Part shown: positions 1 to 64,000 of the stretch, in pieces | Position numbering within the stretch: the stretch's first letter is position 1 | Layout: each line of letters begins with the position of its first letter | Assembly (NCBI GenBank): GCA_963792945.1 | Contig: CAWBYM010000017.1 | Location: 313,717 to 377,716 of the forward strand | Length of the DNA stretch: 64,000 nt | Source of the DNA: an uncultured delta proteobacterium | Lineage (GTDB): Bacteria; Desulfobacterota; Desulfobacteria; Desulfobacterales; SG8-13 | Direction: 5' to 3' | The notes under the pieces: model-generated | The model's input: the letters and a program-made list of their open reading frames with translations, nothing else | Database searches by the model: none | What the model was told of the DNA's origin: nothing | Made by a program: the position numbers and the translations under genes

Positions 1-1
1 T

Positions 2-700
2 TATCAACCGCATACAGCCAAGGGTCTTTTGGCCCGGTCGGTATATGGTTTGTCAGAAATTTACACCGAAGATATCCGCCATGCCACTCTCATCGGCAAT
101 CCGGGCTGTTACCCCACCAGTGTTCTTTTACCGCTCGTACCGTTGGTGAAGGACGGCTTGGTGGAGCTCCAGACGCTTATTGCGGATTCCAAATCCGGGG
201 TCAGTGGTGCCGGAAGGTCGCCGTCACTGACAACCCTCTATTGCGCAGTAGCAGAGTCGTTCAAAGCCTACAAGATTGCCGCTCATCGTCACAATCCCGA
301 GATGGAGGAAGTGCTCGGCCACCAGGCCGGAAGAGAAGTCGCGCTTACGTTTGTTCCGCATCTGCTGCCCATGTCCCGGGGGATGGAAACCACCATTTAC
401 GCCACACCGGCCGCCGGGGTCGACCTTGAAGATGTTCGTGCCTGTCTGGCGACGTCTTATGCCGGACGAAGGTTCGTGAGGCTATGTGCCGACGGCCAAC
501 CGCCGGATACGCTCCATGTGAGGGGAACGAACTTTTGCGATATCGGATTGGCCTTCGACAAGCGGTGCAACCGAATGATTTTACTTTCGGTTATCGACAA
601 CCTGGTCAAAGGCGCTGCCGGCCAGGCGGTTCAGAATATGAATATCATGCTCGGAATGGATGAGACAACCGGTTTGCTGGGCGTCCCCCATCCCCTATGA
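2..700 (+). CDS. argC: N-acetyl-gamma-glutamyl-phosphate reductase, C-terminal part (5' end outside window)
   Basis: The frame is open from the window edge to the stop at 698-700. The translation contains GNPGCYPTS (catalytic Cys region) and SKSGVSGAGR, both typical of ArgC. Confidence 0.85.
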   Translation, partial: YQPHTAKGLLARSVYGLSEIYTEDIRHATLIGNPGCYPTSVLLPLVPLVKDGLVELQTLIADSKSGVSGAGRSPSLTTLYCAVAESFKAYKIAAHRHNPEMEEVLGHQAGREVALTFVPHLLPMSRGMETTIYATPAAGVDLEDVRACLATSYAGRRFVRLCADGQPPDTLHVRGTNFCDIGLAFDKRCNRMILLSVIDNLVKGAAGQAVQNMNIMLGMDETTGLLGVPHPL

Positions 701-906
701 AGGAGAGCGGTGTCCTGGTTTGTCCGCGCGGGGTCGGTGCCGGGCGCACTGCATTGAACCCAGGGGCTGCAAGGCCGAGGAATCACCGGGACGACACCGG
801 CAGGAGATTCTTGACAACCGCTGGTTATTGATTTAGGACAGGGCGAAAATCTATTCGACCCATCTTATCCCATACCCGCAATTCACTTAAAAAAAGGAGG
901 TTGGAA

Positions 907-1815
907 ATGTCTGCAAAGCTTATTTTGGGCACGGAAATCCGCGAGGAGATCCTGGAGGAGATTACCGCTGAGGTAGCGAAAATCAAAGAAAAACACGGTG
1001 TGGTACCCGGGCTTGTGACCATACTTGTGGGGGAAAATCCAGCTTCCATCTCTTACGTGACCCTGAAGATAAAGACGGCTCACCGCGTCGGCTTCAAAGA
1101 AATTCAGGATACCCAACCGGTAGACATTTCCGAGGCGGACTTGCTGGCGCTGATCGACAAATACAACAAGGACGATTCCATCAATGGCATTCTCGTCCAA
1201 CTGCCGCTTCCCAAACAAGTCGACGAAAAGAAAGTCCTCAACGCCATCGATCCTGACAAGGACGTGGACGGCTTCCATCCGGTCAACGTGGGGAGGCTGA
1301 TGATCGGCGGCAATGAAGTCAAATTTCCTCCGTGCACACCAGCCGGCATTCAAGAAATGATCGTGCGGGCTGGAGTTGAAACCAGCGGAGCCGAAGTCGT
1401 GGTGGTTGGTCGGTCCAATATCGTTGGGAAACCGATTGCGAACATGATGTTGCAAAAAGGACCGGGGGCCAATTCGACCGTCACGATCGTCCACACCCGC
1501 ACCAAAGACCTGGCCGCTCACTGCAAGCGGGCGGATATTCTGATTGTGGCGGCCGGTGTTCCGGATCTGGTCAAACCGGAGTGGATCAAGCCGGGAAGCT
1601 GCGTTATCGATGTGGGGGTCAATCGCGTGGGCGAGAAAATCAGCGAAAAAACCGGCAAAAAGATAGCGATTCTGAAAGGTGACGTCGATTTCGATGCGGC
1701 CAAAGAGATTGCGGGCTCCATTACCCCCGTGCCCGGTGGTGTTGGGCCGATGACGATTACGATGCTCATGAAAAACACTCTGAAATCCCTTAAATTCAAG
1801 CTGGGTATCGACTGA
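907..1815 (+). CDS. folD: bifunctional methylenetetrahydrofolate dehydrogenase / methenyl-THF cyclohydrolase
   Basis: Full-length FolD-like translation (SISYVTLKIKTA, DGFHPVNVGRL, VVVVGRSNIVGKP, PVPGGVGPMT). AAAGGAGG at 892-899 lies 7 nt before the ATG at 907. The track ORF starts two codons earlier at TTG 901. Confidence 0.9.
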   Translation: MSAKLILGTEIREEILEEITAEVAKIKEKHGVVPGLVTILVGENPASISYVTLKIKTAHRVGFKEIQDTQPVDISEADLLALIDKYNKDDSINGILVQLPLPKQVDEKKVLNAIDPDKDVDGFHPVNVGRLMIGGNEVKFPPCTPAGIQEMIVRAGVETSGAEVVVVGRSNIVGKPIANMMLQKGPGANSTVTIVHTRTKDLAAHCKRADILIVAAGVPDLVKPEWIKPGSCVIDVGVNRVGEKISEKTGKKIAILKGDVDFDAAKEIAGSITPVPGGVGPMTITMLMKNTLKSLKFKLGID

Positions 1816-1825
1816 TCACGATAAT

Positions 1826-1864
1826 GACGGTATGGGGAGCTTCGGCAGCGCTCTTCATACCGTC
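1826..1864 (+). terminator. putative folD terminator hairpin
   Basis: 9-bp stem gacggtatg (1826-1834) / cataccgtc (1856-1864), 11 nt after the folD stop. It is followed by acgtttgcaattattt, which is only a weak U-tract. Confidence 0.35.
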
Positions 1865-2012
1865 ACGTTTGCAATTATTTAATATTACTATTATATTTAA
1901 GGAAATGTGGAGGTCATACCGTCCCAACCGTTTGTTCATGGGGCACATCAGCGCTGCTGCCGCGATTGTTCTGATTAATCAAGGCTTCACAGGTCATGTT
2001 TCGATATTTTTC

Positions 2013-2042
2013 TTGACTCTTGATCGGGGTTTGCGATACGAT
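2013..2042 (+). promoter_or_regulatory. sigma70-like promoter candidate for the riboswitch leader
   Basis: TTGACT (2013-2018), 18-nt spacer, TACGAT (2037-2042). An AT-rich stretch precedes it (1867-1905). The predicted start falls just before the aptamer. Confidence 0.4.
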
Positions 2043-2050
2043 CTTTGCAA

Positions 2051-2146
2051 GACTAAATATCGAAAAGGGCAAAGTCACCGAAAGGCGACGACGCAAAACC
2101 ATGGGTCTACCGCCGCAAGGCCACGACTGCCAGGTTGCCGAAGTCA
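2051..2146 (+). promoter_or_regulatory. c-di-GMP-I (GEMM-I)-like riboswitch aptamer
   Basis: AAGGGCAAAG, then hairpin GUCACC-GAAA-GGCGAC, then GACGCAAAACC, then a bulged helix CCAUGGGUC...GACUGCCAGG capped by GCC-GCAA-GGC, then GGUUGCCGA. The order and sequence mirror the V. cholerae Vc2 aptamer as I recall it (GGGCAAACC, GAAA hairpin, GACGCAAAGCC, GGGUUACCGA). Confidence 0.75.
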
Positions 2147-2156
2147 ACGTATTCCG

Positions 2157-2188
2157 CCTTTGGGTGATTCACCCGAGGGTTTTTTTTT
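2157..2188 (+). terminator. intrinsic terminator (riboswitch expression platform)
   Basis: Stem cctttgggtg (2157-2166) / cacccgaggg (2170-2179), 10 pairs including two G-U. It is followed directly by a run of 9 T (2180-2188). Confidence 0.8.
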
Positions 2189-2380
2189 GGGAGAGAGAGA
2201 GCTCTCAAGGAAACTGGAGCCTGCGCCGATAATAAATGGCAGCGAACGAGATACTATTTAGATGGTCACCATTTGAATTGTTCAGGCTGAAAAAGCGAAT
2301 GTGATACATGAGTGGGCATAATAATTCGCAAACACCGCCATAATCGACTGCAACAAATGGTATATTAGGATTAAGTCGCC

Positions 2381-3298
2381 ATGCGAAAAAAAATCTCACT
2401 GGTTATCCTGAGTAACTCCGGTGCGTCGGTCAAGCAGGTTACCATTTCAAAGGCATTTCTAAAGGGTTTTGTGGTTTTCTGCCTGGCAGCCGTCGCTGCC
2501 GTGAGCTATGATTATTATAATTTGAAAATTTCCTCTGTTCAGTCAATGGACAACGCCGTCCAGCTTTCCAGTCAACACGATGAAATCATTCGCCAACGGC
2601 AGCAGATTCAAGATTTTGCCTCGGAGATTTCCGAGCTTAAAAACAAACTGGTCGATCTGAACAATTTCGAGAAAAAAATCAGGATCATCGCCAACATCGA
2701 AAACACCGACGATCAGAACAACTTGTTTGGAGTCGGCGGATCGATCCCTGAGGATCTGGATACCCAGATTCCTTTGAATCAGAAGCACAACAGCCTGCTG
2801 CGCGAAATGCACGAGCAGGTGGATCAGCTTCACCTGGCCTCCATCAACCAGGACCAGGGCTTTGAAACCCTTTTCAAACACCTTCAGGACCAACAGAGCC
2901 TGTTGGCATCGACACCCGCCATCCGACCCTGCCAGGGGTGGACGACGTCGAATTTCGGTTACCGCATATCCCCGTTTACCGGCCGGCGCGAGTTTCACAA
3001 GGGATTCGATATCGCCAATCGAAAAGGGACCCCCATCGTTGCCACCGCCGACGGGGTGGTTTCTTTCGCTGGAGGCAAGGGCCTGCTCGGCAATACGGTC
3101 GTTATCGATCATGGCCACGGAATGGTTACCCGATATGGTCATTTGGACAAATTGGCAGCCAAACGGGGCAAAGCCGTTAAACGCGGAGAAAAGATCGCCA
3201 CGATGGGCAACACCGGCAGAAGCACCGGACCCCACGTACATTATGAAATTCATTTGAATGGAATTCCGGTCAATCCGGAGAAATATATTCTGAATTAA
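2381..3298 (+). CDS. M23 family (LytM-type) metallopeptidase with N-terminal TM helix and coiled-coil region
   Basis: HKGFD (HxxxD) and GPHVHYEIH (HxH) zinc motifs. There is an N-terminal hydrophobic segment FVVFCLAAVAAV and a Q/E-rich coiled-coil-like middle region. Confidence 0.85.
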   Translation: MRKKISLVILSNSGASVKQVTISKAFLKGFVVFCLAAVAAVSYDYYNLKISSVQSMDNAVQLSSQHDEIIRQRQQIQDFASEISELKNKLVDLNNFEKKIRIIANIENTDDQNNLFGVGGSIPEDLDTQIPLNQKHNSLLREMHEQVDQLHLASINQDQGFETLFKHLQDQQSLLASTPAIRPCQGWTTSNFGYRISPFTGRREFHKGFDIANRKGTPIVATADGVVSFAGGKGLLGNTVVIDHGHGMVTRYGHLDKLAAKRGKAVKRGEKIATMGNTGRSTGPHVHYEIHLNGIPVNPEKYILN

Positions 3299-3578
3299 CT
3301 TTCTCGGCGTGCCTTTTTGACCCCTTCACGTTGTTTTGAGTGAAGAGGTTATTTTCTTTGACCTCCCCGGTTTAGACATACCCGCTCTGCAGGACCTGCC
3401 ATCGTCGACCTTTTTTTACACCTCGATGATCGACGCCGCACGGCGTGAATCGCCAAAGTGCCTTTCCCCTGTTTCACCGTTTCACCTATTCCAGTTGAAT
3501 TTACATGTTGAGCCCTTTGGCCCATGTGTTATAATCATCCTTTTAACGTATCCATCACCAAGGAGGCCGTTGCCCATC

Positions 3579-6104
3579 ATGTTTGGCAGTATCCTTACCA
3601 AAGTTTTCGGCAGTAAGAACGAGCGGGAATTGAAAAAACTGCAGCCCGCTGTTGATCAGATTAATGCCTTGGAATCTGATTTCAGATCCCTTAGTGACGC
3701 TCAATTAAGGGAGCAGACCCAGAAGTTCAAGGATCGCCTTAATAATGGTGAAACCTTCGACGATTTGCTGCCCGAGGCGTTTGCCGCTGTCCGAGAAGCC
3801 TCACGCCGGGTTCTCGATATGCGCCATTTCGACGTGCAGTTGATCGGTGGCATGGTGCTGCATCAGGGAAAGATATCTGAAATGAAGACCGGTGAAGGGA
3901 AAACCCTTGTTGCCACCTTACCGGCCTATCTTAACGCATTGACCGGCAAAGGGGTGCACATTATCACCGTCAACGACTACCTGGCCCGGCGCGACACCGA
4001 GTGGATGGGGCACATATTCACCTTTTTGGGCCTGACCGTCGGTACAATCGTCCACGGGTTAGATGATGGCGAACGTAAAAGGGCGTATGAAGCCGACATC
4101 ACTTACGGGACCAATAACGAATTCGGTTTCGACTATCTTCGGGACAATATGAAGTTCGACCGAGCGACACTGGTGCAGAAAGATCTCCACTTTGCCATCG
4201 TCGACGAGGTTGACAGCATCCTGATCGACGAGGCCCGCACGCCGTTGATCATTTCAGGACCGGCGGAAAAATCGACCGATCTCTATTACCGGGTCAACAA
4301 CATCATCCCCAGCCTCACCAAGGAAAAGGACTATACCATCGACGAAAAAGCCCGTGCGGTGACGCTGACGGAGGACGGCGTAGCAAGGGCCGAAAAGCTG
4401 ATGCAGGTCAGCAATCTCTACGACCCCAAGAACATCGAGTTGCTGCACCATATCAACCAAGGGCTCAAGGCCAACACGCTTTTCAAGCGCGATGTCGACT
4501 ACATCGTCAAAAATGGCGAGGTCATCATCGTCGATGAATTCACCGGCCGCCTGATGCCGGGGCGAAGATACAGCGAGGGATTGCATCAGGCACTGGAAGC
4601 TAAGGAGGGCGTCAAGATAGAAAACGAAAACCAGACCCTCGCCACGATTACGTTCCAGAACTACTTCCGGATGTATGACAAGCTGGCCGGTATGACCGGT
4701 ACAGCCGATACGGAAGCGGCTGAATTCAAGAAAATCTACGACCTCGATGTAGTGGTGGTGCCGACTGACAAACCGATGGTCCGCAAAGACAACCCAGACC
4801 TCATATACAAGACCCGCCGGGAGAAATTCAATGCCGTGATCGATGAGATCGATGCGCTCAACAAGAAGGGCCAGCCCGTTCTGGTTGGCACCGTTTCCAT
4901 AGACGTATCGGAGCAGGTCAGCACTCAATTGAAAAAAAGAGGGATCAAACACGAGGTTCTCAACGCCAAGAACCACGAGAAGGAAGCTGAAATCATCACC
5001 ATGGCCGGTCAGAAAGGCGCTGTAACCATTTCCACCAACATGGCCGGGCGTGGCACGGACATCGTTCTCGGGGAGGGGGTCACGGATCTCGGTGGCCTGC
5101 ACATCATCGGTACGGAAAGGCACGAAAGCCGGCGGATCGACAATCAGCTCAGGGGGCGTTCCGGACGACAGGGCGATCCGGGCTCATCGCGCTTTTATCT
5201 CGCGCTGGAGGATGACCTGTTACGAATTTTCGGTGGAGATCGTATCACCGGGATCATGGACAGGCTCGGGATGGAGGAGGGCGAGCCGATCGAACACAAT
5301 CTGATCAGCCGGGCGATCGAAAACGCCCAGTCGAAAGTGGAGGGCCGCAACTTTGAGATCCGCAAGCAGCTGCTGGAATATGATGACGTCATGAACCAGC
5401 AACGCGAGGTCATTTACCGCCAGCGCCGGGAAGCCCTCTTCGGCAAAGACCTCAAAGACTCGATACTCGATATCATCGAGGAAAAAGCCGAGGAGATCGC
5501 CGAAGTATTCGCCGACGAACGGATTCCGGCCGAGGAATGGGATATCAAAGGCCTGAACGAGTCCGTCTTCAAACAGTTCAACCTGCGGTTGCCGCCCATG
5601 GATGCCGACACCCTCGACGGACTCAATAGCGAGGGCCTGGCCCAGCTCATAACGGACGAGGCCGTTGCAATTTACGAAGAAAGAGAACGGGCAATCGGTG
5701 GGGCGGATTTTCGCCAGCTCGAACGCATCGTCATGCTCCAGACGGTAGACAACCTTTGGAAAGATCACCTGCTCTCCATGGATCATCTCAAAGAGGGCAT
5801 TGGGTTGCGGGGATATGCCCAACAGAATCCGCTCTTGGTTTACAAGAAAGAGGGATTCGATATGTTTCAGGACATGATCGCCCGGATCAAGGAAGAAACC
5901 CTCGGAATACTTTTCAGGGTCCAGCTCGCCGAGCCACAGGAAATAAGGGAAATCCAAAAACCCCGCGAGCAACAGCTGACCTATTCCGGCTCGGGGGAGC
6001 CGGCGAAAAAAAAGCCGGTCCAGAGGGCCGCCGACAAGGTTGGACGCAATGCGCCTTGTCCGTGCGGCAGTGGAAAGAAATTCAAAAAATGCTGCGGTCG
6101 ATAG
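3579..6104 (+). CDS. secA: preprotein translocase ATPase SecA
   Basis: Canonical N-terminus [20 protein letters not shown] at ATG 3579, with AGGAGG at 3561-3566. MKTGEGKT Walker A, and the C-terminal zinc motif [14 protein letters not shown]. The 81 upstream codons of the track ORF have no SecA similarity. Confidence 0.95.
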
Positions 6105-6425
6105 GGGCACTGGCAAATGGATTTCCCAGTGGACGCTCCCCATCGGGCGTGATATCATATGGTTATACCCGTGCCGTGCTGTCCCGAATCTGCCGCCCGA
6201 TCGAATTTGGCGGCTGACCTTTACAAGATTCGATCCAAGTGCTTATATTGAACCCATCTTCGCTTGGGAAGCCTGACAGCGGGGCATGAGTCAAGGCGGG
6301 TCAGCGGATCGACGCCATCTGTTTTACTGCCCAAAAGGCCGGTGCGCTCTGGTTTACCTGGCAACCGCTGCCATGCGAAGCCACACACCTGCTAAATTTG
6401 ACCAATGCGTATTCTGGAAAATTGA

Positions 6426-6734
6426 ATGAGCGAGTATCTTCCCGAAATAGAGGGAGAGATGTCATCGGAAACCGATGTGACCGAGCCGTCTCTTTATCGG
6501 GTGCTGCTTCTCAACGATGATTACACGACCATGGAATTCGTGATCGAAATCCTCAAAATCGTGTTCCGCAAATCGGTCGACGAGGCCACCCGAATCATGC
6601 TCAATGTTCATCAGGCGGGTGCTGGTCTATGCGGTATATTTACCTTTGAAATTGCTGAAACAAAAGTGGACACTGTTCACTCTCTGGCAAGAGAGAACGG
6701 TTTTCCGCTCAAATGTACCATGGAGAAAGAGTAA
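6426..6734 (+). CDS. clpS: ATP-dependent Clp protease adaptor ClpS
   Basis: LYRVLLLNDDYTTMEFVIEIL and MLNVHQAGAGLCG are hallmark ClpS segments. The gene ends 3 nt before clpA. Confidence 0.9.
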   Translation: MSEYLPEIEGEMSSETDVTEPSLYRVLLLNDDYTTMEFVIEILKIVFRKSVDEATRIMLNVHQAGAGLCGIFTFEIAETKVDTVHSLARENGFPLKCTMEKE

Positions 6735-6737
6735 GTC

Positions 6738-8972
6738 ATGATAAGCAAAGAACTGAGCGTCACCTTGGGCCTAGCTGTGCGTGAAGCAAAAAAGCGGCGC
6801 CATGAGTACGTTTGTGTCGAACACATCCTTTTCGCTATTTTGTACGATAGTGTCGGTATAGAAATCATAGAAAGTTGCGGCGGCAACGTGGAGAACATGA
6901 ACCGGTCGCTGGAGGAATTTTTCAACGAAAAGTTGGAGCGGGTTGCCGAAGGGACCGAGTATGTGTTGCAGCAGACCATCGCATTTCAGAGGGTCATACA
7001 GCGCGCAGTGAACCATGTCCGCTCTGCCGAAAAGCAGGAGGTCGAGGTCAGCGATATTCTCGCGTCAATCTTCCTGGAGAAAGATTCGCATGCGGCTTTC
7101 ATTCTGCAGGGAGAGGGGGTCACTCGCCTGGATGTGTTGAATTACATCTCGCATGAAGTGCCGAAGACCCCGTATGAAGAAGAGGAGTCCGGCGGATTCT
7201 CCAAAACCGAACGCAGGGACAAGAAAAAGAAGGGGGATCCGCTGGAAATGTTTACAGTGGATCTGGTCAAGATGGCCGCAGACGGTAAATTGGACCCGCT
7301 CATCGGTCGTGAGCTCGAAATGGAAAGAACCATGCAGGTCCTCTGCCGGAGGAGAAAGAACAACCCTGTTTTTGTGGGTGATCCGGGAGTGGGCAAAACG
7401 GCCATGGCTGAAGGCTTGGCCCAGAAAATCAACGATGGATCCGTGCCCGATATTCTCAGTGATGTGCGCATCTACTCGTTGGATCTCGGCGGCATGTTGG
7501 CCGGCACCAAATTCCGCGGAGATTTCGAGCAGAGACTCAAAGGGGTCATTCAGGCGCTTCAGCGGCTGCCCAAAGCGATCCTCTTCATCGACGAGATCCA
7601 TACGATCGTCGGTGCCGGTGCTACAAGCAGCGGCTCAATGGACGCATCCAACATTCTAAAGCCTGTGCTGGCCACCGGGGATATACGCTGCATCGGTTCG
7701 ACCACTTACGAAGAGTACAAAAACCATTTCGAAAAAGACCGCGCCCTGTCGCGCCGCTTCGAAAAAATCGAGATCAGCGAGCCGCCGGTCAAGGAAACCA
7801 TTCAGATCCTCAAGGGGCTCAAGTCCCGCTATGAAGACCACCATGGCATCGTCTACACCGACCAGGCCATCAAGTCGGCTGCAGAGTTGAGCGCAAAGTT
7901 CCTCAATGACCGCTACCTGCCGGACAAGGCCATCGATGTCATCGACGAGGCCGGGGCTTATATACGACTCGCCGGTTCTTCGCGACGAAAGTACATCAAC
8001 CCGGCGGACATTGAAAAGATCATCGCCAAAATGGCCCGGATTCCCACCCGCAGTGTGTCGACATCGGACCGCAACAAACTTGAAAACCTTGACGACGAAT
8101 TGAAATCGGTCGTCTTCGGTCAGGACGAGGCCATCCAATCGCTGGTGACGGCCATCAAGCGGTCACGGGCGGGGTTGGGAACACCTGGGAAACCCGTTGG
8201 CTCCTTCCTGTTTACCGGACCCACCGGTGTCGGCAAAACGGAGGTATCCCGCCAGTTGGCGCGCATACTCGGTGTCGAATTCCTGCGATTCGACATGAGC
8301 GAATACATGGAAAAGCACACCGTGGCCCGCCTGATCGGCGCCCCGCCGGGATACATCGGCTTCGATCAGGGCGGTTTGCTGACCGATGGGATTCGCAAGC
8401 ACCCATACAGCATCCTCCTTTTGGATGAGATCGAAAAAGCCCATCCAGACCTGTTCAACATCCTCCTGCAGGTCATGGACCATGCCACATTGACCGACAA
8501 CAACGGCAAAAAGGCCGATTTCCGCAACGTGATCATCATTATGACTTCCAACGCTGGTTCGCGTGAAATGACCGGCCGTTCCATCGGTTTCGGTGACGGT
8601 GTCAAGGATGCCGAACACAAAGGCCAGAAGGCGATCGAGGGGCTGTTCAGCCCCGAATTCAGGAACCGACTGGATGCCACCATCTCCTTTCACGCACTGA
8701 CGGTCGAAATCATGAAATTGATCGTGGACAAATTCATCCAGGAGCTCAACGAGCAGCTGGCTGCCAGGAAGGTGGTTCTGACCATTACGTCCGATGTGCG
8801 GACATGGTTGGCGGAAAAGGGATATGACCCCACTTACGGCGCCCGACCCCTCGGGCGCTTGATCCAGTCTGAAATCAAGGATGGACTGTCGGATGAAATT
8901 CTTTTCGGCCGTTTGAGCCGCGGCGGATCCATCACGGTCGGTCTCGAGGAAGACAAACTGGTTTTCGTCTGA
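6738..8972 (+). CDS. clpA: ATP-dependent Clp protease ATP-binding subunit ClpA
   Basis: Two AAA+ modules (GDPGVGKT and GPTGVGKT Walker A). It has a Clp N-domain and lacks the long middle coiled coil of ClpB. Length is 744 aa. Confidence 0.9.
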
Positions 8973-9101
8973 TCCGTTGAGCGATGCCGGCTTCCGGGGT
9001 TTTGGGATATTGCGGGAACGTTTCGATCTGCCGGTTGCCACGATAGAGGTGCTTCCGATCGCAAGCGCCCATTCAAAGCCCCGTAACACGCATTGACCGC
9101 T

Positions 9102-9812
9102 ATGCCCGTATTTCTCCTTTCCGAAAACATCGCTTTTCCCCCCGCTCACCTCGCAACCCCGGAAGGCCTGTTGGCCGTCGGCGGAGATCTCAGCCAGGAG
9201 CGACTGCTGACGGCCTATCGCATGGGCATATTTCCCTGGTATTCCGGTGATGAACCGATTCTCTGGTGGTCTCCGGACCCGCGTCTCGTCCTGTACCCCA
9301 ACGAACTGCATGTGTCACGGACACTCAGCAGGGTCCTGAAGAAAAACCGGTTCACCATCACGATGGACCACGCCTTCAAGGATGTGATCGCCGCCTGCGC
9401 AGAGGTTCGCACCCAAAACGGTGAGGGGACCTGGATCGTAGGTGACATGGAAGAGGCTTACTGCCGGCTGCATTCGGCAGGATATGCGCACTCGGTGGAA
9501 ACGTGGATGGACGGGCGTTTGGCCGGCGGCCTTTACGGATTGTCGATAGGGCGCTGCTTCTTCGGGGAATCGATGTTTTCACGCACCAGCAATGCCTCCA
9601 ATGTTGCCCTGACCGCTTTGGTGCGCTACCTAAAGGCCTTGTCTTTCGATTTTATCGACTGCCAGATGACCACGGCCCACCTGATGCGGTTCGGTGCCAG
9701 GGAGATCTCCCGAACGCAGTTTCTCAAAGAACTGCGCTCGGCACTGGCCGGTCCGACCCTGAAAGGCCGGTGGCTGTATCCACACCCTCATCCCGCCGAT
9801 TCACTGAACTGA
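9102..9812 (+). CDS. aat: leucyl/phenylalanyl-tRNA--protein transferase
   Basis: GIFPWYSGDEPILWWSPDPRLVL and FGESMFS motifs. The start at ATG 9102 (MPVFLLS) aligns with the E. coli Aat N-terminus. The track ORF starts at TTG 9093. Confidence 0.85.
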   Translation: MPVFLLSENIAFPPAHLATPEGLLAVGGDLSQERLLTAYRMGIFPWYSGDEPILWWSPDPRLVLYPNELHVSRTLSRVLKKNRFTITMDHAFKDVIAACAEVRTQNGEGTWIVGDMEEAYCRLHSAGYAHSVETWMDGRLAGGLYGLSIGRCFFGESMFSRTSNASNVALTALVRYLKALSFDFIDCQMTTAHLMRFGAREISRTQFLKELRSALAGPTLKGRWLYPHPHPADSLN

Positions 9813-10169
9813 AGACCGCCGATGAACGGCAAGCCAACGCCCTTTCCACTGCTTGACAAGGCTACGCGGCAGGCGCTAAGAAGTTTTCGTTTACGATTGG
9901 TTCCGTTCCGCCGTTTCGGCGTCGATCAGCGGAACCGGTTGGGCCGTGTCGGTGAGGGCACCACCACGCAACGCGTTGAATTAATCATCATGCTTGAATG
10001 AAATCGCGGTTTTCTGGAACCCTGACTCGATCGTGCCATCAACTGTTCGTTGAAGGGTAAGTCCTGTTTGACCCTATCCGGATGGACATGAAGACCATGT
10101 GCGTTGAGCGTCTGGCGCCGGGCGCCTTCGAAAAAATTGACAGGTTAACTATGAGGGGGGAAAAGACAC

Positions 10170-10508
10170 ATGGAGGATGAGTGCATTTTTTGCAATATCA
10201 CTGCGGGCAAAACCGACACCCGGTTCTTGTTCGAAGACGACCGCCTGGTCGTGTTCAAAGACATCAACCCTCATGCTCCGGTTCATGACTTGATCGTTCC
10301 GCGTCGCCACATCCGCAGCATCAACGATTTGACCGATCAAGACGGCGACATCATCTCCAATATGATCATGGCCGGACGTCATATGGCCAAACAACACCGG
10401 ATCGACGCCAGCGGATACAAACTGGTTTACAATGTGGAATGGGGCGGCGGGCAACGCATATTTCACCTGCATCTGCACATGATAGGCGGGTGGGACAAAC
10501 AGAAATAG
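10170..10508 (+). CDS. HIT (histidine triad) family nucleotide hydrolase
   Basis: CIFC N-terminal motif and the histidine triad HLHLHMIGG near the C-terminus. Length is 112 aa. Confidence 0.85.
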   Translation: MEDECIFCNITAGKTDTRFLFEDDRLVVFKDINPHAPVHDLIVPRRHIRSINDLTDQDGDIISNMIMAGRHMAKQHRIDASGYKLVYNVEWGGGQRIFHLHLHMIGGWDKQK

Positions 10509-10519
10509 CCGGTCGCCGC

Positions 10520-11695
10520 ATGACATCGCCTGCTGACAGATCGAACGCGAATGCCGAGATCGGGGGCCTATACATTCATGTCCCCTTTTGCATCAAAAAA
10601 TGCTTTTACTGTGACTTTTTCTCGGTTACCGATATGTCGTTGCGGTCCCGGTACGTGGCGGCCCTGCTCGATGAATTGAAATGGGCCGCTACCGCTTACG
10701 CCGGTATGCGGTTCGACACCCTCTATCTGGGCGGCGGCACTCCGTCTGTGCTGGAGACCGATGCCCTCGGCCGCATCGTTGCTTCAGCGTTCAGTGCCTT
10801 TACGGTCCTGCCGGGAGCAGAGGTCACGGTCGAGGTCAACCCCGCGACGGCCGATCGCGACAGCCTGCGCCGCTACCGAACGGCAGGCGTCAATCGGATC
10901 AATATCGGCGTACAGAGCTTTCAGAATCAAAACCTTGCATTCCTGGGGCGAATTCATTCGGCCGCGGACGCTGTAAAGACCTTGGAGTGGGCCCAAACAG
11001 CCGGCTTCGAAAACATCGGCATCGATCTGATTTACGGCATCCCGGGCCAAACGGAGGCCACATGGCGGCAGGACCTCGACAGGGCCGCCGCCCATCGGCC
11101 GGAGCACTTGTCCTGCTATACCCTCACTTACGAGAAAGGGACGCCTCTGACTGGCGAGTTGTCGCGAGGAACAGTCATACCGGCTACTGACGAGCAGGTC
11201 GCGCAACTTTATCTGACGACCGTAGAGGTCCTGGCACAAAAGGGGTACGAACAGTACGAAACGTCCAATTTTGCACGCTCCGCCGCCCACCGGTCGCGCC
11301 ACAACGGCAAATACTGGTCTTTTGCACCCTACTTGGGACTGGGGCCTTCATCTCATTCCTTCCTTCCACCCGAGCGTCTCTGGAACAAAGCGGATCTGGC
11401 GGCCTATTTGGCAGATGTGGAACAGGGGCGGCGACCCGTCGCGGGCCGGGAGAGCCTGACCCGCGATCAATTAATGATCGAGGCCGTCTATCTCGGCCTG
11501 CGGCTGATCGACGGGATTGATGTCGCCGGCTTTGAAAGCCGCTTCAAAGTCAAATTCGAGTCACTGTTCAACAGGCCGCTCACGGTTTTTGCCGATCAGG
11601 GCCTGTTGGAGACATCCGGTTGGCGCTGCCGCTTAACCCCCCGAGGCATGCTTTTGCTCGACACCATCGCCTCGTCTTTCGTCGACGAGTTTTAA
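10520..11695 (+). CDS. hemW: radical SAM heme chaperone / oxygen-independent coproporphyrinogen oxidase-like protein (HemW/HemN family)
   Basis: LYIHVPFCIKKCFYCDF (CxxxCxxC radical-SAM cluster) with a HemN C-terminal-like domain. I chose ATG 10520; the track ORF (10439) overlaps the HIT gene. Confidence 0.8.
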   Translation: MTSPADRSNANAEIGGLYIHVPFCIKKCFYCDFFSVTDMSLRSRYVAALLDELKWAATAYAGMRFDTLYLGGGTPSVLETDALGRIVASAFSAFTVLPGAEVTVEVNPATADRDSLRRYRTAGVNRINIGVQSFQNQNLAFLGRIHSAADAVKTLEWAQTAGFENIGIDLIYGIPGQTEATWRQDLDRAAAHRPEHLSCYTLTYEKGTPLTGELSRGTVIPATDEQVAQLYLTTVEVLAQKGYEQYETSNFARSAAHRSRHNGKYWSFAPYLGLGPSSHSFLPPERLWNKADLAAYLADVEQGRRPVAGRESLTRDQLMIEAVYLGLRLIDGIDVAGFESRFKVKFESLFNRPLTVFADQGLLETSGWRCRLTPRGMLLLDTIASSFVDEF

Positions 11696-13605
11696 CCGGC
11701 TTTACGAAGCTTGCGGATGTCACCGATGCGGATGGTGACGTTCTGAGAATCGAAGTATTCGATCAGGGGAATGACATACTTGCGGGAGGCGCCGGTCATG
11801 TCCTTGAACTGTGGCGTCGATATTTCACCATGGACCAGTAGAAAATCGACCAGTTGCTGCCTGAGGCTTTTGAGGGTGTCCGCGTCGAAGTAAAGATCTT
11901 CTTTTACCTTGACCAGGCGGCCATCTTCCACTAGCAGCAAAAGAACATCCTTGGCCTGTCGGGCGTCGGTATTCAGTTCTTTGCTGATTTCTTTGAAGTA
12001 CGGCGGTTGGAGTTTGGTTTCTCCATAGGTTTTGAGGATCTTGTCGCGAATGCCTTCCTGGTCGGCCTCGAGCGCAACCTTGTGTGATGATAGGTGGACG
12101 GTGTCTTCCGCAACGGTGATTTCTTCCTCCTTGAGCATCTGGTTCATCAGCAGATTGAACAGCTTGGGGTTCATGCGCTTCGGCAGTTTGGTCTTCAGCT
12201 CCTCTTTCGGCATGCCTGCCTTCAGCGGATAATTCTTGTGATAGTCTTCCAGATGGGCTTTCACGCTGAGGCGAAGGTCCTGGAAACTGTTGTTGTGGAT
12301 GTATATACGGTTGTCCCGGTCAACGAGCAGAACGTTTTTCTTTGAAAGCAGCCCCTGCAGCATCTGGTCCAGTGTTTTCTCCGCCAGGTTGGTCATCAGG
12401 ATCGCATCGGAGAAGGAGGCGCCGATGTGGCCGGACTGCTCGATAGTGTAAGCGGCCAGATCTTCCGGCGCCTTGTCTGGAATATCCAGCAGAGCCTGCA
12501 CGGTTTCCGGTTTGAAGCGTTTGTGTTTGAGCGGTATCGGGTTGAGAATCAGACCGCCGCCGATGGTGCGGACCGGGGAGTAGCTTCGGATAACGAAACG
12601 GTCGTCCTTCACCAGAGAGACCGGCACATCGAGGCGCAGTTGAACGGCGGTCTGCTCGCCGGGCTTCAACTCTTCGCGATCCAAAAGGACCAGGTTGCCC
12701 AATATCTCACTGGTGCCGGTGTGAAAACGGATCCGGGTGCGGTTTTTTGCCGGCTTTTTGTTGCTCGACAGGTACTGCAGCTGCACGTCGACCATGTAGC
12801 TCGGTTTGAGCGTTCCGGGGAAAGCCAGAACCTCACCCCGGTTGATCGATTCTTTCTCCAATCCCTGGAAATTGATGGCCGTGCGCTGGCCGGCTTCGGC
12901 GGTTTCAACGCTCCGGCTGTGAACTTGAATGCCGCGAACCTTGGAAGTGATCAGCGAGGGATAGATCATGATCGTGTCGCCGGTCTGCACCCGGCCGGAA
13001 ACCAGAGAACCGGTGATCACCGTTCCGAATCCCTTCATGGTGAATACCCGGTCCACCGGCAGGCGGAACAGGCTCGATTTACCGCGCTCCGGAATCTCGT
13101 CGCATATGTCCTCCAGGGTGCGGACGAAATCCTGAAGCCCCCGTCCCTTGACCGCTGAAACGGGAACGATGGGTGATCCATCCAGGAAAGTTCCGGAGGT
13201 AAAATCCCGCACATCTTCCATGGCCAATTCCAGCCACTCCTCGTCCACGAGGTCGGTTTTGGTCAGCACCACGAAGCCGTGTTTGATGCCCAGAAGCGTA
13301 CAGATTTCCATATGCTCGCGGGTCTGGGGCATGACGCCTTCATCGGCGGCGATCACCATGGCCACGATGTCGATGCCGGTAGCGCCGGCGACCATGTTTT
13401 TGACGAATTTCTCGTGACCCGGTACGTCAACGATGCCCACATGCTGGCCGCCGGGCAGGTCCAGGGCGGCGAATCCCAGCTCGATGGTGATCCCGCGTTC
13501 TTTTTCTTCTTTCAAGCGGTCGGTATCGGTACCGGTGACGGCTTTGATCAGCGAGGTCTTACCGTGATCGATATGTCCGGCCGTGCCGAGGATGATCTGT
13601 TTCAA
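11692..13605 (-). CDS. selB: selenocysteine-specific translation elongation factor SelB
   Basis: N-terminus [27 protein letters not shown] and the TKTD G-motifs. The long C-terminal extension (637 aa total) fits the SECIS-binding winged-helix domains. TTG start with AGGAG 8 nt upstream. Confidence 0.9.
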
Positions 13606-13743
13606 TGCACACGCTCCTGATTCTGTTCGAATCCTTACGTCCGGTTTCGTTTTGCCCTGGTGTTTCTTCTATTGTTGCCATTTTTCATTAGCCACCAACA
13701 GGTTAACCCGGCCGCTCCGGCATCCATTCGGCGAAAATCAGGC

Positions 13744-13917
13744 TCAACGCTTTTTGCGGTTGCGCAGGTATTCCGCGAAATAGGCCAGCCCAACCAGAAT
13801 GCCCGCCAAACCGATGATTTTGGGCAGCGACACCTGACCGTACCACATCCGGGTGGCCAGAACGGCAAAAACGAGCCCGAGTATCGCCCTGATGACGAAT
13901 CGTTGAAAACCGACCAC
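13744..13917 (-). CDS. small two-helix membrane protein, 57 aa (absent from the ORF track)
   Basis: My own translation from GTG 13917 is VVGFQRFVIRAILGLVFAVLATRMWYGQVSLPKIIGLAGILVGLAYFAEYLRNRKKR. It shows two hydrophobic helices and a basic tail. AAAGGA lies 7 nt upstream. It sits upstream of selB on the same strand. Confidence 0.35.
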   Translation of the reverse strand: MVGFQRFVIRAILGLVFAVLATRMWYGQVSLPKIIGLAGILVGLAYFAEYLRNRKKR

Positions 13918-14050
13918 ATCCGTATCCTTTCAGATGTTTGAGAGTGTAAAGCTTCATCTATAGCCACCCGTTACTCTATCGTCAATACTCTTTTGACTTT
14001 CCACTTGCAATGGTAGGGGAGATCTGATAGTTTGACATGGTTACAATATG

Positions 14051-14126
14051 GTGGGTGTAGCTCAGGTGGTAGAGCGCCAGGTTGTGGCCCTGGTGGTCGT
14101 GGGTTCAAGTCCCATCACTCACCCCA
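14051..14126 (+). tRNA. tRNA-His (anticodon GTG)
   Basis: Cloverleaf traced by hand. There is an extra 5' G(-1) opposite the discriminator C. Acceptor GTGGGTG/CACTCAC, anticodon arm CCAGG-TTGTGGC-CCTGG, T-arm GTGGG-TTCAAGT-CCCAT, and an encoded CCA. Confidence 0.9.
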
Positions 14127-14296
14127 AAACACCATGCCCAAAAAGCCTCCATGAAACATTCATTTTCGTTCACTCACTGAAAAGGCGACAGATTGAATAA
14201 CAGATTTACGGAAGTGTTTTTTTCTGCTAAGATCTGGACCCTAAGCCTGCACAAAAGATGATCGATAACCCCGTTGAAACGATGAAGGCTTTTTTT

Positions 14297-14373
<77 letters not shown>

Positions 14374-14483
14374 ATAAGCCAATAACCAATAAATAGATGC
14401 CGGTGACAGGTGCGGAAAAATCAATATACCTGTTTTCTAATGATTTCGTCAGAATTCGGACAAGGGGCAGGTTGTGACATCTG

Positions 14484-14510
14484 GCGGGCTCGAATCCAGC
14501 CGGGATACCC
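14484..14510 (+). other. degenerate duplicate of the tRNA-Arg 3' end (T-arm + acceptor strand)
   Basis: GCGGGCTCGAATCCAGCCGGGATACCC compared with tRNA-Arg GCAGGTTCGAATCCTGCCGGGCGTACCA. The copy lies 138 nt downstream of its counterpart. Most positions match if one gap is allowed. Confidence 0.5.
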
Positions 14511-15433
14511 TAAATATATAATATAAAATACCAACTAAGGTCAGAGGAGGTGTCTCTGGCGCAAAGTACCATCTAACGCGGTGATCTCATCTCGAACCGC
14601 ATCCACGTAACATTGCCAATCCACAACAACAGGAGGCGCAGAATGAAGAGCAAGAGGAACCATCTTATCGTGTTCTTGATTGTCAGCGGGCTGTTTTTTT
14701 TCTCAGGGGTCACCGCCAGTGCGGATTGCCCCGCGGACCTCATCTCTTATTGGCCACTCAATGAAACAATTCCGGGACTCTATGCCGATGCGCTGAATGT
14801 CAGCACGGGCGTCAGCGTCGGCCCCAACGATCCGGTACCGACCGACGGCATCGTTTACGGGGCGCAGTTGTTTGATGGAAGTTCGAACCGGAGTCGATGC
14901 GGCCGCGAACACCAGTCTATGATTTTGGTTCCGAGGACAGTTTCACTCTTGCCGTATGGATGAAGATCGATGCCGGTCTGGGTACTGGTGAGGTCGAAGT
15001 GATGCTCGGCCGTGAGATAGCACTACCGGCGCGACATTATTGGGTGGGAATTATGGAGGTCTCGGGCGATACCGTTGCGGCTGCATTTTTAAGATCCCAA
15101 AGCGGTGAAGACGATACCGACATCAATGGGACTACCTACCTGACCGACGGCGACTGGCATTATATCGTCTTTGTCAGGAACAATGACGATAATACGAATC
15201 AAAATCTATGTGGATGGCGTCTTAGAAGACGGTCCGGCCAGGGTTCGACTTCACGACCGATTAGTGCGTTCGACGGATGGCCCATTCACCATCGGTTATT
15301 TGACGTATCCCCTTTCTACAACTTCAACGGCGCCATCGACGAGGTGGCCGTTTACGTCTGCGGCGTTGCCGCCATCTGAAATCGTGGATAATTTCAACAA
15401 CAAGGTCAATCTCTGTGGCGACACCGCTTTGAC

Positions 15434-16371
15434 ATCGGTGGTGAGCGGCGATTTCAACGGCGACGGCCGCCAAGACCTGGCCGGCGTGAGCCCGTCCGGG
15501 GAGGTCTATTATTCAACCTCTTTGGGCGCGTGGGTGAAAATCCCCGGCGTGGTGCAGAGCATCGTGGCCGGCGACTTCGACGGTGACGGCGACGACGATA
15601 TCGCGGGTATCAATCCCGCCGGGGCCATTTCCAAGGTCTTCTACACCACGAACTTAGATGCCGACGTACCCACCTGGACCGCCGATTCCGGGGTTGATCA
15701 CCTCGATCGTGGCCGGTGATTTTAACGGCGACGGTAATGACGATATCGCCGGCATCAATCCCGCCGGGGTGAGTTTCAAGGTTTTCTACACGACCGACCT
15801 GGCCACCTGGACCGGGATACCGGGTTTGATCACCTCGATCGTGGCCGGTGATTTTAACGGCGACGGTAATGACGATATCGCCGGCATCAATCCCGCCGGG
15901 GTGAGTTTCAAGGTCTTTTACACGACCAACTTAGATGTTCCCGTACCGACTTGGACCGGGATACCGGGGTTGATCACCTCGATCACGACCGGCGATTTCA
16001 ACGACGACGGCAACGACGATATTGCCGGCATCAATCCCGACGGCGTGATTTCCAAGATCTTCTACACGACCAATTTGGCCACCTGGACGCCGGTTCCGGG
16101 TTTGATCACCTCGATCGTGGCCGGCGATTTCGACGGCGACGGTGTTGTTGACGATATTGCCGGCATCAACCCCGCCGGAGTGAGTTTCAAGGCCTTTTAC
16201 ACGACCGACCTGGCCAACTGGACCGGGATACCGACGGTGAATCCGGGTTCACTCGACACGATCACGGCCGGTGACTTCGATGCGGACGGCGTAGACGATC
16301 TGGCCGGCGTCAACAGTATGGACGAGGCCTATTACACGCTCAATTTTGCCGACTGGACATACATTCCTTGA
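15434..16371 (+). repeat. seven tandem FG-GAP-like coding repeats (about 41-50 aa each)
   Basis: Recurring S(I/V)VAGDF(N/D)GDG.DDIAGINP.G...K.FYTT.L..WT.IPGLIT units. Seven copies fit a 7-bladed beta-propeller. Confidence 0.8.
15688..15914 (+). repeat. two 95-bp near-identical direct repeats, 132-bp period
   Basis: 15688-15782 and 15820-15914 both read ccggg(g/t)ttgatcacctcgatcgtggccggtgattttaacggcgacggtaatgacgatatcgccggcatcaatcccgccggggtgagtttcaaggt. I saw one mismatch. Confidence 0.85.
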
Positions 16372-16400
16372 GCGTCTGTTTCACCGTCCGTAAAGCATGA

Positions 16401-16440
16401 CAAACAATAAAGGGGAGCCAATGCTCCCCTTTATTGTTTG
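16401..16440 (+). terminator. strong hairpin terminator after the LamG/FG-GAP gene
   Basis: Perfect 18-bp stem caaacaataaaggggagc / gctcccctttattgtttg with loop caat, 30 nt after the stop. The T-rich 3' arm could act in both directions. Confidence 0.65.
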
Positions 16441-16665
16441 ATTGATCGGTCGTTTGTCGGCCGCTGGATCTTCTGTAGACAACCGAATCAAGGTTGAATA
16501 GATACGTTAGAGGGCACTTGCTTTTAGGGGCGCGTCGCCCGACCCGTCGATTCGACGGGTTGCCGAGTGTTTCGGGATTGTTTAGGGGGGAACATCGACA
16601 TTTCAAGAGGTTAGGAACGCCGCATCTTTGTCTAACCCCAGGCTATATTTTTGGGTCAGGCCAGT

Positions 16666-17727
16666 ATGGAATCTAAACCGCTGCCGGTTTCACCAAATGA
16701 AAAGGATCGTCCCGTCAAAACGATTGTCGCCGTGGTCATTCCGTGTTTTCGGGTGTCGCGCACGATTGTTGCCGTTGTCCGGCAGGTCCTGCAAGAAAAT
16801 ATCGTTTCGATGATTTTTTGTGTCGACGACGCCTGCCCGGAAAACAGCGGCAGCCTTGTTCAAGACGTTTTCTCTCGTGAACCTCGGGTGGCGGTCATCC
16901 GCTTGCCGCACAACCTCGGCGTCGGCGGAGCGACCAAAGCCGGCTACACGGCGGCCATGGAGGCCGGCGCGGACATCATCGTAAAATTAGACGGCGACGG
17001 CCAGATGGCACCGCACCACATAGCCGATCTCATCACCCCGATAATCCGTGGCGAGGCGGACTATGTCAAAGGAAACCGCTTTTTCAGCCTGACGTCCCTG
17101 ACCGCCATGCCTTTCATCAGAAAAATCGGCAACGCCGGCCTGTCGTTTTTCAGCAAGCTGTCTTCCGGGTATTGGGACCTCTTCGATCCAACAAACGGTT
17201 ACACGGCCATCGAGGCACGGGTGGCAGTCCAGATCCCATTTGACAAAGTCCACAACCGGTTTTTTTTCGAGCAAGATGTTCTCTTCAGGCTGAGCATTAT
17301 CCGCGCCCGTGTGGCCGAATTGCCGTTGCCGGCCATTTATGGCGACGAAGAAAGCAATCTCAGCGTTGTGCAGGCTTTTATCCGTTTTCCGATTTACCAT
17401 GCCATCAACTGCGGTAAACGGATTTTCTATAACTATTTTTTACGCAATTTCTCCCTCGCATCCATCAGCCTAATCCTGGGGATTCTGTTTCTGATGACCG
17501 GTCTCGGCTTCGGCGCCTATCACTGGGCGATGTCGATCATAACCGAACGGGCCGCCACCGCCGGCACGGTCATGCTGGCGGCCCTGCCGATAATTTTGGG
17601 CATTCAGTTCTTGTTGAATTTCCTGGCCTACGATATGGCGATGGTCCCCAGAGAGGCGGTTCATCCGAAACTGCCGTTGGTGAAAACGATGGAAAACGCA
17701 TCGATTCCCAATGGCAAGGTCCCCTGA
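16666..17727 (+). CDS. family 2 glycosyltransferase with C-terminal transmembrane helices (polyprenyl-phosphate sugar synthase-like, GtrB/ArnC type)
   Basis: VVIPCFRVS, VDDACPENSG and KLDGDGQM (DxD-like) motifs, plus two C-terminal hydrophobic helices (ISLILGILFLMTGLGFGAY, VMLAALPIILGIQFLLNFLAY). An alternative start is TTG 16651. Confidence 0.8.
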   Translation: MESKPLPVSPNEKDRPVKTIVAVVIPCFRVSRTIVAVVRQVLQENIVSMIFCVDDACPENSGSLVQDVFSREPRVAVIRLPHNLGVGGATKAGYTAAMEAGADIIVKLDGDGQMAPHHIADLITPIIRGEADYVKGNRFFSLTSLTAMPFIRKIGNAGLSFFSKLSSGYWDLFDPTNGYTAIEARVAVQIPFDKVHNRFFFEQDVLFRLSIIRARVAELPLPAIYGDEESNLSVVQAFIRFPIYHAINCGKRIFYNYFLRNFSLASISLILGILFLMTGLGFGAYHWAMSIITERAATAGTVMLAALPIILGIQFLLNFLAYDMAMVPREAVHPKLPLVKTMENASIPNGKVP

Positions 17728-17775
17728 ACGATGCCACGGATGCGGCGGAAAAAAAGGGGTCATCCGCTTAGGTGC

Positions 17776-19761
17776 TCACGGACGCCTAATCCAGATCGCA
17801 TAGAAAACGGTTTCCGAGCGTGTGTATCCGTTTGATTCGAGCCAGGAAGATATGTCCTGGCAGTCCTCGGCAGCCGAGTTGTTAAAGAGCACCACCGCCT
17901 TCAATTCTCTGTCCTTCAGCTCCTGAACCAGCCAGTCGACATCCTCGGGACTTGCGCAACCGGCATCAGCCATTTGGCCGAGCCCGAGCCTCTTCTTTAC
18001 TTCCGCTTCACCAAAGTGCCACTGGAGGTGGTGTAAATAATGCGGCCTCACGTAAAGCAGCCGGGGATAATTTTCATAACCGGTCAAAACAGAAGCGACA
18101 ACTTCCGGAGCCAAAACCAGATCATTGAGGGTGGTCTGTTGCAGCACAATTTCTGCAACCTCTTTGATGTATGGATTCACCTTAGGACCAGGCCCATCAA
18201 AAAATACCTGGTTCGAGGGTGAAAGACTCCAACGCCCGGCAAAGAGAAAAACCGCCAGAACCGATGCAAGGGCAGTGATCCAGAATGTTTTTATTTTTGC
18301 ACGGCTATCCGGATGCAGATAGATTGTTTCCGCGGCCAGACCGAATCCAGCGCCAATAAAAAGAGGGAGGGGCACAGCCCAGAACAGGCGCCAGGAGAAC
18401 ACACCGGAAACGAGTCGGCCGGCCCAATCGGTGGTCAAGCCATTGAAGAGAAGGACGACCGCTACAAAGACGTAGCGCCACATCCAGAACCGGTAGGGAT
18501 GGTTTTGGCGCAGCATGATCAGCGGCAGGAGCAAGAACAGCAGCAGCGCAATGGTCCCCCTGGCGCCGCTGCCGATAACATAGTAAACGTTCAAGAGCTC
18601 AGCCTGGTCTGCCACGCCGGGATTGGCATGGCGATCGCTCAAGACCCAAAGCAAAATCAGGCCGCAATACAGAAAGGTAGCGGTTCCCGCCAGAGCCGGA
18701 ATCAACCGCTTTTTGGACACGCCGGCAGACGCGAACAAGGCCATAAGGACCGCCAAGGGGGCGACGACAGCCGCCGTGGTCGACATACCCACCGAAGCGA
18801 TTTGCACCAACAGGAGCCGGCACCACGTTTTCCAAAACGGTTTTTCCATGAATGCCAGTGTATAATGGACCAGCAATGGGCATAGAAGGGCAACGAAGAC
18901 GGCTTTGGCCTGAAACAGACGCACGAACGCAAAGTTGCCAAACGCCAGGTGGCTCTCCCCCCATGCGCACAGTACCAGCAGGGCGATGGGCAGTGCCAGC
19001 CATGCCGATCGGATACAGAATCGCTTGATGACCACAAAGTAAGAGAGAGGCACCAGGGCCCCCCAAAATGGGGGCAGCAGCACATAATAAAGTGTTCGCG
19101 GGGAGAGTCCCGTCCATGTGGACAACAAGGAAATAAGTAGCATGTAGGTTTGCGGCCTATGGTCGGGTTGCTGGATCGGAATTTGGGGGTCGCCATGCAT
19201 CCCGTCGAAACTCAGAAGCGGAAGGTCCGAATGCCTCAATGTGGCAATGGCCTCGTTCAGAAAATAAGCGTCGTCCAAATCGGGACGATTGACCATCAGC
19301 GTTACGCCTGCCGTCATGGCCATAACCGTCAGCAGAACAACAGAATCAAAGCGCGGGTCGACGGACGCCCTTTTGCCTGTCCCGCGCACAAAGAAAGATC
19401 GGTCCCAGTTGGAGATCCAGCCCAGGTAAACCAATGCCAGCCCGGCGACCAGCCAGAGCTGCTTTGAAAAAACAGCTGCCCCTAAACAAAATACCGGTAC
19501 CCAAGGGGCCTTGCAATTTTTGTGATTATACGGATGAACCTCACCCTTGACCGCCCCCTCCCGTTCTGGCTGTTTGAGTGCCAATGCCCAAATCAAGCAG
19601 GGAAGTATAAGCAGGAGAGCAGGGGCCCATGAAACGAACAGGTCAAAACTGAGTCCCGAAAAGGTAAAAACCTGGGTAAAGAGTGTCCACGCTCCCAGTG
19701 CAAGGATAACGGAATTCAATAATGTTTCGGACCAGGCATTTTTGGATGGAATGGCGTCCAT
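17776..19761 (-). CDS. large polytopic membrane protein, 661 aa, with a soluble C-terminal domain; possible GT-C-type glycosyltransferase (function inferred only)
   Basis: At least 12 hydrophobic segments run through the first ~520 aa, followed by a ~130-aa hydrophilic C-terminus. GGAGA precedes the ATG. It is convergent with the GT2 gene, with a 48-nt gap. Confidence 0.7.
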   Translation of the reverse strand: MDAIPSKNAWSETLLNSVILALGAWTLFTQVFTFSGLSFDLFVSWAPALLLILPCLIWALALKQPEREGAVKGEVHPYNHKNCKAPWVPVFCLGAAVFSKQLWLVAGLALVYLGWISNWDRSFFVRGTGKRASVDPRFDSVVLLTVMAMTAGVTLMVNRPDLDDAYFLNEAIATLRHSDLPLLSFDGMHGDPQIPIQQPDHRPQTYMLLISLLSTWTGLSPRTLYYVLLPPFWGALVPLSYFVVIKRFCIRSAWLALPIALLVLCAWGESHLAFGNFAFVRLFQAKAVFVALLCPLLVHYTLAFMEKPFWKTWCRLLLVQIASVGMSTTAAVVAPLAVLMALFASAGVSKKRLIPALAGTATFLYCGLILLWVLSDRHANPGVADQAELLNVYYVIGSGARGTIALLLFLLLPLIMLRQNHPYRFWMWRYVFVAVVLLFNGLTTDWAGRLVSGVFSWRLFWAVPLPLFIGAGFGLAAETIYLHPDSRAKIKTFWITALASVLAVFLFAGRWSLSPSNQVFFDGPGPKVNPYIKEVAEIVLQQTTLNDLVLAPEVVASVLTGYENYPRLLYVRPHYLHHLQWHFGEAEVKKRLGLGQMADAGCASPEDVDWLVQELKDRELKAVVLFNNSAAEDCQDISSWLESNGYTRSETVFYAIWIRRP

Positions 19762-20100
19762 TCTCCGTTGGTGTCCCTTTTATACCGATATAGGCAAGAG
19801 GATAAAAAATGACTCAAAAACATGAAAAGTATGACATAAAACGTTTAGGTGAGGTATGAATTATGGATTATTGAATTGATATTACAGTAATTTACGGTTA
19901 AAAAATTCTGGTATATAAATTGCTTTTGTACCAACACTATCTTTGTGATCATATTTTAAAATGAATAAACCGTCCATAGGAAAGGAGGGCCTTTGTTGGC
20001 GGAATTTCGACGGTTTTCAGTACCGGAATCTGTTTTCCGGACCCCTGAAACAGGATAGATCGGCCGTCGCCCCGTCCGATTGGTGGTATGTTTGCCGTCA

Positions 20101-20284
20101 ATTAGTGCCCATCCATGAATAGTGGATGGCACAATGGTGTGTCCAATTTATAAATGAGAATTTTTTTCGCTGGGCAAGGCCGCACAAGGGTTTGCGGCGA
20201 GGCGTACTTTATGTACGCCGCAGCCGGAAACCTGCGGAGAACGCCGGCCAGTGGAAAAAAGGCCATTTATGGATGGACACTAAT
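20101..20284. repeat. ~184-bp imperfect palindromic / multi-hairpin element in the AT-rich spacer
   Basis: Outer inverted repeat attagtgcccatcca (20101-20115) / tggatggacactaat (20270-20284). Nested arms are gtgtcca...ataaatg...ttttttcgctgg versus ccagtggaaaaaa..catttat..tggacac. The GC-rich core contains hairpins ccgca/tgcgg, ggcgtac/gtacgcc and gccgg/ccggc. Confidence 0.6.
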
Positions 20285-20527
20285 TAGGCCGATGTGATGG
20301 ATGCGAGTCAGGATCGATGGGCCGAATTTCATTAAAGTTGGCGTGAAATCACCATACATTGGCATGAAAAGCCAAGCATTATGCAGCATCTGCCTTATCG
20401 TATGGTCAACCTTGATACAGTTGTTCAAAACGTTTTTCGCTGTGCCGAGGACCTACAGCGAGGAGCCGATTCGATAAGATAGGCAGAAGCGAGGTTGGGT
20501 TAAGGCCCGACAAAAATAAAATTACCA

Positions 20528-20556
20528 TTGATAGTTTGTTGCTAAATGATTAAAAT
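20528..20556 (+). promoter_or_regulatory. sigma70-like promoter candidate for the SGNH-PKD gene
   Basis: TTGATA (20528-20533), 17-nt spacer, TAAAAT (20551-20556), about 50 nt upstream of ATG 20606. Confidence 0.5.
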
Positions 20557-20605
20557 GTGCGAAATTTTTTTGGTTGAATTGTAAACTTTAAAGAGACAGA
20601 CAATT

Positions 20606-22016
20606 ATGAAGGTTATCAAATCACTGATTATACTGACGGCGGTACTTATGGCGGCAAACGTCATGGCCGCCCCGATTCGCATCATGCCGCTGGGAGACTC
20701 GATCACTGAGGGAATCGGTACATTCTCAACCACAAACAGGGCCTATCGCCGCGCGCTCTACTTGGAGTTGGTAAACTCCGGCTATAACGTGAATTTCGTA
20801 GGGAACCGACCCCCCGCCGGCATTCCCACCGATTTCGACCGCAACCATCAGGGGGAGGGTGGCATTCGAGACGATCAGGTTGCGACTGATGTCATTAACT
20901 GGTTGAACCAGAATCCGGCGGACATCATTTTGCTTCACATTGGCACCAACGGCATGGAGGATCCCGGCGGTGAGAGTTCAGCCGATGTCGAAAACATTTT
21001 AGACAACATCGACACATGGGAGTCATCGATAAACGGGCGATCTGTCATCGTCATTTTGGCGAGGATCATCAACCGGAGCTGCCGTACCGATCCAACACCA
21101 TGCCTTGAGAGTTCGACGACGACGCAGTTCAACAACAATGTTGCGGCCATGGCCCAAACGCGCATCAGTGGAGGGGATCGCATCATTGTTGTAGACATGG
21201 AGAACAGCGCCGGGATCGACTATCGGTTGTCGGCCGTTGGCGGGGATATGGCCGATGATCTGCATCCAGACGACAACGGATTTGGACTTATTGCCGACAA
21301 GTGGTTCGATACATTGCTGACCGCCGTTTTGCCGCAAGCCGATGCCGGCATCGATCAGACCGTCGACGAAAACACGACCGTCACGCTTGACGGATCTCTG
21401 TCTTCCGATCCCGATGGCACCCTGACGTACCTGTGGTTACAGCTGTCGGGGACACCCGTCACCCTCTCCAGCACTGCGGCAGTGAAACCCACTTTTACGG
21501 CCCCTGAAATCGGGCCGGGTGCCGCTGAACGGCTGACATTCCGGCTGACTGTAACCGACAACGACGGGTTCGAACATCAGGATTCCGTTTTCGTCGACGT
21601 GAACAACACCCTGTCCGCCCCGGTGGCCGACGCCGGACCGGATCAGAGCGCGGTGGCCGGAGATACCGTTACCCTGAATGGTTCCGCGAGCGACCCTGAT
21701 GGTGGCGCCATCATTGACACCTTATGGACGCAAGTGTCGGGGACTCCCCTGGTTTCGCTCTCAACCCCCGGCAGTCTGACAACGAGTTTCGTTGCCCCAA
21801 CCGTCGCAAACAGTGGAGAGGTGCTCAGACTTTAAACTGACGGTTACAGACGAAGATAACCTGACAGGCGAGGCTTTCGTCAACGTGACGATCACCAACG
21901 TCGCCCAGGTTATTACCCCCCCCCCAACGAATGGCGGTGGCGGCGGCGGTGGGTGTTTTATTCAGACGGCTGCCAATCCCCTGAAGGGCTTGATGAAATG
22001 GTTGAGCACCAATTGA
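20606..22016 (+). pseudogene. secreted SGNH/GDSL hydrolase + two PKD-like Ig domains + Gly-rich CFIxTAA tail, with one frameshift near 21830
   Basis: Signal peptide MKVIKSLIILTAVLMAANVMAA and the SGNH block I motif PLGDSITEG. Two ~90-aa repeats follow (DAG.DQ.V....TVTL.GS.S.DPDG ... L.F.LTVTD.D). The frame changes at agaCtttaaa (EVLR | FKLTVTDEDN). The C-terminus is TPPPTNGGGGGGGCFIQTAANPLKGLMKWLSTN. Confidence 0.7.
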
Positions 22017-22435
22017 CGGCCATAAAAAGCCGTTAGCGGGCCAGCGGCCAGGAAGGGTATCGTTCCGTTCCGACCACCCCGGTGGATTTCAAGGACCCGC
22101 TCGTCATTCTGTGGCAGGGCGCGCTTCCTGCCCCGCTAATCCATTTAAGGGAAGACGATTTCAATTTGATGATCCGACAAAACTGCTCTTATCGCGCCCC
22201 TCATTCGGCTGTCAAATTTTCCAGAATACGATCTACGGTGCCCCGGGCAGCGGCGACCACAACGAAATCGATTGCCAGGGTGAAGCCCACCTGAGCATGG
22301 GTATGACAACGTGCTTTCCCGGATAAGGCCGGGGCCGCAATTGGCTTCTACCGGGGAGGCGGCCGCGGGCGTTTGGCCTGCTGCGGCACTGCGGAACGGA
22401 GTGGAACAGTGGCTAAGGCCGAGTCCCGAAAGCGC

Positions 22436-23122
22436 ATGAAGCCTCACCCCAGCTATGAAGAATACGAATCAAAATGGGTGAGTCTCTACAACACGCTGAA
22501 CTATGGATCTTCGCTGTCGAGCCGATTACTGCACCACAGCCATGTGCTGGCCGAGAAAAAGTTCGAAAGCAAGCAGCATTTACGCCGGGTATTGGAGGTC
22601 GGTGCCGGGACCGGGGCCCACTTGGAGTGTGTGCGCCACGCTTTCGACGAGTACGTCATCACCGATCTGCGCTATGACATGCTAGAAAGGGCAAAGAGCC
22701 AATATGCGGGGCGGTTCACAAATCGAGTGTCTTTCAAACAGGAGAACGCGGCCAAGCTGTCGTTTGAAGACGGCAGGTTCGATCGCCTGATTGCCATTCA
22801 TGTTCTGGAACATCTGAGCGATCCACATATGGTGTTGGCTGAATGGGCCCGAGTGGTCTCTCCGGGAGGGATCGTGACCATTGTCTTGCCTTGCGATCCG
22901 GGGTTACTCTGGCGGATGGGCCGATATTTCGGGCCGCGGCGAAATGCTACGAAGCATGGTTTGGAGTACGATTACTGGATGGCTCGTGAGCATATCAATT
23001 CGGCATACAATTTAATCCACCTCATACGATTTTATTTTGACCGGCTGAACGAAGCGTGGTTCCCCGTGCCGGTACCGAGCGTTGATTTGAATCTCTTTTA
23101 TATCGTCCACATCACGGTTTGA
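22436..23122 (+). CDS. class I SAM-dependent methyltransferase
   Basis: Motif I VLEVGAGTGAHL and the post-I/II segments FDRLIAIHVLEHLSDP and PGGIVTIVLP. I chose ATG 22436; the track ORF begins at 22373. Confidence 0.75.
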   Translation: MKPHPSYEEYESKWVSLYNTLNYGSSLSSRLLHHSHVLAEKKFESKQHLRRVLEVGAGTGAHLECVRHAFDEYVITDLRYDMLERAKSQYAGRFTNRVSFKQENAAKLSFEDGRFDRLIAIHVLEHLSDPHMVLAEWARVVSPGGIVTIVLPCDPGLLWRMGRYFGPRRNATKHGLEYDYWMAREHINSAYNLIHLIRFYFDRLNEAWFPVPVPSVDLNLFYIVHITV

Positions 23123-23191
23123 CGCTGGGGAAAGTGTTATTTTCCAAAAATCAAAATCAAATGACATGGCGGTTCCTATCAGCCAGGCCGC

Positions 23192-23518
23192 TTACGGTTT
23201 TTTACGTGAGATCTGACTTTGCATACCGGCTGTCCGGTCTACCGGCAGGACCATGGCAATACCTGTTCCAGGTTCGCTGAATCGTCCGGCGGCCTCGATG
23301 GCGGAAAGGATTGGCTCGACAATGGCATCTTCGGCCAGGAAAAGAATCAGTTCCGTGCGGATGTCCAGACTGAGCCCGAAGAACGTTTTCGCCTCGCCGG
23401 CACCCGTTCCCGACGCCGGCACGATGGTCGCCCCGGTCGCCCCGGCCTTTTTGGCCGAATCGACGACCTGGTCGGTGAGGTTCGGCTTCACCATTGCAAT
23501 GATGCATTTATAGGCCAT
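23192..23518 (-). CDS. P-II family (PII-like) signal-transduction protein, 108 aa
   Basis: MAYKCIIAMVKPNLTDQVVDSAKKAGATGATIV... follows a beta-alpha-beta PII-like pattern with a short T-loop-like GTGAGEAKTFFG. AGGAGG lies 9 nt before ATG 23518. It is the last gene after the two DUF1538-like genes. Confidence 0.7.
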   Translation of the reverse strand: MAYKCIIAMVKPNLTDQVVDSAKKAGATGATIVPASGTGAGEAKTFFGLSLDIRTELILFLAEDAIVEPILSAIEAAGRFSEPGTGIAMVLPVDRTAGMQSQISRKKP

Positions 23519-23585
23519 TTTATTTTTTCCTCCTTTAACCGAATCGCGGCAAGTATACACTTAAATTGCCATAGGGTGTCGCATC

Positions 23586-24344
23586 TCATTTTCTCAGTTG
23601 TCGCCGCCGCACCCGCCACTGCGCCAGCTGGGCGTATCCCAGGACACTGATGATCGGGAATAAGCTCGCAAAGGCAATGAGCCCGAATCCGTCCAGTACC
23701 GGACTGCGGCCGGGGACGTTTGACGCCAAACCCAGGCCGAGCGCCGCTACAAGGGGCACGGTAACCGTCGAGGTGGTCACTCCGCCTGAATCATAAGCCA
23801 GGGGGATGATCATCCGCGGCGCGAGAAAGGTCTGGACGGCGACGATGATATACCCGATCAGAATATAGATATAAAGGGGAGTGCCGGTAACAATGCGGAA
23901 TGTGCCGAGCGTAATTCCGACCGCGACGCCTATGGCCACCGCGATGCGCAGCCCCATGGAAGATATGGCCCTGCGCGAAGCCTCCTCCGCCTTGTTGGCG
24001 ACGGCGATGAGCGACGGCTCGGCGATGGTCGTGGAAAACCCGACCAAAAAAGCGAACAGGTATATCCATCCATAAGCCGTCCAGATCTGGCCGTTGTCAG
24101 CTTTGGCGCTTTCGGCCAGTTGCAGGGCCATGGTCCGGCCGACTGGAAAGAGGGCCAGGTCCAACCCCCCCAGAAAACAGGCCATTCCGACGAGCACCAG
24201 GCCGAACCCGAAGATAATTCTACCCGGTCTTGGAAGGGGCCTTTTCAAGACCACCATTTGGAACACCACAAGCAGACCGACGACCGGCAGCACGTCCTTG
24301 GCCGTGGCCAGCAACAACATGATCGGATCAAAGAGAAGTTCCAT
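23586..24344 (-). CDS. DUF1538-like integral membrane protein (paralog B)
   Basis: Polytopic, with the conserved block PLAYDSGGVTTSTVTVPLVAALGLGLA...DGFGLIAFASL. ATG 24344 is preceded by AGGAG, which overlaps the upstream gene's TAG stop. Confidence 0.75.
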   Translation of the reverse strand: MELLFDPIMLLLATAKDVLPVVGLLVVFQMVVLKRPLPRPGRIIFGFGLVLVGMACFLGGLDLALFPVGRTMALQLAESAKADNGQIWTAYGWIYLFAFLVGFSTTIAEPSLIAVANKAEEASRRAISSMGLRIAVAIGVAVGITLGTFRIVTGTPLYIYILIGYIIVAVQTFLAPRMIIPLAYDSGGVTTSTVTVPLVAALGLGLASNVPGRSPVLDGFGLIAFASLFPIISVLGYAQLAQWRVRRRQLRK

Positions 24345-24351
24345 TTGTCTC

Positions 24352-25104
24352 CTAATGGGCCAACAGGCCGTAAACCATGACAAATATCATCGGGGTCAGC
24401 GATGCCAGGGCGATCAGTCCGAATCCGTCGGTCAAAGGGTCCCTTCCGCGAATGGTGCGGGCCAGACCGACGCCCAGCGCTGTGACCAGCGGCACGGTGA
24501 CGGTCGAGGTTGTCACGCCGCCCAAATCGTAGGCCAGCCCCACGATCTCCTCCGGTGCAAACAGCGTCATCAGCATCACCAGAAGGTAGCCGCCCACGAT
24601 GAGTATCGGCAGCGACCACCCGCGAAGGATTCTCAACACCCCGAGGACGATGGCGATGCCGACCGATAGCGCCACCGTTAACCGGACATGAAGGGCGTAG
24701 CGTAGAATCACGGCGGTAGTGTTGTCGATAAGACCGGCCTCAGCCGCCGCCTTGGCTCCTTCGCGGGTTACCGCGATCAGGGCCGGCTCGGCGACGGTGG
24801 TGCCGAATCCCAGGGCAAATGAAAACAGCAACAGCCAGAAGAGGCTGCCTTTGCGTGCGAACTCCTCCGCCAGAGTTTCGCCGAGGGGGAAAAGGCCCAT
24901 ATCCAAGCCGACGACGAAAAGCGCCAAGCCGATTATGACCAATACCAACCCGGCCAGAACCGACACCAGTTCCGGGAACGGTTGGCGCAGAACCAGGATT
25001 TGAAACAGGACGATCACGATAACGATCGGGGCCAAATCACGGCAGGCCCTGATCAGGGCGACGCCTATGGCTTTTATGAATTGGAGGAAGAATCCGGAGG
25101 GCAT
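24352..25104 (-). CDS. DUF1538-like integral membrane protein (paralog A)
   Basis: Polytopic, with the same block GLAYDLGGVTTSTVTVPLVTALGVGLA...DGFGLIALASL. It is clearly paralogous to the downstream gene. Confidence 0.75.
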   Translation of the reverse strand: MPSGFFLQFIKAIGVALIRACRDLAPIVIVIVLFQILVLRQPFPELVSVLAGLVLVIIGLALFVVGLDMGLFPLGETLAEEFARKGSLFWLLLFSFALGFGTTVAEPALIAVTREGAKAAAEAGLIDNTTAVILRYALHVRLTVALSVGIAIVLGVLRILRGWSLPILIVGGYLLVMLMTLFAPEEIVGLAYDLGGVTTSTVTVPLVTALGVGLARTIRGRDPLTDGFGLIALASLTPMIFVMVYGLLAH

Positions 25105-25302
25105 GGATCACTTTCGTCTGCTGGATGTGGTCGGCGGTAGGCATTCACCGGACGGATCGAGGCGTAACATGATGAGACCGTTGACGGAAATTCGGGTCAG
25201 GAGAAGGCACATATAGTGAGGCCGGTACGGCTTTTAATTGCATAGGCTGAAGACTGTTCATGAACTGCCGCTGGGGCATGGCATGAAGGCACCAAGGGCC
25301 AT

Positions 25303-25340
25303 GTCCTCTTAAGAAAACGGCGGGCCTTTGAGTCCTCCAA
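25303..25340 (-). terminator. putative terminator after the 103-aa ORF
   Basis: On the minus strand: cgggcc, 18-nt loop, ggcccg, then ccgttttctt, beginning 15 nt after the stop. Confidence 0.4.
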
Positions 25341-25355
25341 GGTCGGCCCGGCAGT

Positions 25356-25667
25356 TTATTCCCATTTACCGATAGGGCAAAGGTTCAGCGAACTTATGGT
25401 ATAAGACCCTTTGCCTTTATCGGATTTCTTGCAGTAAATCCTTTTCTGGCCGCTTCCGTCAAAATGACCATACATCGTGAAGGCGTGTTTGCATCTGTGA
25501 TCAAATGGTTGGCACACAGGCCACTTGCTGAAGAATCTGTCCGCAAACTCCTGACCGAATTCAATTTCCTCCCTGGGAACCATCGATTTAGTCCTTTCAG
25601 AATAATCTGGCGCTTCAACACTATCTGCGATGATCAGCTCATCACCTGAGAGTAACCGCAACCTCAT
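25356..25667 (-). CDS. hypothetical small protein with 4 Cys (start uncertain; an internal ATG gives 75 aa)
   Basis: ORF only; I recognise no family. It is visibly more AT-rich than its neighbours. The sequence contains WPVCQPFDHRCKH ... IYCKK ... LCPIGKWE. Confidence 0.4.
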   Translation of the reverse strand: MRLRLLSGDELIIADSVEAPDYSERTKSMVPREEIEFGQEFADRFFSKWPVCQPFDHRCKHAFTMYGHFDGSGQKRIYCKKSDKGKGSYTISSLNLCPIGKWE

Positions 25668-25752
25668 TCCTACACATCGTTGGATGGTTTTACAACTGCC
25701 GGCCGGCCACCTGATATGGATCTATATTTATTGCCGAATGAAATCAACCTTT

Positions 25753-26592
25753 TTAAGTTTCCATGTTTTTACGCCGCTGCTCGCTGCGGGACAAGTGTGT
25801 ACACAGGCCCCGGTTATAAGGCGGCCTGGCAGCGAGAACTTGACCGATAAAATCCCGATATGCGCGGGCCGCAGCACCCCAGTCGGAATTTTGGTTCATA
25901 TGTTCCCATACTTGGCTCAATTTGAGGCCAGACTGGTACGTCATGTTAAACGCCTCTTTGATTTCCCGACGATCTTGCGGGGTGATATCCGGTCGTCGTT
26001 GTAAGCCGACCACATTGATCGAAATCACATTATTCACTCCCGAGCAGACCACATACGGCGGCACATGCATGCTGGCAAAGGCCCCGCCCTGAAACATGGC
26101 ATTTTCACCGACCCAGCAAAATTGGTGCACGGCACCGTTCGCCGGCAATATGGCCCCTCTGCCGATTGTGCAATGACCGGCAACCAGGGCGCCGTTCACC
26201 AGGGTTACGTTGTCGTGAATAATCGAGTTATGTCCGGCGTGAGAGTTGGCCATCCATAGTGTGTTATTGCCGACGATCGTTTTCTGACCACTTCCGGTGG
26301 CGCGGGAGACCGTCGCTCCTTCTCTAAAGATATTCCGGTCACCAATTTCCAAATAGGAAACGGTACGCGGATCATATTTGATATCCTGTGGATCACCACC
26401 GAGGACGGCATGGGAGTCCACAAAGTTATTGGCCCCCATTGTTGTATATTTGCGAACGACGGCGTGTGGGCGAATAACCGACCCGGGACCGATGATCACG
26501 TCGTCCTCGATGATTGCATACGCACCGATATCAACGCCTTCGGCGATCGCGGCCGTTGGATGCACAATGGCCGTTGGATGAATTTTAGCCAT
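25753..26592 (-). CDS. lpxA: acyl-ACP--UDP-N-acetylglucosamine O-acyltransferase-like (LpxA family, hexapeptide beta-helix)
   Basis: MAKIHPTAIVHPTAAIAEGVDIGAYAIIEDDVIIG... hexapeptide repeats, the GGDPQDIKY segment, and a helical C-terminal domain. No lpxD/fabZ/lpxB neighbours are in the window. Confidence 0.7.
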   Translation of the reverse strand: MAKIHPTAIVHPTAAIAEGVDIGAYAIIEDDVIIGPGSVIRPHAVVRKYTTMGANNFVDSHAVLGGDPQDIKYDPRTVSYLEIGDRNIFREGATVSRATGSGQKTIVGNNTLWMANSHAGHNSIIHDNVTLVNGALVAGHCTIGRGAILPANGAVHQFCWVGENAMFQGGAFASMHVPPYVVCSGVNNVISINVVGLQRRPDITPQDRREIKEAFNMTYQSGLKLSQVWEHMNQNSDWGAAARAYRDFIGQVLAARPPYNRGLCTHLSRSEQRRKNMET

Positions 26593-26969
26593 ATTCTATC
26601 TTTCCATGTCGATGACACCGAAGAATTCCAACGATTGGCCACTGGTCATCTTTGGTGGCGCTTACCATGAGCGAAGGGGGACAGGCGAAGTTAAGCCCTC
26701 TATTGGGGCGATCAAACGAGCGGCATCAAGCGCCCAGATTTACCAATAATTCAAGCGCAAGTGCTGACTCACCTCAAGGACGGAACGGTCAAATTCGGTG
26801 ATGCATACCACGATCGGTTGATCGACGCAATTTACAAAAATCATTCTTTGGGGCGAACTTCCTGTTAGCTTCCGCGCGGTTGAGACACCAGAGGATGGTG
26901 CATGTCGCCGTTGAGAGCCGATAAATCCGTTGCTGCCGTCAACGAAACCGATTAGTCGGTTTTAAACCG

Positions 26970-26998
26970 TTGCACAGCCATTCGATGGTGTTTAAGAT
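26970..26998 (+). promoter_or_regulatory. sigma70-like promoter candidate upstream of gabD
   Basis: TTGCAC (26970-26975), 17-nt spacer, TAAGAT (26993-26998), about 108 nt upstream of ATG 27106. Confidence 0.35.
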
Positions 26999-27105
26999 CT
27001 TTTATATACCGAGTATGCGAAACGACACCCGCCACGATTCAAAACAGTGGATCGGTTTCTCGTGCGACGAAAATATCTACTTACCAAATGGATGGAGAAA
27101 ACTAG

Positions 27106-28566
27106 ATGATCCCGTTAAAAGACGACACCTTGTTCAAACAGCAGGCTTTCATCGACAACCTCTGGGTCGATTCAGCCGCCGGCGACAAGATACCGGTGAT
27201 CAACCCCTCAGACGGCGGCCGACTGGGCACGGTCCCTTCGCTAGGTGCGGACGAGATCGACAGAGCGGTCGATGCCGCCGAGAGGGCCTTTGCAGAGTGG
27301 CGCAGGCAAACGGCCAAGGAGCGCGCAGCGGCGTTGCAACGCTGGTTCCGGCTGATTTTGGAAAACAGGGAAGATGTGGCGCGCATCATGACAGCCGAAC
27401 AGGGAAAACCCCTGACAGAAGCCAGGGGAGAGGTCGGCTATGCAGCGGCATTCATCGAGTGGTATGCCGAAGAAGGCAAACGGATATACGGTGACATCAT
27501 TCCGACCCATCAGCCCGGAGCGCGGATCGTGGTGCTCAAAGAGCCGGTGGGGGTGTGCGCGGCCATTACCCCCTGGAATTTTCCGGCGGCCATGATCACC
27601 CGCAAGGCGGGAGCGGCGCTGGCCGCCGGCTGCCCCATCGTCGTCAAGCCCGCGAGCCAGACGCCCTTTACCGCCCTGTCCTTGGCCGAACTTGCCAAGC
27701 GCGCCGGGTTGCCGGCGGGGGTGTTCAACGTGGTGACCGGAGAGGCGGCCGTGGTGGGGGAGGCCCTTCTTGCCCATGGCGCCGTAAGGAAAATATCGTT
27801 TACCGGATCGACCGAAGTCGGAAAGCAACTCATGCGCCGCAGCGCCGACTCCATGAAAAAGGTTTCGCTGGAATTGGGCGGGCACGCTCCGTTTATCGTG
27901 TTCGACGACGCCGATATGGATGCCGCCGTTGAGGGCGCGGTAGCATCCAAATACCGCAACAGCGGCCAGACATGCGTTTGTGCCAATCGCATGCTGGTCC
28001 AAGAACATGTGCACGACGAATTTGCCCGCAAACTCGTGGAGAAGGTCAAGGCTCTCGAGGTCGCCGATGGTTTCGAGCCCAGCTCCCAGCAGGGACCGCT
28101 CATAGACATGGCCGCGGTCGAGAAAGTGGAAGCGCACATCGGTGATGCCGTATCCCGAGGCGCGAGACTGTTGACCGGCGGTCGGCGTCATTCCAGGGGC
28201 GGCACCTTTTTCGAACCCACCGTGTTAGCCGCTGTCACAGCCGAAATGCGCATCGCCCGTGAGGAAACGTTCGGGCCGGTGGCCCCGATCATCCGCTTCG
28301 AGAGTGAGGCCGAGGCTATCCGGCTGGCCAACGATACGGTTTACGGGTTAGCCGCCTATTTCTACAGTCGGGACATCGGCCGCATCTGGCGTGTTTCAGA
28401 GGGATTGGAGTATGGCATCGTGGGCATCAATACCGGCATCATTTCCACCGAAGTGGCCCCTTTCGGCGGCATGAAGCAATCTGGCATCGGACGGGAAGGA
28501 TCGAAATACGGTATCGATGAGTATTTGGAAATAAAGTACCTGTGCATGGCCGGGATTGATTCTTGA
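27106..28566 (+). CDS. gabD: NAD(P)+-dependent succinate-semialdehyde dehydrogenase (aldehyde dehydrogenase family)
   Basis: 486 aa. It contains ITPWNFP, FTGSTEVG, the ELGG catalytic Glu region, and the GQTCVCANR catalytic Cys. The overall pattern is GabD-like. Confidence 0.85.
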   Translation: MIPLKDDTLFKQQAFIDNLWVDSAAGDKIPVINPSDGGRLGTVPSLGADEIDRAVDAAERAFAEWRRQTAKERAAALQRWFRLILENREDVARIMTAEQGKPLTEARGEVGYAAAFIEWYAEEGKRIYGDIIPTHQPGARIVVLKEPVGVCAAITPWNFPAAMITRKAGAALAAGCPIVVKPASQTPFTALSLAELAKRAGLPAGVFNVVTGEAAVVGEALLAHGAVRKISFTGSTEVGKQLMRRSADSMKKVSLELGGHAPFIVFDDADMDAAVEGAVASKYRNSGQTCVCANRMLVQEHVHDEFARKLVEKVKALEVADGFEPSSQQGPLIDMAAVEKVEAHIGDAVSRGARLLTGGRRHSRGGTFFEPTVLAAVTAEMRIAREETFGPVAPIIRFESEAEAIRLANDTVYGLAAYFYSRDIGRIWRVSEGLEYGIVGINTGIISTEVAPFGGMKQSGIGREGSKYGIDEYLEIKYLCMAGIDS

Positions 28567-28673
28567 AGGAAATCGTTTCAGTGGGGTAACAAATGAGTGA
28601 CGGGGTTTCGTCGACTGACAAAACCCCGCTACGACCTTGCGGTGGTTTTTCATCCGGTAGAAGGGCCGGCGCC

Positions 28674-28817
28674 CTAATCCATTACACAGCCGCAGGAGCA
28701 CTGCGCATGTTTCATTTTGCACACGCTGTCGTGCTCCTTGCTGCTCATGCAGTCCCTGTAGGCGGACTCGCAATCCTGGTAACAGTCTCTGGCGAAATTT
28801 TTAGAAGATTCGCTCAT
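28674..28817 (-). CDS. cysteine-rich small protein, 47 aa, 7 Cys (absent from the ORF track)
   Basis: My own translation is MSESSKNFARDCYQDCESAYRDCMSSKEHDSVCKMKHAQCSCGCVMD. GGAGAGG lies 6 nt before ATG 28817. A hairpin (28601-28628) follows the stop. It sits 140 nt downstream of the MFS gene on the same strand. Confidence 0.5.
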   Translation of the reverse strand: MSESSKNFARDCYQDCESAYRDCMSSKEHDSVCKMKHAQCSCGCVMD

Positions 28818-28957
28818 GATGATCCTCTCCATATATAACCAGTTGGTTTGTTTATTGCGCCAATGGCCGTCTCGAATACCGGCCTGCGCAGAAAATAATC
28901 ATGCGCCAGCGTGACACAATATAGTTTTTTGAAATTATTAACATATTGTCTCAAATG

Positions 28958-30121
28958 TTACGGATTCGGCCGAACATACCGCAGCAACAGCAAACCGAGC
29001 AGGGTGGCCGCACCCAGGGCGGCGATGCCCCAGTTGAAGCTGCCCATATCTCCGGCATAGCCGATCAGGGCCGGAACCATTCCCGCACCGAAAAGGTAGC
29101 TGAAAGGAACAGTCAACGCCACGGCCATGTTGCGATTGTTGTCTGCGGTGATGCTCGACAATACGGTAAATCCCAGCGGGAAGAAACAAACGCTGGCCGT
29201 GGCTTGCAAAACCAGACTTACCCCCAGCCAACTCACGGGCAGGGTTGCGATGGAAAAGGTGGCGACAGCGCTGGCGGCTACGCTTGCGAACAGGGTTTTC
29301 TTTAAACCATATTTATCGGAGAGCCAACCGGTCAGCAGGGGCATCGCAAAGGCCACGACCCTTGAAACCGACATCAGATGGTTGGCTTGGGTGGAATCCA
29401 GGTGCCGCTCGGCTATAAGATAGAGGGCCATGATGTTGAACAGCCCCTGATTAACGCCGATAGCCAGGCTGAAAAGCAGGATCATGATCCAAATAGCCGG
29501 ATTGGCCAACAAACGGCCAATGTTGGCCAGACTTGGCTCCTCGCCGCGGGTCCTTTCGGTTTTACTCAGCAAGTGGAAGAGTATTCCAGCCAGTATGGCG
29601 GCGACACCGTATACCCCCAAGGTGAAGCGCCAGGAATATTGACGCAAAAAAATTTCCGCCAATAACGGAGAGCATAGATAGGCGAGATTGGGGGCCAACT
29701 GATGGAAGGATAGCAATTTGCCCCAATGCTGGCGGTCGACCAGGGATGTCAGGGTGGCCACGCCTGATGGCAGATAAAGCCCGCCGGCGATTCCCAATAC
29801 GACCAGTGTTGCTCTCAGCGACCACAGGTTGCTGGTGAACGACAACACCAGAAGGCTCGTTCCAACGGCGATGGAAGACAGGACGATAAGGTGCTGATGG
29901 CAAATACGAGCCGAGATGAAGGTAGATCCGAAAAGGCCGCTGCCGTACCCCACGGAGACGAAGAGAAAGAGAGAGCCGGCTGCTGCGTGACTCAAGTTGA
30001 GCTCGTTGCCTATTCCGGGCAGAAGCGGCGCCAGGCCAAGCCGAGAGAGCATGTTGAGAAAGAAGATGAAAAATATGAATACGATCGTCCCGGGCACACC
30101 CCGGCGGGTCTCCGCCATCAT
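28958..30121 (-). CDS. MFS transporter
   Basis: 387 aa with about 12 hydrophobic helices and an MFS-like loop (GWLSDKYGLKK). Confidence 0.8.
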   Translation of the reverse strand: MMAETRRGVPGTIVFIFFIFFLNMLSRLGLAPLLPGIGNELNLSHAAAGSLFLFVSVGYGSGLFGSTFISARICHQHLIVLSSIAVGTSLLVLSFTSNLWSLRATLVVLGIAGGLYLPSGVATLTSLVDRQHWGKLLSFHQLAPNLAYLCSPLLAEIFLRQYSWRFTLGVYGVAAILAGILFHLLSKTERTRGEEPSLANIGRLLANPAIWIMILLFSLAIGVNQGLFNIMALYLIAERHLDSTQANHLMSVSRVVAFAMPLLTGWLSDKYGLKKTLFASVAASAVATFSIATLPVSWLGVSLVLQATASVCFFPLGFTVLSSITADNNRNMAVALTVPFSYLFGAGMVPALIGYAGDMGSFNWGIAALGAATLLGLLLLRYVRPNP

Positions 30122-30127
30122 ACGATC

Positions 30128-31126
30128 CTAACGATTCCAGCAGGCGGCCCAGTGGGGTTCGCCCCTCATCGCGAGTGGAGGTTCTTTGCGCCGGCATTGA
30201 TCGCTCACAAGTGGGCAGCGGGATTTGAAGCGGCAGCCTGAAGGCGGTTCCAAAGGGTTAGGCGGCTCGCCGGTGTAAACGATTCTTTTACGCCGCCTCT
30301 GTATGCGCGGATCGGGAACCGGGACAGCCGAAAGCAGCGCTTCCGTGTATGGATGGATGGGGTTGCTGTAAATCAGATCGGATGCGGCAACCTCTACAAT
30401 TCGACCGGCATACATGATGGCAATGCGGTCGGAAATATGCCGGACCACGGCCAGATCGTGGGCAATAAAGAGGTATGCGATGGAAAATTGACCCTGCAGG
30501 TCTTGCATCAGGTTGACGATCTGGGCGCGGATTGACACGTCCAGGGCCGAAACCGGTTCATCTGCGACGATGAATTCCGGGCTGAGAGCCAGGGCTCTTG
30601 CAATACCGATTCGCTGGCGTTGACCGCCGCTGAAAGCGTGCGGATAACGTCCGCCGGCATCCGGCGGCAATCCAACGAGTTCCAAAAGCTCTGCAACCCG
30701 GTCGGCCGCCTTGCGAACGTTCCTTTCGATTCCGTGGACGATCAACGGTTCGGCGATGATGTCGACAATTCGCATTCTGGGGTTGAGACTGGCGTAGGGA
30801 TCCTGAAACACCAGCTGCATGTTACGCCGCAAAGGGCGCAAATGGTCTTCCTTGAAATGGGTAATATCCTGCCCTTTGAAACGAATGGTGCCTGAAACCG
30901 TCGGCACCCGTCGCAAGATCGCTCTTCCGGTGGTGCTTTTGCCGGATCCTGATTCCCCGACCAATCCCAACGTTTCACCGGGAAAGACTTCCAAGGAAAC
31001 CTTCTCAACGGCATGCACCACCATGCGCTTCTGCCCCCAGAATCCGCTCCTACCGCCGTCAAAGTGAACGGTGATTCCCTCCGCTTCAACCAGCGGTTTA
31101 TTTTCCACGGCATCGATTAGGCCCAT
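30128..31126 (-). CDS. peptide/nickel-type ABC transporter ATP-binding protein (DppF/OppF-like)
   Basis: GESGSGKST Walker A, the LSGGQRQR signature, and the oligopeptide-type C-terminal domain (GCRFKSRCP). The start is uncertain (ATG 31126 or 31204). Confidence 0.8.
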   Translation of the reverse strand: MGLIDAVENKPLVEAEGITVHFDGGRSGFWGQKRMVVHAVEKVSLEVFPGETLGLVGESGSGKSTTGRAILRRVPTVSGTIRFKGQDITHFKEDHLRPLRRNMQLVFQDPYASLNPRMRIVDIIAEPLIVHGIERNVRKAADRVAELLELVGLPPDAGGRYPHAFSGGQRQRIGIARALALSPEFIVADEPVSALDVSIRAQIVNLMQDLQGQFSIAYLFIAHDLAVVRHISDRIAIMYAGRIVEVAASDLIYSNPIHPYTEALLSAVPVPDPRIQRRRKRIVYTGEPPNPLEPPSGCRFKSRCPLVSDQCRRKEPPLAMRGEPHWAACWNR

Positions 31127-31154
31127 ACGCTGCCGACATTCCTCTGCTTGCCCA

Positions 31155-32144
31155 TCACTCGGTCCATTCCGCCGTGCACCAGCAGGATACCTGGCGGTTG
31201 TCATCGATCATTTGTTTTGACGGTTGATTTTGGCAACACTCCCGTGCCTGACGGCACCGCGGTGAAAATGCGCACCCCTTGGGAAGCGAAATTAAATCCG
31301 GCGGCACCCCTTCGATGGCAATCATGCGTTCGATCACTTCGTCCGATCGGGGAGTGGCCCTTAAAAGCCCCTTGGTATAGGGATGGATGGGATTGTTGAA
31401 AATATCTTCCACATCGCCGACCTCGACGATTTTGCCGGCGTACATTACCGCTACGCGATCCGATAGTTGAGCAATGACGCCAAGATCGTGGGTGATCATA
31501 ATCACCGAGAGACCGAGCCGGTTTTGCAGATCGGCGATCAGTTCCAGAATCTGGGCCTGAATGGTGACATCCAGGGCTGTCGTTGGTTCATCGGCAATGA
31601 GCAGTTCCGGCTCACAGGCGAGGGCCATGGCGATCATCGCCCGCTGGCGCATACCGCCTGAAAATTCGCTGGGATATTGCTTTACACGCTTGGCCGGAGC
31701 GGGAATGTTGACCAGATCCAGCAATTCCACAGCACGCTCGCGGGCCCGGTGCCTGGGCATTCCCAGGTGATGCCGAAGCACCTCGCAAATCTGGCTTTCA
31801 ATGGTAAACAAAGGATTCAGCGAGGTCATGGGGTCTTGAAAGATCATGGAGATCTCTTTCCCGCGGACCTGTTTGAGGTACCCTTTTCCACCGGGACCGA
31901 TGAGCGAGCGGCCTTTCCAGCGAATGTCACCGGCAATGATTTCGCCGGGCGTGGTAATCAGTCCCATCACGGCTTGAACAGTAACGCTCTTACCGGAACC
32001 CGATTCTCCCACAAGGCCAAGGGTTTCACCGGGACCAACATGGAGATCGACACCGCGCGCACCGCGAACGATCCCGCTGCGGGTCGTAAATCGAACGTCG
32101 AGACCTTCGATTTCCAACAAAGGATGGTTTTGAATTGTGGTCAT
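31155..32144 (-). CDS. peptide/nickel-type ABC transporter ATP-binding protein (DppD/OppD-like)
   Basis: GESGSGKSV Walker A, the FSGGMRQR signature, and a C-terminal GCAFSPRC motif. I chose ATG 32144 ([15 protein letters not shown]), 7 nt after the upstream stop. Confidence 0.85.
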
Positions 32145-32151
32145 TGATTTT

Positions 32152-33132
32152 TCACGTGATGGGGTCGGCTTTCTTGTCTTTGCGTCGTTGGATGGCAGCG
32201 GTTTTGATGGCAAATTGTTTCTCGCGTTCCTTGGGATCAGAAATCAACCGCATCCAACTGGCAACCAGGTTGATGGCCAGAACGGTGATGGAGATGGCGA
32301 TACCCGGCATGGTAACGAGCCACCAGGCGCGAAACATGTAATCCTTTCCGGTGGCGACATCCAAACCCCAGGACGTCGCCGGCGGCTGGATTCCCAGGCC
32401 GAGAAAGGAAAGGGCCGCTTCGGCCAATACGATTCTGGCAAATTCCAAAATCCCAAGGGTGATCAGCGGTGAGGTCAAATTGGGCAGAATGTGCCGAAAG
32501 ATCACGCGTATCGAGGTGCAACCCAACACCTCGGCTGCCTCAACATAGGGTGTCTGTCGCACCGAAAGTACGGCACTGCGGGTCATGCGGCCATAGACCA
32601 TCCAACCGTTGAGAGCCAAGACAATGATCACAGTGGTCATACTCGGTCCGATAACGGCCAGGATGATCAGGGCCAGTAAAAGGCCGGGAAACGCCACCTG
32701 GGTATCGATCCAGCGCATGATAAAACTGTCGGTTCGTCCGCCCCGGTACCCGGCCAGAAGCCCCATCACGATGCCGAATGATCCGGCCAGAAGCACGACC
32801 AATGTTCCGACCAGCAAAGATACCCTGGATCCATAGATCACTCGGGACAGAACATCACGCCCGAGGTGATCGGTTCCGAGGATGTGTTGCCACGTTCCAT
32901 TTTCGCTCCAAACAGGCGGTTTCAACCGCGATCGCAAATCCTGCACAGCCGGGTCGTGAGGGGCGATCAACGGGGCACTGAAAGCCATGGAGATCAGGAC
33001 GGCCATGAGGACCACGCCGATGAAACCGGCTTTATCCCGCCACAGCTCCAGACCCAATTCACGTAGCGAGTCCAACCGTTCAAGGCCACGGCCGGCGAGC
33101 ATCTGCTCAGCGCTGCTGCTTAAATTCGTCAT
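32152..33132 (-). CDS. ABC transporter permease (DppC/OppC-like)
   Basis: Polytopic, with a BPD-transporter EAA-like loop (YVEAAEVLG). Confidence 0.85.
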   Translation of the reverse strand: MTNLSSSAEQMLAGRGLERLDSLRELGLELWRDKAGFIGVVLMAVLISMAFSAPLIAPHDPAVQDLRSRLKPPVWSENGTWQHILGTDHLGRDVLSRVIYGSRVSLLVGTLVVLLAGSFGIVMGLLAGYRGGRTDSFIMRWIDTQVAFPGLLLALIILAVIGPSMTTVIIVLALNGWMVYGRMTRSAVLSVRQTPYVEAAEVLGCTSIRVIFRHILPNLTSPLITLGILEFARIVLAEAALSFLGLGIQPPATSWGLDVATGKDYMFRAWWLVTMPGIAISITVLAINLVASWMRLISDPKEREKQFAIKTAAIQRRKDKKADPIT

Positions 33133-33134
33133 TC

Positions 33135-34055
33135 TCAGGATAGTTTCAAACGCGGATCAATGAGCGTGTAGGCCACGTCCATCAGGATATTTATCAAGAC
33201 AACGGTGATGGCCACTGTAAAAACGATGGCTTGCAGGAGAATCAGATCCTCCCGCTCAATGGCTTGAATGGCCGTCAATCCCAATCCCGGCCAGGCGAAT
33301 ACGGTTTCCACCACCACCGAGTAACCGGCAATGGCGCGGATCAGTTCCCAACCGCAGAGGGTCACCACCGGCAAGCCGGCATTGCGGAGAGCGTGTATAC
33401 CCACCACGCGCATGAAAGGCATGCCTTTGGCGGTGCTCGTTTTAACATACTGCTCGTTCAACTCGTCTATCATGGCGGATCTGACGATCATCACCAGCCT
33501 GGCCAGTGCAGGCAGCGCCAGGGTGACTGCTGGCATAATGACATGGGCCGGCGTGGCGATACCGGAGGTTGGCAGCCAGTGCAACTGGACGGCAAATACG
33601 ACAATCAGTAAAAGCCCGAGCCAGAATTGAGGCACCGACAACCCGATCAGGCTCAAGAAAACGGTGATGCGATCCGTGATTCCACCCGGCCGCAGGGCCG
33701 CGATGATGCCCAGCGGAAGCGAAAGGACCATTGCCAGACCGATACCAAGGAAAGCCAGTGCAAGCGTCAACGGCAGTTTTTCGAAAACAATCTCCATCGC
33801 CGGGCGGTGCTGCCAGAGGGAGTCTCCGAAATTGAGATGGGCAAGATCAGCCAAAAACTCAGCGAACTGGACCGGTATGGGCCGATCCAGTCCCAGCTGT
33901 TTTTCAAAAGCGGCGCGCTGCTCGATCGTCGCCTCAAGGGGCAACATCACCTTTACCGGATCTCCCACCAGACGGGTGACCAGAAACACAATCACGGTGA
34001 CGCCCAGGATAACGATGGCGCCATGCCCTATTCTTCTGAGGATATAGCGTCCCAT
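33135..34055 (-). CDS. ABC transporter permease (DppB/OppB-like)
   Basis: N-terminus MGRYILRRIGHGAIVILGVTVIVFL is typical of DppB/OppB. It carries an EAA-like loop (YVKTSTAKG). Confidence 0.85.
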   Translation of the reverse strand: MGRYILRRIGHGAIVILGVTVIVFLVTRLVGDPVKVMLPLEATIEQRAAFEKQLGLDRPIPVQFAEFLADLAHLNFGDSLWQHRPAMEIVFEKLPLTLALAFLGIGLAMVLSLPLGIIAALRPGGITDRITVFLSLIGLSVPQFWLGLLLIVVFAVQLHWLPTSGIATPAHVIMPAVTLALPALARLVMIVRSAMIDELNEQYVKTSTAKGMPFMRVVGIHALRNAGLPVVTLCGWELIRAIAGYSVVVETVFAWPGLGLTAIQAIEREDLILLQAIVFTVAITVVLINILMDVAYTLIDPRLKLS

Positions 34056-34064
34056 ACCGGTCGA

Positions 34065-35558
34065 TTATTTCTGTTTGAGCGACATTTCACTGACCAAAAT
34101 CTTGGCATCGACGCGGCCATTCCAATCCAGTCGTTTGCTCAAGCCGTAGATGTCCTCGATGTTGAGCAGCCACAGGAAATACGCCTGATCATAGGCTCTT
34201 TTCACGGCTTTATCATAGAGGGATTGGCGTTTGGTTGCATCGGTTTCGGTTCTGGCTTTGTCGATCATAGCCGCCAGTTCCTGATCCGTGTTGGAAGAGC
34301 CGATACCACCAGCCTTGTAGTAGGCCGAAAAACTTTTGTCGGCATCGAGCAATTCATTGGAACTGACGACAAAAATGCCGTCACCCCTGGACTTACGATC
34401 GAAGAGACGGTTCAAGTACTCGTTGAATTCAAAAATTCGCACTTTGGTTTTGACGCCGACGGCATCCCAGTATGCTGCCACGGCCTCGACCAATTCACGA
34501 TCTTTGAGCCAGCGACCCGAGGTTCCAATGAGCTCTACGGTCACCCCGTCGGCGCCCGCCTCCTTCAACAGTGCCTGGGCTTTCTCCGGATCATACGGAT
34601 AGGCGGAGACGTCTTTGTTATAGCCAAAAAAGGACGGGCTCAGCAGTTGACCTTGGGCAACCTGAGCATAGCCTTCGAAGAGGCCTTCTGCCAGCGCCTG
34701 TTTGTCGACGGCATAGTTCAGCGCTTGGCGGACACGAACATCCTTTGTCGGGCCGCCATCCGCATTCAGGATGACAATGGGATGTTCCAAACCCAGAATA
34801 TTGATCGCTTGGGGAACCTGTTGGGTGAATTCCGGTAAGAGATTGGTTATCACGTCGAACTCTCCGGCCATCAAACCGGCCAAACGCGTACCGGGTTCCT
34901 CTACAAAACGGTAGGTGACACTTTCAATGGATGGTTTGGTGCCCCAATAATCGTTATTGCGCATCAGGGCTATGGTTTGGCCCCGTTTCCAGTTCACAAA
35001 TTTATAGGGGCCGGTTCCGATCGGCGCTTCGGCAAACTTGGCGTCCCTCGAGTATGCTGGAGGAACCATTTTCAACCAGTAGAGTCGCGACAGGAGGATC
35101 GGGTCAGGTCCGTCGGTCACAATCTTGACCGTTAGATCATCGATTTTGACGGCATCCTTGATGGTGTTAAAAAAAGAGATCTGTTCGGAATTGAAATTCG
35201 GGTCGATAATTCGCTTTATGCTGTAAACGGCCGCGTCGGCATTGAACGGTTCGCCGTTGTGGAAAGTCACGCCTGGACGGAGTTTGACCTGCCAGCTGTC
35301 CGGGCTGAGCAGGGTCGGCTCCGAGGCCGCCAAGCCCGGTTTCAGTTCTCCGTCGGGAGTTCTCACCATGAGGGTGTCGTAAATATTGTCATTTACGGCC
35401 CGTTCTCCGCCATCCTCCCGCAACTGAGGGTCCAGGGTCGTCGGTTCGGAACCGAGGGCGATGGTAACCCCTTGGGCCTGTGCGGCAACCGGTGAAATAA
35501 TGAATAATAATAGTGAACAGATCATCCCAAAGACGATAAATTTGTCCGATGTTCTCAT
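34065..35558 (-). CDS. ABC transporter substrate-binding protein, family 5 (peptide/nickel/opine type)
   Basis: Signal peptide, then VTIALGSEPTTLDPQ... Length is 497 aa, typical for SBP family 5. Confidence 0.85.
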   Translation of the reverse strand: MRTSDKFIVFGMICSLLLFIISPVAAQAQGVTIALGSEPTTLDPQLREDGGERAVNDNIYDTLMVRTPDGELKPGLAASEPTLLSPDSWQVKLRPGVTFHNGEPFNADAAVYSIKRIIDPNFNSEQISFFNTIKDAVKIDDLTVKIVTDGPDPILLSRLYWLKMVPPAYSRDAKFAEAPIGTGPYKFVNWKRGQTIALMRNNDYWGTKPSIESVTYRFVEEPGTRLAGLMAGEFDVITNLLPEFTQQVPQAINILGLEHPIVILNADGGPTKDVRVRQALNYAVDKQALAEGLFEGYAQVAQGQLLSPSFFGYNKDVSAYPYDPEKAQALLKEAGADGVTVELIGTSGRWLKDRELVEAVAAYWDAVGVKTKVRIFEFNEYLNRLFDRKSRGDGIFVVSSNELLDADKSFSAYYKAGGIGSSNTDQELAAMIDKARTETDATKRQSLYDKAVKRAYDQAYFLWLLNIEDIYGLSKRLDWNGRVDAKILVSEMSLKQK

Positions 35559-35589
35559 ACTTTCCTCCTCGATGGTGATTGGACATCAA

Positions 35590-36870
35590 TCAATATTCGG
35601 CGGTAAAAACGTTCATAAGACCGGCCTGGTCGACTCTGTGCGATATCTTGTCGATATCTGTGGTGTAAAGATTTCTTTCTTGCATACGATCAAAAAGGAC
35701 CGAACCGGAAAAGGTGAATTTCTTCGCAAGTTCGCCATACTCCCGCATTTGCACACGCACATGCCGAATGGCGTCACCGATGGCGAGGGTCTCGGGGAGT
35801 ACCAGTGGCGTTTCCTTTTTGATATAGCGCACCGCATTGTATCCGGCAAGGGTGCCCGTGCAAATCGCCTCGGTGTGGCCGACCAGCAGGCCCGCTTTTT
35901 CTCCCGCACAAAACAGGTTGTCGATGCCATCTACCTTCAGCGTGTCATCACGGGGCGACATGCCGATGTAGCGCACGGAGTTGCCTATTCCGCCGGAGTA
36001 GGGATCTTCGTAGCGGGCATTTTCGAAGCCGGGTATCTCCCGCAAGAGAGCCAGCGGAAAAAACGGACTCATCAGTTTGGCGTGTCCGGTATCCAGAAGG
36101 ATGATGTTTTGCTCGAAATCAGGAATGGCGTATTGCTGACAGGCTTTCATGGACAGTTTGCCGCCCAGTTGTTTCGATTTCGGGATGGGAACGACGGCCA
36201 CCCCCCTTTTATTCAATTGGTCGAGAAGCTCCGACGAAAGAGATTCTTTATGCAACTTGCACGACCCGCTGATCGCACCTATCTGGGATCCTTTGGTCCC
36301 GGACATTTCGGCGACACCGGCCTTGGCGGCTAGGCTTACCCTGCCGCCGAAGCTGTGGCATCGCAGCACGCACATCGCACAGCCGTTGCCGTATTTGCTG
36401 CAGTTTGCCGGGGGGCCGGCGGTGCCGGTTGTTTCAACAAATACGTCGCCGTTCGATTCAAAGGGCTCACCCGCTTTCTTACCATTAACCGTTACGATCC
36501 TGCCGCCTTTGACTGTCACCCCGGTTATTCTGGTACTGAAATGCATATCGATGCCGTGTCCGGCAAGCAGCCGCCGAATCACCGGTTCCATTGTGCCGAC
36601 ATTGTACAGGGATGCGTGGAAATGGCCCGGAAATTCGACACCTTTATGGAGTAGGTTACCGTCAATGGCCTTGAACAGGGTGCCGCCACCCATGGCGATC
36701 AGCTCTTCAGTGGCAGTATACCGGCCGTTATTGCGCATGATGCCCCCGACGAGACCTGTCCCGAGCAGCATATCGGTCCGTTCGATGAGAGCGACATGGG
36801 CGCCCTTTGCCTTAGCGGCCAAAGCGGCGGCACAGCCAGCCCATCCGCCGCCGACTATCGTCACATGCAT
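35590..36870 (-). CDS. FAD-dependent oxidoreductase (GidA/TrmFO-like fold) with a CX6CX2CX3C cluster
   Basis: N-terminal dinucleotide motif VTIVGGGWAGCAAA and an internal CSKYGNGCAMCVLRC cluster. It is the first gene of the minus-strand operon ahead of the ABC system. Confidence 0.7.
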   Translation of the reverse strand: MHVTIVGGGWAGCAAALAAKAKGAHVALIERTDMLLGTGLVGGIMRNNGRYTATEELIAMGGGTLFKAIDGNLLHKGVEFPGHFHASLYNVGTMEPVIRRLLAGHGIDMHFSTRITGVTVKGGRIVTVNGKKAGEPFESNGDVFVETTGTAGPPANCSKYGNGCAMCVLRCHSFGGRVSLAAKAGVAEMSGTKGSQIGAISGSCKLHKESLSSELLDQLNKRGVAVVPIPKSKQLGGKLSMKACQQYAIPDFEQNIILLDTGHAKLMSPFFPLALLREIPGFENARYEDPYSGGIGNSVRYIGMSPRDDTLKVDGIDNLFCAGEKAGLLVGHTEAICTGTLAGYNAVRYIKKETPLVLPETLAIGDAIRHVRVQMREYGELAKKFTFSGSVLFDRMQERNLYTTDIDKISHRVDQAGLMNVFTAEY

Positions 36871-37167
36871 GGTATATATCTCCTCTATCGGTGAGTACGG
36901 CTGTTAATCGTTCTCTTTTGATACCTCTGGCGTATGCGGGATAACGACAATGTCCTCCCTGCCATAGATTTTACGCTCAGAGAAGGAGGACGTTTTCTAT
37001 AAAATTAAAAATATCTGCAGAACAGTTTATATTCAGGCATTACGTTGAATTTTGCTGGATTTGAGCGCAACGGAATTTTTCGCCTTCCCTTCAGGAAGGC
37101 GGTTATCCTGAAGAGCGATAATTTCCTCTTCGCGATCTCGTTGAACAAAATGCCTGTAATATATGGT

Positions 37168-37776
37168 TTAAAACCTGTAGGAGTAGCGGAGCCCGATGGT
37201 ATCGAGGCCCTCGTTGGGCTCGGCCAAGTAGGCGTTCGAGACATGGACGAAAAGAACCGAAACGCCGTGGTGTTTTGCAAATATCAAACCGAGTTCAACC
37301 GGTATGCGGAAAAGAACACGGGAACCCAGGGCTTTTTTGTCATCATAACCGGGTTGCAATTCGCCATCATGCACGGCCAAACCGAGGCCGAAATTAAAAA
37401 ACAATCCGGAAAAGCGAGCGTACTCCCACAGCAGGCCGGAATAGAGAGTATTCGTATCCCCCTGGTTGTTCAAGCTGAAGCCCACGTTAGAGTAAATCTT
37501 TCCGGTGAACAACGAAATGTCAGGAAAATTAAAAATCACTTCGGCATTCAGATCAAATCCCCCCTCCGAACGAGTGCGGCTCCATAAGGGGACGTCATGG
37601 ACCAGAATGCCGATTCGAAATCCATGGAGCCATCGGGAATGATCCGTGTTCTGTATTTCTTCTGCATCTATCACCTGGGCGCTGAATACGACAAGCAAAA
37701 AATATAAGCAGATCGATGTCAGAAATCGAATCGTGTAAAGGTTTTGAAACCGCTTGTCGGCAAAGTGTAAGATCAT
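37168..37776 (-). CDS. acyloxyacyl hydrolase / lipid A 3-O-deacylase (PagL-like) outer-membrane beta-barrel
   Basis: N-terminal hydrophobic leader, alternating beta-strand pattern, the HVSNA (His/Ser) motif near the C-terminus, and a terminal aromatic ...YSYRF. Confidence 0.6.
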   Translation of the reverse strand: MILHFADKRFQNLYTIRFLTSICLYFLLVVFSAQVIDAEEIQNTDHSRWLHGFRIGILVHDVPLWSRTRSEGGFDLNAEVIFNFPDISLFTGKIYSNVGFSLNNQGDTNTLYSGLLWEYARFSGLFFNFGLGLAVHDGELQPGYDDKKALGSRVLFRIPVELGLIFAKHHGVSVLFVHVSNAYLAEPNEGLDTIGLRYSYRF

Positions 37777-37957
37777 GCCTTACGCCTATTCTGTTGCCCG
37801 ATCAATTTTTGAAAAATCGGCGATAATTGATTAATTTGTAATCTTGCGTTCCGCAGGCAATGGGGCGCCCGGTTTTGTTGCAAACCAGATCGACGGCTTT
37901 CGAAGCCATGGCGCGCATGGTCGTGGCCTTACCGCCTAAAAGGGAAAAAAATCCATT

Positions 37958-39127
37958 TCAGTCAATGGCCTTATGCAAGATGTCTTGGAGTTCTGTTGTC
38001 GAGAGAATCACCGGGTTTGTCTTCATGCTGCTGGCTTTTTGGGATCGGGTAATCAATTCCGGCAGGTGGTGATGCCCGAGACCGTAAGTGGACAGAGAAG
38101 GGATGTTTAATTCTCGACTCAATTCATGCAGCCACTGAACGAGTTCGGGCACTGTGGCTGAAGGTGAACCGGTAAGCCAGCGCGCCACATCCTTGAGCTT
38201 CGCCAGTGCTGTTGATTGAGGATTTTGTTCCTGCAATGCTTTCACATTGGCTGCAATGACATGGGGCAGCAACTTAGCACATACAGCACCGTGGGGCGCA
38301 GGGCACATACCACCCAGCGGTGCCGCAATACCATGAACGGCCCCGAGGCCCGAATTGGCCAAAGCCAATCCACTGAAAAGACTGGCCAGGGATAAATCGG
38401 TGCGGGCGTTCAAGTCTTCGGGATTGTGGTATGCGGGTCTGAGGGAACGGGCCGACCGCATAATCCCTTCCCGGCACACGCTTTCGGTCATCGGATTCGA
38501 TCGCTTGGACACATACGCTTCGATGAGTTGTGTCAGGGCGTCCATTCCGGTTGTGGCCGTGACGGCCGGGGGGAGTGAAAGGGTCAGCTCCGGATCGACG
38601 ACTGCATAACGTGGGTACATCGATGGACTGCGCAGGCTGACCTTCACTTCGTGCGCGTTTGACTTCAGTACGGCATTGCAGGTCACCTCGGCTCCGGTGC
38701 CGGCGGTGGTCGGAATGGCGATCACGGGAATCGGGTCCTGCCGCAGCGGCCGCCTGTTGCCGATGACTTCCAGGTAGTCGATCACCTCTCCAGGGTTGTG
38801 CATCAGGGCTGCGATGGCCTTGGCGGTATCGAGTGCGCTGCCGCCGCCGTACCCGATCACCACATTGGCTCTGCACTCGCGGGCCGAAGACAGGCCTTGC
38901 TCGATTTCCGCAACGGTCGGTTCCCCGGTTACGCTGAAAAGGCTGTAGCGCGAATTGTTCTTTTTCAGTGCGTTAAAAAGCGGTACGGCCCGCTCGGAAG
39001 AGCGGCCGGTCACCACCAACAACCGATCGCCTAATGCAGCGGTGAGCCTATCAGCCTGATCCAGTGATCCGGGGCCGAAGATGATTCGACCGGCCGTGCT
39101 GAATTCGAAAACCATCATTGCACCCAA
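37958..39127 (-). CDS. iron-containing (group III) alcohol dehydrogenase
   Basis: The [15 protein letters not shown] motif. Length is 389 aa. It overlaps the glpK stop by 13 nt. Confidence 0.85.
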
Positions 39128-40626
39128 GCAAAGGTTCTGGATACCGCCTTCTTCCAGTGACCGATGCCGGCTTCACGTTCGGCGGTATCCATTTTCGGCT
39201 CCCAGGTCTTGTTCATGCGCCAGTTCTGCCTGAGATCCCCCGTGTTCGACCAGTAACCAACGGCCAGGCCGGCGGCGTAAGCGGCGCCCAGGGCGGTGGT
39301 CTCGGTTATGGCGGGCCTGATCACCGGTACGTTCAATATATCCGCCTGAAACTGCATCAGAAGTTCATTGGCCACCATCCCACCATCGACTTTGAGTTTT
39401 TTCAGCGCCACCCCGGAATCGCTGTTCATGGCTTCAACGATTTCAAACGTTTGGTATGCGCTGGCCTCGAGCACCGCGCGGGCGATATGGCCCTTATTGA
39501 CAAAGCGGGTGAGACCGGCGATGACACCACGGGCATCCGAGCGCCAATAAGGGGCGAACAGTCCTGAAAAAGCCGGCACGATGTAGGCTCCCCCGTTGTC
39601 TTCGACCGTTCGGGCCAGATCCTCGATCTCAGGGGCTGTGGTGATCAGACCGAGGTTGTCCCTCAGCCATTGAACCAGGGCACCGGCAATGGCAATGGAG
39701 CCTTCCAGGCAGTAGACGGGTTTTTCCCCCTTGACCTGATAACCGACGGTCGTCAGAAGCCCGTGGCGTGAGGGGATCGGGGTGTCGCCGGTATTGAGCA
39801 GCAGAAAGCATCCCGTCCCATAGGTGTTTTTGGCCTCGCCGATATCGAAACAGGCCTGACCGACGAGGGCGGCCTGTTGGTCGCCCAGGGCGCCGCAAAC
39901 CGGGATCGTTGAATTAAAGACGCCATCTTTCAGCGTATGACCCCATGTGTCCCTGTCGCTGGAGGGGACGATGCGTGGAAGGATCTGCCGCGGGATACCT
40001 AAAATATCCAGAATGTCCTCGTCCCACTGCAGGGTCTGCAGGTTCATCAACAGGGTTCGGCTGGCGTTGGTGACATCGGTCACATGGGCCCCGCCGTTCG
40101 GGCCGCCGGTCAACCACCAGATGATCCAGGATTCGACGGTGCCGAACAATGCTTCTCCTTTTTCGGCGGCTGGCTTGGCTGCAGGGACGTTGTCCAATAT
40201 CCAACGGATCTTAGGTCCCGAGAAATAGGTGGCGATGGGAAGTCCGGTTTTATCCCGGAAACGATCCTGGCCCCCTTCGGCGGACAACTCCCGGCAGAGG
40301 CTGTCGGTTCGGGTGCATTGCCAGACGACGGCATTGTAAAAGGGGCGCCCGGTCAACTTGTCCCACAGCACGGTCGTCTCGCGTTGGTTGGTGATGCCGA
40401 TGGCGGCCAGTGCGTTGCCGCTTAAGCCGGCTTTGTTCAGCGCCCCATGGATGACGATCTGGGTGTTGCGCCAGATTTCCATGGGGTCATGCTCCACCCA
40501 GCCCGGTCGGGGAAAGATCTGTTCGTGCTCCATCTGGTCCTGCCCGGCGATCCGTCCGGCATGATCGAAGATGATGAACCGGTTGCTCGTGGTTCCCAAG
40601 TCCAGAGAGCCGATGTATTGGACCAT
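39115..40626 (-). CDS. glpK: glycerol kinase
   Basis: [21 protein letters not shown]..., [12 protein letters not shown] and [21 protein letters not shown] precedes ATG 40626. The 46-codon extension in the track ORF was rejected. Confidence 0.9.
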
Positions 40627-40682
40627 GGCTTGCCTCCTTTTCTTCTGTTGATCCCGGTGGCCGATAAATCGTGCCGGCCGGG

Positions 40683-41976
40683 TCATCGATATTGCAAGTA
40701 AGAATTGACTGCGGCGTGAGCGGATGCAATGGCCACTCCCGAACCGCATTTCATTCGGATCCAATCGGAGTGCGCCAGAATGGATCCTGCGGCATAGAGA
40801 TTTTTATAGGCCGGTCGACCGGAGGAGGTCAACGGTTGAAAATTGTCATCGACTTCCAATCCGGCCGTGTTCGCAGCGTGACCTGCGGGATCCAAAAGCC
40901 TGTCCCGGTGCCATCCCGTCCGGTCTGCCGGTTGGGATACCGGTAGATCGAAAACGGTTTCGCGAATATATTTGCGATCCGCCGCCAGTCCCTTCCCGAT
41001 AAACCGGCCGGTGGCAAGGATGGCCGCTTGGGATTTAATGACCAACCCTTTTGGGTTGTCTGCGAGGTTAAAAGTAAAATGTCCATTTTTATTTACTTTC
41101 GCCCGTGGTCAGCATTTTTTGATACAAGGTCCGGACACCGAGAGCCGGAAGAATCTGTTCGAAAGCATTTTTCAGGCGCAATCCGGCAATGGCCGGCGGA
41201 AGGGTGGGAACTTCGAATAGCGGGATTCCGATTTTCTTCTGCAAATCCGCCATTACCGCCGTTGTTTGGTAGATACCCAATATCGCCGGAAATCCCAATG
41301 CTTTTGCGTTTTTGAGCAGGGGCGCCACGGTGGCGGCCAACCGATCGCGGGTCGCCGGCAGTTCCAGTGCCTGGGCCAACCGCTCCGGGTAAATCTCGGC
41401 GGGTTGGTCAGGAAAAGCGATGCGTGCGGTACGTAAATCCGGCCATTTGTCCCGTAGAACCGATTGGATCTGCCGGACACTGAATCCTTTCAACCCGTCG
41501 AAGTCGAGCATGAGACAGGGGGGTTTGCGGCGCCAGGCGATAACACCGTTCCACATGCTATCGGGGACGGCATAGGTTCGTTTGATGCTGCCGGCCGGGG
41601 TAATGACATCGGCGTTGCGGTTCTTATAATGGCGGTAGGGTAGGCCGGCGGCTTTCAAGGCGGACAGGCATTCATCGACGGCACTCTGGATAACCTTTTC
41701 GGAAATTCGTGCGTAGGGATGGTGTGGGCTGGCATCGCCAAGAGCGGCAATGGCCGACCAGGGATTGCGCCACAGGCGGCGTTTTTCGATCGGGTGCACG
41801 CCAAGCAGATCGATCAGGCCGCTGGCATACAGAATTTCACCGGGTATCCCCACCTGAACGGTAGATATGTTGCGATTGGCGGCAAAGAGGGCTGCAGCCA
41901 TGCCGGCCATGCCTGCACCGATTACAAGCAGCTGACAGTGGATTGTCTCCGGTTGCGACATTGGTTTGCTACCCAT
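40683..41976 (-). pseudogene. glpB: anaerobic glycerol-3-phosphate dehydrogenase subunit B, split by a frameshift near 41092-41108
   Basis: The N-terminal 295 aa (LLVIGAGMAGMAAALFAA...) end at TAA 41089. The C-terminal part continues in another frame (...VNKNGHFTFNLADNPKGLVIKSQAAILATGRF...). Both frames are open only between 41092 and 41108. The combined length of ~415 aa matches GlpB. Confidence 0.7.
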
Positions 41977-42006
41977 GGCGAACTGAGAACGCGAACGAGC
42001 GATACG

Positions 42007-43560
42007 TTAAACTTCCGGGTCGAGCTCCAGGCCCAAAAATCCGCATTGCATGGCCTCCTGTAGTTCGGCTTGGATGAGCGGCGTTCCCCACATCAACGGT
42101 TTTTGCCCTCGCCAGCGGGCCTCGAGAAAGGTTTTTAACTCGGCAATACCCTCTGTTGCCTGGAGCAGGCCTTGATCATAAAGGTACGCCGTTACGCGGG
42201 TGCTGCAGAAGGCGCCCTGGCAAGGCCCCTTACCCAGGCGGCTGCGCAATCCGATCGCTTTTAGGGACGGATGCCCATGTTGCTCGCGGATGGATTCTAT
42301 GATGCTGTCGACCACACCTTGGGTTATCATTTCACATTCGCAGAGAATGATGTCTTCAGGATCACGGTTTTTGAACCAAACACGCGGCGCCAGGCCCGGA
42401 GTTGTCCACCTTCCCGCCGCCGTTTCCGGAAGGGGATCCGTATTGGTAAGACAAGGGCGGGACACATCCAGACGTTCGCAGATGAGATCGGCTGTTTTTT
42501 CCGCCATCAACCGAAACGTGGTCAGCTTTCCCCCCGTTATCGTGATAAAGTTTTCGACACCTTCGTTGGCGTGATCAATCAGGGCATATCCGCGGCTGAC
42601 GCTGCGGTCATTGTTCGACCTCTGAATGTTGACCAGCGGTCTTATGCCTGCGTACGCCCGGATAAAGCGGGTCTTGTCCAATACAGGGATCATTACAGCG
42701 CCCTCGGAAATGATTTGATCCACTTCTGCGATTGTGGGTCGAAAATGATCGATGGAATCAATACGGACGGAAGTGGTGCCCAAAACCGAGACTGTTCCTC
42801 CGGGGACCAAAATATCACCATCCGCCGGCTGGCGCAGACGGTTGATAACCCGCGAGGCAATCCGGCTCTGGGTGACCAGCAAACTGCCTTTGGAGTATAT
42901 CATTTCCAGGTGGATGCCGGCCAGGCCGGCAACTTTACCGGCCCAGGCTCCGGAGGTGTTCACGACCTGATCGGCAGTAATTATAAATTCGCGGCCGGAT
43001 AAGGTGTCAACCAATTGGACGGTTTGGATTTTTCGTTTGCGGATATTGAACCTGACGGCCAGGGCGTGAGGCAGGAATGTGCAGTCGTGCTGCTGAGCAT
43101 GGGCGATGTTTTCGATGGAGAGTTTGAAGGGGTCGATGGCGGCATCGGCGACTTTGTATGCCGCGATGAGTTTGGGAGATAAGGTCGGTTCCAGCGCCAA
43201 TGCATCCCGGATGTCGACGGCCTCGGTCCGGATGCCGCATTTGGCGCACATGTGCGGGAAATCGGCCGCGTAGTTCTCATCATCACCTTCAACTGCAACG
43301 AACAAACCGCCGCTATCCTCGATGCAGTGGGGTGCCAACCGTTTCAGCAGTTCGCCTTCTTTGCGGCATTCCCTCGCTGCCGGAGGGTCCGATACGACAT
43401 AACGGGCGCCACTGTGCAGCAGTCCGTGGTTGCCTCCGGAAGCACCGGCGTTAAAATCTCTTCTTTCCACTAGTAGACATTGAATGCCCCGCAGGGATAA
43501 GTCGCGAGCCAGGCCGGAACCGGTGACGCCGGCGCCGATGATGAGCACCTCGGTTTTCAA
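42007..43560 (-). CDS. glpA: anaerobic glycerol-3-phosphate dehydrogenase subunit A
   Basis: VLIIGAGVTGSGLARDL FAD motif. Length is 517 aa, with a C-terminal BFD-like [2Fe-2S] segment (ILCECEMITQG ... GPCQGAFC). Confidence 0.85.
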   Translation of the reverse strand: MKTEVLIIGAGVTGSGLARDLSLRGIQCLLVERRDFNAGASGGNHGLLHSGARYVVSDPPAARECRKEGELLKRLAPHCIEDSGGLFVAVEGDDENYAADFPHMCAKCGIRTEAVDIRDALALEPTLSPKLIAAYKVADAAIDPFKLSIENIAHAQQHDCTFLPHALAVRFNIRKRKIQTVQLVDTLSGREFIITADQVVNTSGAWAGKVAGLAGIHLEMIYSKGSLLVTQSRIASRVINRLRQPADGDILVPGGTVSVLGTTSVRIDSIDHFRPTIAEVDQIISEGAVMIPVLDKTRFIRAYAGIRPLVNIQRSNNDRSVSRGYALIDHANEGVENFITITGGKLTTFRLMAEKTADLICERLDVSRPCLTNTDPLPETAAGRWTTPGLAPRVWFKNRDPEDIILCECEMITQGVVDSIIESIREQHGHPSLKAIGLRSRLGKGPCQGAFCSTRVTAYLYDQGLLQATEGIAELKTFLEARWRGQKPLMWGTPLIQAELQEAMQCGFLGLELDPEV

Positions 43561-43685
43561 TGGCTATTCCCTTAGTTGGAGCAAAGACGGAACATATTTG
43601 ATCTTACAGGGTATAGTTATCCTGTCATTTTCACTTGCGAAAACCCAATCGCAATGCTAAGGAATCGGTATGAAAGATAAAATAA

Positions 43686-44471
43686 TCAATATATTTTCCC
43701 GAGGCCAAGTGCGCTCCGCCGGGTGCTCTCGGGATGGACTTTTATCAGTACCTGCCTTTTCTGGCCAAGGGCAACGTGGCGCAGCAGATATTCTGGTACA
43801 CGGCCTTCACCGCCACCATGGTCGAGCCTGGACCGACAGTCAATGCCGACGGCACGCCGAAATGGCGCATGGCCCCCTCGCCCCACGGACCCTACTGGGA
43901 AGAAGGGATGAAGTTGGGATACCAGGATTGCGGTTCCTGGACGCTGATGAAGAGTACGCCGGTGGATCGCCGCAAGGCAGCATGGCTCTTTGCACAGTTC
44001 TGCGTGGCAAAGACGACCTCCCTGAAGAAGGCCCACGTGGGCCTGACACCCGTCCGCGACAGCGATATTCGTGACAAATCCTTCACCGAGCGCGCACCCA
44101 AGCTCGGCGGTCTGGTAGAATTTTACCGTAGCCCGGCGCGCGTCGCCTGGACACCGACCGGCACCAACGTGCCCGACTATCCGAAATTGGCCCAATTGTG
44201 GTGGCAGAATATCGGTGAAGCGGTTTCCGGTGAGGTCACTGTGGACACGGCGATGGACAATCTGGCCCGTGAGCAGGATCGTGTCATGGAACGTATCGCC
44301 CGCTCCGGTGTCCAGGGTGAGTGCGGTCCGAAGCTGAACCCCGAAAAGGAAGAATCCTACTGGCTGAACCAGCCCGGATCGCCCAAGGCAAAGGTCGACG
44401 AGAAACCGAAAGGTGAGACGGTCAACTACGACGACTTGATCAAGGCCTGGCGTGAAGGGCGCGTTAAATAA
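43686..44471 (+). pseudogene. 5'-truncated remnant of a family-1 (sugar/glycerol-type) ABC substrate-binding protein
   Basis: Only a ~260-codon open frame is present. It looks like the C-terminal half of a larger periplasmic binding protein (WRMAPSPHGPYWEEG, YPKLAQLWWQNIG). There is no signal peptide and no room for an N-terminus, because divergent glpA starts 126 nt upstream. Confidence 0.5.
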
Positions 44472-44567
44472 CCGTAGCTCTTTTTTTAAATTTAAATTTG
44501 AATTGTCGATTCATTTTGCTATTCTGCGCCATTTGGTTTCTCCAACCCGCCCCTTGAGGAAGAAAAA

Positions 44568-45767
44568 ATGCAACAGCAAGTCCTATCGCCCGTTCCTGGT
44601 CCGCTCCGACCGCCGCAAAAACCGTACCGCATGGTTGCATTGACCCCATTGATTATTTTGCTGAGCACCCTCGCGTTTCTGGCATCCGGCGGCCGTGCGG
44701 CGGCCGCACCAACCAAAGGCGGCGGACGGCCACCGGTGGTCAGCGTTGAGGCGGTTGCCGTACAGGAAGTCAACCCGCCGGAGGATTATGTCGGCCGGGT
44801 GGAGGCCATTCAAGCCGTCGATCTGCGCGCGCGGGTGGAGGGGTTCATCGAACACGTAAAATTTCAGGAAGGCGCTAACGTACAAGACGGAGATCTCCTT
44901 TACCTTATCGAACAGGCTCCCTACAAAGCCAGGGTCAACGAAGCCGCAGCCAAGGTCGCCGACGCCGAGTCTTCTCTCATTAAGGCCCGGCAGTATTTGC
45001 AGCGGCTCCAGTCGGTACGTAGCGGAGGTGTGTCGGCGACCGACCTGGAGGCGGCCGTCAGCACGGAACTCAAAGCCAAGGCCTTGCTTCAGCAAGCCAA
45101 GGCCAGCTTGGAACAGGCCGAACTCGATCTGGGTTACACGACCATCGAGGCTCCCATCAGTGGGCGCATCGGCCGCACGGCGTACACAAGAGGTAATTTG
45201 GTGGGCCCTGAGTCGGGGGCCCTTAGCCGTATCGTCCAACTCGACCCGATCCGGGTGGTCTATTCGATCAACGAGAACGACCTGGTGAAATCAAATACGT
45301 CCCCGGAAGAGGGGTGCAGCGGGAACTTCGAAACCCGATACGTACCTCATATCCAGTTGCCTGGAGGGCAAATTTACCCCTCTGCGGGCCGATTGGATTT
45401 TATCGACAACCAGGTGGATTCCAGCACCGGGACGATTGCCGTTCGGGCGGTATTCGACAATCCGGACGGTATTCTCCTCCCAGGGCAGTACGTCAACGTG
45501 CTCATCAGATGCAGCGAGGGCAAGCGTCTTCCCGTGGTGCCGCAATCTTCGGTGCAGGAGGATCGGGAGGGTCGTTATGTGTTCGTGGTCGACGCTGAAA
45601 ACAGAGTCCAACAGCGACGCATCATAACAGGACCGGTCATCGGCACCGGCTGGGCGGTGGAGTCCGGGCTCAGGCAGGGTGAAATGATCATCGTTCAGGG
45701 TGTCCAGAAAGTCAGCCCGGGACAGGTCGTGGAAACCGTGGCCACCAGCGGGCAGAGCAAGGAGTAA
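44568..45767 (+). CDS. RND efflux periplasmic adaptor (membrane fusion protein)
   Basis: N-terminal anchor, a coiled-coil hairpin region, and YTTIEAPISGRIG, typical of the AcrA/MexA family. Confidence 0.85.
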   Translation: MQQQVLSPVPGPLRPPQKPYRMVALTPLIILLSTLAFLASGGRAAAAPTKGGGRPPVVSVEAVAVQEVNPPEDYVGRVEAIQAVDLRARVEGFIEHVKFQEGANVQDGDLLYLIEQAPYKARVNEAAAKVADAESSLIKARQYLQRLQSVRSGGVSATDLEAAVSTELKAKALLQQAKASLEQAELDLGYTTIEAPISGRIGRTAYTRGNLVGPESGALSRIVQLDPIRVVYSINENDLVKSNTSPEEGCSGNFETRYVPHIQLPGGQIYPSAGRLDFIDNQVDSSTGTIAVRAVFDNPDGILLPGQYVNVLIRCSEGKRLPVVPQSSVQEDREGRYVFVVDAENRVQQRRIITGPVIGTGWAVESGLRQGEMIIVQGVQKVSPGQVVETVATSGQSKE

Positions 45768-45770
45768 TTC

Positions 45771-48700
45771 ATGTTTTCGCGTATCTTCATCGAGAGACCA
45801 CGACTGGCGATGGTCGTGTCGATCATCATTGCCTTGGCCGGCGTACTCGCGTTGTTGAATATACCGATCGCCCAGTACCCACAGATTTCACCGCCTGAAA
45901 TCCGCGTCAGCACTACCTATCCCGGCGCTAACGCCGAGGTCGTCGCCAGCAGCGTGGCCGCCCCGATTGAGGCCGAGGTCAACGGCGTGGAAAACATGCT
46001 CTACATGTCTTCCACGTGCTCCGACAACGGCACCTACAATTTAAGTGTCACCTTCGAAGTCGGCACCGATCCCAACATCGCCCAGGTCAATGTTCAAAAC
46101 CGCGTTCAGCAGGCCGCGCCCAAGCTTCCCACCGAAGTCGTCGAACAGGGGGTTTCGGTACGAACACGATCATCCGACTTCCTGACGGTCGTTAGTTTCT
46201 TCGCTCCCGAAGGCGCCCGTGACGCGCTCTTTCTCAGCAATTACATCAGCATCAATGTCAAGGATGCGGTAACGCGCATCAAAGGCGTCAGTGAGGCCTA
46301 TATTTTCGGAGCCCTGGATTACAGCATGCGGATTTGGATGGATCCCGAACGTTTGACCGCCCTCGGCCTGACCGCGGATGACGTAGTCACCGCCATTCGG
46401 GAACAGAACGCCCAAGCAGCCGCCGGGTCCGTTGGCACGGCACCCGGCAGCGACAAGCAACAGATTCAGTTTACCCTGCGCGCCAAGGGGCGTCTCAATG
46501 AAACCGAAGACTTCAAAAACATCATCATCCGCACCAACCCCGAAGGCGGAATGGTGCGGGTGCGGGACATCGCCCGGGTCGAGTTGGGCGCCCAATCCTA
46601 CTCCTCAAGGTCGACGCTGAACGGTTCCCCGGCGGTCAACATGGCCATTTACAGAACCTCGGGCGCCAACGCACTGGAAACCGTTCAAGCGGTAGCGGCC
46701 GAAGTCAAACGGCTGTCGTTGCGATTTCCCGAGGGGATACAATATCGGATGGTTTACGACACGACCAGGTTTGTCCGGTCGGCGATAAAGGAAATCGTGT
46801 TGACGCTCTTTATCACTTTTTGCCTGGTCGTGGGGGTTACCTATCTTTTTTTGCAGGACTGGCGCGCGACACTGATTCCGACACTAACGATTCCGGTGTC
46901 GCTGATCGGAACTTTCGCAGTGCTCCTGTCTCTGGGCTTCAGTGCCAACACCATCACCCTGTTCGCCCTGATACTGGCAATCGGTCTAGTGGTGGATGAC
47001 GCCATCGTTGTTGTGGAAAATGTTCAGCGCATTATGGAAGAGGAGGACCTCGACCCCAAGGCTGCGGCAACCAAGGCGATGGGCCAGGTCATCGGCCCGA
47101 TCATCTCCACGACTCTGGTCCTGTTGGCCGTTTTCGTTCCGGTTGGTTTTCTGCCCGGCATTACCGGCGAGCTCTATAAACAGTTCGCCGTGACACTGTC
47201 CACGGCTGTCGTGCTGTCCGCACTCAACTCATTGACTCTGAGTCCGGCCTTGTGTGCGACCCTTCTGCGTCCGCCGGTGACTGTTCGGCGTGGACCGCTG
47301 GCCTGGTTCAGACGGGCGCTGAATGGCTCGCGCAACGTCTATGTCAGTGTCTCGGCCTGGTTGCTCCGGCGGATGACGGTCGTTCTGGTGCTTTTCATAT
47401 TGATATTCGGGGCTGCCTATTTCCTGTTCACCAATCGCCCTACCAGTTTCCTTCCCGGCGAGGACCAGGGCGTCTTCTTCGTCAACGTCCAGCTTCCCGA
47501 AGCCGCGGCCTTGGCGCGCACCAACACGGTTTTGCAGAAGGTTTCCAAACATCTCAAAAATATCCCCGGCGTCGCGGATGTTATTGCCGTCAGCGGTTTC
47601 AGTATCATCAGCGGGGCGAGCGAAAACGTCGGCTTGGGTGTTGTGGTTCTCGATCCCTGGGATGAGCGCAAAACTCCCGATTTGCAGCTCGACGGCCTCC
47701 TGACCCGTGTCCGCCGCGAGCTGGCCGCGATTCCGGCTGCCAACATCTTCGCTTTCAGCCCGCCGGCTATTCGAGGTCTGGGAAACACGGGCGGTTTCGA
47801 TTTCCGGTTGCAGGCTTTGGGAAACCAAAAACCCCAAGACCTTTCCGCCGTGACACGCGCTCTTGTTGTGGCCGCCAACCGGGACCCGACCCTGCGGGCG
47901 GTGTTCAGCACCTATTCTGCCGACGTTCCGCAACTGTTCCTCAATCTCGATCGGACCAAGGCCGAATCCCTCAAGGTTCCGGTCAGCCGCGTATTTTCGA
48001 CACTCCAGGCCCAGCTCGGCTCACGTTTCGTCAATGACTTCAATCTGTACAGCCGGGTCTTCCAGGTGAAAGTCCAAGCCGACGCGCCGTACCGCAATGC
48101 AGTAGAAGATATCGGACGGCTGCACGTGCGCAGTGACGAGGGCAAGATGGTGCCTCTGAGCAGTCTGGCCACAATTTCGACGGTTCTGGCGCCTCAATTG
48201 GTGACCCGCTACAATCAGTTCGCCGCCGCGCAGGTGAACGGAGAGGCCAGCAGCGGTTTCAGTTCAGGCGAGGCCATGGCGAAGCTGAAAAGCATTGCGG
48301 ACCAAACCCTACCCGATGGCTATGGATATGAATGGTCGGGGCTTTCATTCCAGGAACAGCAGAGCAGCGGGCAGGCCCCTGTTCTGCTGGCCTTGGCCCT
48401 GCTGTTTGCCTACCTTTTCCTGGTGGGTCAATACGAGAGTTGGACCATTCCGCTGCCGGTCATCATCTCTATATCGGTTGCGACCGCAGGAGCCTTGACA
48501 GGCCTGTGGATCGGCGGCTTGGACCTCAGCATCTACGCCCAGATCGGTTTGGTTCTGCTTGTCGGCCTGGCGAGTAAAAATGCCATTCTGATCGTTGAGT
48601 TTGCCAAAACACAGCGCGAAGAGGGGCTTTCGATAATCGAGGCTGCACTGGCCGGTGCACGAATCCGTTTCAGAGCTGTTCTCATGACCGCTTTTTCTTT

Positions 48701-48920
48701 TATCCTGGGCGTGCTCCCACTGGTGATCGCCACCGGTGCGGGCGCCAACAGCCGACAGGCCATCGGCACCACGGTGTTCAGCGGTATGCTGGCGGCAACC
48801 CTGGTCGGTATCTTTCTGATTCCGTCACTCTATGCCGCCTTTCAGACGTCAAGGGAAAAAGTCTACGATCGGAGGAGACGGAGGCGGGCCCAAGAGCGCG
48901 CTCGAGAGAGAAAGACTTAA
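45771..48920 (+). CDS. RND multidrug efflux permease (AcrB/MexB family)
   Basis: 1049 aa. N-terminus [24 protein letters not shown], and 12-TM architecture with two large periplasmic loops. Confidence 0.9.
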
Positions 48921-48953
48921 CGGGTTCTGACCCGCTGATCCGAAAAAAGTGAA

Positions 48954-50480
48954 ATGAATACACTCGAACACGTAAAATGGTTGAGTAAATGGCCGCCGGC
49001 CGGCAGGATCGTACAGAGCTTCTTGTTTAACCTCGGTGCGACATTCACGGCTCTAATGATTTGCGGATGCCCGGCCGTAGGGCCCGATTATGTCAAACCC
49101 GAACCCAACATCTCCTCTGCTTGGTATTACGAGCTTGAGGATGGATTGACCAATGTTACTCCTGATCCTCTCACCTTGGCCGAGTGGTGGGCGACACTCC
49201 AGGATCCGTACCTCTCCCGTTTGATGGAGCGCGCCGTGCAGGGAAACCTCGAGTTGAAGAACGCCCGGGCACGTGTTCGAGAAGCGCGCGCCCTCAGGGG
49301 CATCAATCGGGCCAGATTGTTCCCCATCATCGATGCAACCGGATCGGCCACCAAGAGCCGCAGCAGTAGCAACAGCGGCGACGGCACCGACAGCGAACTC
49401 TATACGGTAGGCTTTGATGCCGGCTGGGAATTGGACGTGTTCGGTGGTGTCCGCCGATCGGTGGAGGCAGCCCAAGCGGATCTGGAAGCCAGTCGGGAAA
49501 ACCTCAACGATGTCCTGGTGAGCCTGCTGGCCGAAGTCGCCCTCAATTACTTGGACCTGCGGACATATCAAGCCCGGTTCGCCGTGGCCGAGGCCAATAT
49601 CGCGGCTCAACAGGATACCTTCGCGTACACCAGATCCCGTTTCGAGGCCGGCCTCAGTGACGAGCTAGCGGTGCAACAGGCATTAACCAATCTTGAAGCC
49701 ACCCGTTCTCAAATTCCGAATCTGAGGACCGGACTTTCGGCTGCCAACAACCGCCTATCGGTATTGTTAGGTGAACAACCTGGTGCGGTCAACCAGGAGC
49801 TGGTCTCACCCTGTCCGATTCCCGTGCCGCCGCTTTCGGTGGCCGTGGGCGTGCCGGCGGATACCCTATTGAACCGACCCGACATTCGACGGCTTGAACG
49901 TATAGCGGCAGGCCAGACTGCACGGATAGGGGTCGCCACGGCCGATCTTTACCCTCGGTTCTTTCTGACGGGAACCATCGGGCTGGAATCTCTTTCGGCC
50001 GGGGACCTGTTCAATACCGACAGCCGAGCGTGGTTGTTCGGTCCCGGTGTGATCTGGAATGTGTTCAATGCGGGAGCGACACGCCAACGCATTGAATTCC
50101 AGACGGCTCTGCAGGAACAGGCAATGAATGAATACCAATCCAAAATATTGCTGGCTTTGGAAGAAGTGGAAAATGCCTTGGTGGCTTATGCCCAGGAACA
50201 ACTTCGCCGGGAATTCTTGAAAGCGGCCGCCGCCGCTGCCCAACGGACGGTATTGCTCGCCCAAGACCAGTACGCTGCCGGATTGGTTGATTTCAACAAT
50301 GTTTTGATTGCTCAGCGATCCCTTCTCTCTCTTCAGGACGAACTCGCTCTCAGCGAGGGGGAAGTGACGGCGAATCTGGTAAGACTTTACAAGGCCCTGG
50401 GCGGTGGGTGGAAAGTTCAGGAATCGTCCCCCCAAGATAGGGCCGCCGACGACAAGAGAGACCCGCTTTTAATTCCTTAA
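48954..50480 (+). CDS. RND efflux outer-membrane factor lipoprotein (NodT family)
   Basis: Lipobox-like ALMICGC, then AVGPDYVKP as in NodT/OprM. Two OEP repeats. Confidence 0.8.
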   Translation: MNTLEHVKWLSKWPPAGRIVQSFLFNLGATFTALMICGCPAVGPDYVKPEPNISSAWYYELEDGLTNVTPDPLTLAEWWATLQDPYLSRLMERAVQGNLELKNARARVREARALRGINRARLFPIIDATGSATKSRSSSNSGDGTDSELYTVGFDAGWELDVFGGVRRSVEAAQADLEASRENLNDVLVSLLAEVALNYLDLRTYQARFAVAEANIAAQQDTFAYTRSRFEAGLSDELAVQQALTNLEATRSQIPNLRTGLSAANNRLSVLLGEQPGAVNQELVSPCPIPVPPLSVAVGVPADTLLNRPDIRRLERIAAGQTARIGVATADLYPRFFLTGTIGLESLSAGDLFNTDSRAWLFGPGVIWNVFNAGATRQRIEFQTALQEQAMNEYQSKILLALEEVENALVAYAQEQLRREFLKAAAAAAQRTVLLAQDQYAAGLVDFNNVLIAQRSLLSLQDELALSEGEVTANLVRLYKALGGGWKVQESSPQDRAADDKRDPLLIP

Positions 50481-50745
50481 CCAGGCGGTTGGATTTTCGA
50501 GTGCCTGATTTGGCGGTTTCAGGCCGCGCACAATTTCTTTGCATGCAGGGTAAGGATTGAACAAATCGGGCCGTTTCTGCTATGAGAATCTGGCATAACA
50601 CCAGGGGGGAGAGCGCAGGGACTGTCACCTCGAAAAATTCGGGACGCGCTTGTTCTGGTGCAACCCTGTCTCAGGCCTACAGACAATTCACGAAATTTTG
50701 TGAACCATGGCTTCGGCCAGGTAAAAATTGGATCCAGGAGGGCCT

Positions 50746-51537
50746 ATGGCTTTCTATCGCAGGTGCTTTAAGGTACTATTTTGGGTCGCCGCGACGCTGA
50801 CCATCGGATGTGCCGGACCGGGGCAACTGCAAAAGCCTTTGTCGATTGTTGCGCCGGACGAGACGATTTTAAGGATCGGTGTTTCCGTGAAAGCGCCCCC
50901 GCTGATATTCAAGCACAACCAACAGATTGTCGGACTCGAGGCGGATTTTGCCGGTGAACTGGCGGCCTATATAGGCCGAAAGCCAGTGTTCGTTGAGTTG
51001 GAATGGAAGGACCAGATACCCGCACTATTGGACAACCGCATCGATATCATCATGTCCGGCATGACGATCACCGACGGGCGGAGGATGCGGATCAGTTTTT
51101 CTGAACCCTATTTCGTCAGCGGGCAAATGCCGATGATCCGCAGTGTGGATGCGTTGAAGTTTATCACCATGCGGAAGGACGGACGGATCGGTTACGTCAG
51201 GAGCACCACCGGCGAACATTTTGTCAAGCAATTATTCCCCGACACGTCAAAAAGCGGCTTCTCCGATTCCGAAGACGGCGTCAAGGCTCTGATCAACAAA
51301 AAAATCGATGTCCTGGTTCACGATGGCCCGATCATCCTCTATCTGGCCTCCAAATACGAATCGAAGGGGGTGACCCCGGTTTACAGCGTGCTGACCGAGG
51401 AATTCCTTGCCTGGGGTATCCGACGGGAAGACGTGGAATTGAGGGCAAAGACAAATAGCTTTCTGTCAGAGATCAAAAAAGACGGTCGCTTGGACGCGAT
51501 GATTCAACGCTGGATTCCTCTGGTCAGAAAGAATTAA
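50746..51537 (+). CDS. amino-acid-type ABC substrate-binding lipoprotein (family 3)
   Basis: AGGAGG at 50736-50741 precedes ATG 50746. Lipobox LTIGC. It is SBP_bac_3-like (IDIIMSGMTIT..R). No cognate permease or ATPase is adjacent. Confidence 0.75.
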   Translation: MAFYRRCFKVLFWVAATLTIGCAGPGQLQKPLSIVAPDETILRIGVSVKAPPLIFKHNQQIVGLEADFAGELAAYIGRKPVFVELEWKDQIPALLDNRIDIIMSGMTITDGRRMRISFSEPYFVSGQMPMIRSVDALKFITMRKDGRIGYVRSTTGEHFVKQLFPDTSKSGFSDSEDGVKALINKKIDVLVHDGPIILYLASKYESKGVTPVYSVLTEEFLAWGIRREDVELRAKTNSFLSEIKKDGRLDAMIQRWIPLVRKN

Positions 51538-51658
51538 GCGGCGGTTGGCACCAAAGGGTGGTGTCAACATTCAAACTCGCCTGATCGAGCCCTCACCCCC
51601 CTGTTCCTTGCGTCGCGCGCGCATGAGGGGAGACGCCCTTGGAATTGGACACGCCTTG

Positions 51659-52801
51659 CTATTTCAGCAGAGACCGGGCCACAATCGTTTTCTCGATCTC
51701 CTTGGTTCCTTCATAAATTTCGAGGATTTTGGCGTCGCGGTATAGCCGCTGGACTTTGTATTCATCGACATATCCGTATCCGCCATGGAGCTGAAGGGCC
51801 TCGTCGGCGCAGTCCACGGCCACCTTGCCTGAAAACCACTTGGCCATGGCCACAAGGGAATGATCGAGTCTTCCGCGGTCGGCCGACCAGGCGGCTTCGT
51901 AATAGAGATTGCGTGCGGCACGGATCCGGGTGGCCATTTCGGCCAGCTTGAACTGCGTTACCTGAAATGCGGCCAGCGGCTTGCCGAATTGGTGACGGCC
52001 CTTGGTGTGCCTCACGGCCTCCTCCAACGCCCCCCGCGCCAAGCCCACCGCCTGGGCACAGACATGCAGGCGGGTGTGGTTGAAGAAGGCCATCAACTGG
52101 TAGAATCCCTCGCTTTCCTGGCCCACGAGATTGGCCAACGGCACGTGCACGTCCGTTAAAATCAGTTCGGCGGTATCCGAGGCGCGGATGCCCAATTTGC
52201 CCTTGATCTTGACCGCTCTGAATCCCGATGTGTCGGTCGGTACGAGGATAAAGCTGTGGCGCCGATGCGGAGATTCGTTGGTCGGGTCGGTTTGGCAGAA
52301 CAGCAGCATGTAGTCGGCGACGGTGCCGTTGGTGGCAAACATTTTAGAGCCGTTGATGATCCAACTGTCGCCGGATCTCGCGGCGGAGGTGACGGCGCCC
52401 GTGACGTCGCACCCGGCATCGGGTTCGGTGATCGCCGTGCCCATTATTGCATCGCCGGATACCAACCGAGGCAGGACTGCTTCTTTCTGGCTTTCGGTGC
52501 CGTACATCGAGAGCAGCTCGGAGCCGAAGGTCGTTGACAGAACGGCACTGCCGATACCGGGATCGACGGCCCAGAACTCCTCGTTCAAAAGGCAGTGCTC
52601 GAAAAAGCCGTAGCCTGCGCCACCGTATTTCTCGTCGATGAAAACGCCCACGAAACCGAGATCGCAGGCCTTCTTCCATATGGCATAGTCGAAGGTCTCG
52701 TTGCGGTCGAATTCCACCGCCCGCTCGGTAAACTCCCCCAGGGCGAATTTGCGGGCGGCTTTGACGATGTCCTGCTGCTCTTTCGTCAGACTGAAGTCCA
52801 T
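51659..52801 (-). CDS. acyl-CoA dehydrogenase
   Basis: 380 aa with typical ACAD segments (GTAITEPDAGCDV, QLHGGYGY...RLYRDAKILEIYEGT). Confidence 0.9.
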   Translation of the reverse strand: MDFSLTKEQQDIVKAARKFALGEFTERAVEFDRNETFDYAIWKKACDLGFVGVFIDEKYGGAGYGFFEHCLLNEEFWAVDPGIGSAVLSTTFGSELLSMYGTESQKEAVLPRLVSGDAIMGTAITEPDAGCDVTGAVTSAARSGDSWIINGSKMFATNGTVADYMLLFCQTDPTNESPHRRHSFILVPTDTSGFRAVKIKGKLGIRASDTAELILTDVHVPLANLVGQESEGFYQLMAFFNHTRLHVCAQAVGLARGALEEAVRHTKGRHQFGKPLAAFQVTQFKLAEMATRIRAARNLYYEAAWSADRGRLDHSLVAMAKWFSGKVAVDCADEALQLHGGYGYVDEYKVQRLYRDAKILEIYEGTKEIEKTIVARSLLK

Positions 52802-52964
52802 TGTGTATTCCTCCTGCCCATCTCCAGTTTTTTATTGGCTGTTTTCAATCCGGGTGCCATGCACCCGCTGACAACCGCAACGATTGACCCACTCGGGTGC
52901 TTTTGCTTTTCCAGCCAAGGGCCAAAAATCCAAGCCACCCGCCTGGCGTGCGGTCGTTGACTCA

Positions 52965-54608
52965 TCAGGCTTCTTTTCGTCGCCGCTCTTCATCGCGGAT
53001 TTCCCGCCGCAGGAGTTTGCCGACTTTCGATTTGGGAAGCATGTCGCGGAACTCGATATATTGGGGGATTTTGTAGGAAGGCAGCATGTTACGGCACCAT
53101 TTGATCAGGTCATAGCCGGTGATGCCCTTGATATCGCTTTTCAATACCACAAAGGCCTTGATCCTTTGCCCGACTTTCTCATCCGGAAGGCCCACTACGC
53201 AGGCGCTGATAACGGCCGGGTGTTCCTGAATGACCGACTCGATCTCGGACGCCGATACGCGGTAACCCTTGTGCTTGATGGTGTCGATGGTCCGGTCGAC
53301 AAAATAGAGATGGCCTTCATTGTCCATGCGCATGATGTCGGCTGTGCGGTACCAGAGTCGATCATCCTTTTCGATGAAAGATGAGCGGGTTTCCTCTGGT
53401 TTGTTCAAATAGGCGCTGACCATGTGGGGTGAGGATACGAGTAGTTCGCCCGGTTCACCGGTTTCGACCGGTTCGAGGGAAACCGGATCGACGATTCGCA
53501 CTGCCTTGCTGGGCACGATGCGGCCGACGCTGCGGGGCGGGCTTTCGCCGTCGGTGGGGCACATGGAAACGCCGCCGCAGGTTTCGGTGGCGCCGTATCC
53601 CTGATAGATCGGTTTGCCGAATATGTCCTTCCAGCGGTTACCGACTTCCACCGGCAGCACGTCTCCGGCACTGTACCAGTAGTCGACCGAACTCAAGTCG
53701 TATTGTTCGAGACGCTCGTGTTCCAGAATCATACGATAGAGGGTCGGAACGCCGATCATGGTTCGGGCTCTGAAACGCTGGATGGCATCGAAGGTGGCAT
53801 CCAGGTTGATCCGGGGCTGCACCAGCAGTGTCCCGCCCACCAGGAGGGTGGCCAGGCTGCAGGTTTGGCCCAGGATGTGAAAAAGAGGGGCATTGCCCAT
53901 GATTACATTGTCCTGTGCCGAGAAGAGCGGAGTGCTGACCTGGATCTGTTCCAGCGCGGATGCGAGAAACAGGGCGTGGGAAATGGGTACGCCCTTGGGG
54001 AATTTGGTGGTGCCGCCGGTATAGAGGATTTCTGCCGGGTGACTGCCGTCGGCGGTTGCCGGCTGCTCGTCGTCGGTCCGGGGTTGATACGACCGGATCA
54101 GGTTGCGGAATGAATAGACATCCGGAGCATAGTTGACGGCTCCACGGGGCACGACGTCGAAAAGGTAACCGAATCCGCGTTTCCACCAGGGGAGAAGATC
54201 GGCCATCTTGACGATGACCGCACGCTGCAGGGGGGTGTCGTCGAACACCTTGCGCACGTAGCCATAGTTTGTGTCGGCGCATATGATGGTTTCGGCAGCG
54301 CAGTCTGTGGCGATATATTTCAGGTCGTGGGGGGTGTAGATCGGTGTGATGGGAACGCTGACTCCGCCGGCTTTCATGATTCCCAGCCAGGCCACTATCC
54401 ATTGGATGCTGTTGGGAATGTAGAGCATGACTTTCCGGCCGTTGCCAGCATTCAGATCAACCAATGCGGCCGCCAGCCGTTCCGCCTTTTCCGCCAGCCA
54501 GCGGTAGGAGAATCGGCTGCCGAGGTAAATCACGGCCGTATGCGATCCACGCTCATCGGCGGTCGATCGGAACGACTGATAAATGGGGTCTGATTTCGAT
54601 GTTTGCAT
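52965..54608 (-). CDS. AMP-forming acyl-CoA synthetase / ligase
   Basis: AMP-binding motif YTGGTTKFPKGV, then GYGATE, YRTADI and KVGKLLRR. I chose ATG 54608. Confidence 0.85.
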   Translation of the reverse strand: MQTSKSDPIYQSFRSTADERGSHTAVIYLGSRFSYRWLAEKAERLAAALVDLNAGNGRKVMLYIPNSIQWIVAWLGIMKAGGVSVPITPIYTPHDLKYIATDCAAETIICADTNYGYVRKVFDDTPLQRAVIVKMADLLPWWKRGFGYLFDVVPRGAVNYAPDVYSFRNLIRSYQPRTDDEQPATADGSHPAEILYTGGTTKFPKGVPISHALFLASALEQIQVSTPLFSAQDNVIMGNAPLFHILGQTCSLATLLVGGTLLVQPRINLDATFDAIQRFRARTMIGVPTLYRMILEHERLEQYDLSSVDYWYSAGDVLPVEVGNRWKDIFGKPIYQGYGATETCGGVSMCPTDGESPPRSVGRIVPSKAVRIVDPVSLEPVETGEPGELLVSSPHMVSAYLNKPEETRSSFIEKDDRLWYRTADIMRMDNEGHLYFVDRTIDTIKHKGYRVSASEIESVIQEHPAVISACVVGLPDEKVGQRIKAFVVLKSDIKGITGYDLIKWCRNMLPSYKIPQYIEFRDMLPKSKVGKLLRREIRDEERRRKEA

Positions 54609-54689
54609 ATGACGGGTTACCCCTGCAATCGGCAAGGATCATACAGGACCGCCGGAGGCGGGCTGTCCGGAAACAGCCGGCCGGTGGTT

Positions 54690-55436
54690 TTATACGCCGA
54701 AATAGGCCGATTTGACTTCCGGGTTGGCCATCAACTCCTGGCCGGAGTCTGTCAAGGTCAGCATACCGTTCTCGATGACATAGCCCCGGTCGATGACCGG
54801 CAGCACCGGGCGGGCGAACTGTTCGCTCAGAACGACGGTGATACCCGCGGTGTCGCGCAGCGAGACGATGGCATCGACCACTGAGTGCTGAATCATCGGG
54901 CTCAAGCCCAGCAGGGGTTCATCCAGCAAGAGCAGCTTAGGGCCGACCACAAGGGTCATGCCGATAGCCAGCATTTGCTGCTCGCCACCGCTGAGAAATC
55001 CGGCTTTGCGGGACTTCAGATTCAATAGAACCGGAAACAGGTCGAAGACGCGATCAATGGCCGATTTCGTTTCCAGTTTCGCCCGCAGGTACCCGGCGAT
55101 CTTCAGGTTTTCCAGAACACTGCTTTCCGGAAACACCGGATGGCGTTCGCGGGACAGGACAATCCCTTTCTTTACGCGCTCGCTCGGTTTGAGATGTGTG
55201 ATGTCTTCGCCTTCGAACAGTATATCTCCGTAGACCGTTATCCGCTCGCCACCCTTGCGCTGCTCCTTGATGCGCATGTCTATGATCAGGCCCGAAAGGG
55301 CATTCATCAAGGTGGTTTTCCCGGCGCTGTTCGAACCGATCACTCCCACGATTTCTCCCCGGCTGACCGTCATCGAAAAATCGTTGAGCGCCAAGGCGTT
55401 TTCGAAGAACACCATGAGGTTGTTTACTTGAAGCAT
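54690..55436 (-). CDS. livF: branched-chain amino acid-type ABC transporter ATP-binding protein (LivF-like)
   Basis: GSNSAGKTT Walker A, the LSGGEQQML signature, and a Liv-type C-terminus ...VKSAYFGV. Confidence 0.85.
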   Translation of the reverse strand: MLQVNNLMVFFENALALNDFSMTVSRGEIVGVIGSNSAGKTTLMNALSGLIIDMRIKEQRKGGERITVYGDILFEGEDITHLKPSERVKKGIVLSRERHPVFPESSVLENLKIAGYLRAKLETKSAIDRVFDLFPVLLNLKSRKAGFLSGGEQQMLAIGMTLVVGPKLLLLDEPLLGLSPMIQHSVVDAIVSLRDTAGITVVLSEQFARPVLPVIDRGYVIENGMLTLTDSGQELMANPEVKSAYFGV

Positions 55437-55590
55437 AATTTTCTATTGGTAGTAATTTGAGTCAGAGCCATGGTTTCACCACAAAGAGGCAGCGAATATG
55501 TATGTTGCGGATTTTCCTCAAACCCTCTATTTTTCTAGCGCGATCTTTTGGCACCAAACACGAAACACAAAAAACCAAACACCAAAAACT

Positions 55591-56340
55591 TCACTCGCTT
55601 CCCAAATAAGCGTTTTTCACCGCCGCACTGTCCATAACGTCCACTGCGCTGCCGTCGGCGATTTTCTGCCCGAAATTGAGAACGATCACGCGATCGGCTA
55701 TTCGGAAAAGCTCTTTCAGGCGGTGCTCGATCATGATGATCGTTTTGCCCTCTGTACGTAATTTTTCGATAATGGGCAGGATGCTGGCGACCTCGGCCAG
55801 GCTCAGGCCCGAGAAAAGCTCATCCAGAATCACCAGATCGGGCTGCAGTGCGATGGCCTTGGCCAATTCCAGACGTTTCAGATATCCCTGGGGCAGCGCG
55901 CTGGCGATCTTGTAGGCCACGCGGGCGTCACGCTCAAATCCGACCTCTTCCAATAAGTCGAGCGCAACCGCATCCCTGTCGCCATATTTACCCCCGACCA
56001 GTTTTTTAACCCGGGGCGAATACAAGGGTATGATCATATTTTTGTATGCCGGAAGTTGATAGAAGGGCTTGACCATCTGAAACGTCCGGGCGATGCCGAA
56101 CCGGACGGTTTTGTAGGCCGGTTGTCCGGTGATGTCCCGCCCCTTGAAGAGCACCGTACCACTGGAGGGTTTGACGAAACCGGTGATCAGGTTGACGGCC
56201 GTTGTTTTTCCCGAACCGTTAGGACCGATAATTCCCAGGAGTTCGCCCGGGGCGAGATCGAAAGTCAAATCGGTGATGGCCTGCACGCCCCCGAAATTCT
56301 TGTGCAGACCGGTAACGTCGAGTAGAGGCGGGGTTGTCAT
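55591..56340 (-). CDS. livG: branched-chain amino acid-type ABC transporter ATP-binding protein (LivG-like)
   Basis: MTTPPLLDVTGLHKNFGGV and GPNGSGKTT. ATG 56340 overlaps the livM stop (ATGA). The 163-codon N-terminal extension in the track ORF lies inside livM and was rejected. Confidence 0.85.
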   Translation of the reverse strand: MTTPPLLDVTGLHKNFGGVQAITDLTFDLAPGELLGIIGPNGSGKTTAVNLITGFVKPSSGTVLFKGRDITGQPAYKTVRFGIARTFQMVKPFYQLPAYKNMIIPLYSPRVKKLVGGKYGDRDAVALDLLEEVGFERDARVAYKIASALPQGYLKRLELAKAIALQPDLVILDELFSGLSLAEVASILPIIEKLRTEGKTIIMIEHRLKELFRIADRVIVLNFGQKIADGSAVDVMDSAAVKNAYLGSE

Positions 56341-57377
56341 TGATCCACCTCCACCCAGCGCTCGACCTGGTGATACTTGCGTTGGAGGAAGTGAAAAATT
56401 CCTTCGGGCAGCGCTACGATGAAGACCACCAGGAACACGCCGTAGAACACGATCCGCAGCCCGCCGGCTCCCCGCAGGAGCTCCGAGAGCGGCACGAGAA
56501 TGAATGCGCCCAGAGTGGCGCCGGCCAGAGATCCAGGGCCGCCGACCACAGCGGCGGCTATCGGTAAAATCGAGTAATCGAGTGCGAACACGGGCATACC
56601 CACAAACATGTATACATGGGTCAAAAATGCACCGGCGAAGGCACCGATGCCACTGGCGATCAGCAGCGCTTGGGTTTTGTACCAGTAGATGTTGATGCCG
56701 GCATTGAGGACCGAGCGGTCGTTGTCGCGGATACCCTTCAGGACCAGTCCATAATCGGAGCTCAGCATGCGACGGAACCCGAACAGGGCCGCCAGCATGG
56801 TACCGGTGACCACATACAGTTCCAGCCATTTGGATGGAATTGGTGTCATTCCGGTCAGCCCTTCGGTTCCGCCGAAAATGCGCGTGGCCTCAATCAATCG
56901 CACCAGCATCAACGGCAGGATCAGCGTCACCATGGAAAAATAGATTCCCCTGAGGCGTAGAACCGGCAGCAGCAGCGCCGTGCAAATCAGGCCGCCGCAC
57001 ACCGCAGCTATCGGTATGGTCACAACCGGCGGCAGCCCCCAATAGTGGTTGAGGATGCCCGTGATGTAGGCGCCCATGCCGAAGAAGAGCGCTTGCCCCA
57101 AGGATATCATACCTGTCTGGGCCAGAATGTCCCAACTGATGGCCAGCAGAGCGAAAACGGCCACCGAGAGCAGGACTTTCTGCCAGTAGGTACCCAGCAC
57201 CAGCGGCAGTAAGAGGCAAATCAAGATCGGAAGAACCCGCGGGCCGGCCAGATAGAGCATTTCGCGCCAGCCGCACAAGGCGAACACGTCGCCCGATCTG
57301 ACGTTGATTCCACGGTCAATGCGTTCCTTGCGTTTGGGCACGCTCCTAAATCCTCTCTTCCAGTTCCTTTTGTTCAC
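56337..57377 (-). CDS. livM: branched-chain amino acid-type ABC transporter permease (LivM-like)
   Basis: Polytopic Liv-type permease. The start is uncertain (ATG 57377 overlaps livH by 32 nt; the alternative is ATG 57260). Confidence 0.8.
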   Translation of the reverse strand: MNKRNWKRGFRSVPKRKERIDRGINVRSGDVFALCGWREMLYLAGPRVLPILICLLLPLVLGTYWQKVLLSVAVFALLAISWDILAQTGMISLGQALFFGMGAYITGILNHYWGLPPVVTIPIAAVCGGLICTALLLPVLRLRGIYFSMVTLILPLMLVRLIEATRIFGGTEGLTGMTPIPSKWLELYVVTGTMLAALFGFRRMLSSDYGLVLKGIRDNDRSVLNAGINIYWYKTQALLIASGIGAFAGAFLTHVYMFVGMPVFALDYSILPIAAAVVGGPGSLAGATLGAFILVPLSELLRGAGGLRIVFYGVFLVVFIVALPEGIFHFLQRKYHQVERWVEVDQ

Positions 57378-58218
57378 CGAAAAGTCCGGACGGTTTGACG
57401 GCGAGAACGACCAGTATGGCGGCCAGGCTGACGATCATCGTCCAATGGGAACTCACATAAGTGTCGGTGAACCGTTCGGCAAAACCGATCAGAAAACTGG
57501 CTGCCAGAACCCCCCCCGTACTGCCCAACCCGCCGATGATACACACGGCCAGGGCTTTGATCAGCACGTCGTAGCCTTCAGCGGGCGCAATGCTGCCGAG
57601 TGGGATGATTATCGTTGCGGCAAACGCCGCCATCCCGGCGCCCATGGCGACGCTCAGCAGGGCAATTCGGTCGGAATCGATACCGAGCGTCAGGGCGGTA
57701 CGCTCGTCCTGCGCAATCCCGCGAAACGCCAGCCCCAGCCGGGTGTGATGCGTAAACCACCAGAGCAATAAAATCACTGCCGTGCCGATGATGACGATCA
57801 ACAGGCGTTGCATATCGATGTAGACACCGGCAATGATGATGCTGTCGTCTATGAAGACCGGAAGGGTATATTCGAATCCGACAAAACCGAGGTAACGGAA
57901 GATTTCCAATATCGCCAGTCCGATGCCAAATGTGGCAATGACTTCCGATAGGGCCTGGCCCCGAACGCGCAGCAGGACAAACCGGTACATGGCCGCTCCG
58001 ACCAGCATGGTCAACAGGACGGAGAACACGGCGGCAATGGGGTAGGGCAGCCCCACCAGATTGAGTCCCATCCAGGTGGTGTAGGCTGAAAAGATATACA
58101 GTGCGCCGTAGGCGAAGTTGGCTACTCCGCTGATGCCAAAGGTCAGGTTAAACCCGATGGCCATCAATGCCAGGATGACGGAATTGATGATAGCGTAAAC
58201 AACGGTACCCAGGAACAT
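57346..58218 (-). CDS. livH: branched-chain amino acid-type ABC transporter permease (LivH-like)
   Basis: 290 aa, polytopic, with the N-terminus MFLGTVVYAIINSVILALMAIGFNLTFG typical of LivH. Confidence 0.85.
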   Translation of the reverse strand: MFLGTVVYAIINSVILALMAIGFNLTFGISGVANFAYGALYIFSAYTTWMGLNLVGLPYPIAAVFSVLLTMLVGAAMYRFVLLRVRGQALSEVIATFGIGLAILEIFRYLGFVGFEYTLPVFIDDSIIIAGVYIDMQRLLIVIIGTAVILLLWWFTHHTRLGLAFRGIAQDERTALTLGIDSDRIALLSVAMGAGMAAFAATIIIPLGSIAPAEGYDVLIKALAVCIIGGLGSTGGVLAASFLIGFAERFTDTYVSSHWTMIVSLAAILVVLAVKPSGLFGEQKELEERI

Positions 58219-58367
58219 GAGTGCAGCAGTCGTCGTAAGTGTATGCGTTCAGGTCGCGATCGTTTTCGTGCGGATTGTCCGTGGTAGCGTTCAAGAGTGT
58301 GCTACCCACATTGGCAAGCCTCATTCCCGGCCGGGTGTGCGAACCGCAAATGACAGGGCTACGGGTG

Positions 58368-59642
58368 TCATTTCAACGATTTGAGTCCGGCAGGTAGCGA
58401 TATTTTGCCTTCGGCGATGGATTCCGGAAACACGATGACGCGTTGCCCGCTGTCGGTCCACTGAAAAACGGCGGCCACAGCCGTTTCTGCAGGGTCAAAA
58501 CCGTACACGGCTTGATGCCCTTCATCATAGCGGATACGGCCCATGACGCCGATGCGGTCCGTTTTTTCAATAGCGGCCACGAGGGCATCGGGATCGATGC
58601 TGCCAGCACGTTCGATGGCTTCTGCCAGAATGTAGACAGACTCGTATGACGGTGCGGGACCGTGACCGGCCTGCAGCGGTTTTTGGTAGGTCTTTTCATA
58701 GGCATCGTCGAATTTAACCGAAGCGGGCACCTTGTCGCTGGAGATGGCGCTGCCGAGTTCGAAGATGCTGTTCATGGCGCCGCCGATTTTCTTGTCGAAG
58801 GTCTTCCAGGCGTCAGATCCGGCTAACGGCGAGATGAACCCGGCCATAATGGCGGGGACTTCCATTGCCTTCCACTGCTTGACCAGGATGCCACTCTGCG
58901 GCATGTCGAAAATCGGCATGATCACCTGGGCGCCACTGGCGCGGGCTTTCATCAGTGCGGAGGAAAAATCGGATGTGCCGGTGGGGTAGGCCTCTTCTCC
59001 CACAACTGTCCAGCCGGCCTCGTCAAAGTACATTTTTTTTACGAAGCCTGCAGTCGCCCGGGCCCAGGCCACATCCTGATGCAGCACATAGACTTTGTTG
59101 AACCCGAATTCCTTGTGGATCAGTCCCATGGTGCCGGCCAGGTATTTGACCAGATGGACGGCATTCAGGCAGGTCCTGAAAATGTATTTGTACTTGCCCG
59201 GATCTTCTTTGAGCTTTTTCTCCGAGCCCGGGCTCATGGCAATGGTGCCGAGCATGGGGACCTTGTACTTGGCGATAATGTCCATACCCGCCATCAACGC
59301 TTCGGAACGGAAAGGACCGATCACGATGGCGGCCGGTTTCTTTTCGAGAATGATTTTTTCGATACCGAGCAGGGCTTCCGGCACCGGCACCCCGGGGGCG
59401 GCGTCCCGAATGTCGATGGCGGCGACCTGCAGGGGGCGCATTTCATTCCCTACCTTGACACCGCCCTTGGCATTGATCTCGCTGACGGCCATCTGGACGG
59501 CTTTGTGGGATTCCTTGCCTTCAAGGAAACCCAGAGATGTCGGTACGGCGATGACGATCGGTTCCGCGGCGAAGATATCGGCCTCGGGCGACTGGAATCC
59601 GAATAGGACGATAGCCAGAAAACAGGTGATGAGTCTTCTCAT
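58368..59642 (-). CDS. Liv-type (family 6) periplasmic substrate-binding protein
   Basis: Signal peptide MRRLITCFLAIVLFGF. 424 aa, with a Peripla_BP_6-like pattern. It is the first gene of the liv-type operon. Confidence 0.8.
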   Translation of the reverse strand: MRRLITCFLAIVLFGFQSPEADIFAAEPIVIAVPTSLGFLEGKESHKAVQMAVSEINAKGGVKVGNEMRPLQVAAIDIRDAAPGVPVPEALLGIEKIILEKKPAAIVIGPFRSEALMAGMDIIAKYKVPMLGTIAMSPGSEKKLKEDPGKYKYIFRTCLNAVHLVKYLAGTMGLIHKEFGFNKVYVLHQDVAWARATAGFVKKMYFDEAGWTVVGEEAYPTGTSDFSSALMKARASGAQVIMPIFDMPQSGILVKQWKAMEVPAIMAGFISPLAGSDAWKTFDKKIGGAMNSIFELGSAISSDKVPASVKFDDAYEKTYQKPLQAGHGPAPSYESVYILAEAIERAGSIDPDALVAAIEKTDRIGVMGRIRYDEGHQAVYGFDPAETAVAAVFQWTDSGQRVIVFPESIAEGKISLPAGLKSLK

Positions 59643-60088
59643 GTCGGGTCTCCTCGGGTGGGCCTGGTGTCAGGCAGGTTGGAAAATTGAATACGATTCA
59701 TTAAATGATGCCTTTACAGCTAAATTGTAGCTATAGGACTCACTCGGGGTTGTCAAGAGAATAATGATGCAACAGCGTGGTATCTCACATAGCCGTTGCG
59801 GCCGCGCCATCAGGGGGCCCGGCGATCTCCAGGCCGTCCCGTGGGCTTGGCCGGTCAGGGTGGTCATCATCTGTCGGCCGCGGTCGATGGCCATTTGATT
59901 TTATCCATTTATAGGCTTATGGGCGGAATCAAGGCCTGCCCACGGCCGACGGTGCGGCCGGGTTTGGGGTACACGGGGGACGGGTTACAACTTGCTTTAC
60001 GGGTTCAAGCAGGATATTGAAACATGGAGATTCAACTCCGTACCCCACGATTTGCAGCCATCGAGCTTGTTCAGACAAGGAGTCGCCA

Positions 60089-60361
60089 GTGAGTGTCACC
60101 ATACATCTTCACAAGACCCATCGCCCTTTCGTGGACGGACAGGCCTCGATCGAGACCACGGGGCGCACGGTGGGCGAGTGCCTCGAGAACTTACTGGGGC
60201 GTTATCCGGAGCTGAGGCCGCAGGTGTTCGATGCCGGCGGGAAGCTTCAGCGGACCATCGAAATATATTTAAACATGGCGAGCGCATTTCCCGATGAATT
60301 GGCCAAACCGACCAAGGACGGCGACCAGATTCATGTGACTCTGATGCTGGCGGGGGGCTGA
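60089..60361 (+). CDS. MoaD/ThiS family ubiquitin-like small protein ending in Gly-Gly
   Basis: 90 aa from GTG 60089, with AAGGAG 6 nt upstream. The C-terminus is ...GDQIHVTLMLAGG followed by the stop. The 24 upstream codons of the track ORF were rejected. Confidence 0.6.
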   Translation: MSVTIHLHKTHRPFVDGQASIETTGRTVGECLENLLGRYPELRPQVFDAGGKLQRTIEIYLNMASAFPDELAKPTKDGDQIHVTLMLAGG

Positions 60362-60392
60362 TGCACCTCGGGCGCCTTTTGAGATAACGACT

Positions 60393-61328
60393 ATGTATCG
60401 TGCCCAACTCCATTGGCAGCCGGTGATCGTCCTGGTGGCCGTTGCCATGACCTGGGGAGCCAACATGGCCTTCATCAAATTCGCTTCCAGGGAGGTGGCG
60501 CCCCTGTTCATGGCCGGGCTGCGCTCCCTTGTCGCCGGATTCATAATATTTCTCTGGATGAGGTTCCGCGGTCTGGCTCTGTTTCCGAGGGCCGATATGG
60601 TGGCTCACGGGGCGGTGGCCGGAATGCTGTTCGGAGCTGAGTTTGCCCTCATCTACCTCGGACTTCAGAATACACTGGCTTCCCGCACGTATGTTTTGGT
60701 CTACACGGCGCCTCTTTTCGTTGCACTGGGCGCTCATTTTCTTCTCAAGGACGACCGGCTCAATCCGTGGAAGGTGACGGGGCTCGTCATGGCATTTGCC
60801 GGCGTGGGCATCCTGCTCCTGAAAAACACGAAGTCGGTGACAGCCGTCATGCTGCGGGGTGACCTGATGGCCCTGGGAGGGGGCATCTTATGGGCGATGA
60901 CCACCATCTATGTCAAGCGCTTCATGGTTGGCAAGGCCCTCCCGTTGCAGATGGTCCTCTATCAGCTGATCTTTTCGACACCGCTTCTTTTCGGCCTCAG
61001 CGCCGCCACCGAAGATCCGGTCTTTTCAGGGTTTTCCCTGCTGACCGGCATTTCCCTGTTCTACCAGTGCGTCATCGTCGCCTCCATCACCTTCATTGTC
61101 TGGTTCGAGATGGTCCATCGCTATCCGGTCAGCCTCCTGCACGCTTTCACCTTCTTCGTGCCGGTTTTTGGTGTGGCAGTAAGCGGGGTCCTCATGCTCG
61201 GCGAGGTTATTACGGTCCGGCTGCTGATTGCCCTATGCATGGTCGGGTCGGGAATGGTGCTGGTGAACTTCCGTCCGGCGGGTAAACCGGCAGCGCGGAA
61301 ATCTGCGGCCGGACGGAGGGATGGTTGA
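60393..61328 (+). CDS. DMT superfamily (EamA-type) transporter
   Basis: About 10 hydrophobic helices arranged as two EamA-like halves. Length is 311 aa. Confidence 0.8.
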   Translation: MYRAQLHWQPVIVLVAVAMTWGANMAFIKFASREVAPLFMAGLRSLVAGFIIFLWMRFRGLALFPRADMVAHGAVAGMLFGAEFALIYLGLQNTLASRTYVLVYTAPLFVALGAHFLLKDDRLNPWKVTGLVMAFAGVGILLLKNTKSVTAVMLRGDLMALGGGILWAMTTIYVKRFMVGKALPLQMVLYQLIFSTPLLFGLSAATEDPVFSGFSLLTGISLFYQCVIVASITFIVWFEMVHRYPVSLLHAFTFFVPVFGVAVSGVLMLGEVITVRLLIALCMVGSGMVLVNFRPAGKPAARKSAAGRRDG

Positions 61329-61388
61329 ATTGCCGCCGGACAAGCCGTATAAAGGACGGTGTGTAGTAAAAAACAAAGGAGATCGAAC

Positions 61389-62432
61389 ATGAAGTACAGA
61401 TATTTGGGTTCGTCAGGCTTGCTGGTGTCCAGAATATCGTTGGGCACCATGACCTTCGGGACGGAAAACTGGGGTTGCGACGAAGCGGCATCCCATGCCG
61501 TCATGAAGGCCTATATCGACGCCGGCGGCAATTTTATCGATTGTGCGGATGTTTACGCCGGTGGGCGGTCCGAAGAGATGGTCGGATCCTTCGTGAAACA
61601 GGTGAACCGGGACGAGATTGTCATCGCGTCGAAGTGCTACTTTCCCATGGGCCAGAAACCGAATCAGTTCGGCGTATCGCGCAAACATATCATGGCCAGC
61701 TGCGAGGCCAGCTTGAAGCGCCTGCAGACCGACCACCTCGATCTGTACTATATCCACGGCCCGGATCCGGTGACACCCTATGAGGAAACCCTGCGCGCCA
61801 TGGACGATCTGGTGCGGCAGGGAAAGGCTCGCTATTTGGGATGCAGCAACATGTTCGGCTGGCAGATGGCCAAGGCGGCCGGGATTTCTGCGCGGCATGG
61901 CCTGGAGCGTCTCGTAGCGGGCCAGTTCATCTACAGCCTGATACACCGGGAACTCGAACGTGAGGTCATCCCCGCGGCCATCGACAGCGGCATTGGCCTC
62001 ACCGCCTACAGCCCCCTTGGTGGAGGGCTCTTGACCGGGAAATACGGTGGTATGACGGAGCCGGCTGCAGGGACCCGGCATTCCTTCCGGACCCAGATCG
62101 ACGGCCCCCGGTTCTGGACGCCGAACGGTTTCAAAACGGCGGCGATCTTGGAAAAGGTGTCTAAGGAAACAGGCATATCCATGACCGACCTGGCCATCGG
62201 CTGGCCGCTCGGTCGTAAATTTGTGAGCGCGGTTGTGATCGGGGTCAAGAGCCTGGACCAGCTGGAAGCGAATCTTCGGGCCGGTGACTGGGACATGCCC
62301 CGGAATGTGTGGAATATCCTGGAGGAGCGAACGAGACCGGCCGAGGAGTACATGAACTGGTTCGGCAAATTGAATTACCGGAGGATTTTCGAAGCCGCCG
62401 AATTCCACGACGAGAACCTCGACCTGACGTAA
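61389..62432 (+). CDS. aldo/keto reductase
   Basis: MKYRYLGSSGLLVSRISLGTMTFG, FIDCADVYAGGRSEE and LDLYYIHGPD. AAAGGAGA precedes ATG 61389. Confidence 0.9.
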   Translation: MKYRYLGSSGLLVSRISLGTMTFGTENWGCDEAASHAVMKAYIDAGGNFIDCADVYAGGRSEEMVGSFVKQVNRDEIVIASKCYFPMGQKPNQFGVSRKHIMASCEASLKRLQTDHLDLYYIHGPDPVTPYEETLRAMDDLVRQGKARYLGCSNMFGWQMAKAAGISARHGLERLVAGQFIYSLIHRELEREVIPAAIDSGIGLTAYSPLGGGLLTGKYGGMTEPAAGTRHSFRTQIDGPRFWTPNGFKTAAILEKVSKETGISMTDLAIGWPLGRKFVSAVVIGVKSLDQLEANLRAGDWDMPRNVWNILEERTRPAEEYMNWFGKLNYRRIFEAAEFHDENLDLT

Positions 62433-62514
62433 TCGATTCATTCGGGACTGCTCTTACGCCAAAGCGAAAGCCGAATCCTCTCAAATCGACGACCAGGAAT
62501 TGCGGGATGACCCA

Positions 62515-63819
62515 ATGAATGCTTTTCTGCCGCTGATTCAGAAGTTTTTCGAACACGACATCGTTGCCGCCACTAGCAGCTTGGAGGACTTGCCGGAAAA
62601 AGAAGCCGTAGAGGTATTCAACGCCCTGCCGCCACCCTTGGCAGCCGTTGCGATCAAACACCTACAGATCGGTTTTGTGGCTGAATTACTGCAGAACTCC
62701 GAGGACGCCTTTCTGCGGGAAATCACTTCCAGGCTGGAGCCGCAATTCGCCGCTTCCCTCCTGATGCAGCTTACCCCCCATGCCAGAGAGCGCCTGACCG
62801 GTTATATTTCGGACAAGCTCAAAGGGCAGATAACAGAGCTGCTGGAGTACCCGGAGGGGAGTGTCGGGCGCATCATGACCACCGACTTTTTGGCTTTTCA
62901 CCAGGAGGTTGCTGCCGAAGAGGCGATCGAAAAGATTCGGATCTTAGCCAAGAAGCGGTTTCCGCTATCATACGCTTACGTGGTGGATAACGACCAGCGG
63001 CTTGTCGGGGTGCTGAACATGCGTGATCTGATGGTCGCTCCGCCGGACATGCCGCTGGGAGCGATTGCACGTACGGAAGTCTTTGCTCTCCACTGTTTCA
63101 TCGACATCCAGGAGGCCGCCAATGAATTGTCGAAACGACGGTATTTTGCGGCCCCGATAATTGACAGCGAGAAGCGTATGCTCGGGATCATCAAAGCCGA
63201 ACGCATCATACAGGGCGTTCAGGAGGATGTGACCAAGGACATCCAGACCATGTTCGGTGCCGGCAGCGACGAGCGTGTCTCTTCCACGATTCTCTATTCC
63301 CTCGGAAAACGCCTGCCTTGGCTGCACGTCAACCTGGCCACGGCGTTTCTTGCCGCGGGGGTCGTGGCACTGTTCGAGGGCATTATCGCCAAGCTGACCA
63401 TTCTGGCGATTTTTCTACCTGTTGTTGCCGGCCAGGGCGGAAATGCCGGAGCCCAGTCACTGGCCGTGGTTATGCGGGGCATCGTCATGCGCGAGATTCC
63501 CAAAGGCAAGGTGCTCAGACTGATCATCAAGGAAGGCCAGCTGGGCGCCATAAACGGTGCAGTGGTTGGATTTGTCACGGCGATTGTCGCCTGGTTCTGG
63601 AACGGAAATCCATACCTCGGACTGGTCATCGGCCTCGGTATGCTGTTCAATTTGATTTTCGCGGGCCTTTCGGGGGCATCGATTCCGATCTTGATGAAAA
63701 AAATCGGCATAGACCCCGCCCAGAGCTCGAGCATCATTTTAACGACTGTCACCGATGTCATGGGGTTCCTGGCATTTCTGGGATTTGCGGTGTTGTTTCA
63801 GAATGCTCTCGTTTCGTAA
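62515..63819 (+). CDS. mgtE: magnesium transporter MgtE
   Basis: N-domain, a CBS pair (VVDNDQRLVGVLNMRDL, IIDSEKRMLGII) and a TM domain with GQGGNAGAQS. An alternative start is at 62500. Confidence 0.9.
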   Translation: MNAFLPLIQKFFEHDIVAATSSLEDLPEKEAVEVFNALPPPLAAVAIKHLQIGFVAELLQNSEDAFLREITSRLEPQFAASLLMQLTPHARERLTGYISDKLKGQITELLEYPEGSVGRIMTTDFLAFHQEVAAEEAIEKIRILAKKRFPLSYAYVVDNDQRLVGVLNMRDLMVAPPDMPLGAIARTEVFALHCFIDIQEAANELSKRRYFAAPIIDSEKRMLGIIKAERIIQGVQEDVTKDIQTMFGAGSDERVSSTILYSLGKRLPWLHVNLATAFLAAGVVALFEGIIAKLTILAIFLPVVAGQGGNAGAQSLAVVMRGIVMREIPKGKVLRLIIKEGQLGAINGAVVGFVTAIVAWFWNGNPYLGLVIGLGMLFNLIFAGLSGASIPILMKKIGIDPAQSSSIILTTVTDVMGFLAFLGFAVLFQNALVS

Positions 63820-63849
63820 TCACTGATTTCGTGAAGGAAGGGTCTGATC

Positions 63850-64000
63850 ATGAAAAAAAAGTGTCGCTGCCAAATGGTTCTGAAAATGACCATCGTCGGG
63901 CTACAGGCGATGGCCCTAATCGCCTGTGCCAGCAGTTACAACAAGCTGGCGAAAGACTATTATGAACAGGGGCAGATGTTTTACGAGCGGATGGAATACG
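63850..64000 (+). CDS. lipoprotein, N-terminal fragment (runs off the window)
   Basis: ATG 63850. The translation MKKKCRCQMVLKMTIVGLQAMALIACASSYNKLAKDYYEQGQMFYERMEY has a lipobox (LIAC) and a TPR-like beginning. The frame is open to the window end. Confidence 0.55.
   Translation, partial: MKKKCRCQMVLKMTIVGLQAMALIACASSYNKLAKDYYEQGQMFYERMEY

Follow-up and report, generated by a model that had tools for sequence, protein, structure and literature searches.

What does the 565-bp spacer between folD and an M23 peptidase gene contain in the genome of an uncultured Desulfobacterales bacterium, and, if it encodes a regulatory RNA, in which direction does this RNA switch the downstream gene? The spacer is part of a 64-kb stretch of DNA (hereafter, the window), which was scanned in full; argC lies upstream of folD, and the M23 gene is followed by secA, clpS and clpA. 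A preliminary description had placed in this spacer, the length of which agrees with the stop and start codons of the flanking genes (Table 1), a c-di-GMP-I (GEMM-I)-like riboswitch with a promoter and an intrinsic terminator, leaving the ligand open. The analysis presented here leads to the conclusion that the leader is probably a c-di-GMP-I transcriptional OFF switch that represses a probable peptidoglycan DD-endopeptidase, with the ligand, the direction of switching, the transcription start, the 3' end of the terminated RNA and the substrate of the enzyme all deduced from sequence.

Table 1. Features of the folD-M23 spacer and the genes that flank it (positions in the window)
Feature	Position	Strand	Details
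folD	901-1815		stop at 1815
sigma-70-type promoter (candidate)	2013-2042	+	pattern scan: -35 TTGACT 2013-2018, 18-nt spacer, -10 TACGAT 2037-2042
c-di-GMP-I (GEMM-I) aptamer	2058-2142	+	RF01051 covariance model
proposed antiterminator strand GUCACCGAAAGGCG	2074-2087	+	within the tetraloop hairpin; takes in its 5' arm, the GAAA loop and the larger part of its 3' arm
switching (T) strand CGCCUUUGGGUGAU	2155-2168	+	5' arm of the terminator; complements aptamer strand 2074-2087
intrinsic terminator	2156-2188	+	stem 2156-2166/2170-2180, loop AUU, U9 2180-2188
M23 peptidase gene	2381-3298	+	ATG at 2381

The aptamer matches the RF01051 model over its entire length (model positions 1-87 of 87) with a cmscan score of 79.2 bits, compared with the gathering score of 35, and with E-values of 6.4e-14 over the 64-kb window and 7e-16 over the 700-nt spacer, which is far beyond chance. 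Thus, the c-di-GMP-I identity, for which the preliminary description had proposed this very search, is confirmed. RF01051 was the best-scoring family of its clan, lower-scoring overlapping matches to variant families having been dropped. The scan of the whole window with 4227 Rfam families yielded three matches above the gathering score, namely two tRNAs and RF01051, and a permissive Rfam scan of the spacer (positions 1800-2500, E up to 1) returned only RF01051, neither a tandem aptamer nor another riboswitch being found. Three open reading frames run over the element, at 1824-2261 (+, 145 aa), 2020-2232 (+, 70 aa) and 1914-2147 (-, 77 aa); the coding reading was rejected because of the full-length match to a structured RNA and because 10-nt and 8-nt indels in the closest relatives, located inside 2189-2261, break the frame.

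The hallmarks of the family are all present in the order and at the places originally noted: AAGGGCAAAG at 2066-2075, the tetraloop hairpin GUCACC-GAAA-GGCGAC at 2074-2089, GACGCAAAACC at 2090-2100, a long bulged helix at 2097-2136 with a GCAA cap (loop 2115-2118), and GGUUGCCGA at 2133-2141. The GEMM motif was defined by a 2-bp stem and a 6-bp stem, an internal loop of 3 nt and a GNRA loop, and, leading to the second hairpin, a linker that is "virtually always AAA" (Weinberg 2007; PMC1950547). The window aptamer conforms to this definition, with one A/C mismatch in the longer stem: G2069-C2094 and C2070-G2093 form the 2-bp helix, AAA at 2071-2073 serves as the internal loop, the 6-position stem (2074-2079/2084-2089) is capped by the GAAA loop (2080-2083), and a further AAA (2095-2097) makes up the linker. 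The mismatch, A2077/C2086, is kept in 19 of the 23 sequences of the leader alignment described below. In the second hairpin, where a GAAA loop calls for a GNRA-tetraloop receptor, the segment UCUACC (2106-2111)/CACGA (2122-2126) aligns with the receptor region of the consensus, and its CUA is invariant across the 23 sequences; the segment departs from the canonical CCUAAG/UAUGG 11-nt motif.

The element is a textbook class-I c-di-GMP riboswitch, a member of a family that has already been thoroughly characterised. It resembles Vc2 and the RF01051 consensus in the full-length match, the 2-bp plus 6-bp GAAA hairpin, the AAA linker, the long bulged second hairpin, the G, A and C at the three ligand contacts, and the location 5' of a membrane or cell-envelope gene. 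It differs from them in the uncultured Desulfobacterales host, in the M23 peptidase gene downstream, in the non-canonical receptor region, and in the outer helix that flanks the core, which is weak and varies among the homologues.

The ligand-contact positions were examined next to the model. G2068, A2095 and C2138 occupy positions 11, 38 and 83 of RF01051, which we take to be the equivalents of G20, A47 and C92 of Vc2; this mapping fits the spacings, given that the distances of 27 nt (20-47) and 45 nt (47-92) are both equal to those in the model. In Vc2, G20 pairs with G-alpha of the ligand, C92 forms a Watson-Crick pair with G-beta, and A47 is also involved in recognition (PMC6140456, PMC5888326). 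The scoring of the G20/A20 and C92 equivalents, which could not be done by eye in the preliminary description, gives the c-di-GMP type: GEMM-Ib aptamers have A at the G20-equivalent (A14 in Gs1761), whereas the window has G2068, as do 21 of its 22 homologues (G in 22 of the 23 aligned leaders at column 11, and A only in locus L016). Because of this G, the aptamer belongs, so far as sequence can tell, to the c-di-GMP type rather than to GEMM-Ib, and it is predicted to bind c-di-GMP, as opposed to being an A20-type cGAMP variant. Sensing of 3'3'-cGAMP, or of both dinucleotides, in the manner of Geobacter GEMM-Ib appears quite improbable. GEMM-Ib aptamers also score as RF01051 and bispecific natural variants exist (PMC6140456), and the A of the orthologous L016 leader is compatible with such a reading, but the G at this position is nearly universal in the alignment, and wild-type Vc2, with its G20, has picomolar affinity for c-di-GMP and takes cGAMP at only about 10 uM (PMC6140456).

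A query of the genome collection with the M23 protein returned 45 loci, among which the 40 closest, at protein identities of 45-89%, all come from MAGs of uncultured Desulfobacterales or "delta proteobacterium". In 22 loci (L001-L019, L030, L031 and L033), the orthologous M23 gene is preceded by an RF01051 match of 64-82 bits, which is absent from L020-L029 and L034-L040; motif inspection of L020-L029 and L034-L037 found no GEMM core, and L032 has a partial core, in which the 5' half of the aptamer is followed by a large insertion. The gene order argC-folD-M23-secA is kept with or without the riboswitch, so the element is a clade-restricted insertion into this locus or a loss from it. The window and the 22 homologous leaders were aligned (23 sequences), and all 23 share a common design, in which the promoter is followed by the aptamer and, after a short linker, by a hairpin with a U run. 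In this alignment, 92% of the cells of the aptamer and terminator helices are paired, compared with 24-47% when the partners are slid by 1-3 columns, so the helices predicted earlier hold across the homologues. Six pairs of the terminator stem are changed on both sides among the leaders, and the hairpin and the U run are retained in 22 of the 22 homologues. Most of the aptamer pairs are invariant and covariation is sparse because the homologues are close; pairs that never vary carry little information either way.

The same distribution could be read as the sign of a decaying relic without a regulatory role, given that relatives with the same synteny (L020-L029 and L034-L037) lack the element and L032 has kept only half of it. 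Such decay is extremely improbable for the window, where the full-model match exceeds twice the gathering score and all ligand-contact positions are intact, and for the clade at large, where promoter, aptamer and terminator have been kept together in 22 loci while the M23 proteins diverged to 52% identity.

The TTGACT-N18-TACGAT promoter candidate scores 9 of 12 against the consensus, which is weak on its own, but the site proposed in the preliminary description is conserved in position throughout the alignment: in 23 of 23 leaders, a TTGAC[AT] hexamer precedes the aptamer by 40-46 nt, and a -10 element of the TAnnnT type follows at a spacer of 17-18 in most of them, being weaker in L017, L030 and L031. 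The block CAGGTYATGTTTCGATATTTTTCTTGAC of the promoter region is conserved in the closest relatives. Transcription is predicted to start at about 2049-2050.

The direction of switching depends on the relationship between the aptamer and the terminator. The terminator is the sole terminator-like site in the scan; a hairpin followed by a T9 run had been correctly recognized here, although its stem, previously given as 10 bp, has 11 pairs, 3 of which are G-U, around a 3-nt loop. The hairpin alone folds with -16.8 kcal/mol. Its stem starts 14 nt past the last aptamer position (2142), leaving a 13-nt linker and no overlap, and the combined structure of aptamer and terminator has an energy of -38.8 kcal/mol; the two also coexist in the minimum free energy (MFE) structures of several homologues. 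Because the aptamer and the terminator are compatible, the ligand cannot directly disrupt the terminator, which makes an ON switch unlikely. Many GEMM elements were first modelled as ON switches, and the same riboswitch could in principle work in this way, with c-di-GMP preventing termination and inducing the M23 peptidase. We consider this very improbable for the window, where the start of the terminator at 2156 is clear of the aptamer end and, by eye, the linker (2143-2154) has no complementarity to the T strand that could provide an antiterminator released by the ligand. The 5' arm of the terminator complements a strand of the aptamer hairpin instead, and this relationship points to a transcriptional OFF switch.

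In the complementarity between 2074-2087 and 2155-2168, 13 of 14 positions pair, and the bases of the hairpin mismatch, A2077 and C2086, are both Watson-Crick paired in this register. The resulting antiterminator is the MFE fold of the leader and also that of a transcript ending just before the 3' arm of the terminator; in the transcript that lacks this arm, pairing the T strand, as opposed to leaving it free, adds 12.6 kcal/mol of stability. When the leader is folded from its predicted start site, the MFE structure includes the terminator, and the energies of the antiterminator and terminator states are within a few kcal/mol of each other. Since termination is favored in the fold from the start site, the ON state, that is, read-through, must be kinetic.

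The significance of the pairing was assessed with shuffled T strands. Upstream pairing energies equal to or better than the native one were obtained for 2 of 200 shuffles in the window and for 1 of 200 in each of L001 and L004; in several more distant homologues the test was not significant (31 of 200 in L005, 25 of 200 in L013, 143 of 200 in L016 and 117 of 200 in L033). Across the 23 sequences, 84% of the cells of the antiterminator helix are paired, compared with 36-50% in slid registers, and L004 has a compensatory change in this helix, from CACC/GGUG to CUCC/GGAG. The mean column identity is higher for the 5' arm of the terminator (0.86) than for the 3' arm (0.77), which is the pattern that a 5' arm with two partners should show. 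The preferred partner of the T strand within the aptamer differs among the homologues, being AAGGGC around the G20-equivalent in some and CCGAAG around the C92-equivalent in others, and no single antiterminator helix is therefore conserved throughout. Since each of the three possible partners is a core strand that the ligand would sequester, this uncertainty concerns the exact helix and leaves the direction of regulation robust. Altogether, the predicted antiterminator pairing is well supported in the clade of the window itself and weaker in distant homologues.

From these elements, the following mechanism can be proposed. The sigma-70-type promoter would start the leader RNA at about 2049, so that the aptamer, the 13-nt linker and the terminator would be transcribed in this order. 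The sole element able to block termination would be the T strand, which could pair with purine-rich strands in the core of the aptamer as long as no ligand is bound; its main partner would be the GAAA-hairpin strand 2074-2087, and the AAGGGC segment around G2068 and the CCGAAG segment around C2138 would be weaker ones. At low c-di-GMP, the nascent 5' arm of the terminator would invade the hairpin, weakened by its mismatch, and the terminator would be blocked, allowing RNA polymerase to read through the 5' UTR of about 190 nt into the M23 gene. At high c-di-GMP, G2068, A2095 and C2138 would contact the ligand and the aptamer would be locked; the 5' arm, left free, would pair with the 3' arm, and transcription would stop at the U9 run, with the release of a leader of about 140 nt.

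A precedent for this logic is Cd1, the leader of flgB in Clostridioides difficile, a characterised c-di-GMP OFF switch in which aptamer and terminator coexist (PMC9262584). As in Cd1, where the ligand favors termination, the window has a separate terminator that is compatible with the aptamer and a terminator 5' strand that pairs with aptamer sequence, so that an antiterminator formed with this strand would compete with the aptamer (PMC9262584). The two differ in the partner strand and in the linker: the antiterminator of Cd1 uses the 3' strand that closes the aptamer, whereas the best partner in the window is the GAAA-hairpin strand, the 3' tail being a weaker alternative, and the linker of Cd1 is much longer (binding-competent lengths of 87-147 nt, against 13 nt in the window). 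The GEMM-Ib riboswitches of Geobacter (Gs1761, pilM) share with the window element the fold, the Rfam family, a deltaproteobacterial-type lineage and a termination-based platform; they have A at the Vc2 G20 position and, in the pilM case studied, ON logic (PMC9262584, PMC6140456), as opposed to the G and the predicted OFF logic of the window.

The region between the terminator and the M23 gene bears on another explanation, according to which the promoter, aptamer and terminator produce mainly a stand-alone small RNA, a c-di-GMP sponge or a trans-acting RNA, with the M23 gene being expressed chiefly from downstream signals. Having a promoter of its own as well as a strong terminator, the unit is self-contained, and it is separated from the gene by about 190 nt in the window and by up to 326 nt in the homologues; by eye, a promoter-like site of the form TTGACA-N14-TGATAAnnA is present between terminator and gene in L003, L016, L017 and L018. 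A highly expressed terminated GEMM-I RNA has reportedly been described in Bdellovibrio. This explanation nevertheless seems unlikely, considering that a consensus scan of the + strand found no promoter-like site at 2189-2380 of the window, that the element is always in a 5' regulatory configuration relative to the same orthologous gene, and that keeping the T strand complementary to the aptamer would serve no purpose if termination were constitutive. The second promoter-like site in L003 and L016-L018 does imply that the riboswitch need not be the sole control of the gene. The stretch of about 190 nt 3' of the terminator is conserved in part. The fold of the 5' UTR at 2189-2400 is indistinguishable from those of shuffled sequences (z = -0.42).

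Under the OFF-switch reading, the target would be the M23 gene and possibly what follows it. No terminator-like site was found in the interval between the M23 gene and secA, so transcripts gated by the riboswitch may continue into secA; the conserved N-terminus of SecA begins at about 3579, and secA has its own promoter-like site at 3508-3535, which means that it would not depend on these transcripts. No c-di-GMP enzyme or receptor was recognized nearby in a crude motif scan of all long reading frames, which covered GG[DE]EF, EAL-type, HD-GYP-type and PilZ-type signatures.

The product of the regulated gene, an M23 (LytM-type) metallopeptidase that is probably membrane-anchored, consists of 305 aa and has one N-terminal hydrophobic segment (approximately residues 26-41, with the topology read from sequence), a long low-complexity or helical linker, and an M23 domain at 205-299 (Pfam PF01551, Peptidase_M23; 122.5 bits against a cutoff of 28.7, E 8.6e-36). 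The link to a downstream M23/LytM peptidase, drawn at the outset, is therefore sound, and it is conserved in the clade. The possibility of either a cell-wall hydrolase or a hydrolase activator had been raised as well, and of these, the hydrolase is favored. The catalytic and zinc-binding motifs, HxxxD and HxH among them, are intact (HKGFD at 206-210, DHG at 243-245 and HVH at 285-287), so that the protein looks like an active hydrolase and not like an activator of the EnvC/NlpD type; its nearest solved and curated relatives are DD-endopeptidases of the MepM/ShyA/Pgp3 type, and EnvC and NlpD score much lower. None of the NCBIfam equivalog cutoffs for MepM, ShyA, Pgp3, EnvC and NlpD was reached, and hence no specific orthology is claimed. 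Most likely, the M23 product acts in the periplasm as an active endopeptidase, with peptidoglycan as its presumed substrate.

A connection between c-di-GMP and an M23 endopeptidase has a parallel in EagA of Erwinia amylovora, a MepM/ShyB-like enzyme the expression of which is tied to c-di-GMP and which is associated with an aggregation phenotype (PMC7705223). EagA differs in that its transcription is controlled via Zur and an uncharacterised c-di-GMP-dependent pathway, with no riboswitch, and in its znu cluster context (PMC7705223). A literature search found no paper that joins the terms "c-di-GMP riboswitch" and "M23", and the association of a c-di-GMP riboswitch with an M23 gene may be undescribed, though it is unsurprising.

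The window element is a new instance of a well-known riboswitch class, from an uncultured lineage, and its expression platform probably uses the strand of the tetraloop hairpin as the antiterminator, with OFF logic. The value of the finding lies mainly in annotation, that is, in the identification of a regulated 5' leader, its likely regulatory direction and its target gene in an uncultured lineage of sulfate reducers. The 22 orthologous leaders form a compact natural series for the study of drifting expression platforms next to a constant aptamer; among them are one A20 variant and one leader whose second hairpin is disrupted. It is conceivable, if somewhat doubtful, that one Desulfobacterales clade has placed the housekeeping-like endopeptidase of the conserved folD-M23-secA locus directly, at the RNA level, under a c-di-GMP OFF switch in which the GNRA-hairpin strand, and not the closing helix, provides the antiterminator, and that the G20A change in at least the L016 leader has perhaps retuned it to cGAMP; if so, L016 would represent a natural drift of ligand specificity within one orthologous leader, outside Geobacter. 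Links between c-di-GMP and the cell wall have so far been documented only via protein-level or unknown pathways, EagA in Erwinia being an example. If the OFF logic is true, high c-di-GMP, as in the sessile or aggregated state, would lower the production of a probable DD-endopeptidase, and the leader would directly link second-messenger signalling to cell-wall remodelling or cell separation.

The preliminary description dealt with the riboswitch in the spacer between folD and the M23 peptidase gene, and several further features were observed in this spacer, elsewhere in the window and in the related Desulfobacterales loci (handles beginning with L). Just 3' of the folD stop codon lies a GC-rich hairpin that lacks a clear T run and is kept in relatives as GGGGAG...CTCCCC; it is probably the end of the folD transcript.

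Features of the window and of related loci
Feature	Location	Strand	Detail
GC-rich hairpin	window 1828-1866		ACGGTATGGGGAGC...GCTCTTCATACCGT
(GA)n run	window 2190-2201		GGGAGAGAGAGAG
Inverted repeat	window 2334-2389		arms UUCGCA...AUAAUC / GGAUUA...UGCGAA
Start of listed secA ORF	window 3336		TTG
Promoter-like site	window 3508-3535		score 10/12, TG extension
Conserved SecA N-terminus	window, from ~3579		
tRNA gene	window 14051-14123	+	64.6 bits
tRNA gene	window 14297-14370	+	71.3 bits
Tandem duplication	L015 ~2740-3000		ggcaccgcatctgcggcgttgtcgggcacttgac..., ~100 nt, >2 copies
Partial aptamer	L032:2770-2960		5' half GGCGAAGTCACTGAAAGATGGCTGCGCAAAACC
Aptamer with A at G20 equivalent	L016:2637-2721		CGAAAAAGCAAAG

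Directly 3' of the U run of the riboswitch terminator the window carries a (GA)n run, which represents a 10-nt insertion compared with L001, L002 and L019, and in L015 the 5' UTR from the terminator to the M23 gene contains a tandem duplication. In L003, L016, L017 and L018, a second promoter-like site, TTGACA-N14-TGATAAnnA, was read by eye downstream of the terminator and ahead of the M23 start codon; the window has none there. At the M23 start codon itself, the window shares a conserved inverted repeat with the three relatives closest to it. The second arm of the repeat includes AGGA and the AUG, and pairing of the arms could mask the ribosome-binding site together with the start codon. Every pair is invariant among these four sequences, so the repeat provides no covariation evidence, and the M23 5' UTR folded no better than shuffled sequences.

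Further downstream, the SecA_DEAD domain of the listed secA ORF starts only at residue 88, and the 5' part of this ORF (3336-3578), upstream of the conserved N-terminus, contains a promoter-like site. The true start of secA is probably the internal ATG rather than the listed TTG. Two tRNA genes were also identified in the window.

Two of the related loci depart from the common aptamer. In L032, where synteny is as in the window, the 5' half of the aptamer is kept, the second hairpin bears a long insertion, and no Rfam match above the gathering score was obtained for the region, which would represent either a decaying copy or an expanded-helix variant. The leader of L016 (MAG D1103U20metaG_sub_Bin_132) has A, not G, at the Vc2 G20 equivalent (column 11 of alignment A1, which comprises the window and 22 homologues), a position assigned from the Vc2 sequence and matching spacings; all the other leaders (22/22) have G. 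As judged by sequence, this A is the signature of GEMM-Ib variants that sense cGAMP or are bispecific.

Follow-up and report, generated by a model that had tools for sequence, protein, structure and literature searches.

The gene for a LamG and FG-GAP propeller exoprotein at 14643-16371 of the window (the whole stretch of DNA analysed here, 64 kb long) is a genuine gene, judged from its sequence to be probably functional in the organism, and its reading frame is broken by a cluster of small indels. The damage is indel-only, insertion-biased and sudden. The frame changes most likely have a technical and not a biological cause; we think it fairly probable that they are local consensus errors at a place where the alleles of different strains differ. 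Nothing at this locus requires new biology, and the finding is an ordinary one.

Gene model

No frame is open across 14643-16371 on the forward strand, where the ORF finder returns four overlapping pieces in frames 0, 2, 0 and 1. A gene on the opposite strand was dropped as a candidate, as only short repeat-derived ORFs of at most 53 aa are found there. The closest full-length relatives are unannotated metagenome proteins with 53-58% identity, among them the intact P0001 (555 aa, 58%) and P0002 (556 aa, 53%). A purpose-written, frameshift-aware dynamic-programming alignment to these two homologs threads the whole protein through the DNA along the frame path 0>1>2>0>2>0>1, which is also the path obtained by three-frame translation.

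The first-pass annotation had described a coding signal that survives frame changes along this same path, and had read it as a LamG and seven-bladed FG-GAP exoprotein. The signal is confirmed and the path is reproduced: all six shifts, as placed by comparison with the syntenic contig L033, lie at most 12 nt from the positions given in that annotation. The gene model is borne out by Pfam, by the two intact homologs and by an intact 572-aa syntenic ortholog. Two of the checks proposed at that stage, comparison with orthologs and frameshift-aware alignment together with the Laminin_G_3 and FG-GAP HMMs, gave a positive answer, i.e. the copy in L033 reads in a single frame, the segments are linked, and both domains score above their cut-offs after repair. 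The features of the gene are listed here with their coordinates, strand and basis.

14631..14636 (+): ribosome-binding site AGGAGG, 6 nt 5' of the ATG (read from the sequence)
14643..14723 (+): ATG and predicted Sec-type signal peptide MKSKRNHLIVFLIVSGLFFFSGVTASA, then DCPADL (translation)
14643..14886 (+): coding segment 1, frame 0 (translation, homolog and L033 alignment)
14888..14916 (+): coding segment 2, frame 1, TGVDAAANT (between the +1 insertions 14887 and 14917)
14918..15197 (+): coding segment 3, frame 2, LamG core (homolog and L033 alignment)
15199..15300 (+): coding segment 4, net frame 0, IKIYVDG...DGPFTIGY (P0001 and L033 alignment)
15301..15357 (+): coding segment 5, frame 2, DVSPFYNFNGAIDEVAVY (after the 1-base loss at ~15300)
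15359..15682 (+): coding segment 6, frame 0, end of LamG and blades 1-2 (homolog and L033 alignment)
15684..16371 (+): coding segment 7, frame 1, with blades 3-7 and, at 16369-16371, the stop codon TGA (ORF list, homolog alignment)
14918..15395 (+): Laminin_G_3 (ConA-like lectin) domain, approximate coordinates (Pfam PF13385)
15425..16368 (+): seven FG-GAP blades (Pfam PF01839, TRF)
14860..15700 (+): strain-hypervariable patch with all 11 frame-disturbing indels (L033 alignment)
16401..16440 (+): perfect 18-bp hairpin, terminator-like, right after the stop codon (folding)

The frame-repaired protein matches Laminin_G_3 (PF13385) with 72.3 bits (Pfam cut-off 27.6, E 6e-20) over residues 92-250, corresponding to profile positions 9-150 of 151. 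The window protein passes this cut-off only after the repair, and the L033 ortholog obtains 70.9 bits. FG-GAP (PF01839) scores 106 bits in the repaired protein, with a Pfam cut-off of 22.1. These scores are far beyond chance. In the window and in L033 alike there are seven blades of the GDFxxDGxxDxAG type, each with an Asp-rich DxDxDG-type loop (GDF[ND]GDGxDDIAG, seven units read in the sequence), and at the DNA level the propeller is a tandem array with a period of ~132 bp (TRF). From these matches the predicted mature protein is a LamG beta-sandwich of the ConA-like type plus an FG-GAP propeller whose seven blades bear Ca loops. It resembles bacterial secreted LamG and FG-GAP/VCBS propeller proteins in that it passes the Pfam cut-offs and has seven blades with Asp-rich loops.

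The expression signals are intact, from the ribosome-binding site and the ATG to the predicted signal peptide and the terminator-like hairpin. Judged by eye, the signal peptide has a basic n-region, a hydrophobic core and an ASA|D motif, and it is 100% conserved in the L033 ortholog. The region upstream of the gene is also nearly identical in L033, with a single mismatch just past the ATG. The hairpin has a dG of -29.5 kcal/mol and a z of -7.2, and is left unflagged by a simple terminator scan.

Positions and kinds of the frame changes

The positions of the indels come from aligning window 9872-20096 and L033 in MAFFT. Six net shifts are located at 14887 (+1), 14917 (+1), 15198 (+1), 15300 (-1), 15358 (+1) and 15683 (+1). 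A compensated pair, 15013 (-1) and 15039 (+1), lies in coding segment 3, and three further shifts (15243, 15262 and 15272) lie inside coding segment 4. The pair and these three produce no stop, which is why the first-pass annotation missed them. Around the pair and the extra shifts, the homologous reading (DSTTGAT for the pair, FDFTTD and SAF for coding segment 4) is off the apparent frame of the window. Relative to L033 this gives a total of 11 frame-disturbing indels of 1-2 bases, together with one in-frame 12-bp insertion at 15649-15660, within coding segment 6. The "at least six" changes noticed earlier therefore hold as net shifts, and the count of frame-disturbing indels is 11.

Stop codons by themselves demand three of the six switches; the other three depend on homology, which is strong. 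The L033 counterpart of coding segment 2 is TDVDAAANS. The repaired frame contains no in-frame stop codon. About 10 of 12 small events are +1 insertions, where the 12 include one at 21830, outside the gene, that is described below. The first-pass annotation had also seen mostly insertions and one loss; the -1 exists, but its site is ~15300, in the context GGTTATT_TGAC, and not the C4 run at about 15310.

No homopolymers were found at the indel sites, where base runs are only 1-3 long, and homopolymer slippage was rejected on this ground. The sites also have no shared motif or methylation-site context. A diversity-generating retroelement target was weighed as an idea only and set aside; indels are among the differences. 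That the coding signal carries on across the shifts is the single observation in favour of a biological use of them, through programmed ribosomal frameshifting, transcriptional slippage or slipped-strand phase variation. Against it stand the number of shifts, six to eleven and in both directions, the 25-nt contexts of the sites, which have short base runs and hold no slippery X_XXY_YYZ heptamer, and the close ortholog and two distant homologs, all of which use a single frame. We give recoding and phase variation next to no probability, and consider them excluded by the site contexts and the single-frame orthologs.

The intact ortholog and the hypervariable patch

L033 (ENA ERZ25039603, contig_29838, 210 kb) is syntenic with the window, with flanks that are 94-97% identical, and it carries the intact 572-aa LamG and FG-GAP ortholog in the same place, between the GT2 gene and selB. 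All 11 indels fall inside an 840-bp patch (14860-15700), and the gene's remaining 890 bp are free of them (p ~4e-4 under uniform placement). The mismatch with L033 in the patch is ~13% (108 in 822 aligned columns), compared with 2-5% in the flanking genes, and the signal-peptide end and blades 3-7, which are 95-100% identical to L033, are free of indels. The idea that the errors are tied to a repeat-rich gene does not agree with this distribution, as the indels lie in the unique LamG part and not in the repeat-rich propeller part.

The dS to L033 is 0.16-0.31 in the patch and 0.07-0.13 in the neighbouring genes, i.e. 2-3 times higher in the patch, and the borders of the patch are sharp. Similarly, dN/dS is 0.5-1.0 in the patch and LamG core compared with 0.1-0.3 in the neighbouring genes, and reaches ~1 in codons 150-240. 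With both dS and dN/dS above those of the neighbours, the LamG core is hypervariable between strains, with alleles that predate the genome around it. The surface of the LamG domain may be under diversifying or relaxed constraint. There is no significant excess of mismatches within 8 nt of the indels (16% vs 12%, p = 0.25), and therefore a base-by-base mosaic of alleles is not demonstrated; a fine mosaic with the indels at mismatch clusters was dropped.

The high dS of the patch, its sharp borders and the compensated -1/+1 pair at 15013/15039 would also fit an import of 14860-15700 from a more distant strain through homologous recombination. In that case the frameshifts would be real and due to one event, with a donor gene that was already decayed or with a gene scrambled by patchy repair between two alleles that differ by in-frame and compensated indels. 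However, a decayed donor should bring substitutions and stops, and the window allele is instead nearer to the outgroups, with the intact ortholog further away. The donor allele was also not found in the genome contigs, in the metagenome contigs or by an allele-specific protein query, and we regard the import, with its variants taken together, as improbable.

In these searches, an exact 30-mer from the LamG core gave zero matches in the metagenome contigs, and a LamG-only profile scan of the same contigs found nothing closer than 35% identity. The sole match to a 95-aa allele-specific protein query was a fragment predicted on the 517-kb contig to which the window itself belongs. No second assembly of the window allele was found by these three queries. 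A scan of the genome contigs with the repaired protein, swamped by the generic DFDGDGDD motif, returned only relatives with at most 35% identity.

Substitutions on the broken lineage

We counted derived residues in the LamG part at the sites where the outgroups P0001 and P0002 agree, and found 3 in the window vs 12 in L033. With P0002 as the sole outgroup the numbers are 4 vs 16 (p = 0.012), and the whole-protein version of this relative-rate test, 24 vs 15, has the same direction as the LamG part. The identity of the LamG part to the outgroups is 50-51% for the window and 46-47% for L033. Derived amino-acid changes are scarcer in the broken copy than in the intact one, and the earlier statement that the former is not an old pseudogene agrees with this.

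The frame is disrupted compared with the intact orthologs (six net shifts, 11 indels vs L033), as it would be in a pseudogene, and the broken lineage has neither an excess of derived substitutions nor stop codons. With 3 derived residues vs 12 and no stop, there are thus 11 indels with almost no lineage-specific substitutions. Neutral decay in bacteria is accompanied by ~5-20 substitutions per indel and by a deletion bias; 11 indels would therefore imply roughly 50-100 substitutions on the window branch, which is more than the whole dS separating the window and L033 genomes. The background dS to L033, only 0.07-0.13, means that the time was too short for 11 indels to build up neutrally within 840 bp.

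A strain-variable island in an otherwise clean window

L034 is 96.5% identical to the window and goes from tRNA-Arg directly to the P-II/DUF1538 genes, without 14374-23140. The LamG-propeller gene is therefore part of an 8.8-kb strain-variable island, and both presence/absence and allele heterogeneity at the locus are documented in the population. The island and its other contents are given below.

14374..23140 (no strand): strain-variable island next to tRNA-Arg, holds the LamG-propeller gene (presence in L033, absence in L034)
16651-17727: GT2 glycosyltransferase (Pfam)
17776-19761 (minus): DUF6077 membrane protein (Pfam)
20606-21835: SGNH and PKD exoprotein (Pfam)
21830 (+): +1 C that shortens the SGNH-PKD exoprotein gene beside the LamG-propeller gene (L033 comparison)
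22373-23122: methyltransferase (Pfam)

The distant homolog P0002 also adjoins an SGNH-PKD gene, among sugar-nucleotide genes.

Window 7938-60478 (~52 kb) was compared with L033, L064 and L066, which are pieces of one ENA contig, and with L034 and L065, which are JGI contigs from sample 3300040801. The sole other broken ORF is the one with the +1 at 21830; once repaired, this SGNH and 2xPKD gene runs to about 22012 and encodes 469 aa. The surroundings of 21830 are almost identical between the window and L033. The -1/+1 pairs that seem to occur at 38.7-40.9 kb come from shared effects of the alignment in this segment, which is divergent and has intact ORFs, and the remaining unpaired indels are intergenic. 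A poor quality of the assembly overall was rejected, as the rest of the window is clean.

A part of these observations would agree with a real and very recent pseudogene, in which the island is dispensable, the small indels are genuine and the neighbouring SGNH-PKD gene is clipped too. L034 lacks the island, and the second island exoprotein gene has its +1 at 21830 in a sequence that is otherwise almost identical to that of L033. The window contig has no indel errors in ~50 kb of other coding DNA, which makes its consensus look reliable. The indels are not in homopolymers, and the dN/dS of the LamG core is 0.5-1.0. However, 11 indels need a long neutral period, yet the derived residues are 3 vs 12 and there is no stop, and the dS of the flanks to L033 is only about 0.1. 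The strong +1 bias is also opposite to the bacterial deletion bias, and only the hypervariable half of the gene has indels (p about 4e-4). We judge a recent pseudogene to be rather unlikely; it would need an unnatural ratio of indels to substitutions together with a bias towards insertions.

The locus can be compared with island pseudogenes in general. It is like them in having a frame disrupted relative to an intact ortholog and in lying in an accessory island beside a tRNA gene, with one relative that does not have the island. It differs in that there is no substitution excess on the broken lineage and no stop in the repaired frame, in its insertion bias instead of a deletion bias, and in the absence of larger deletions.

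Errors in sibling assemblies

The sibling contig_N assemblies come from the same population as the window. The ENA contig of L033, L064 and L066 (ERZ25039603) contains private single-base insertions that break three genes. In L033 selB is broken to 593 aa, compared with 637 aa in the window and in the JGI contig L034; the RND membrane-fusion (MFP) gene has two breaks in L066; and the SGNH-PKD gene is also broken by a private insertion in this contig. A further contig, L067 (ENA ERZ25039600, contig_64203), is 99.85% identical to window 44482-51113 and is therefore from the same strain as the window. Its three private indels all lie in the NodT gene, within 450 bp, and the other 6 kb are free of them. 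The window and the JGI contigs are intact at selB, MFP and NodT. Seven of the eight demonstrable errors in these siblings are +1 insertions, outside homopolymers and at base runs of 1-3. The sibling errors and the LamG patch have the same signature, clustering included, i.e. the damage in the patch is indel-only and looks like the proven errors of the sibling contigs, as is expected of an artefact.

The contig_N names and the contig sizes of 0.2-0.5 Mb point to a long-read assembler, and the source contig, with its 517 kb and with the same strain present in the contig_N assembly of L067, would accordingly be a product of a long-read (contig_N, Flye-style) metagenome assembly, although the platform is inferred. 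Indel-driven frameshifts are a known trait of nanopore consensus sequences (PMC9262707), and proovframe (bioRxiv 10.1101/2021.08.23.457338) is one of the tools aimed at indel frameshifts in long-read assemblies.

In the explanation that we favour, consensus error, single-base errors would have been left over in the consensus and gathered in one 840-bp patch. Co-occurring strains with alleles 13-15% apart in the patch may have supplied polishing reads of mixed alleles that gave no clean consensus, so that the patch would keep roughly raw-read quality (11 indels in 840 bp, ~1.3%). We infer the mixture of alleles as the reason for the local failure of the polishing. The first-pass annotation had listed recent inactivation, consensus errors and population heterogeneity as candidate causes and ranked heterogeneity lowest. 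Local consensus error fits best, and it does so in connection with the heterogeneity.

Compared with other long-read consensus errors, such as those in nanopore MAGs (PMC9262707), the case is alike in that the gene, whole in relatives, is split by single-base indels, that substitution decay is absent and that sibling contig_N assemblies have the same signature. It differs in how local the indels are, with 11 in 840 bp and a 64-kb window that is clean elsewhere, and in their location outside homopolymers, with a source platform that is presumed. Several observations count against consensus error. The window contig is otherwise very clean, and the indels avoid homopolymers, the classic place of nanopore errors. 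The lack of a significant mismatch excess beside the indels counts here too. The loss of the island in L034 fits relaxed selection and real decay, and dN/dS is ~1 in codons 150-240. The +1 at 21830 is in a near-identical stretch, so strain heterogeneity cannot explain that position.

Predicted fold and putative role

In the AlphaFold model of the homolog P0001 the propeller has pLDDT >90 over residues 256-555. The LamG part has poor confidence, and the alignment is only two sequences deep there. Foldseek with this model finds FG-GAP-type propellers, i.e. ITFG2 (in KICSTOR), CRTAC1, BBS proteins and integrin alpha-V. The seven-bladed propeller fold is thus seen in the model of P0001, not in one of the window protein, and it is the fold of this homolog that matches the propellers of the integrin-alpha, ITFG2 and CRTAC1 type. 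Among proteins of solved structure, two seven-bladed lectins of Photorhabdus, PLL and PHL, are nearest in sequence, with a weak similarity (E 1e-6 to 1e-4).

Among metagenome proteins the same type of propeller is fused C-terminally to many different enzyme domains, which suggests a widespread module for binding or anchoring. The whole protein may be described as a putative secreted carbohydrate- or surface-binding factor of the polysaccharide island.

In annotation, this locus is best recorded as a gene that is probably intact and encodes a presumably secreted LamG and FG-GAP propeller protein, not as an example of decay or recoding. In long-read MAGs, clusters of frameshifts can gather where strain alleles diverge, and a relative-rate test against an intact ortholog can part such artefacts from true pseudogenes without the reads. 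We consider it very improbable that the indels are real and come from a natural, insertion-biased process limited to the hypervariable LamG patch of this surface lectin gene. If they were real, an example of such a process would be recombination or repair that makes mosaics of very divergent strain alleles and scrambles the frame in one step, and it would provide a population-level mechanism for on/off switching and diversification of a strain-variable surface island. The point of biological interest is a modest one: a surface/polysaccharide island next to a tRNA gene, variable between close strains, carries a hypervariable LamG patch.

A strain-variable island beside tRNA-Arg

The LamG-propeller gene belongs to a strain-variable island, which it shares with genes for a GT2, a DUF6077 protein, an SGNH-PKD exoprotein and a methyltransferase. 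The features concerned are:

within 11692-14373, minus strand, selB (637 aa)
14051-14126, tRNA-His(GTG), after selB
14297-14373, tRNA-Arg(TCG), after tRNA-His(GTG)
14374-23140, strain-variable island of 8.8 kb, directly 3' of tRNA-Arg
16401-16440, perfect 18-bp inverted repeat, directly after the stop codon of the LamG-propeller gene
20606-22012, SGNH/GDSL + 2xPKD exoprotein gene, with an indel at 21830

Comparing close relatives, the 8.8-kb island is present in L033, the syntenic relative with an intact LamG-propeller ortholog, and wholly missing from L034, a JGI contig, where about 0.9 kb of different sequence occupies its position. No integrase was seen in the island (14374-23140), and no tRNA-Sec gene was detected between 13000 and 17000. 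The inverted repeat (dG -29.5 kcal/mol, z -7.2) is probably a terminator, possibly a bidirectional one; a simple terminator scan did not pick it up.

Blade similarity and single-base indels

At the DNA level, blades 3 and 4 of the propeller (15694-15930) are identical at 102 of 105 positions in the window, against 97 of 105 in L033. A 12-bp in-frame insertion (15649-15660) makes the linker between blades 2 and 3, NLDADVPTWT, resemble that between blades 4 and 5, NLDVPVPTWT. Because the two blades are nearly identical and the linkers alike, gene conversion between blades, or else a partial assembly collapse, is suggested. The signal-peptide coding region (GLFFFSG) contains a T8 run (14692-14699), which is the same in L033 and is free of any frame change.

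The SGNH-PKD gene is truncated by one additional C at 21830, CTCAGA[C]TTTAAA. Once this base is removed, the ORF encodes a protein of 469 aa whose C-terminus, PPPTNGGGGGGGC-FIQTAANPLKGLMKWLSTN, may be a sorting tail. In L033 the gene is interrupted at two different sites. Within this gene lies a second hypervariable patch (20950-21180), the counterpart of the one in LamG, with numerous in-frame indels and substitutions relative to L033.

Private single-base insertions also split genes in sibling ENA 'contig_N' assemblies, at places where the window and the JGI contigs are intact:

L033 (ERZ25039603), ~17800, selB
L066 (same ENA contig), 5500-6800, MFP gene, broken twice
L067 (ERZ25039600 contig_64203), 5500-7066, NodT gene

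In L067, three such errors fall inside 450 bp.

The propeller and its partner gene elsewhere

In metagenome proteins (P0003-P0067), propellers of this same type (IAGINPxG..K.FYTT.L..WT.IPG) are found C-terminal to widely differing domains, for example SGNH hydrolase, subtilase, matrixin, M4 peptidase, beta-helix pectate-lyase-like, papain-like and GH16 domains, in what looks like a common 'cargo + propeller' architecture. At the locus of P0002, a distant, intact homolog of the LamG-propeller protein, an SGNH + PKD gene again stands alongside the LamG-propeller gene, together with a LamG + VanZ gene and surrounded by sugar-nucleotide/polysaccharide genes (L032, 8446-14959). The pairing of the LamG-propeller and SGNH + PKD genes may be conserved.
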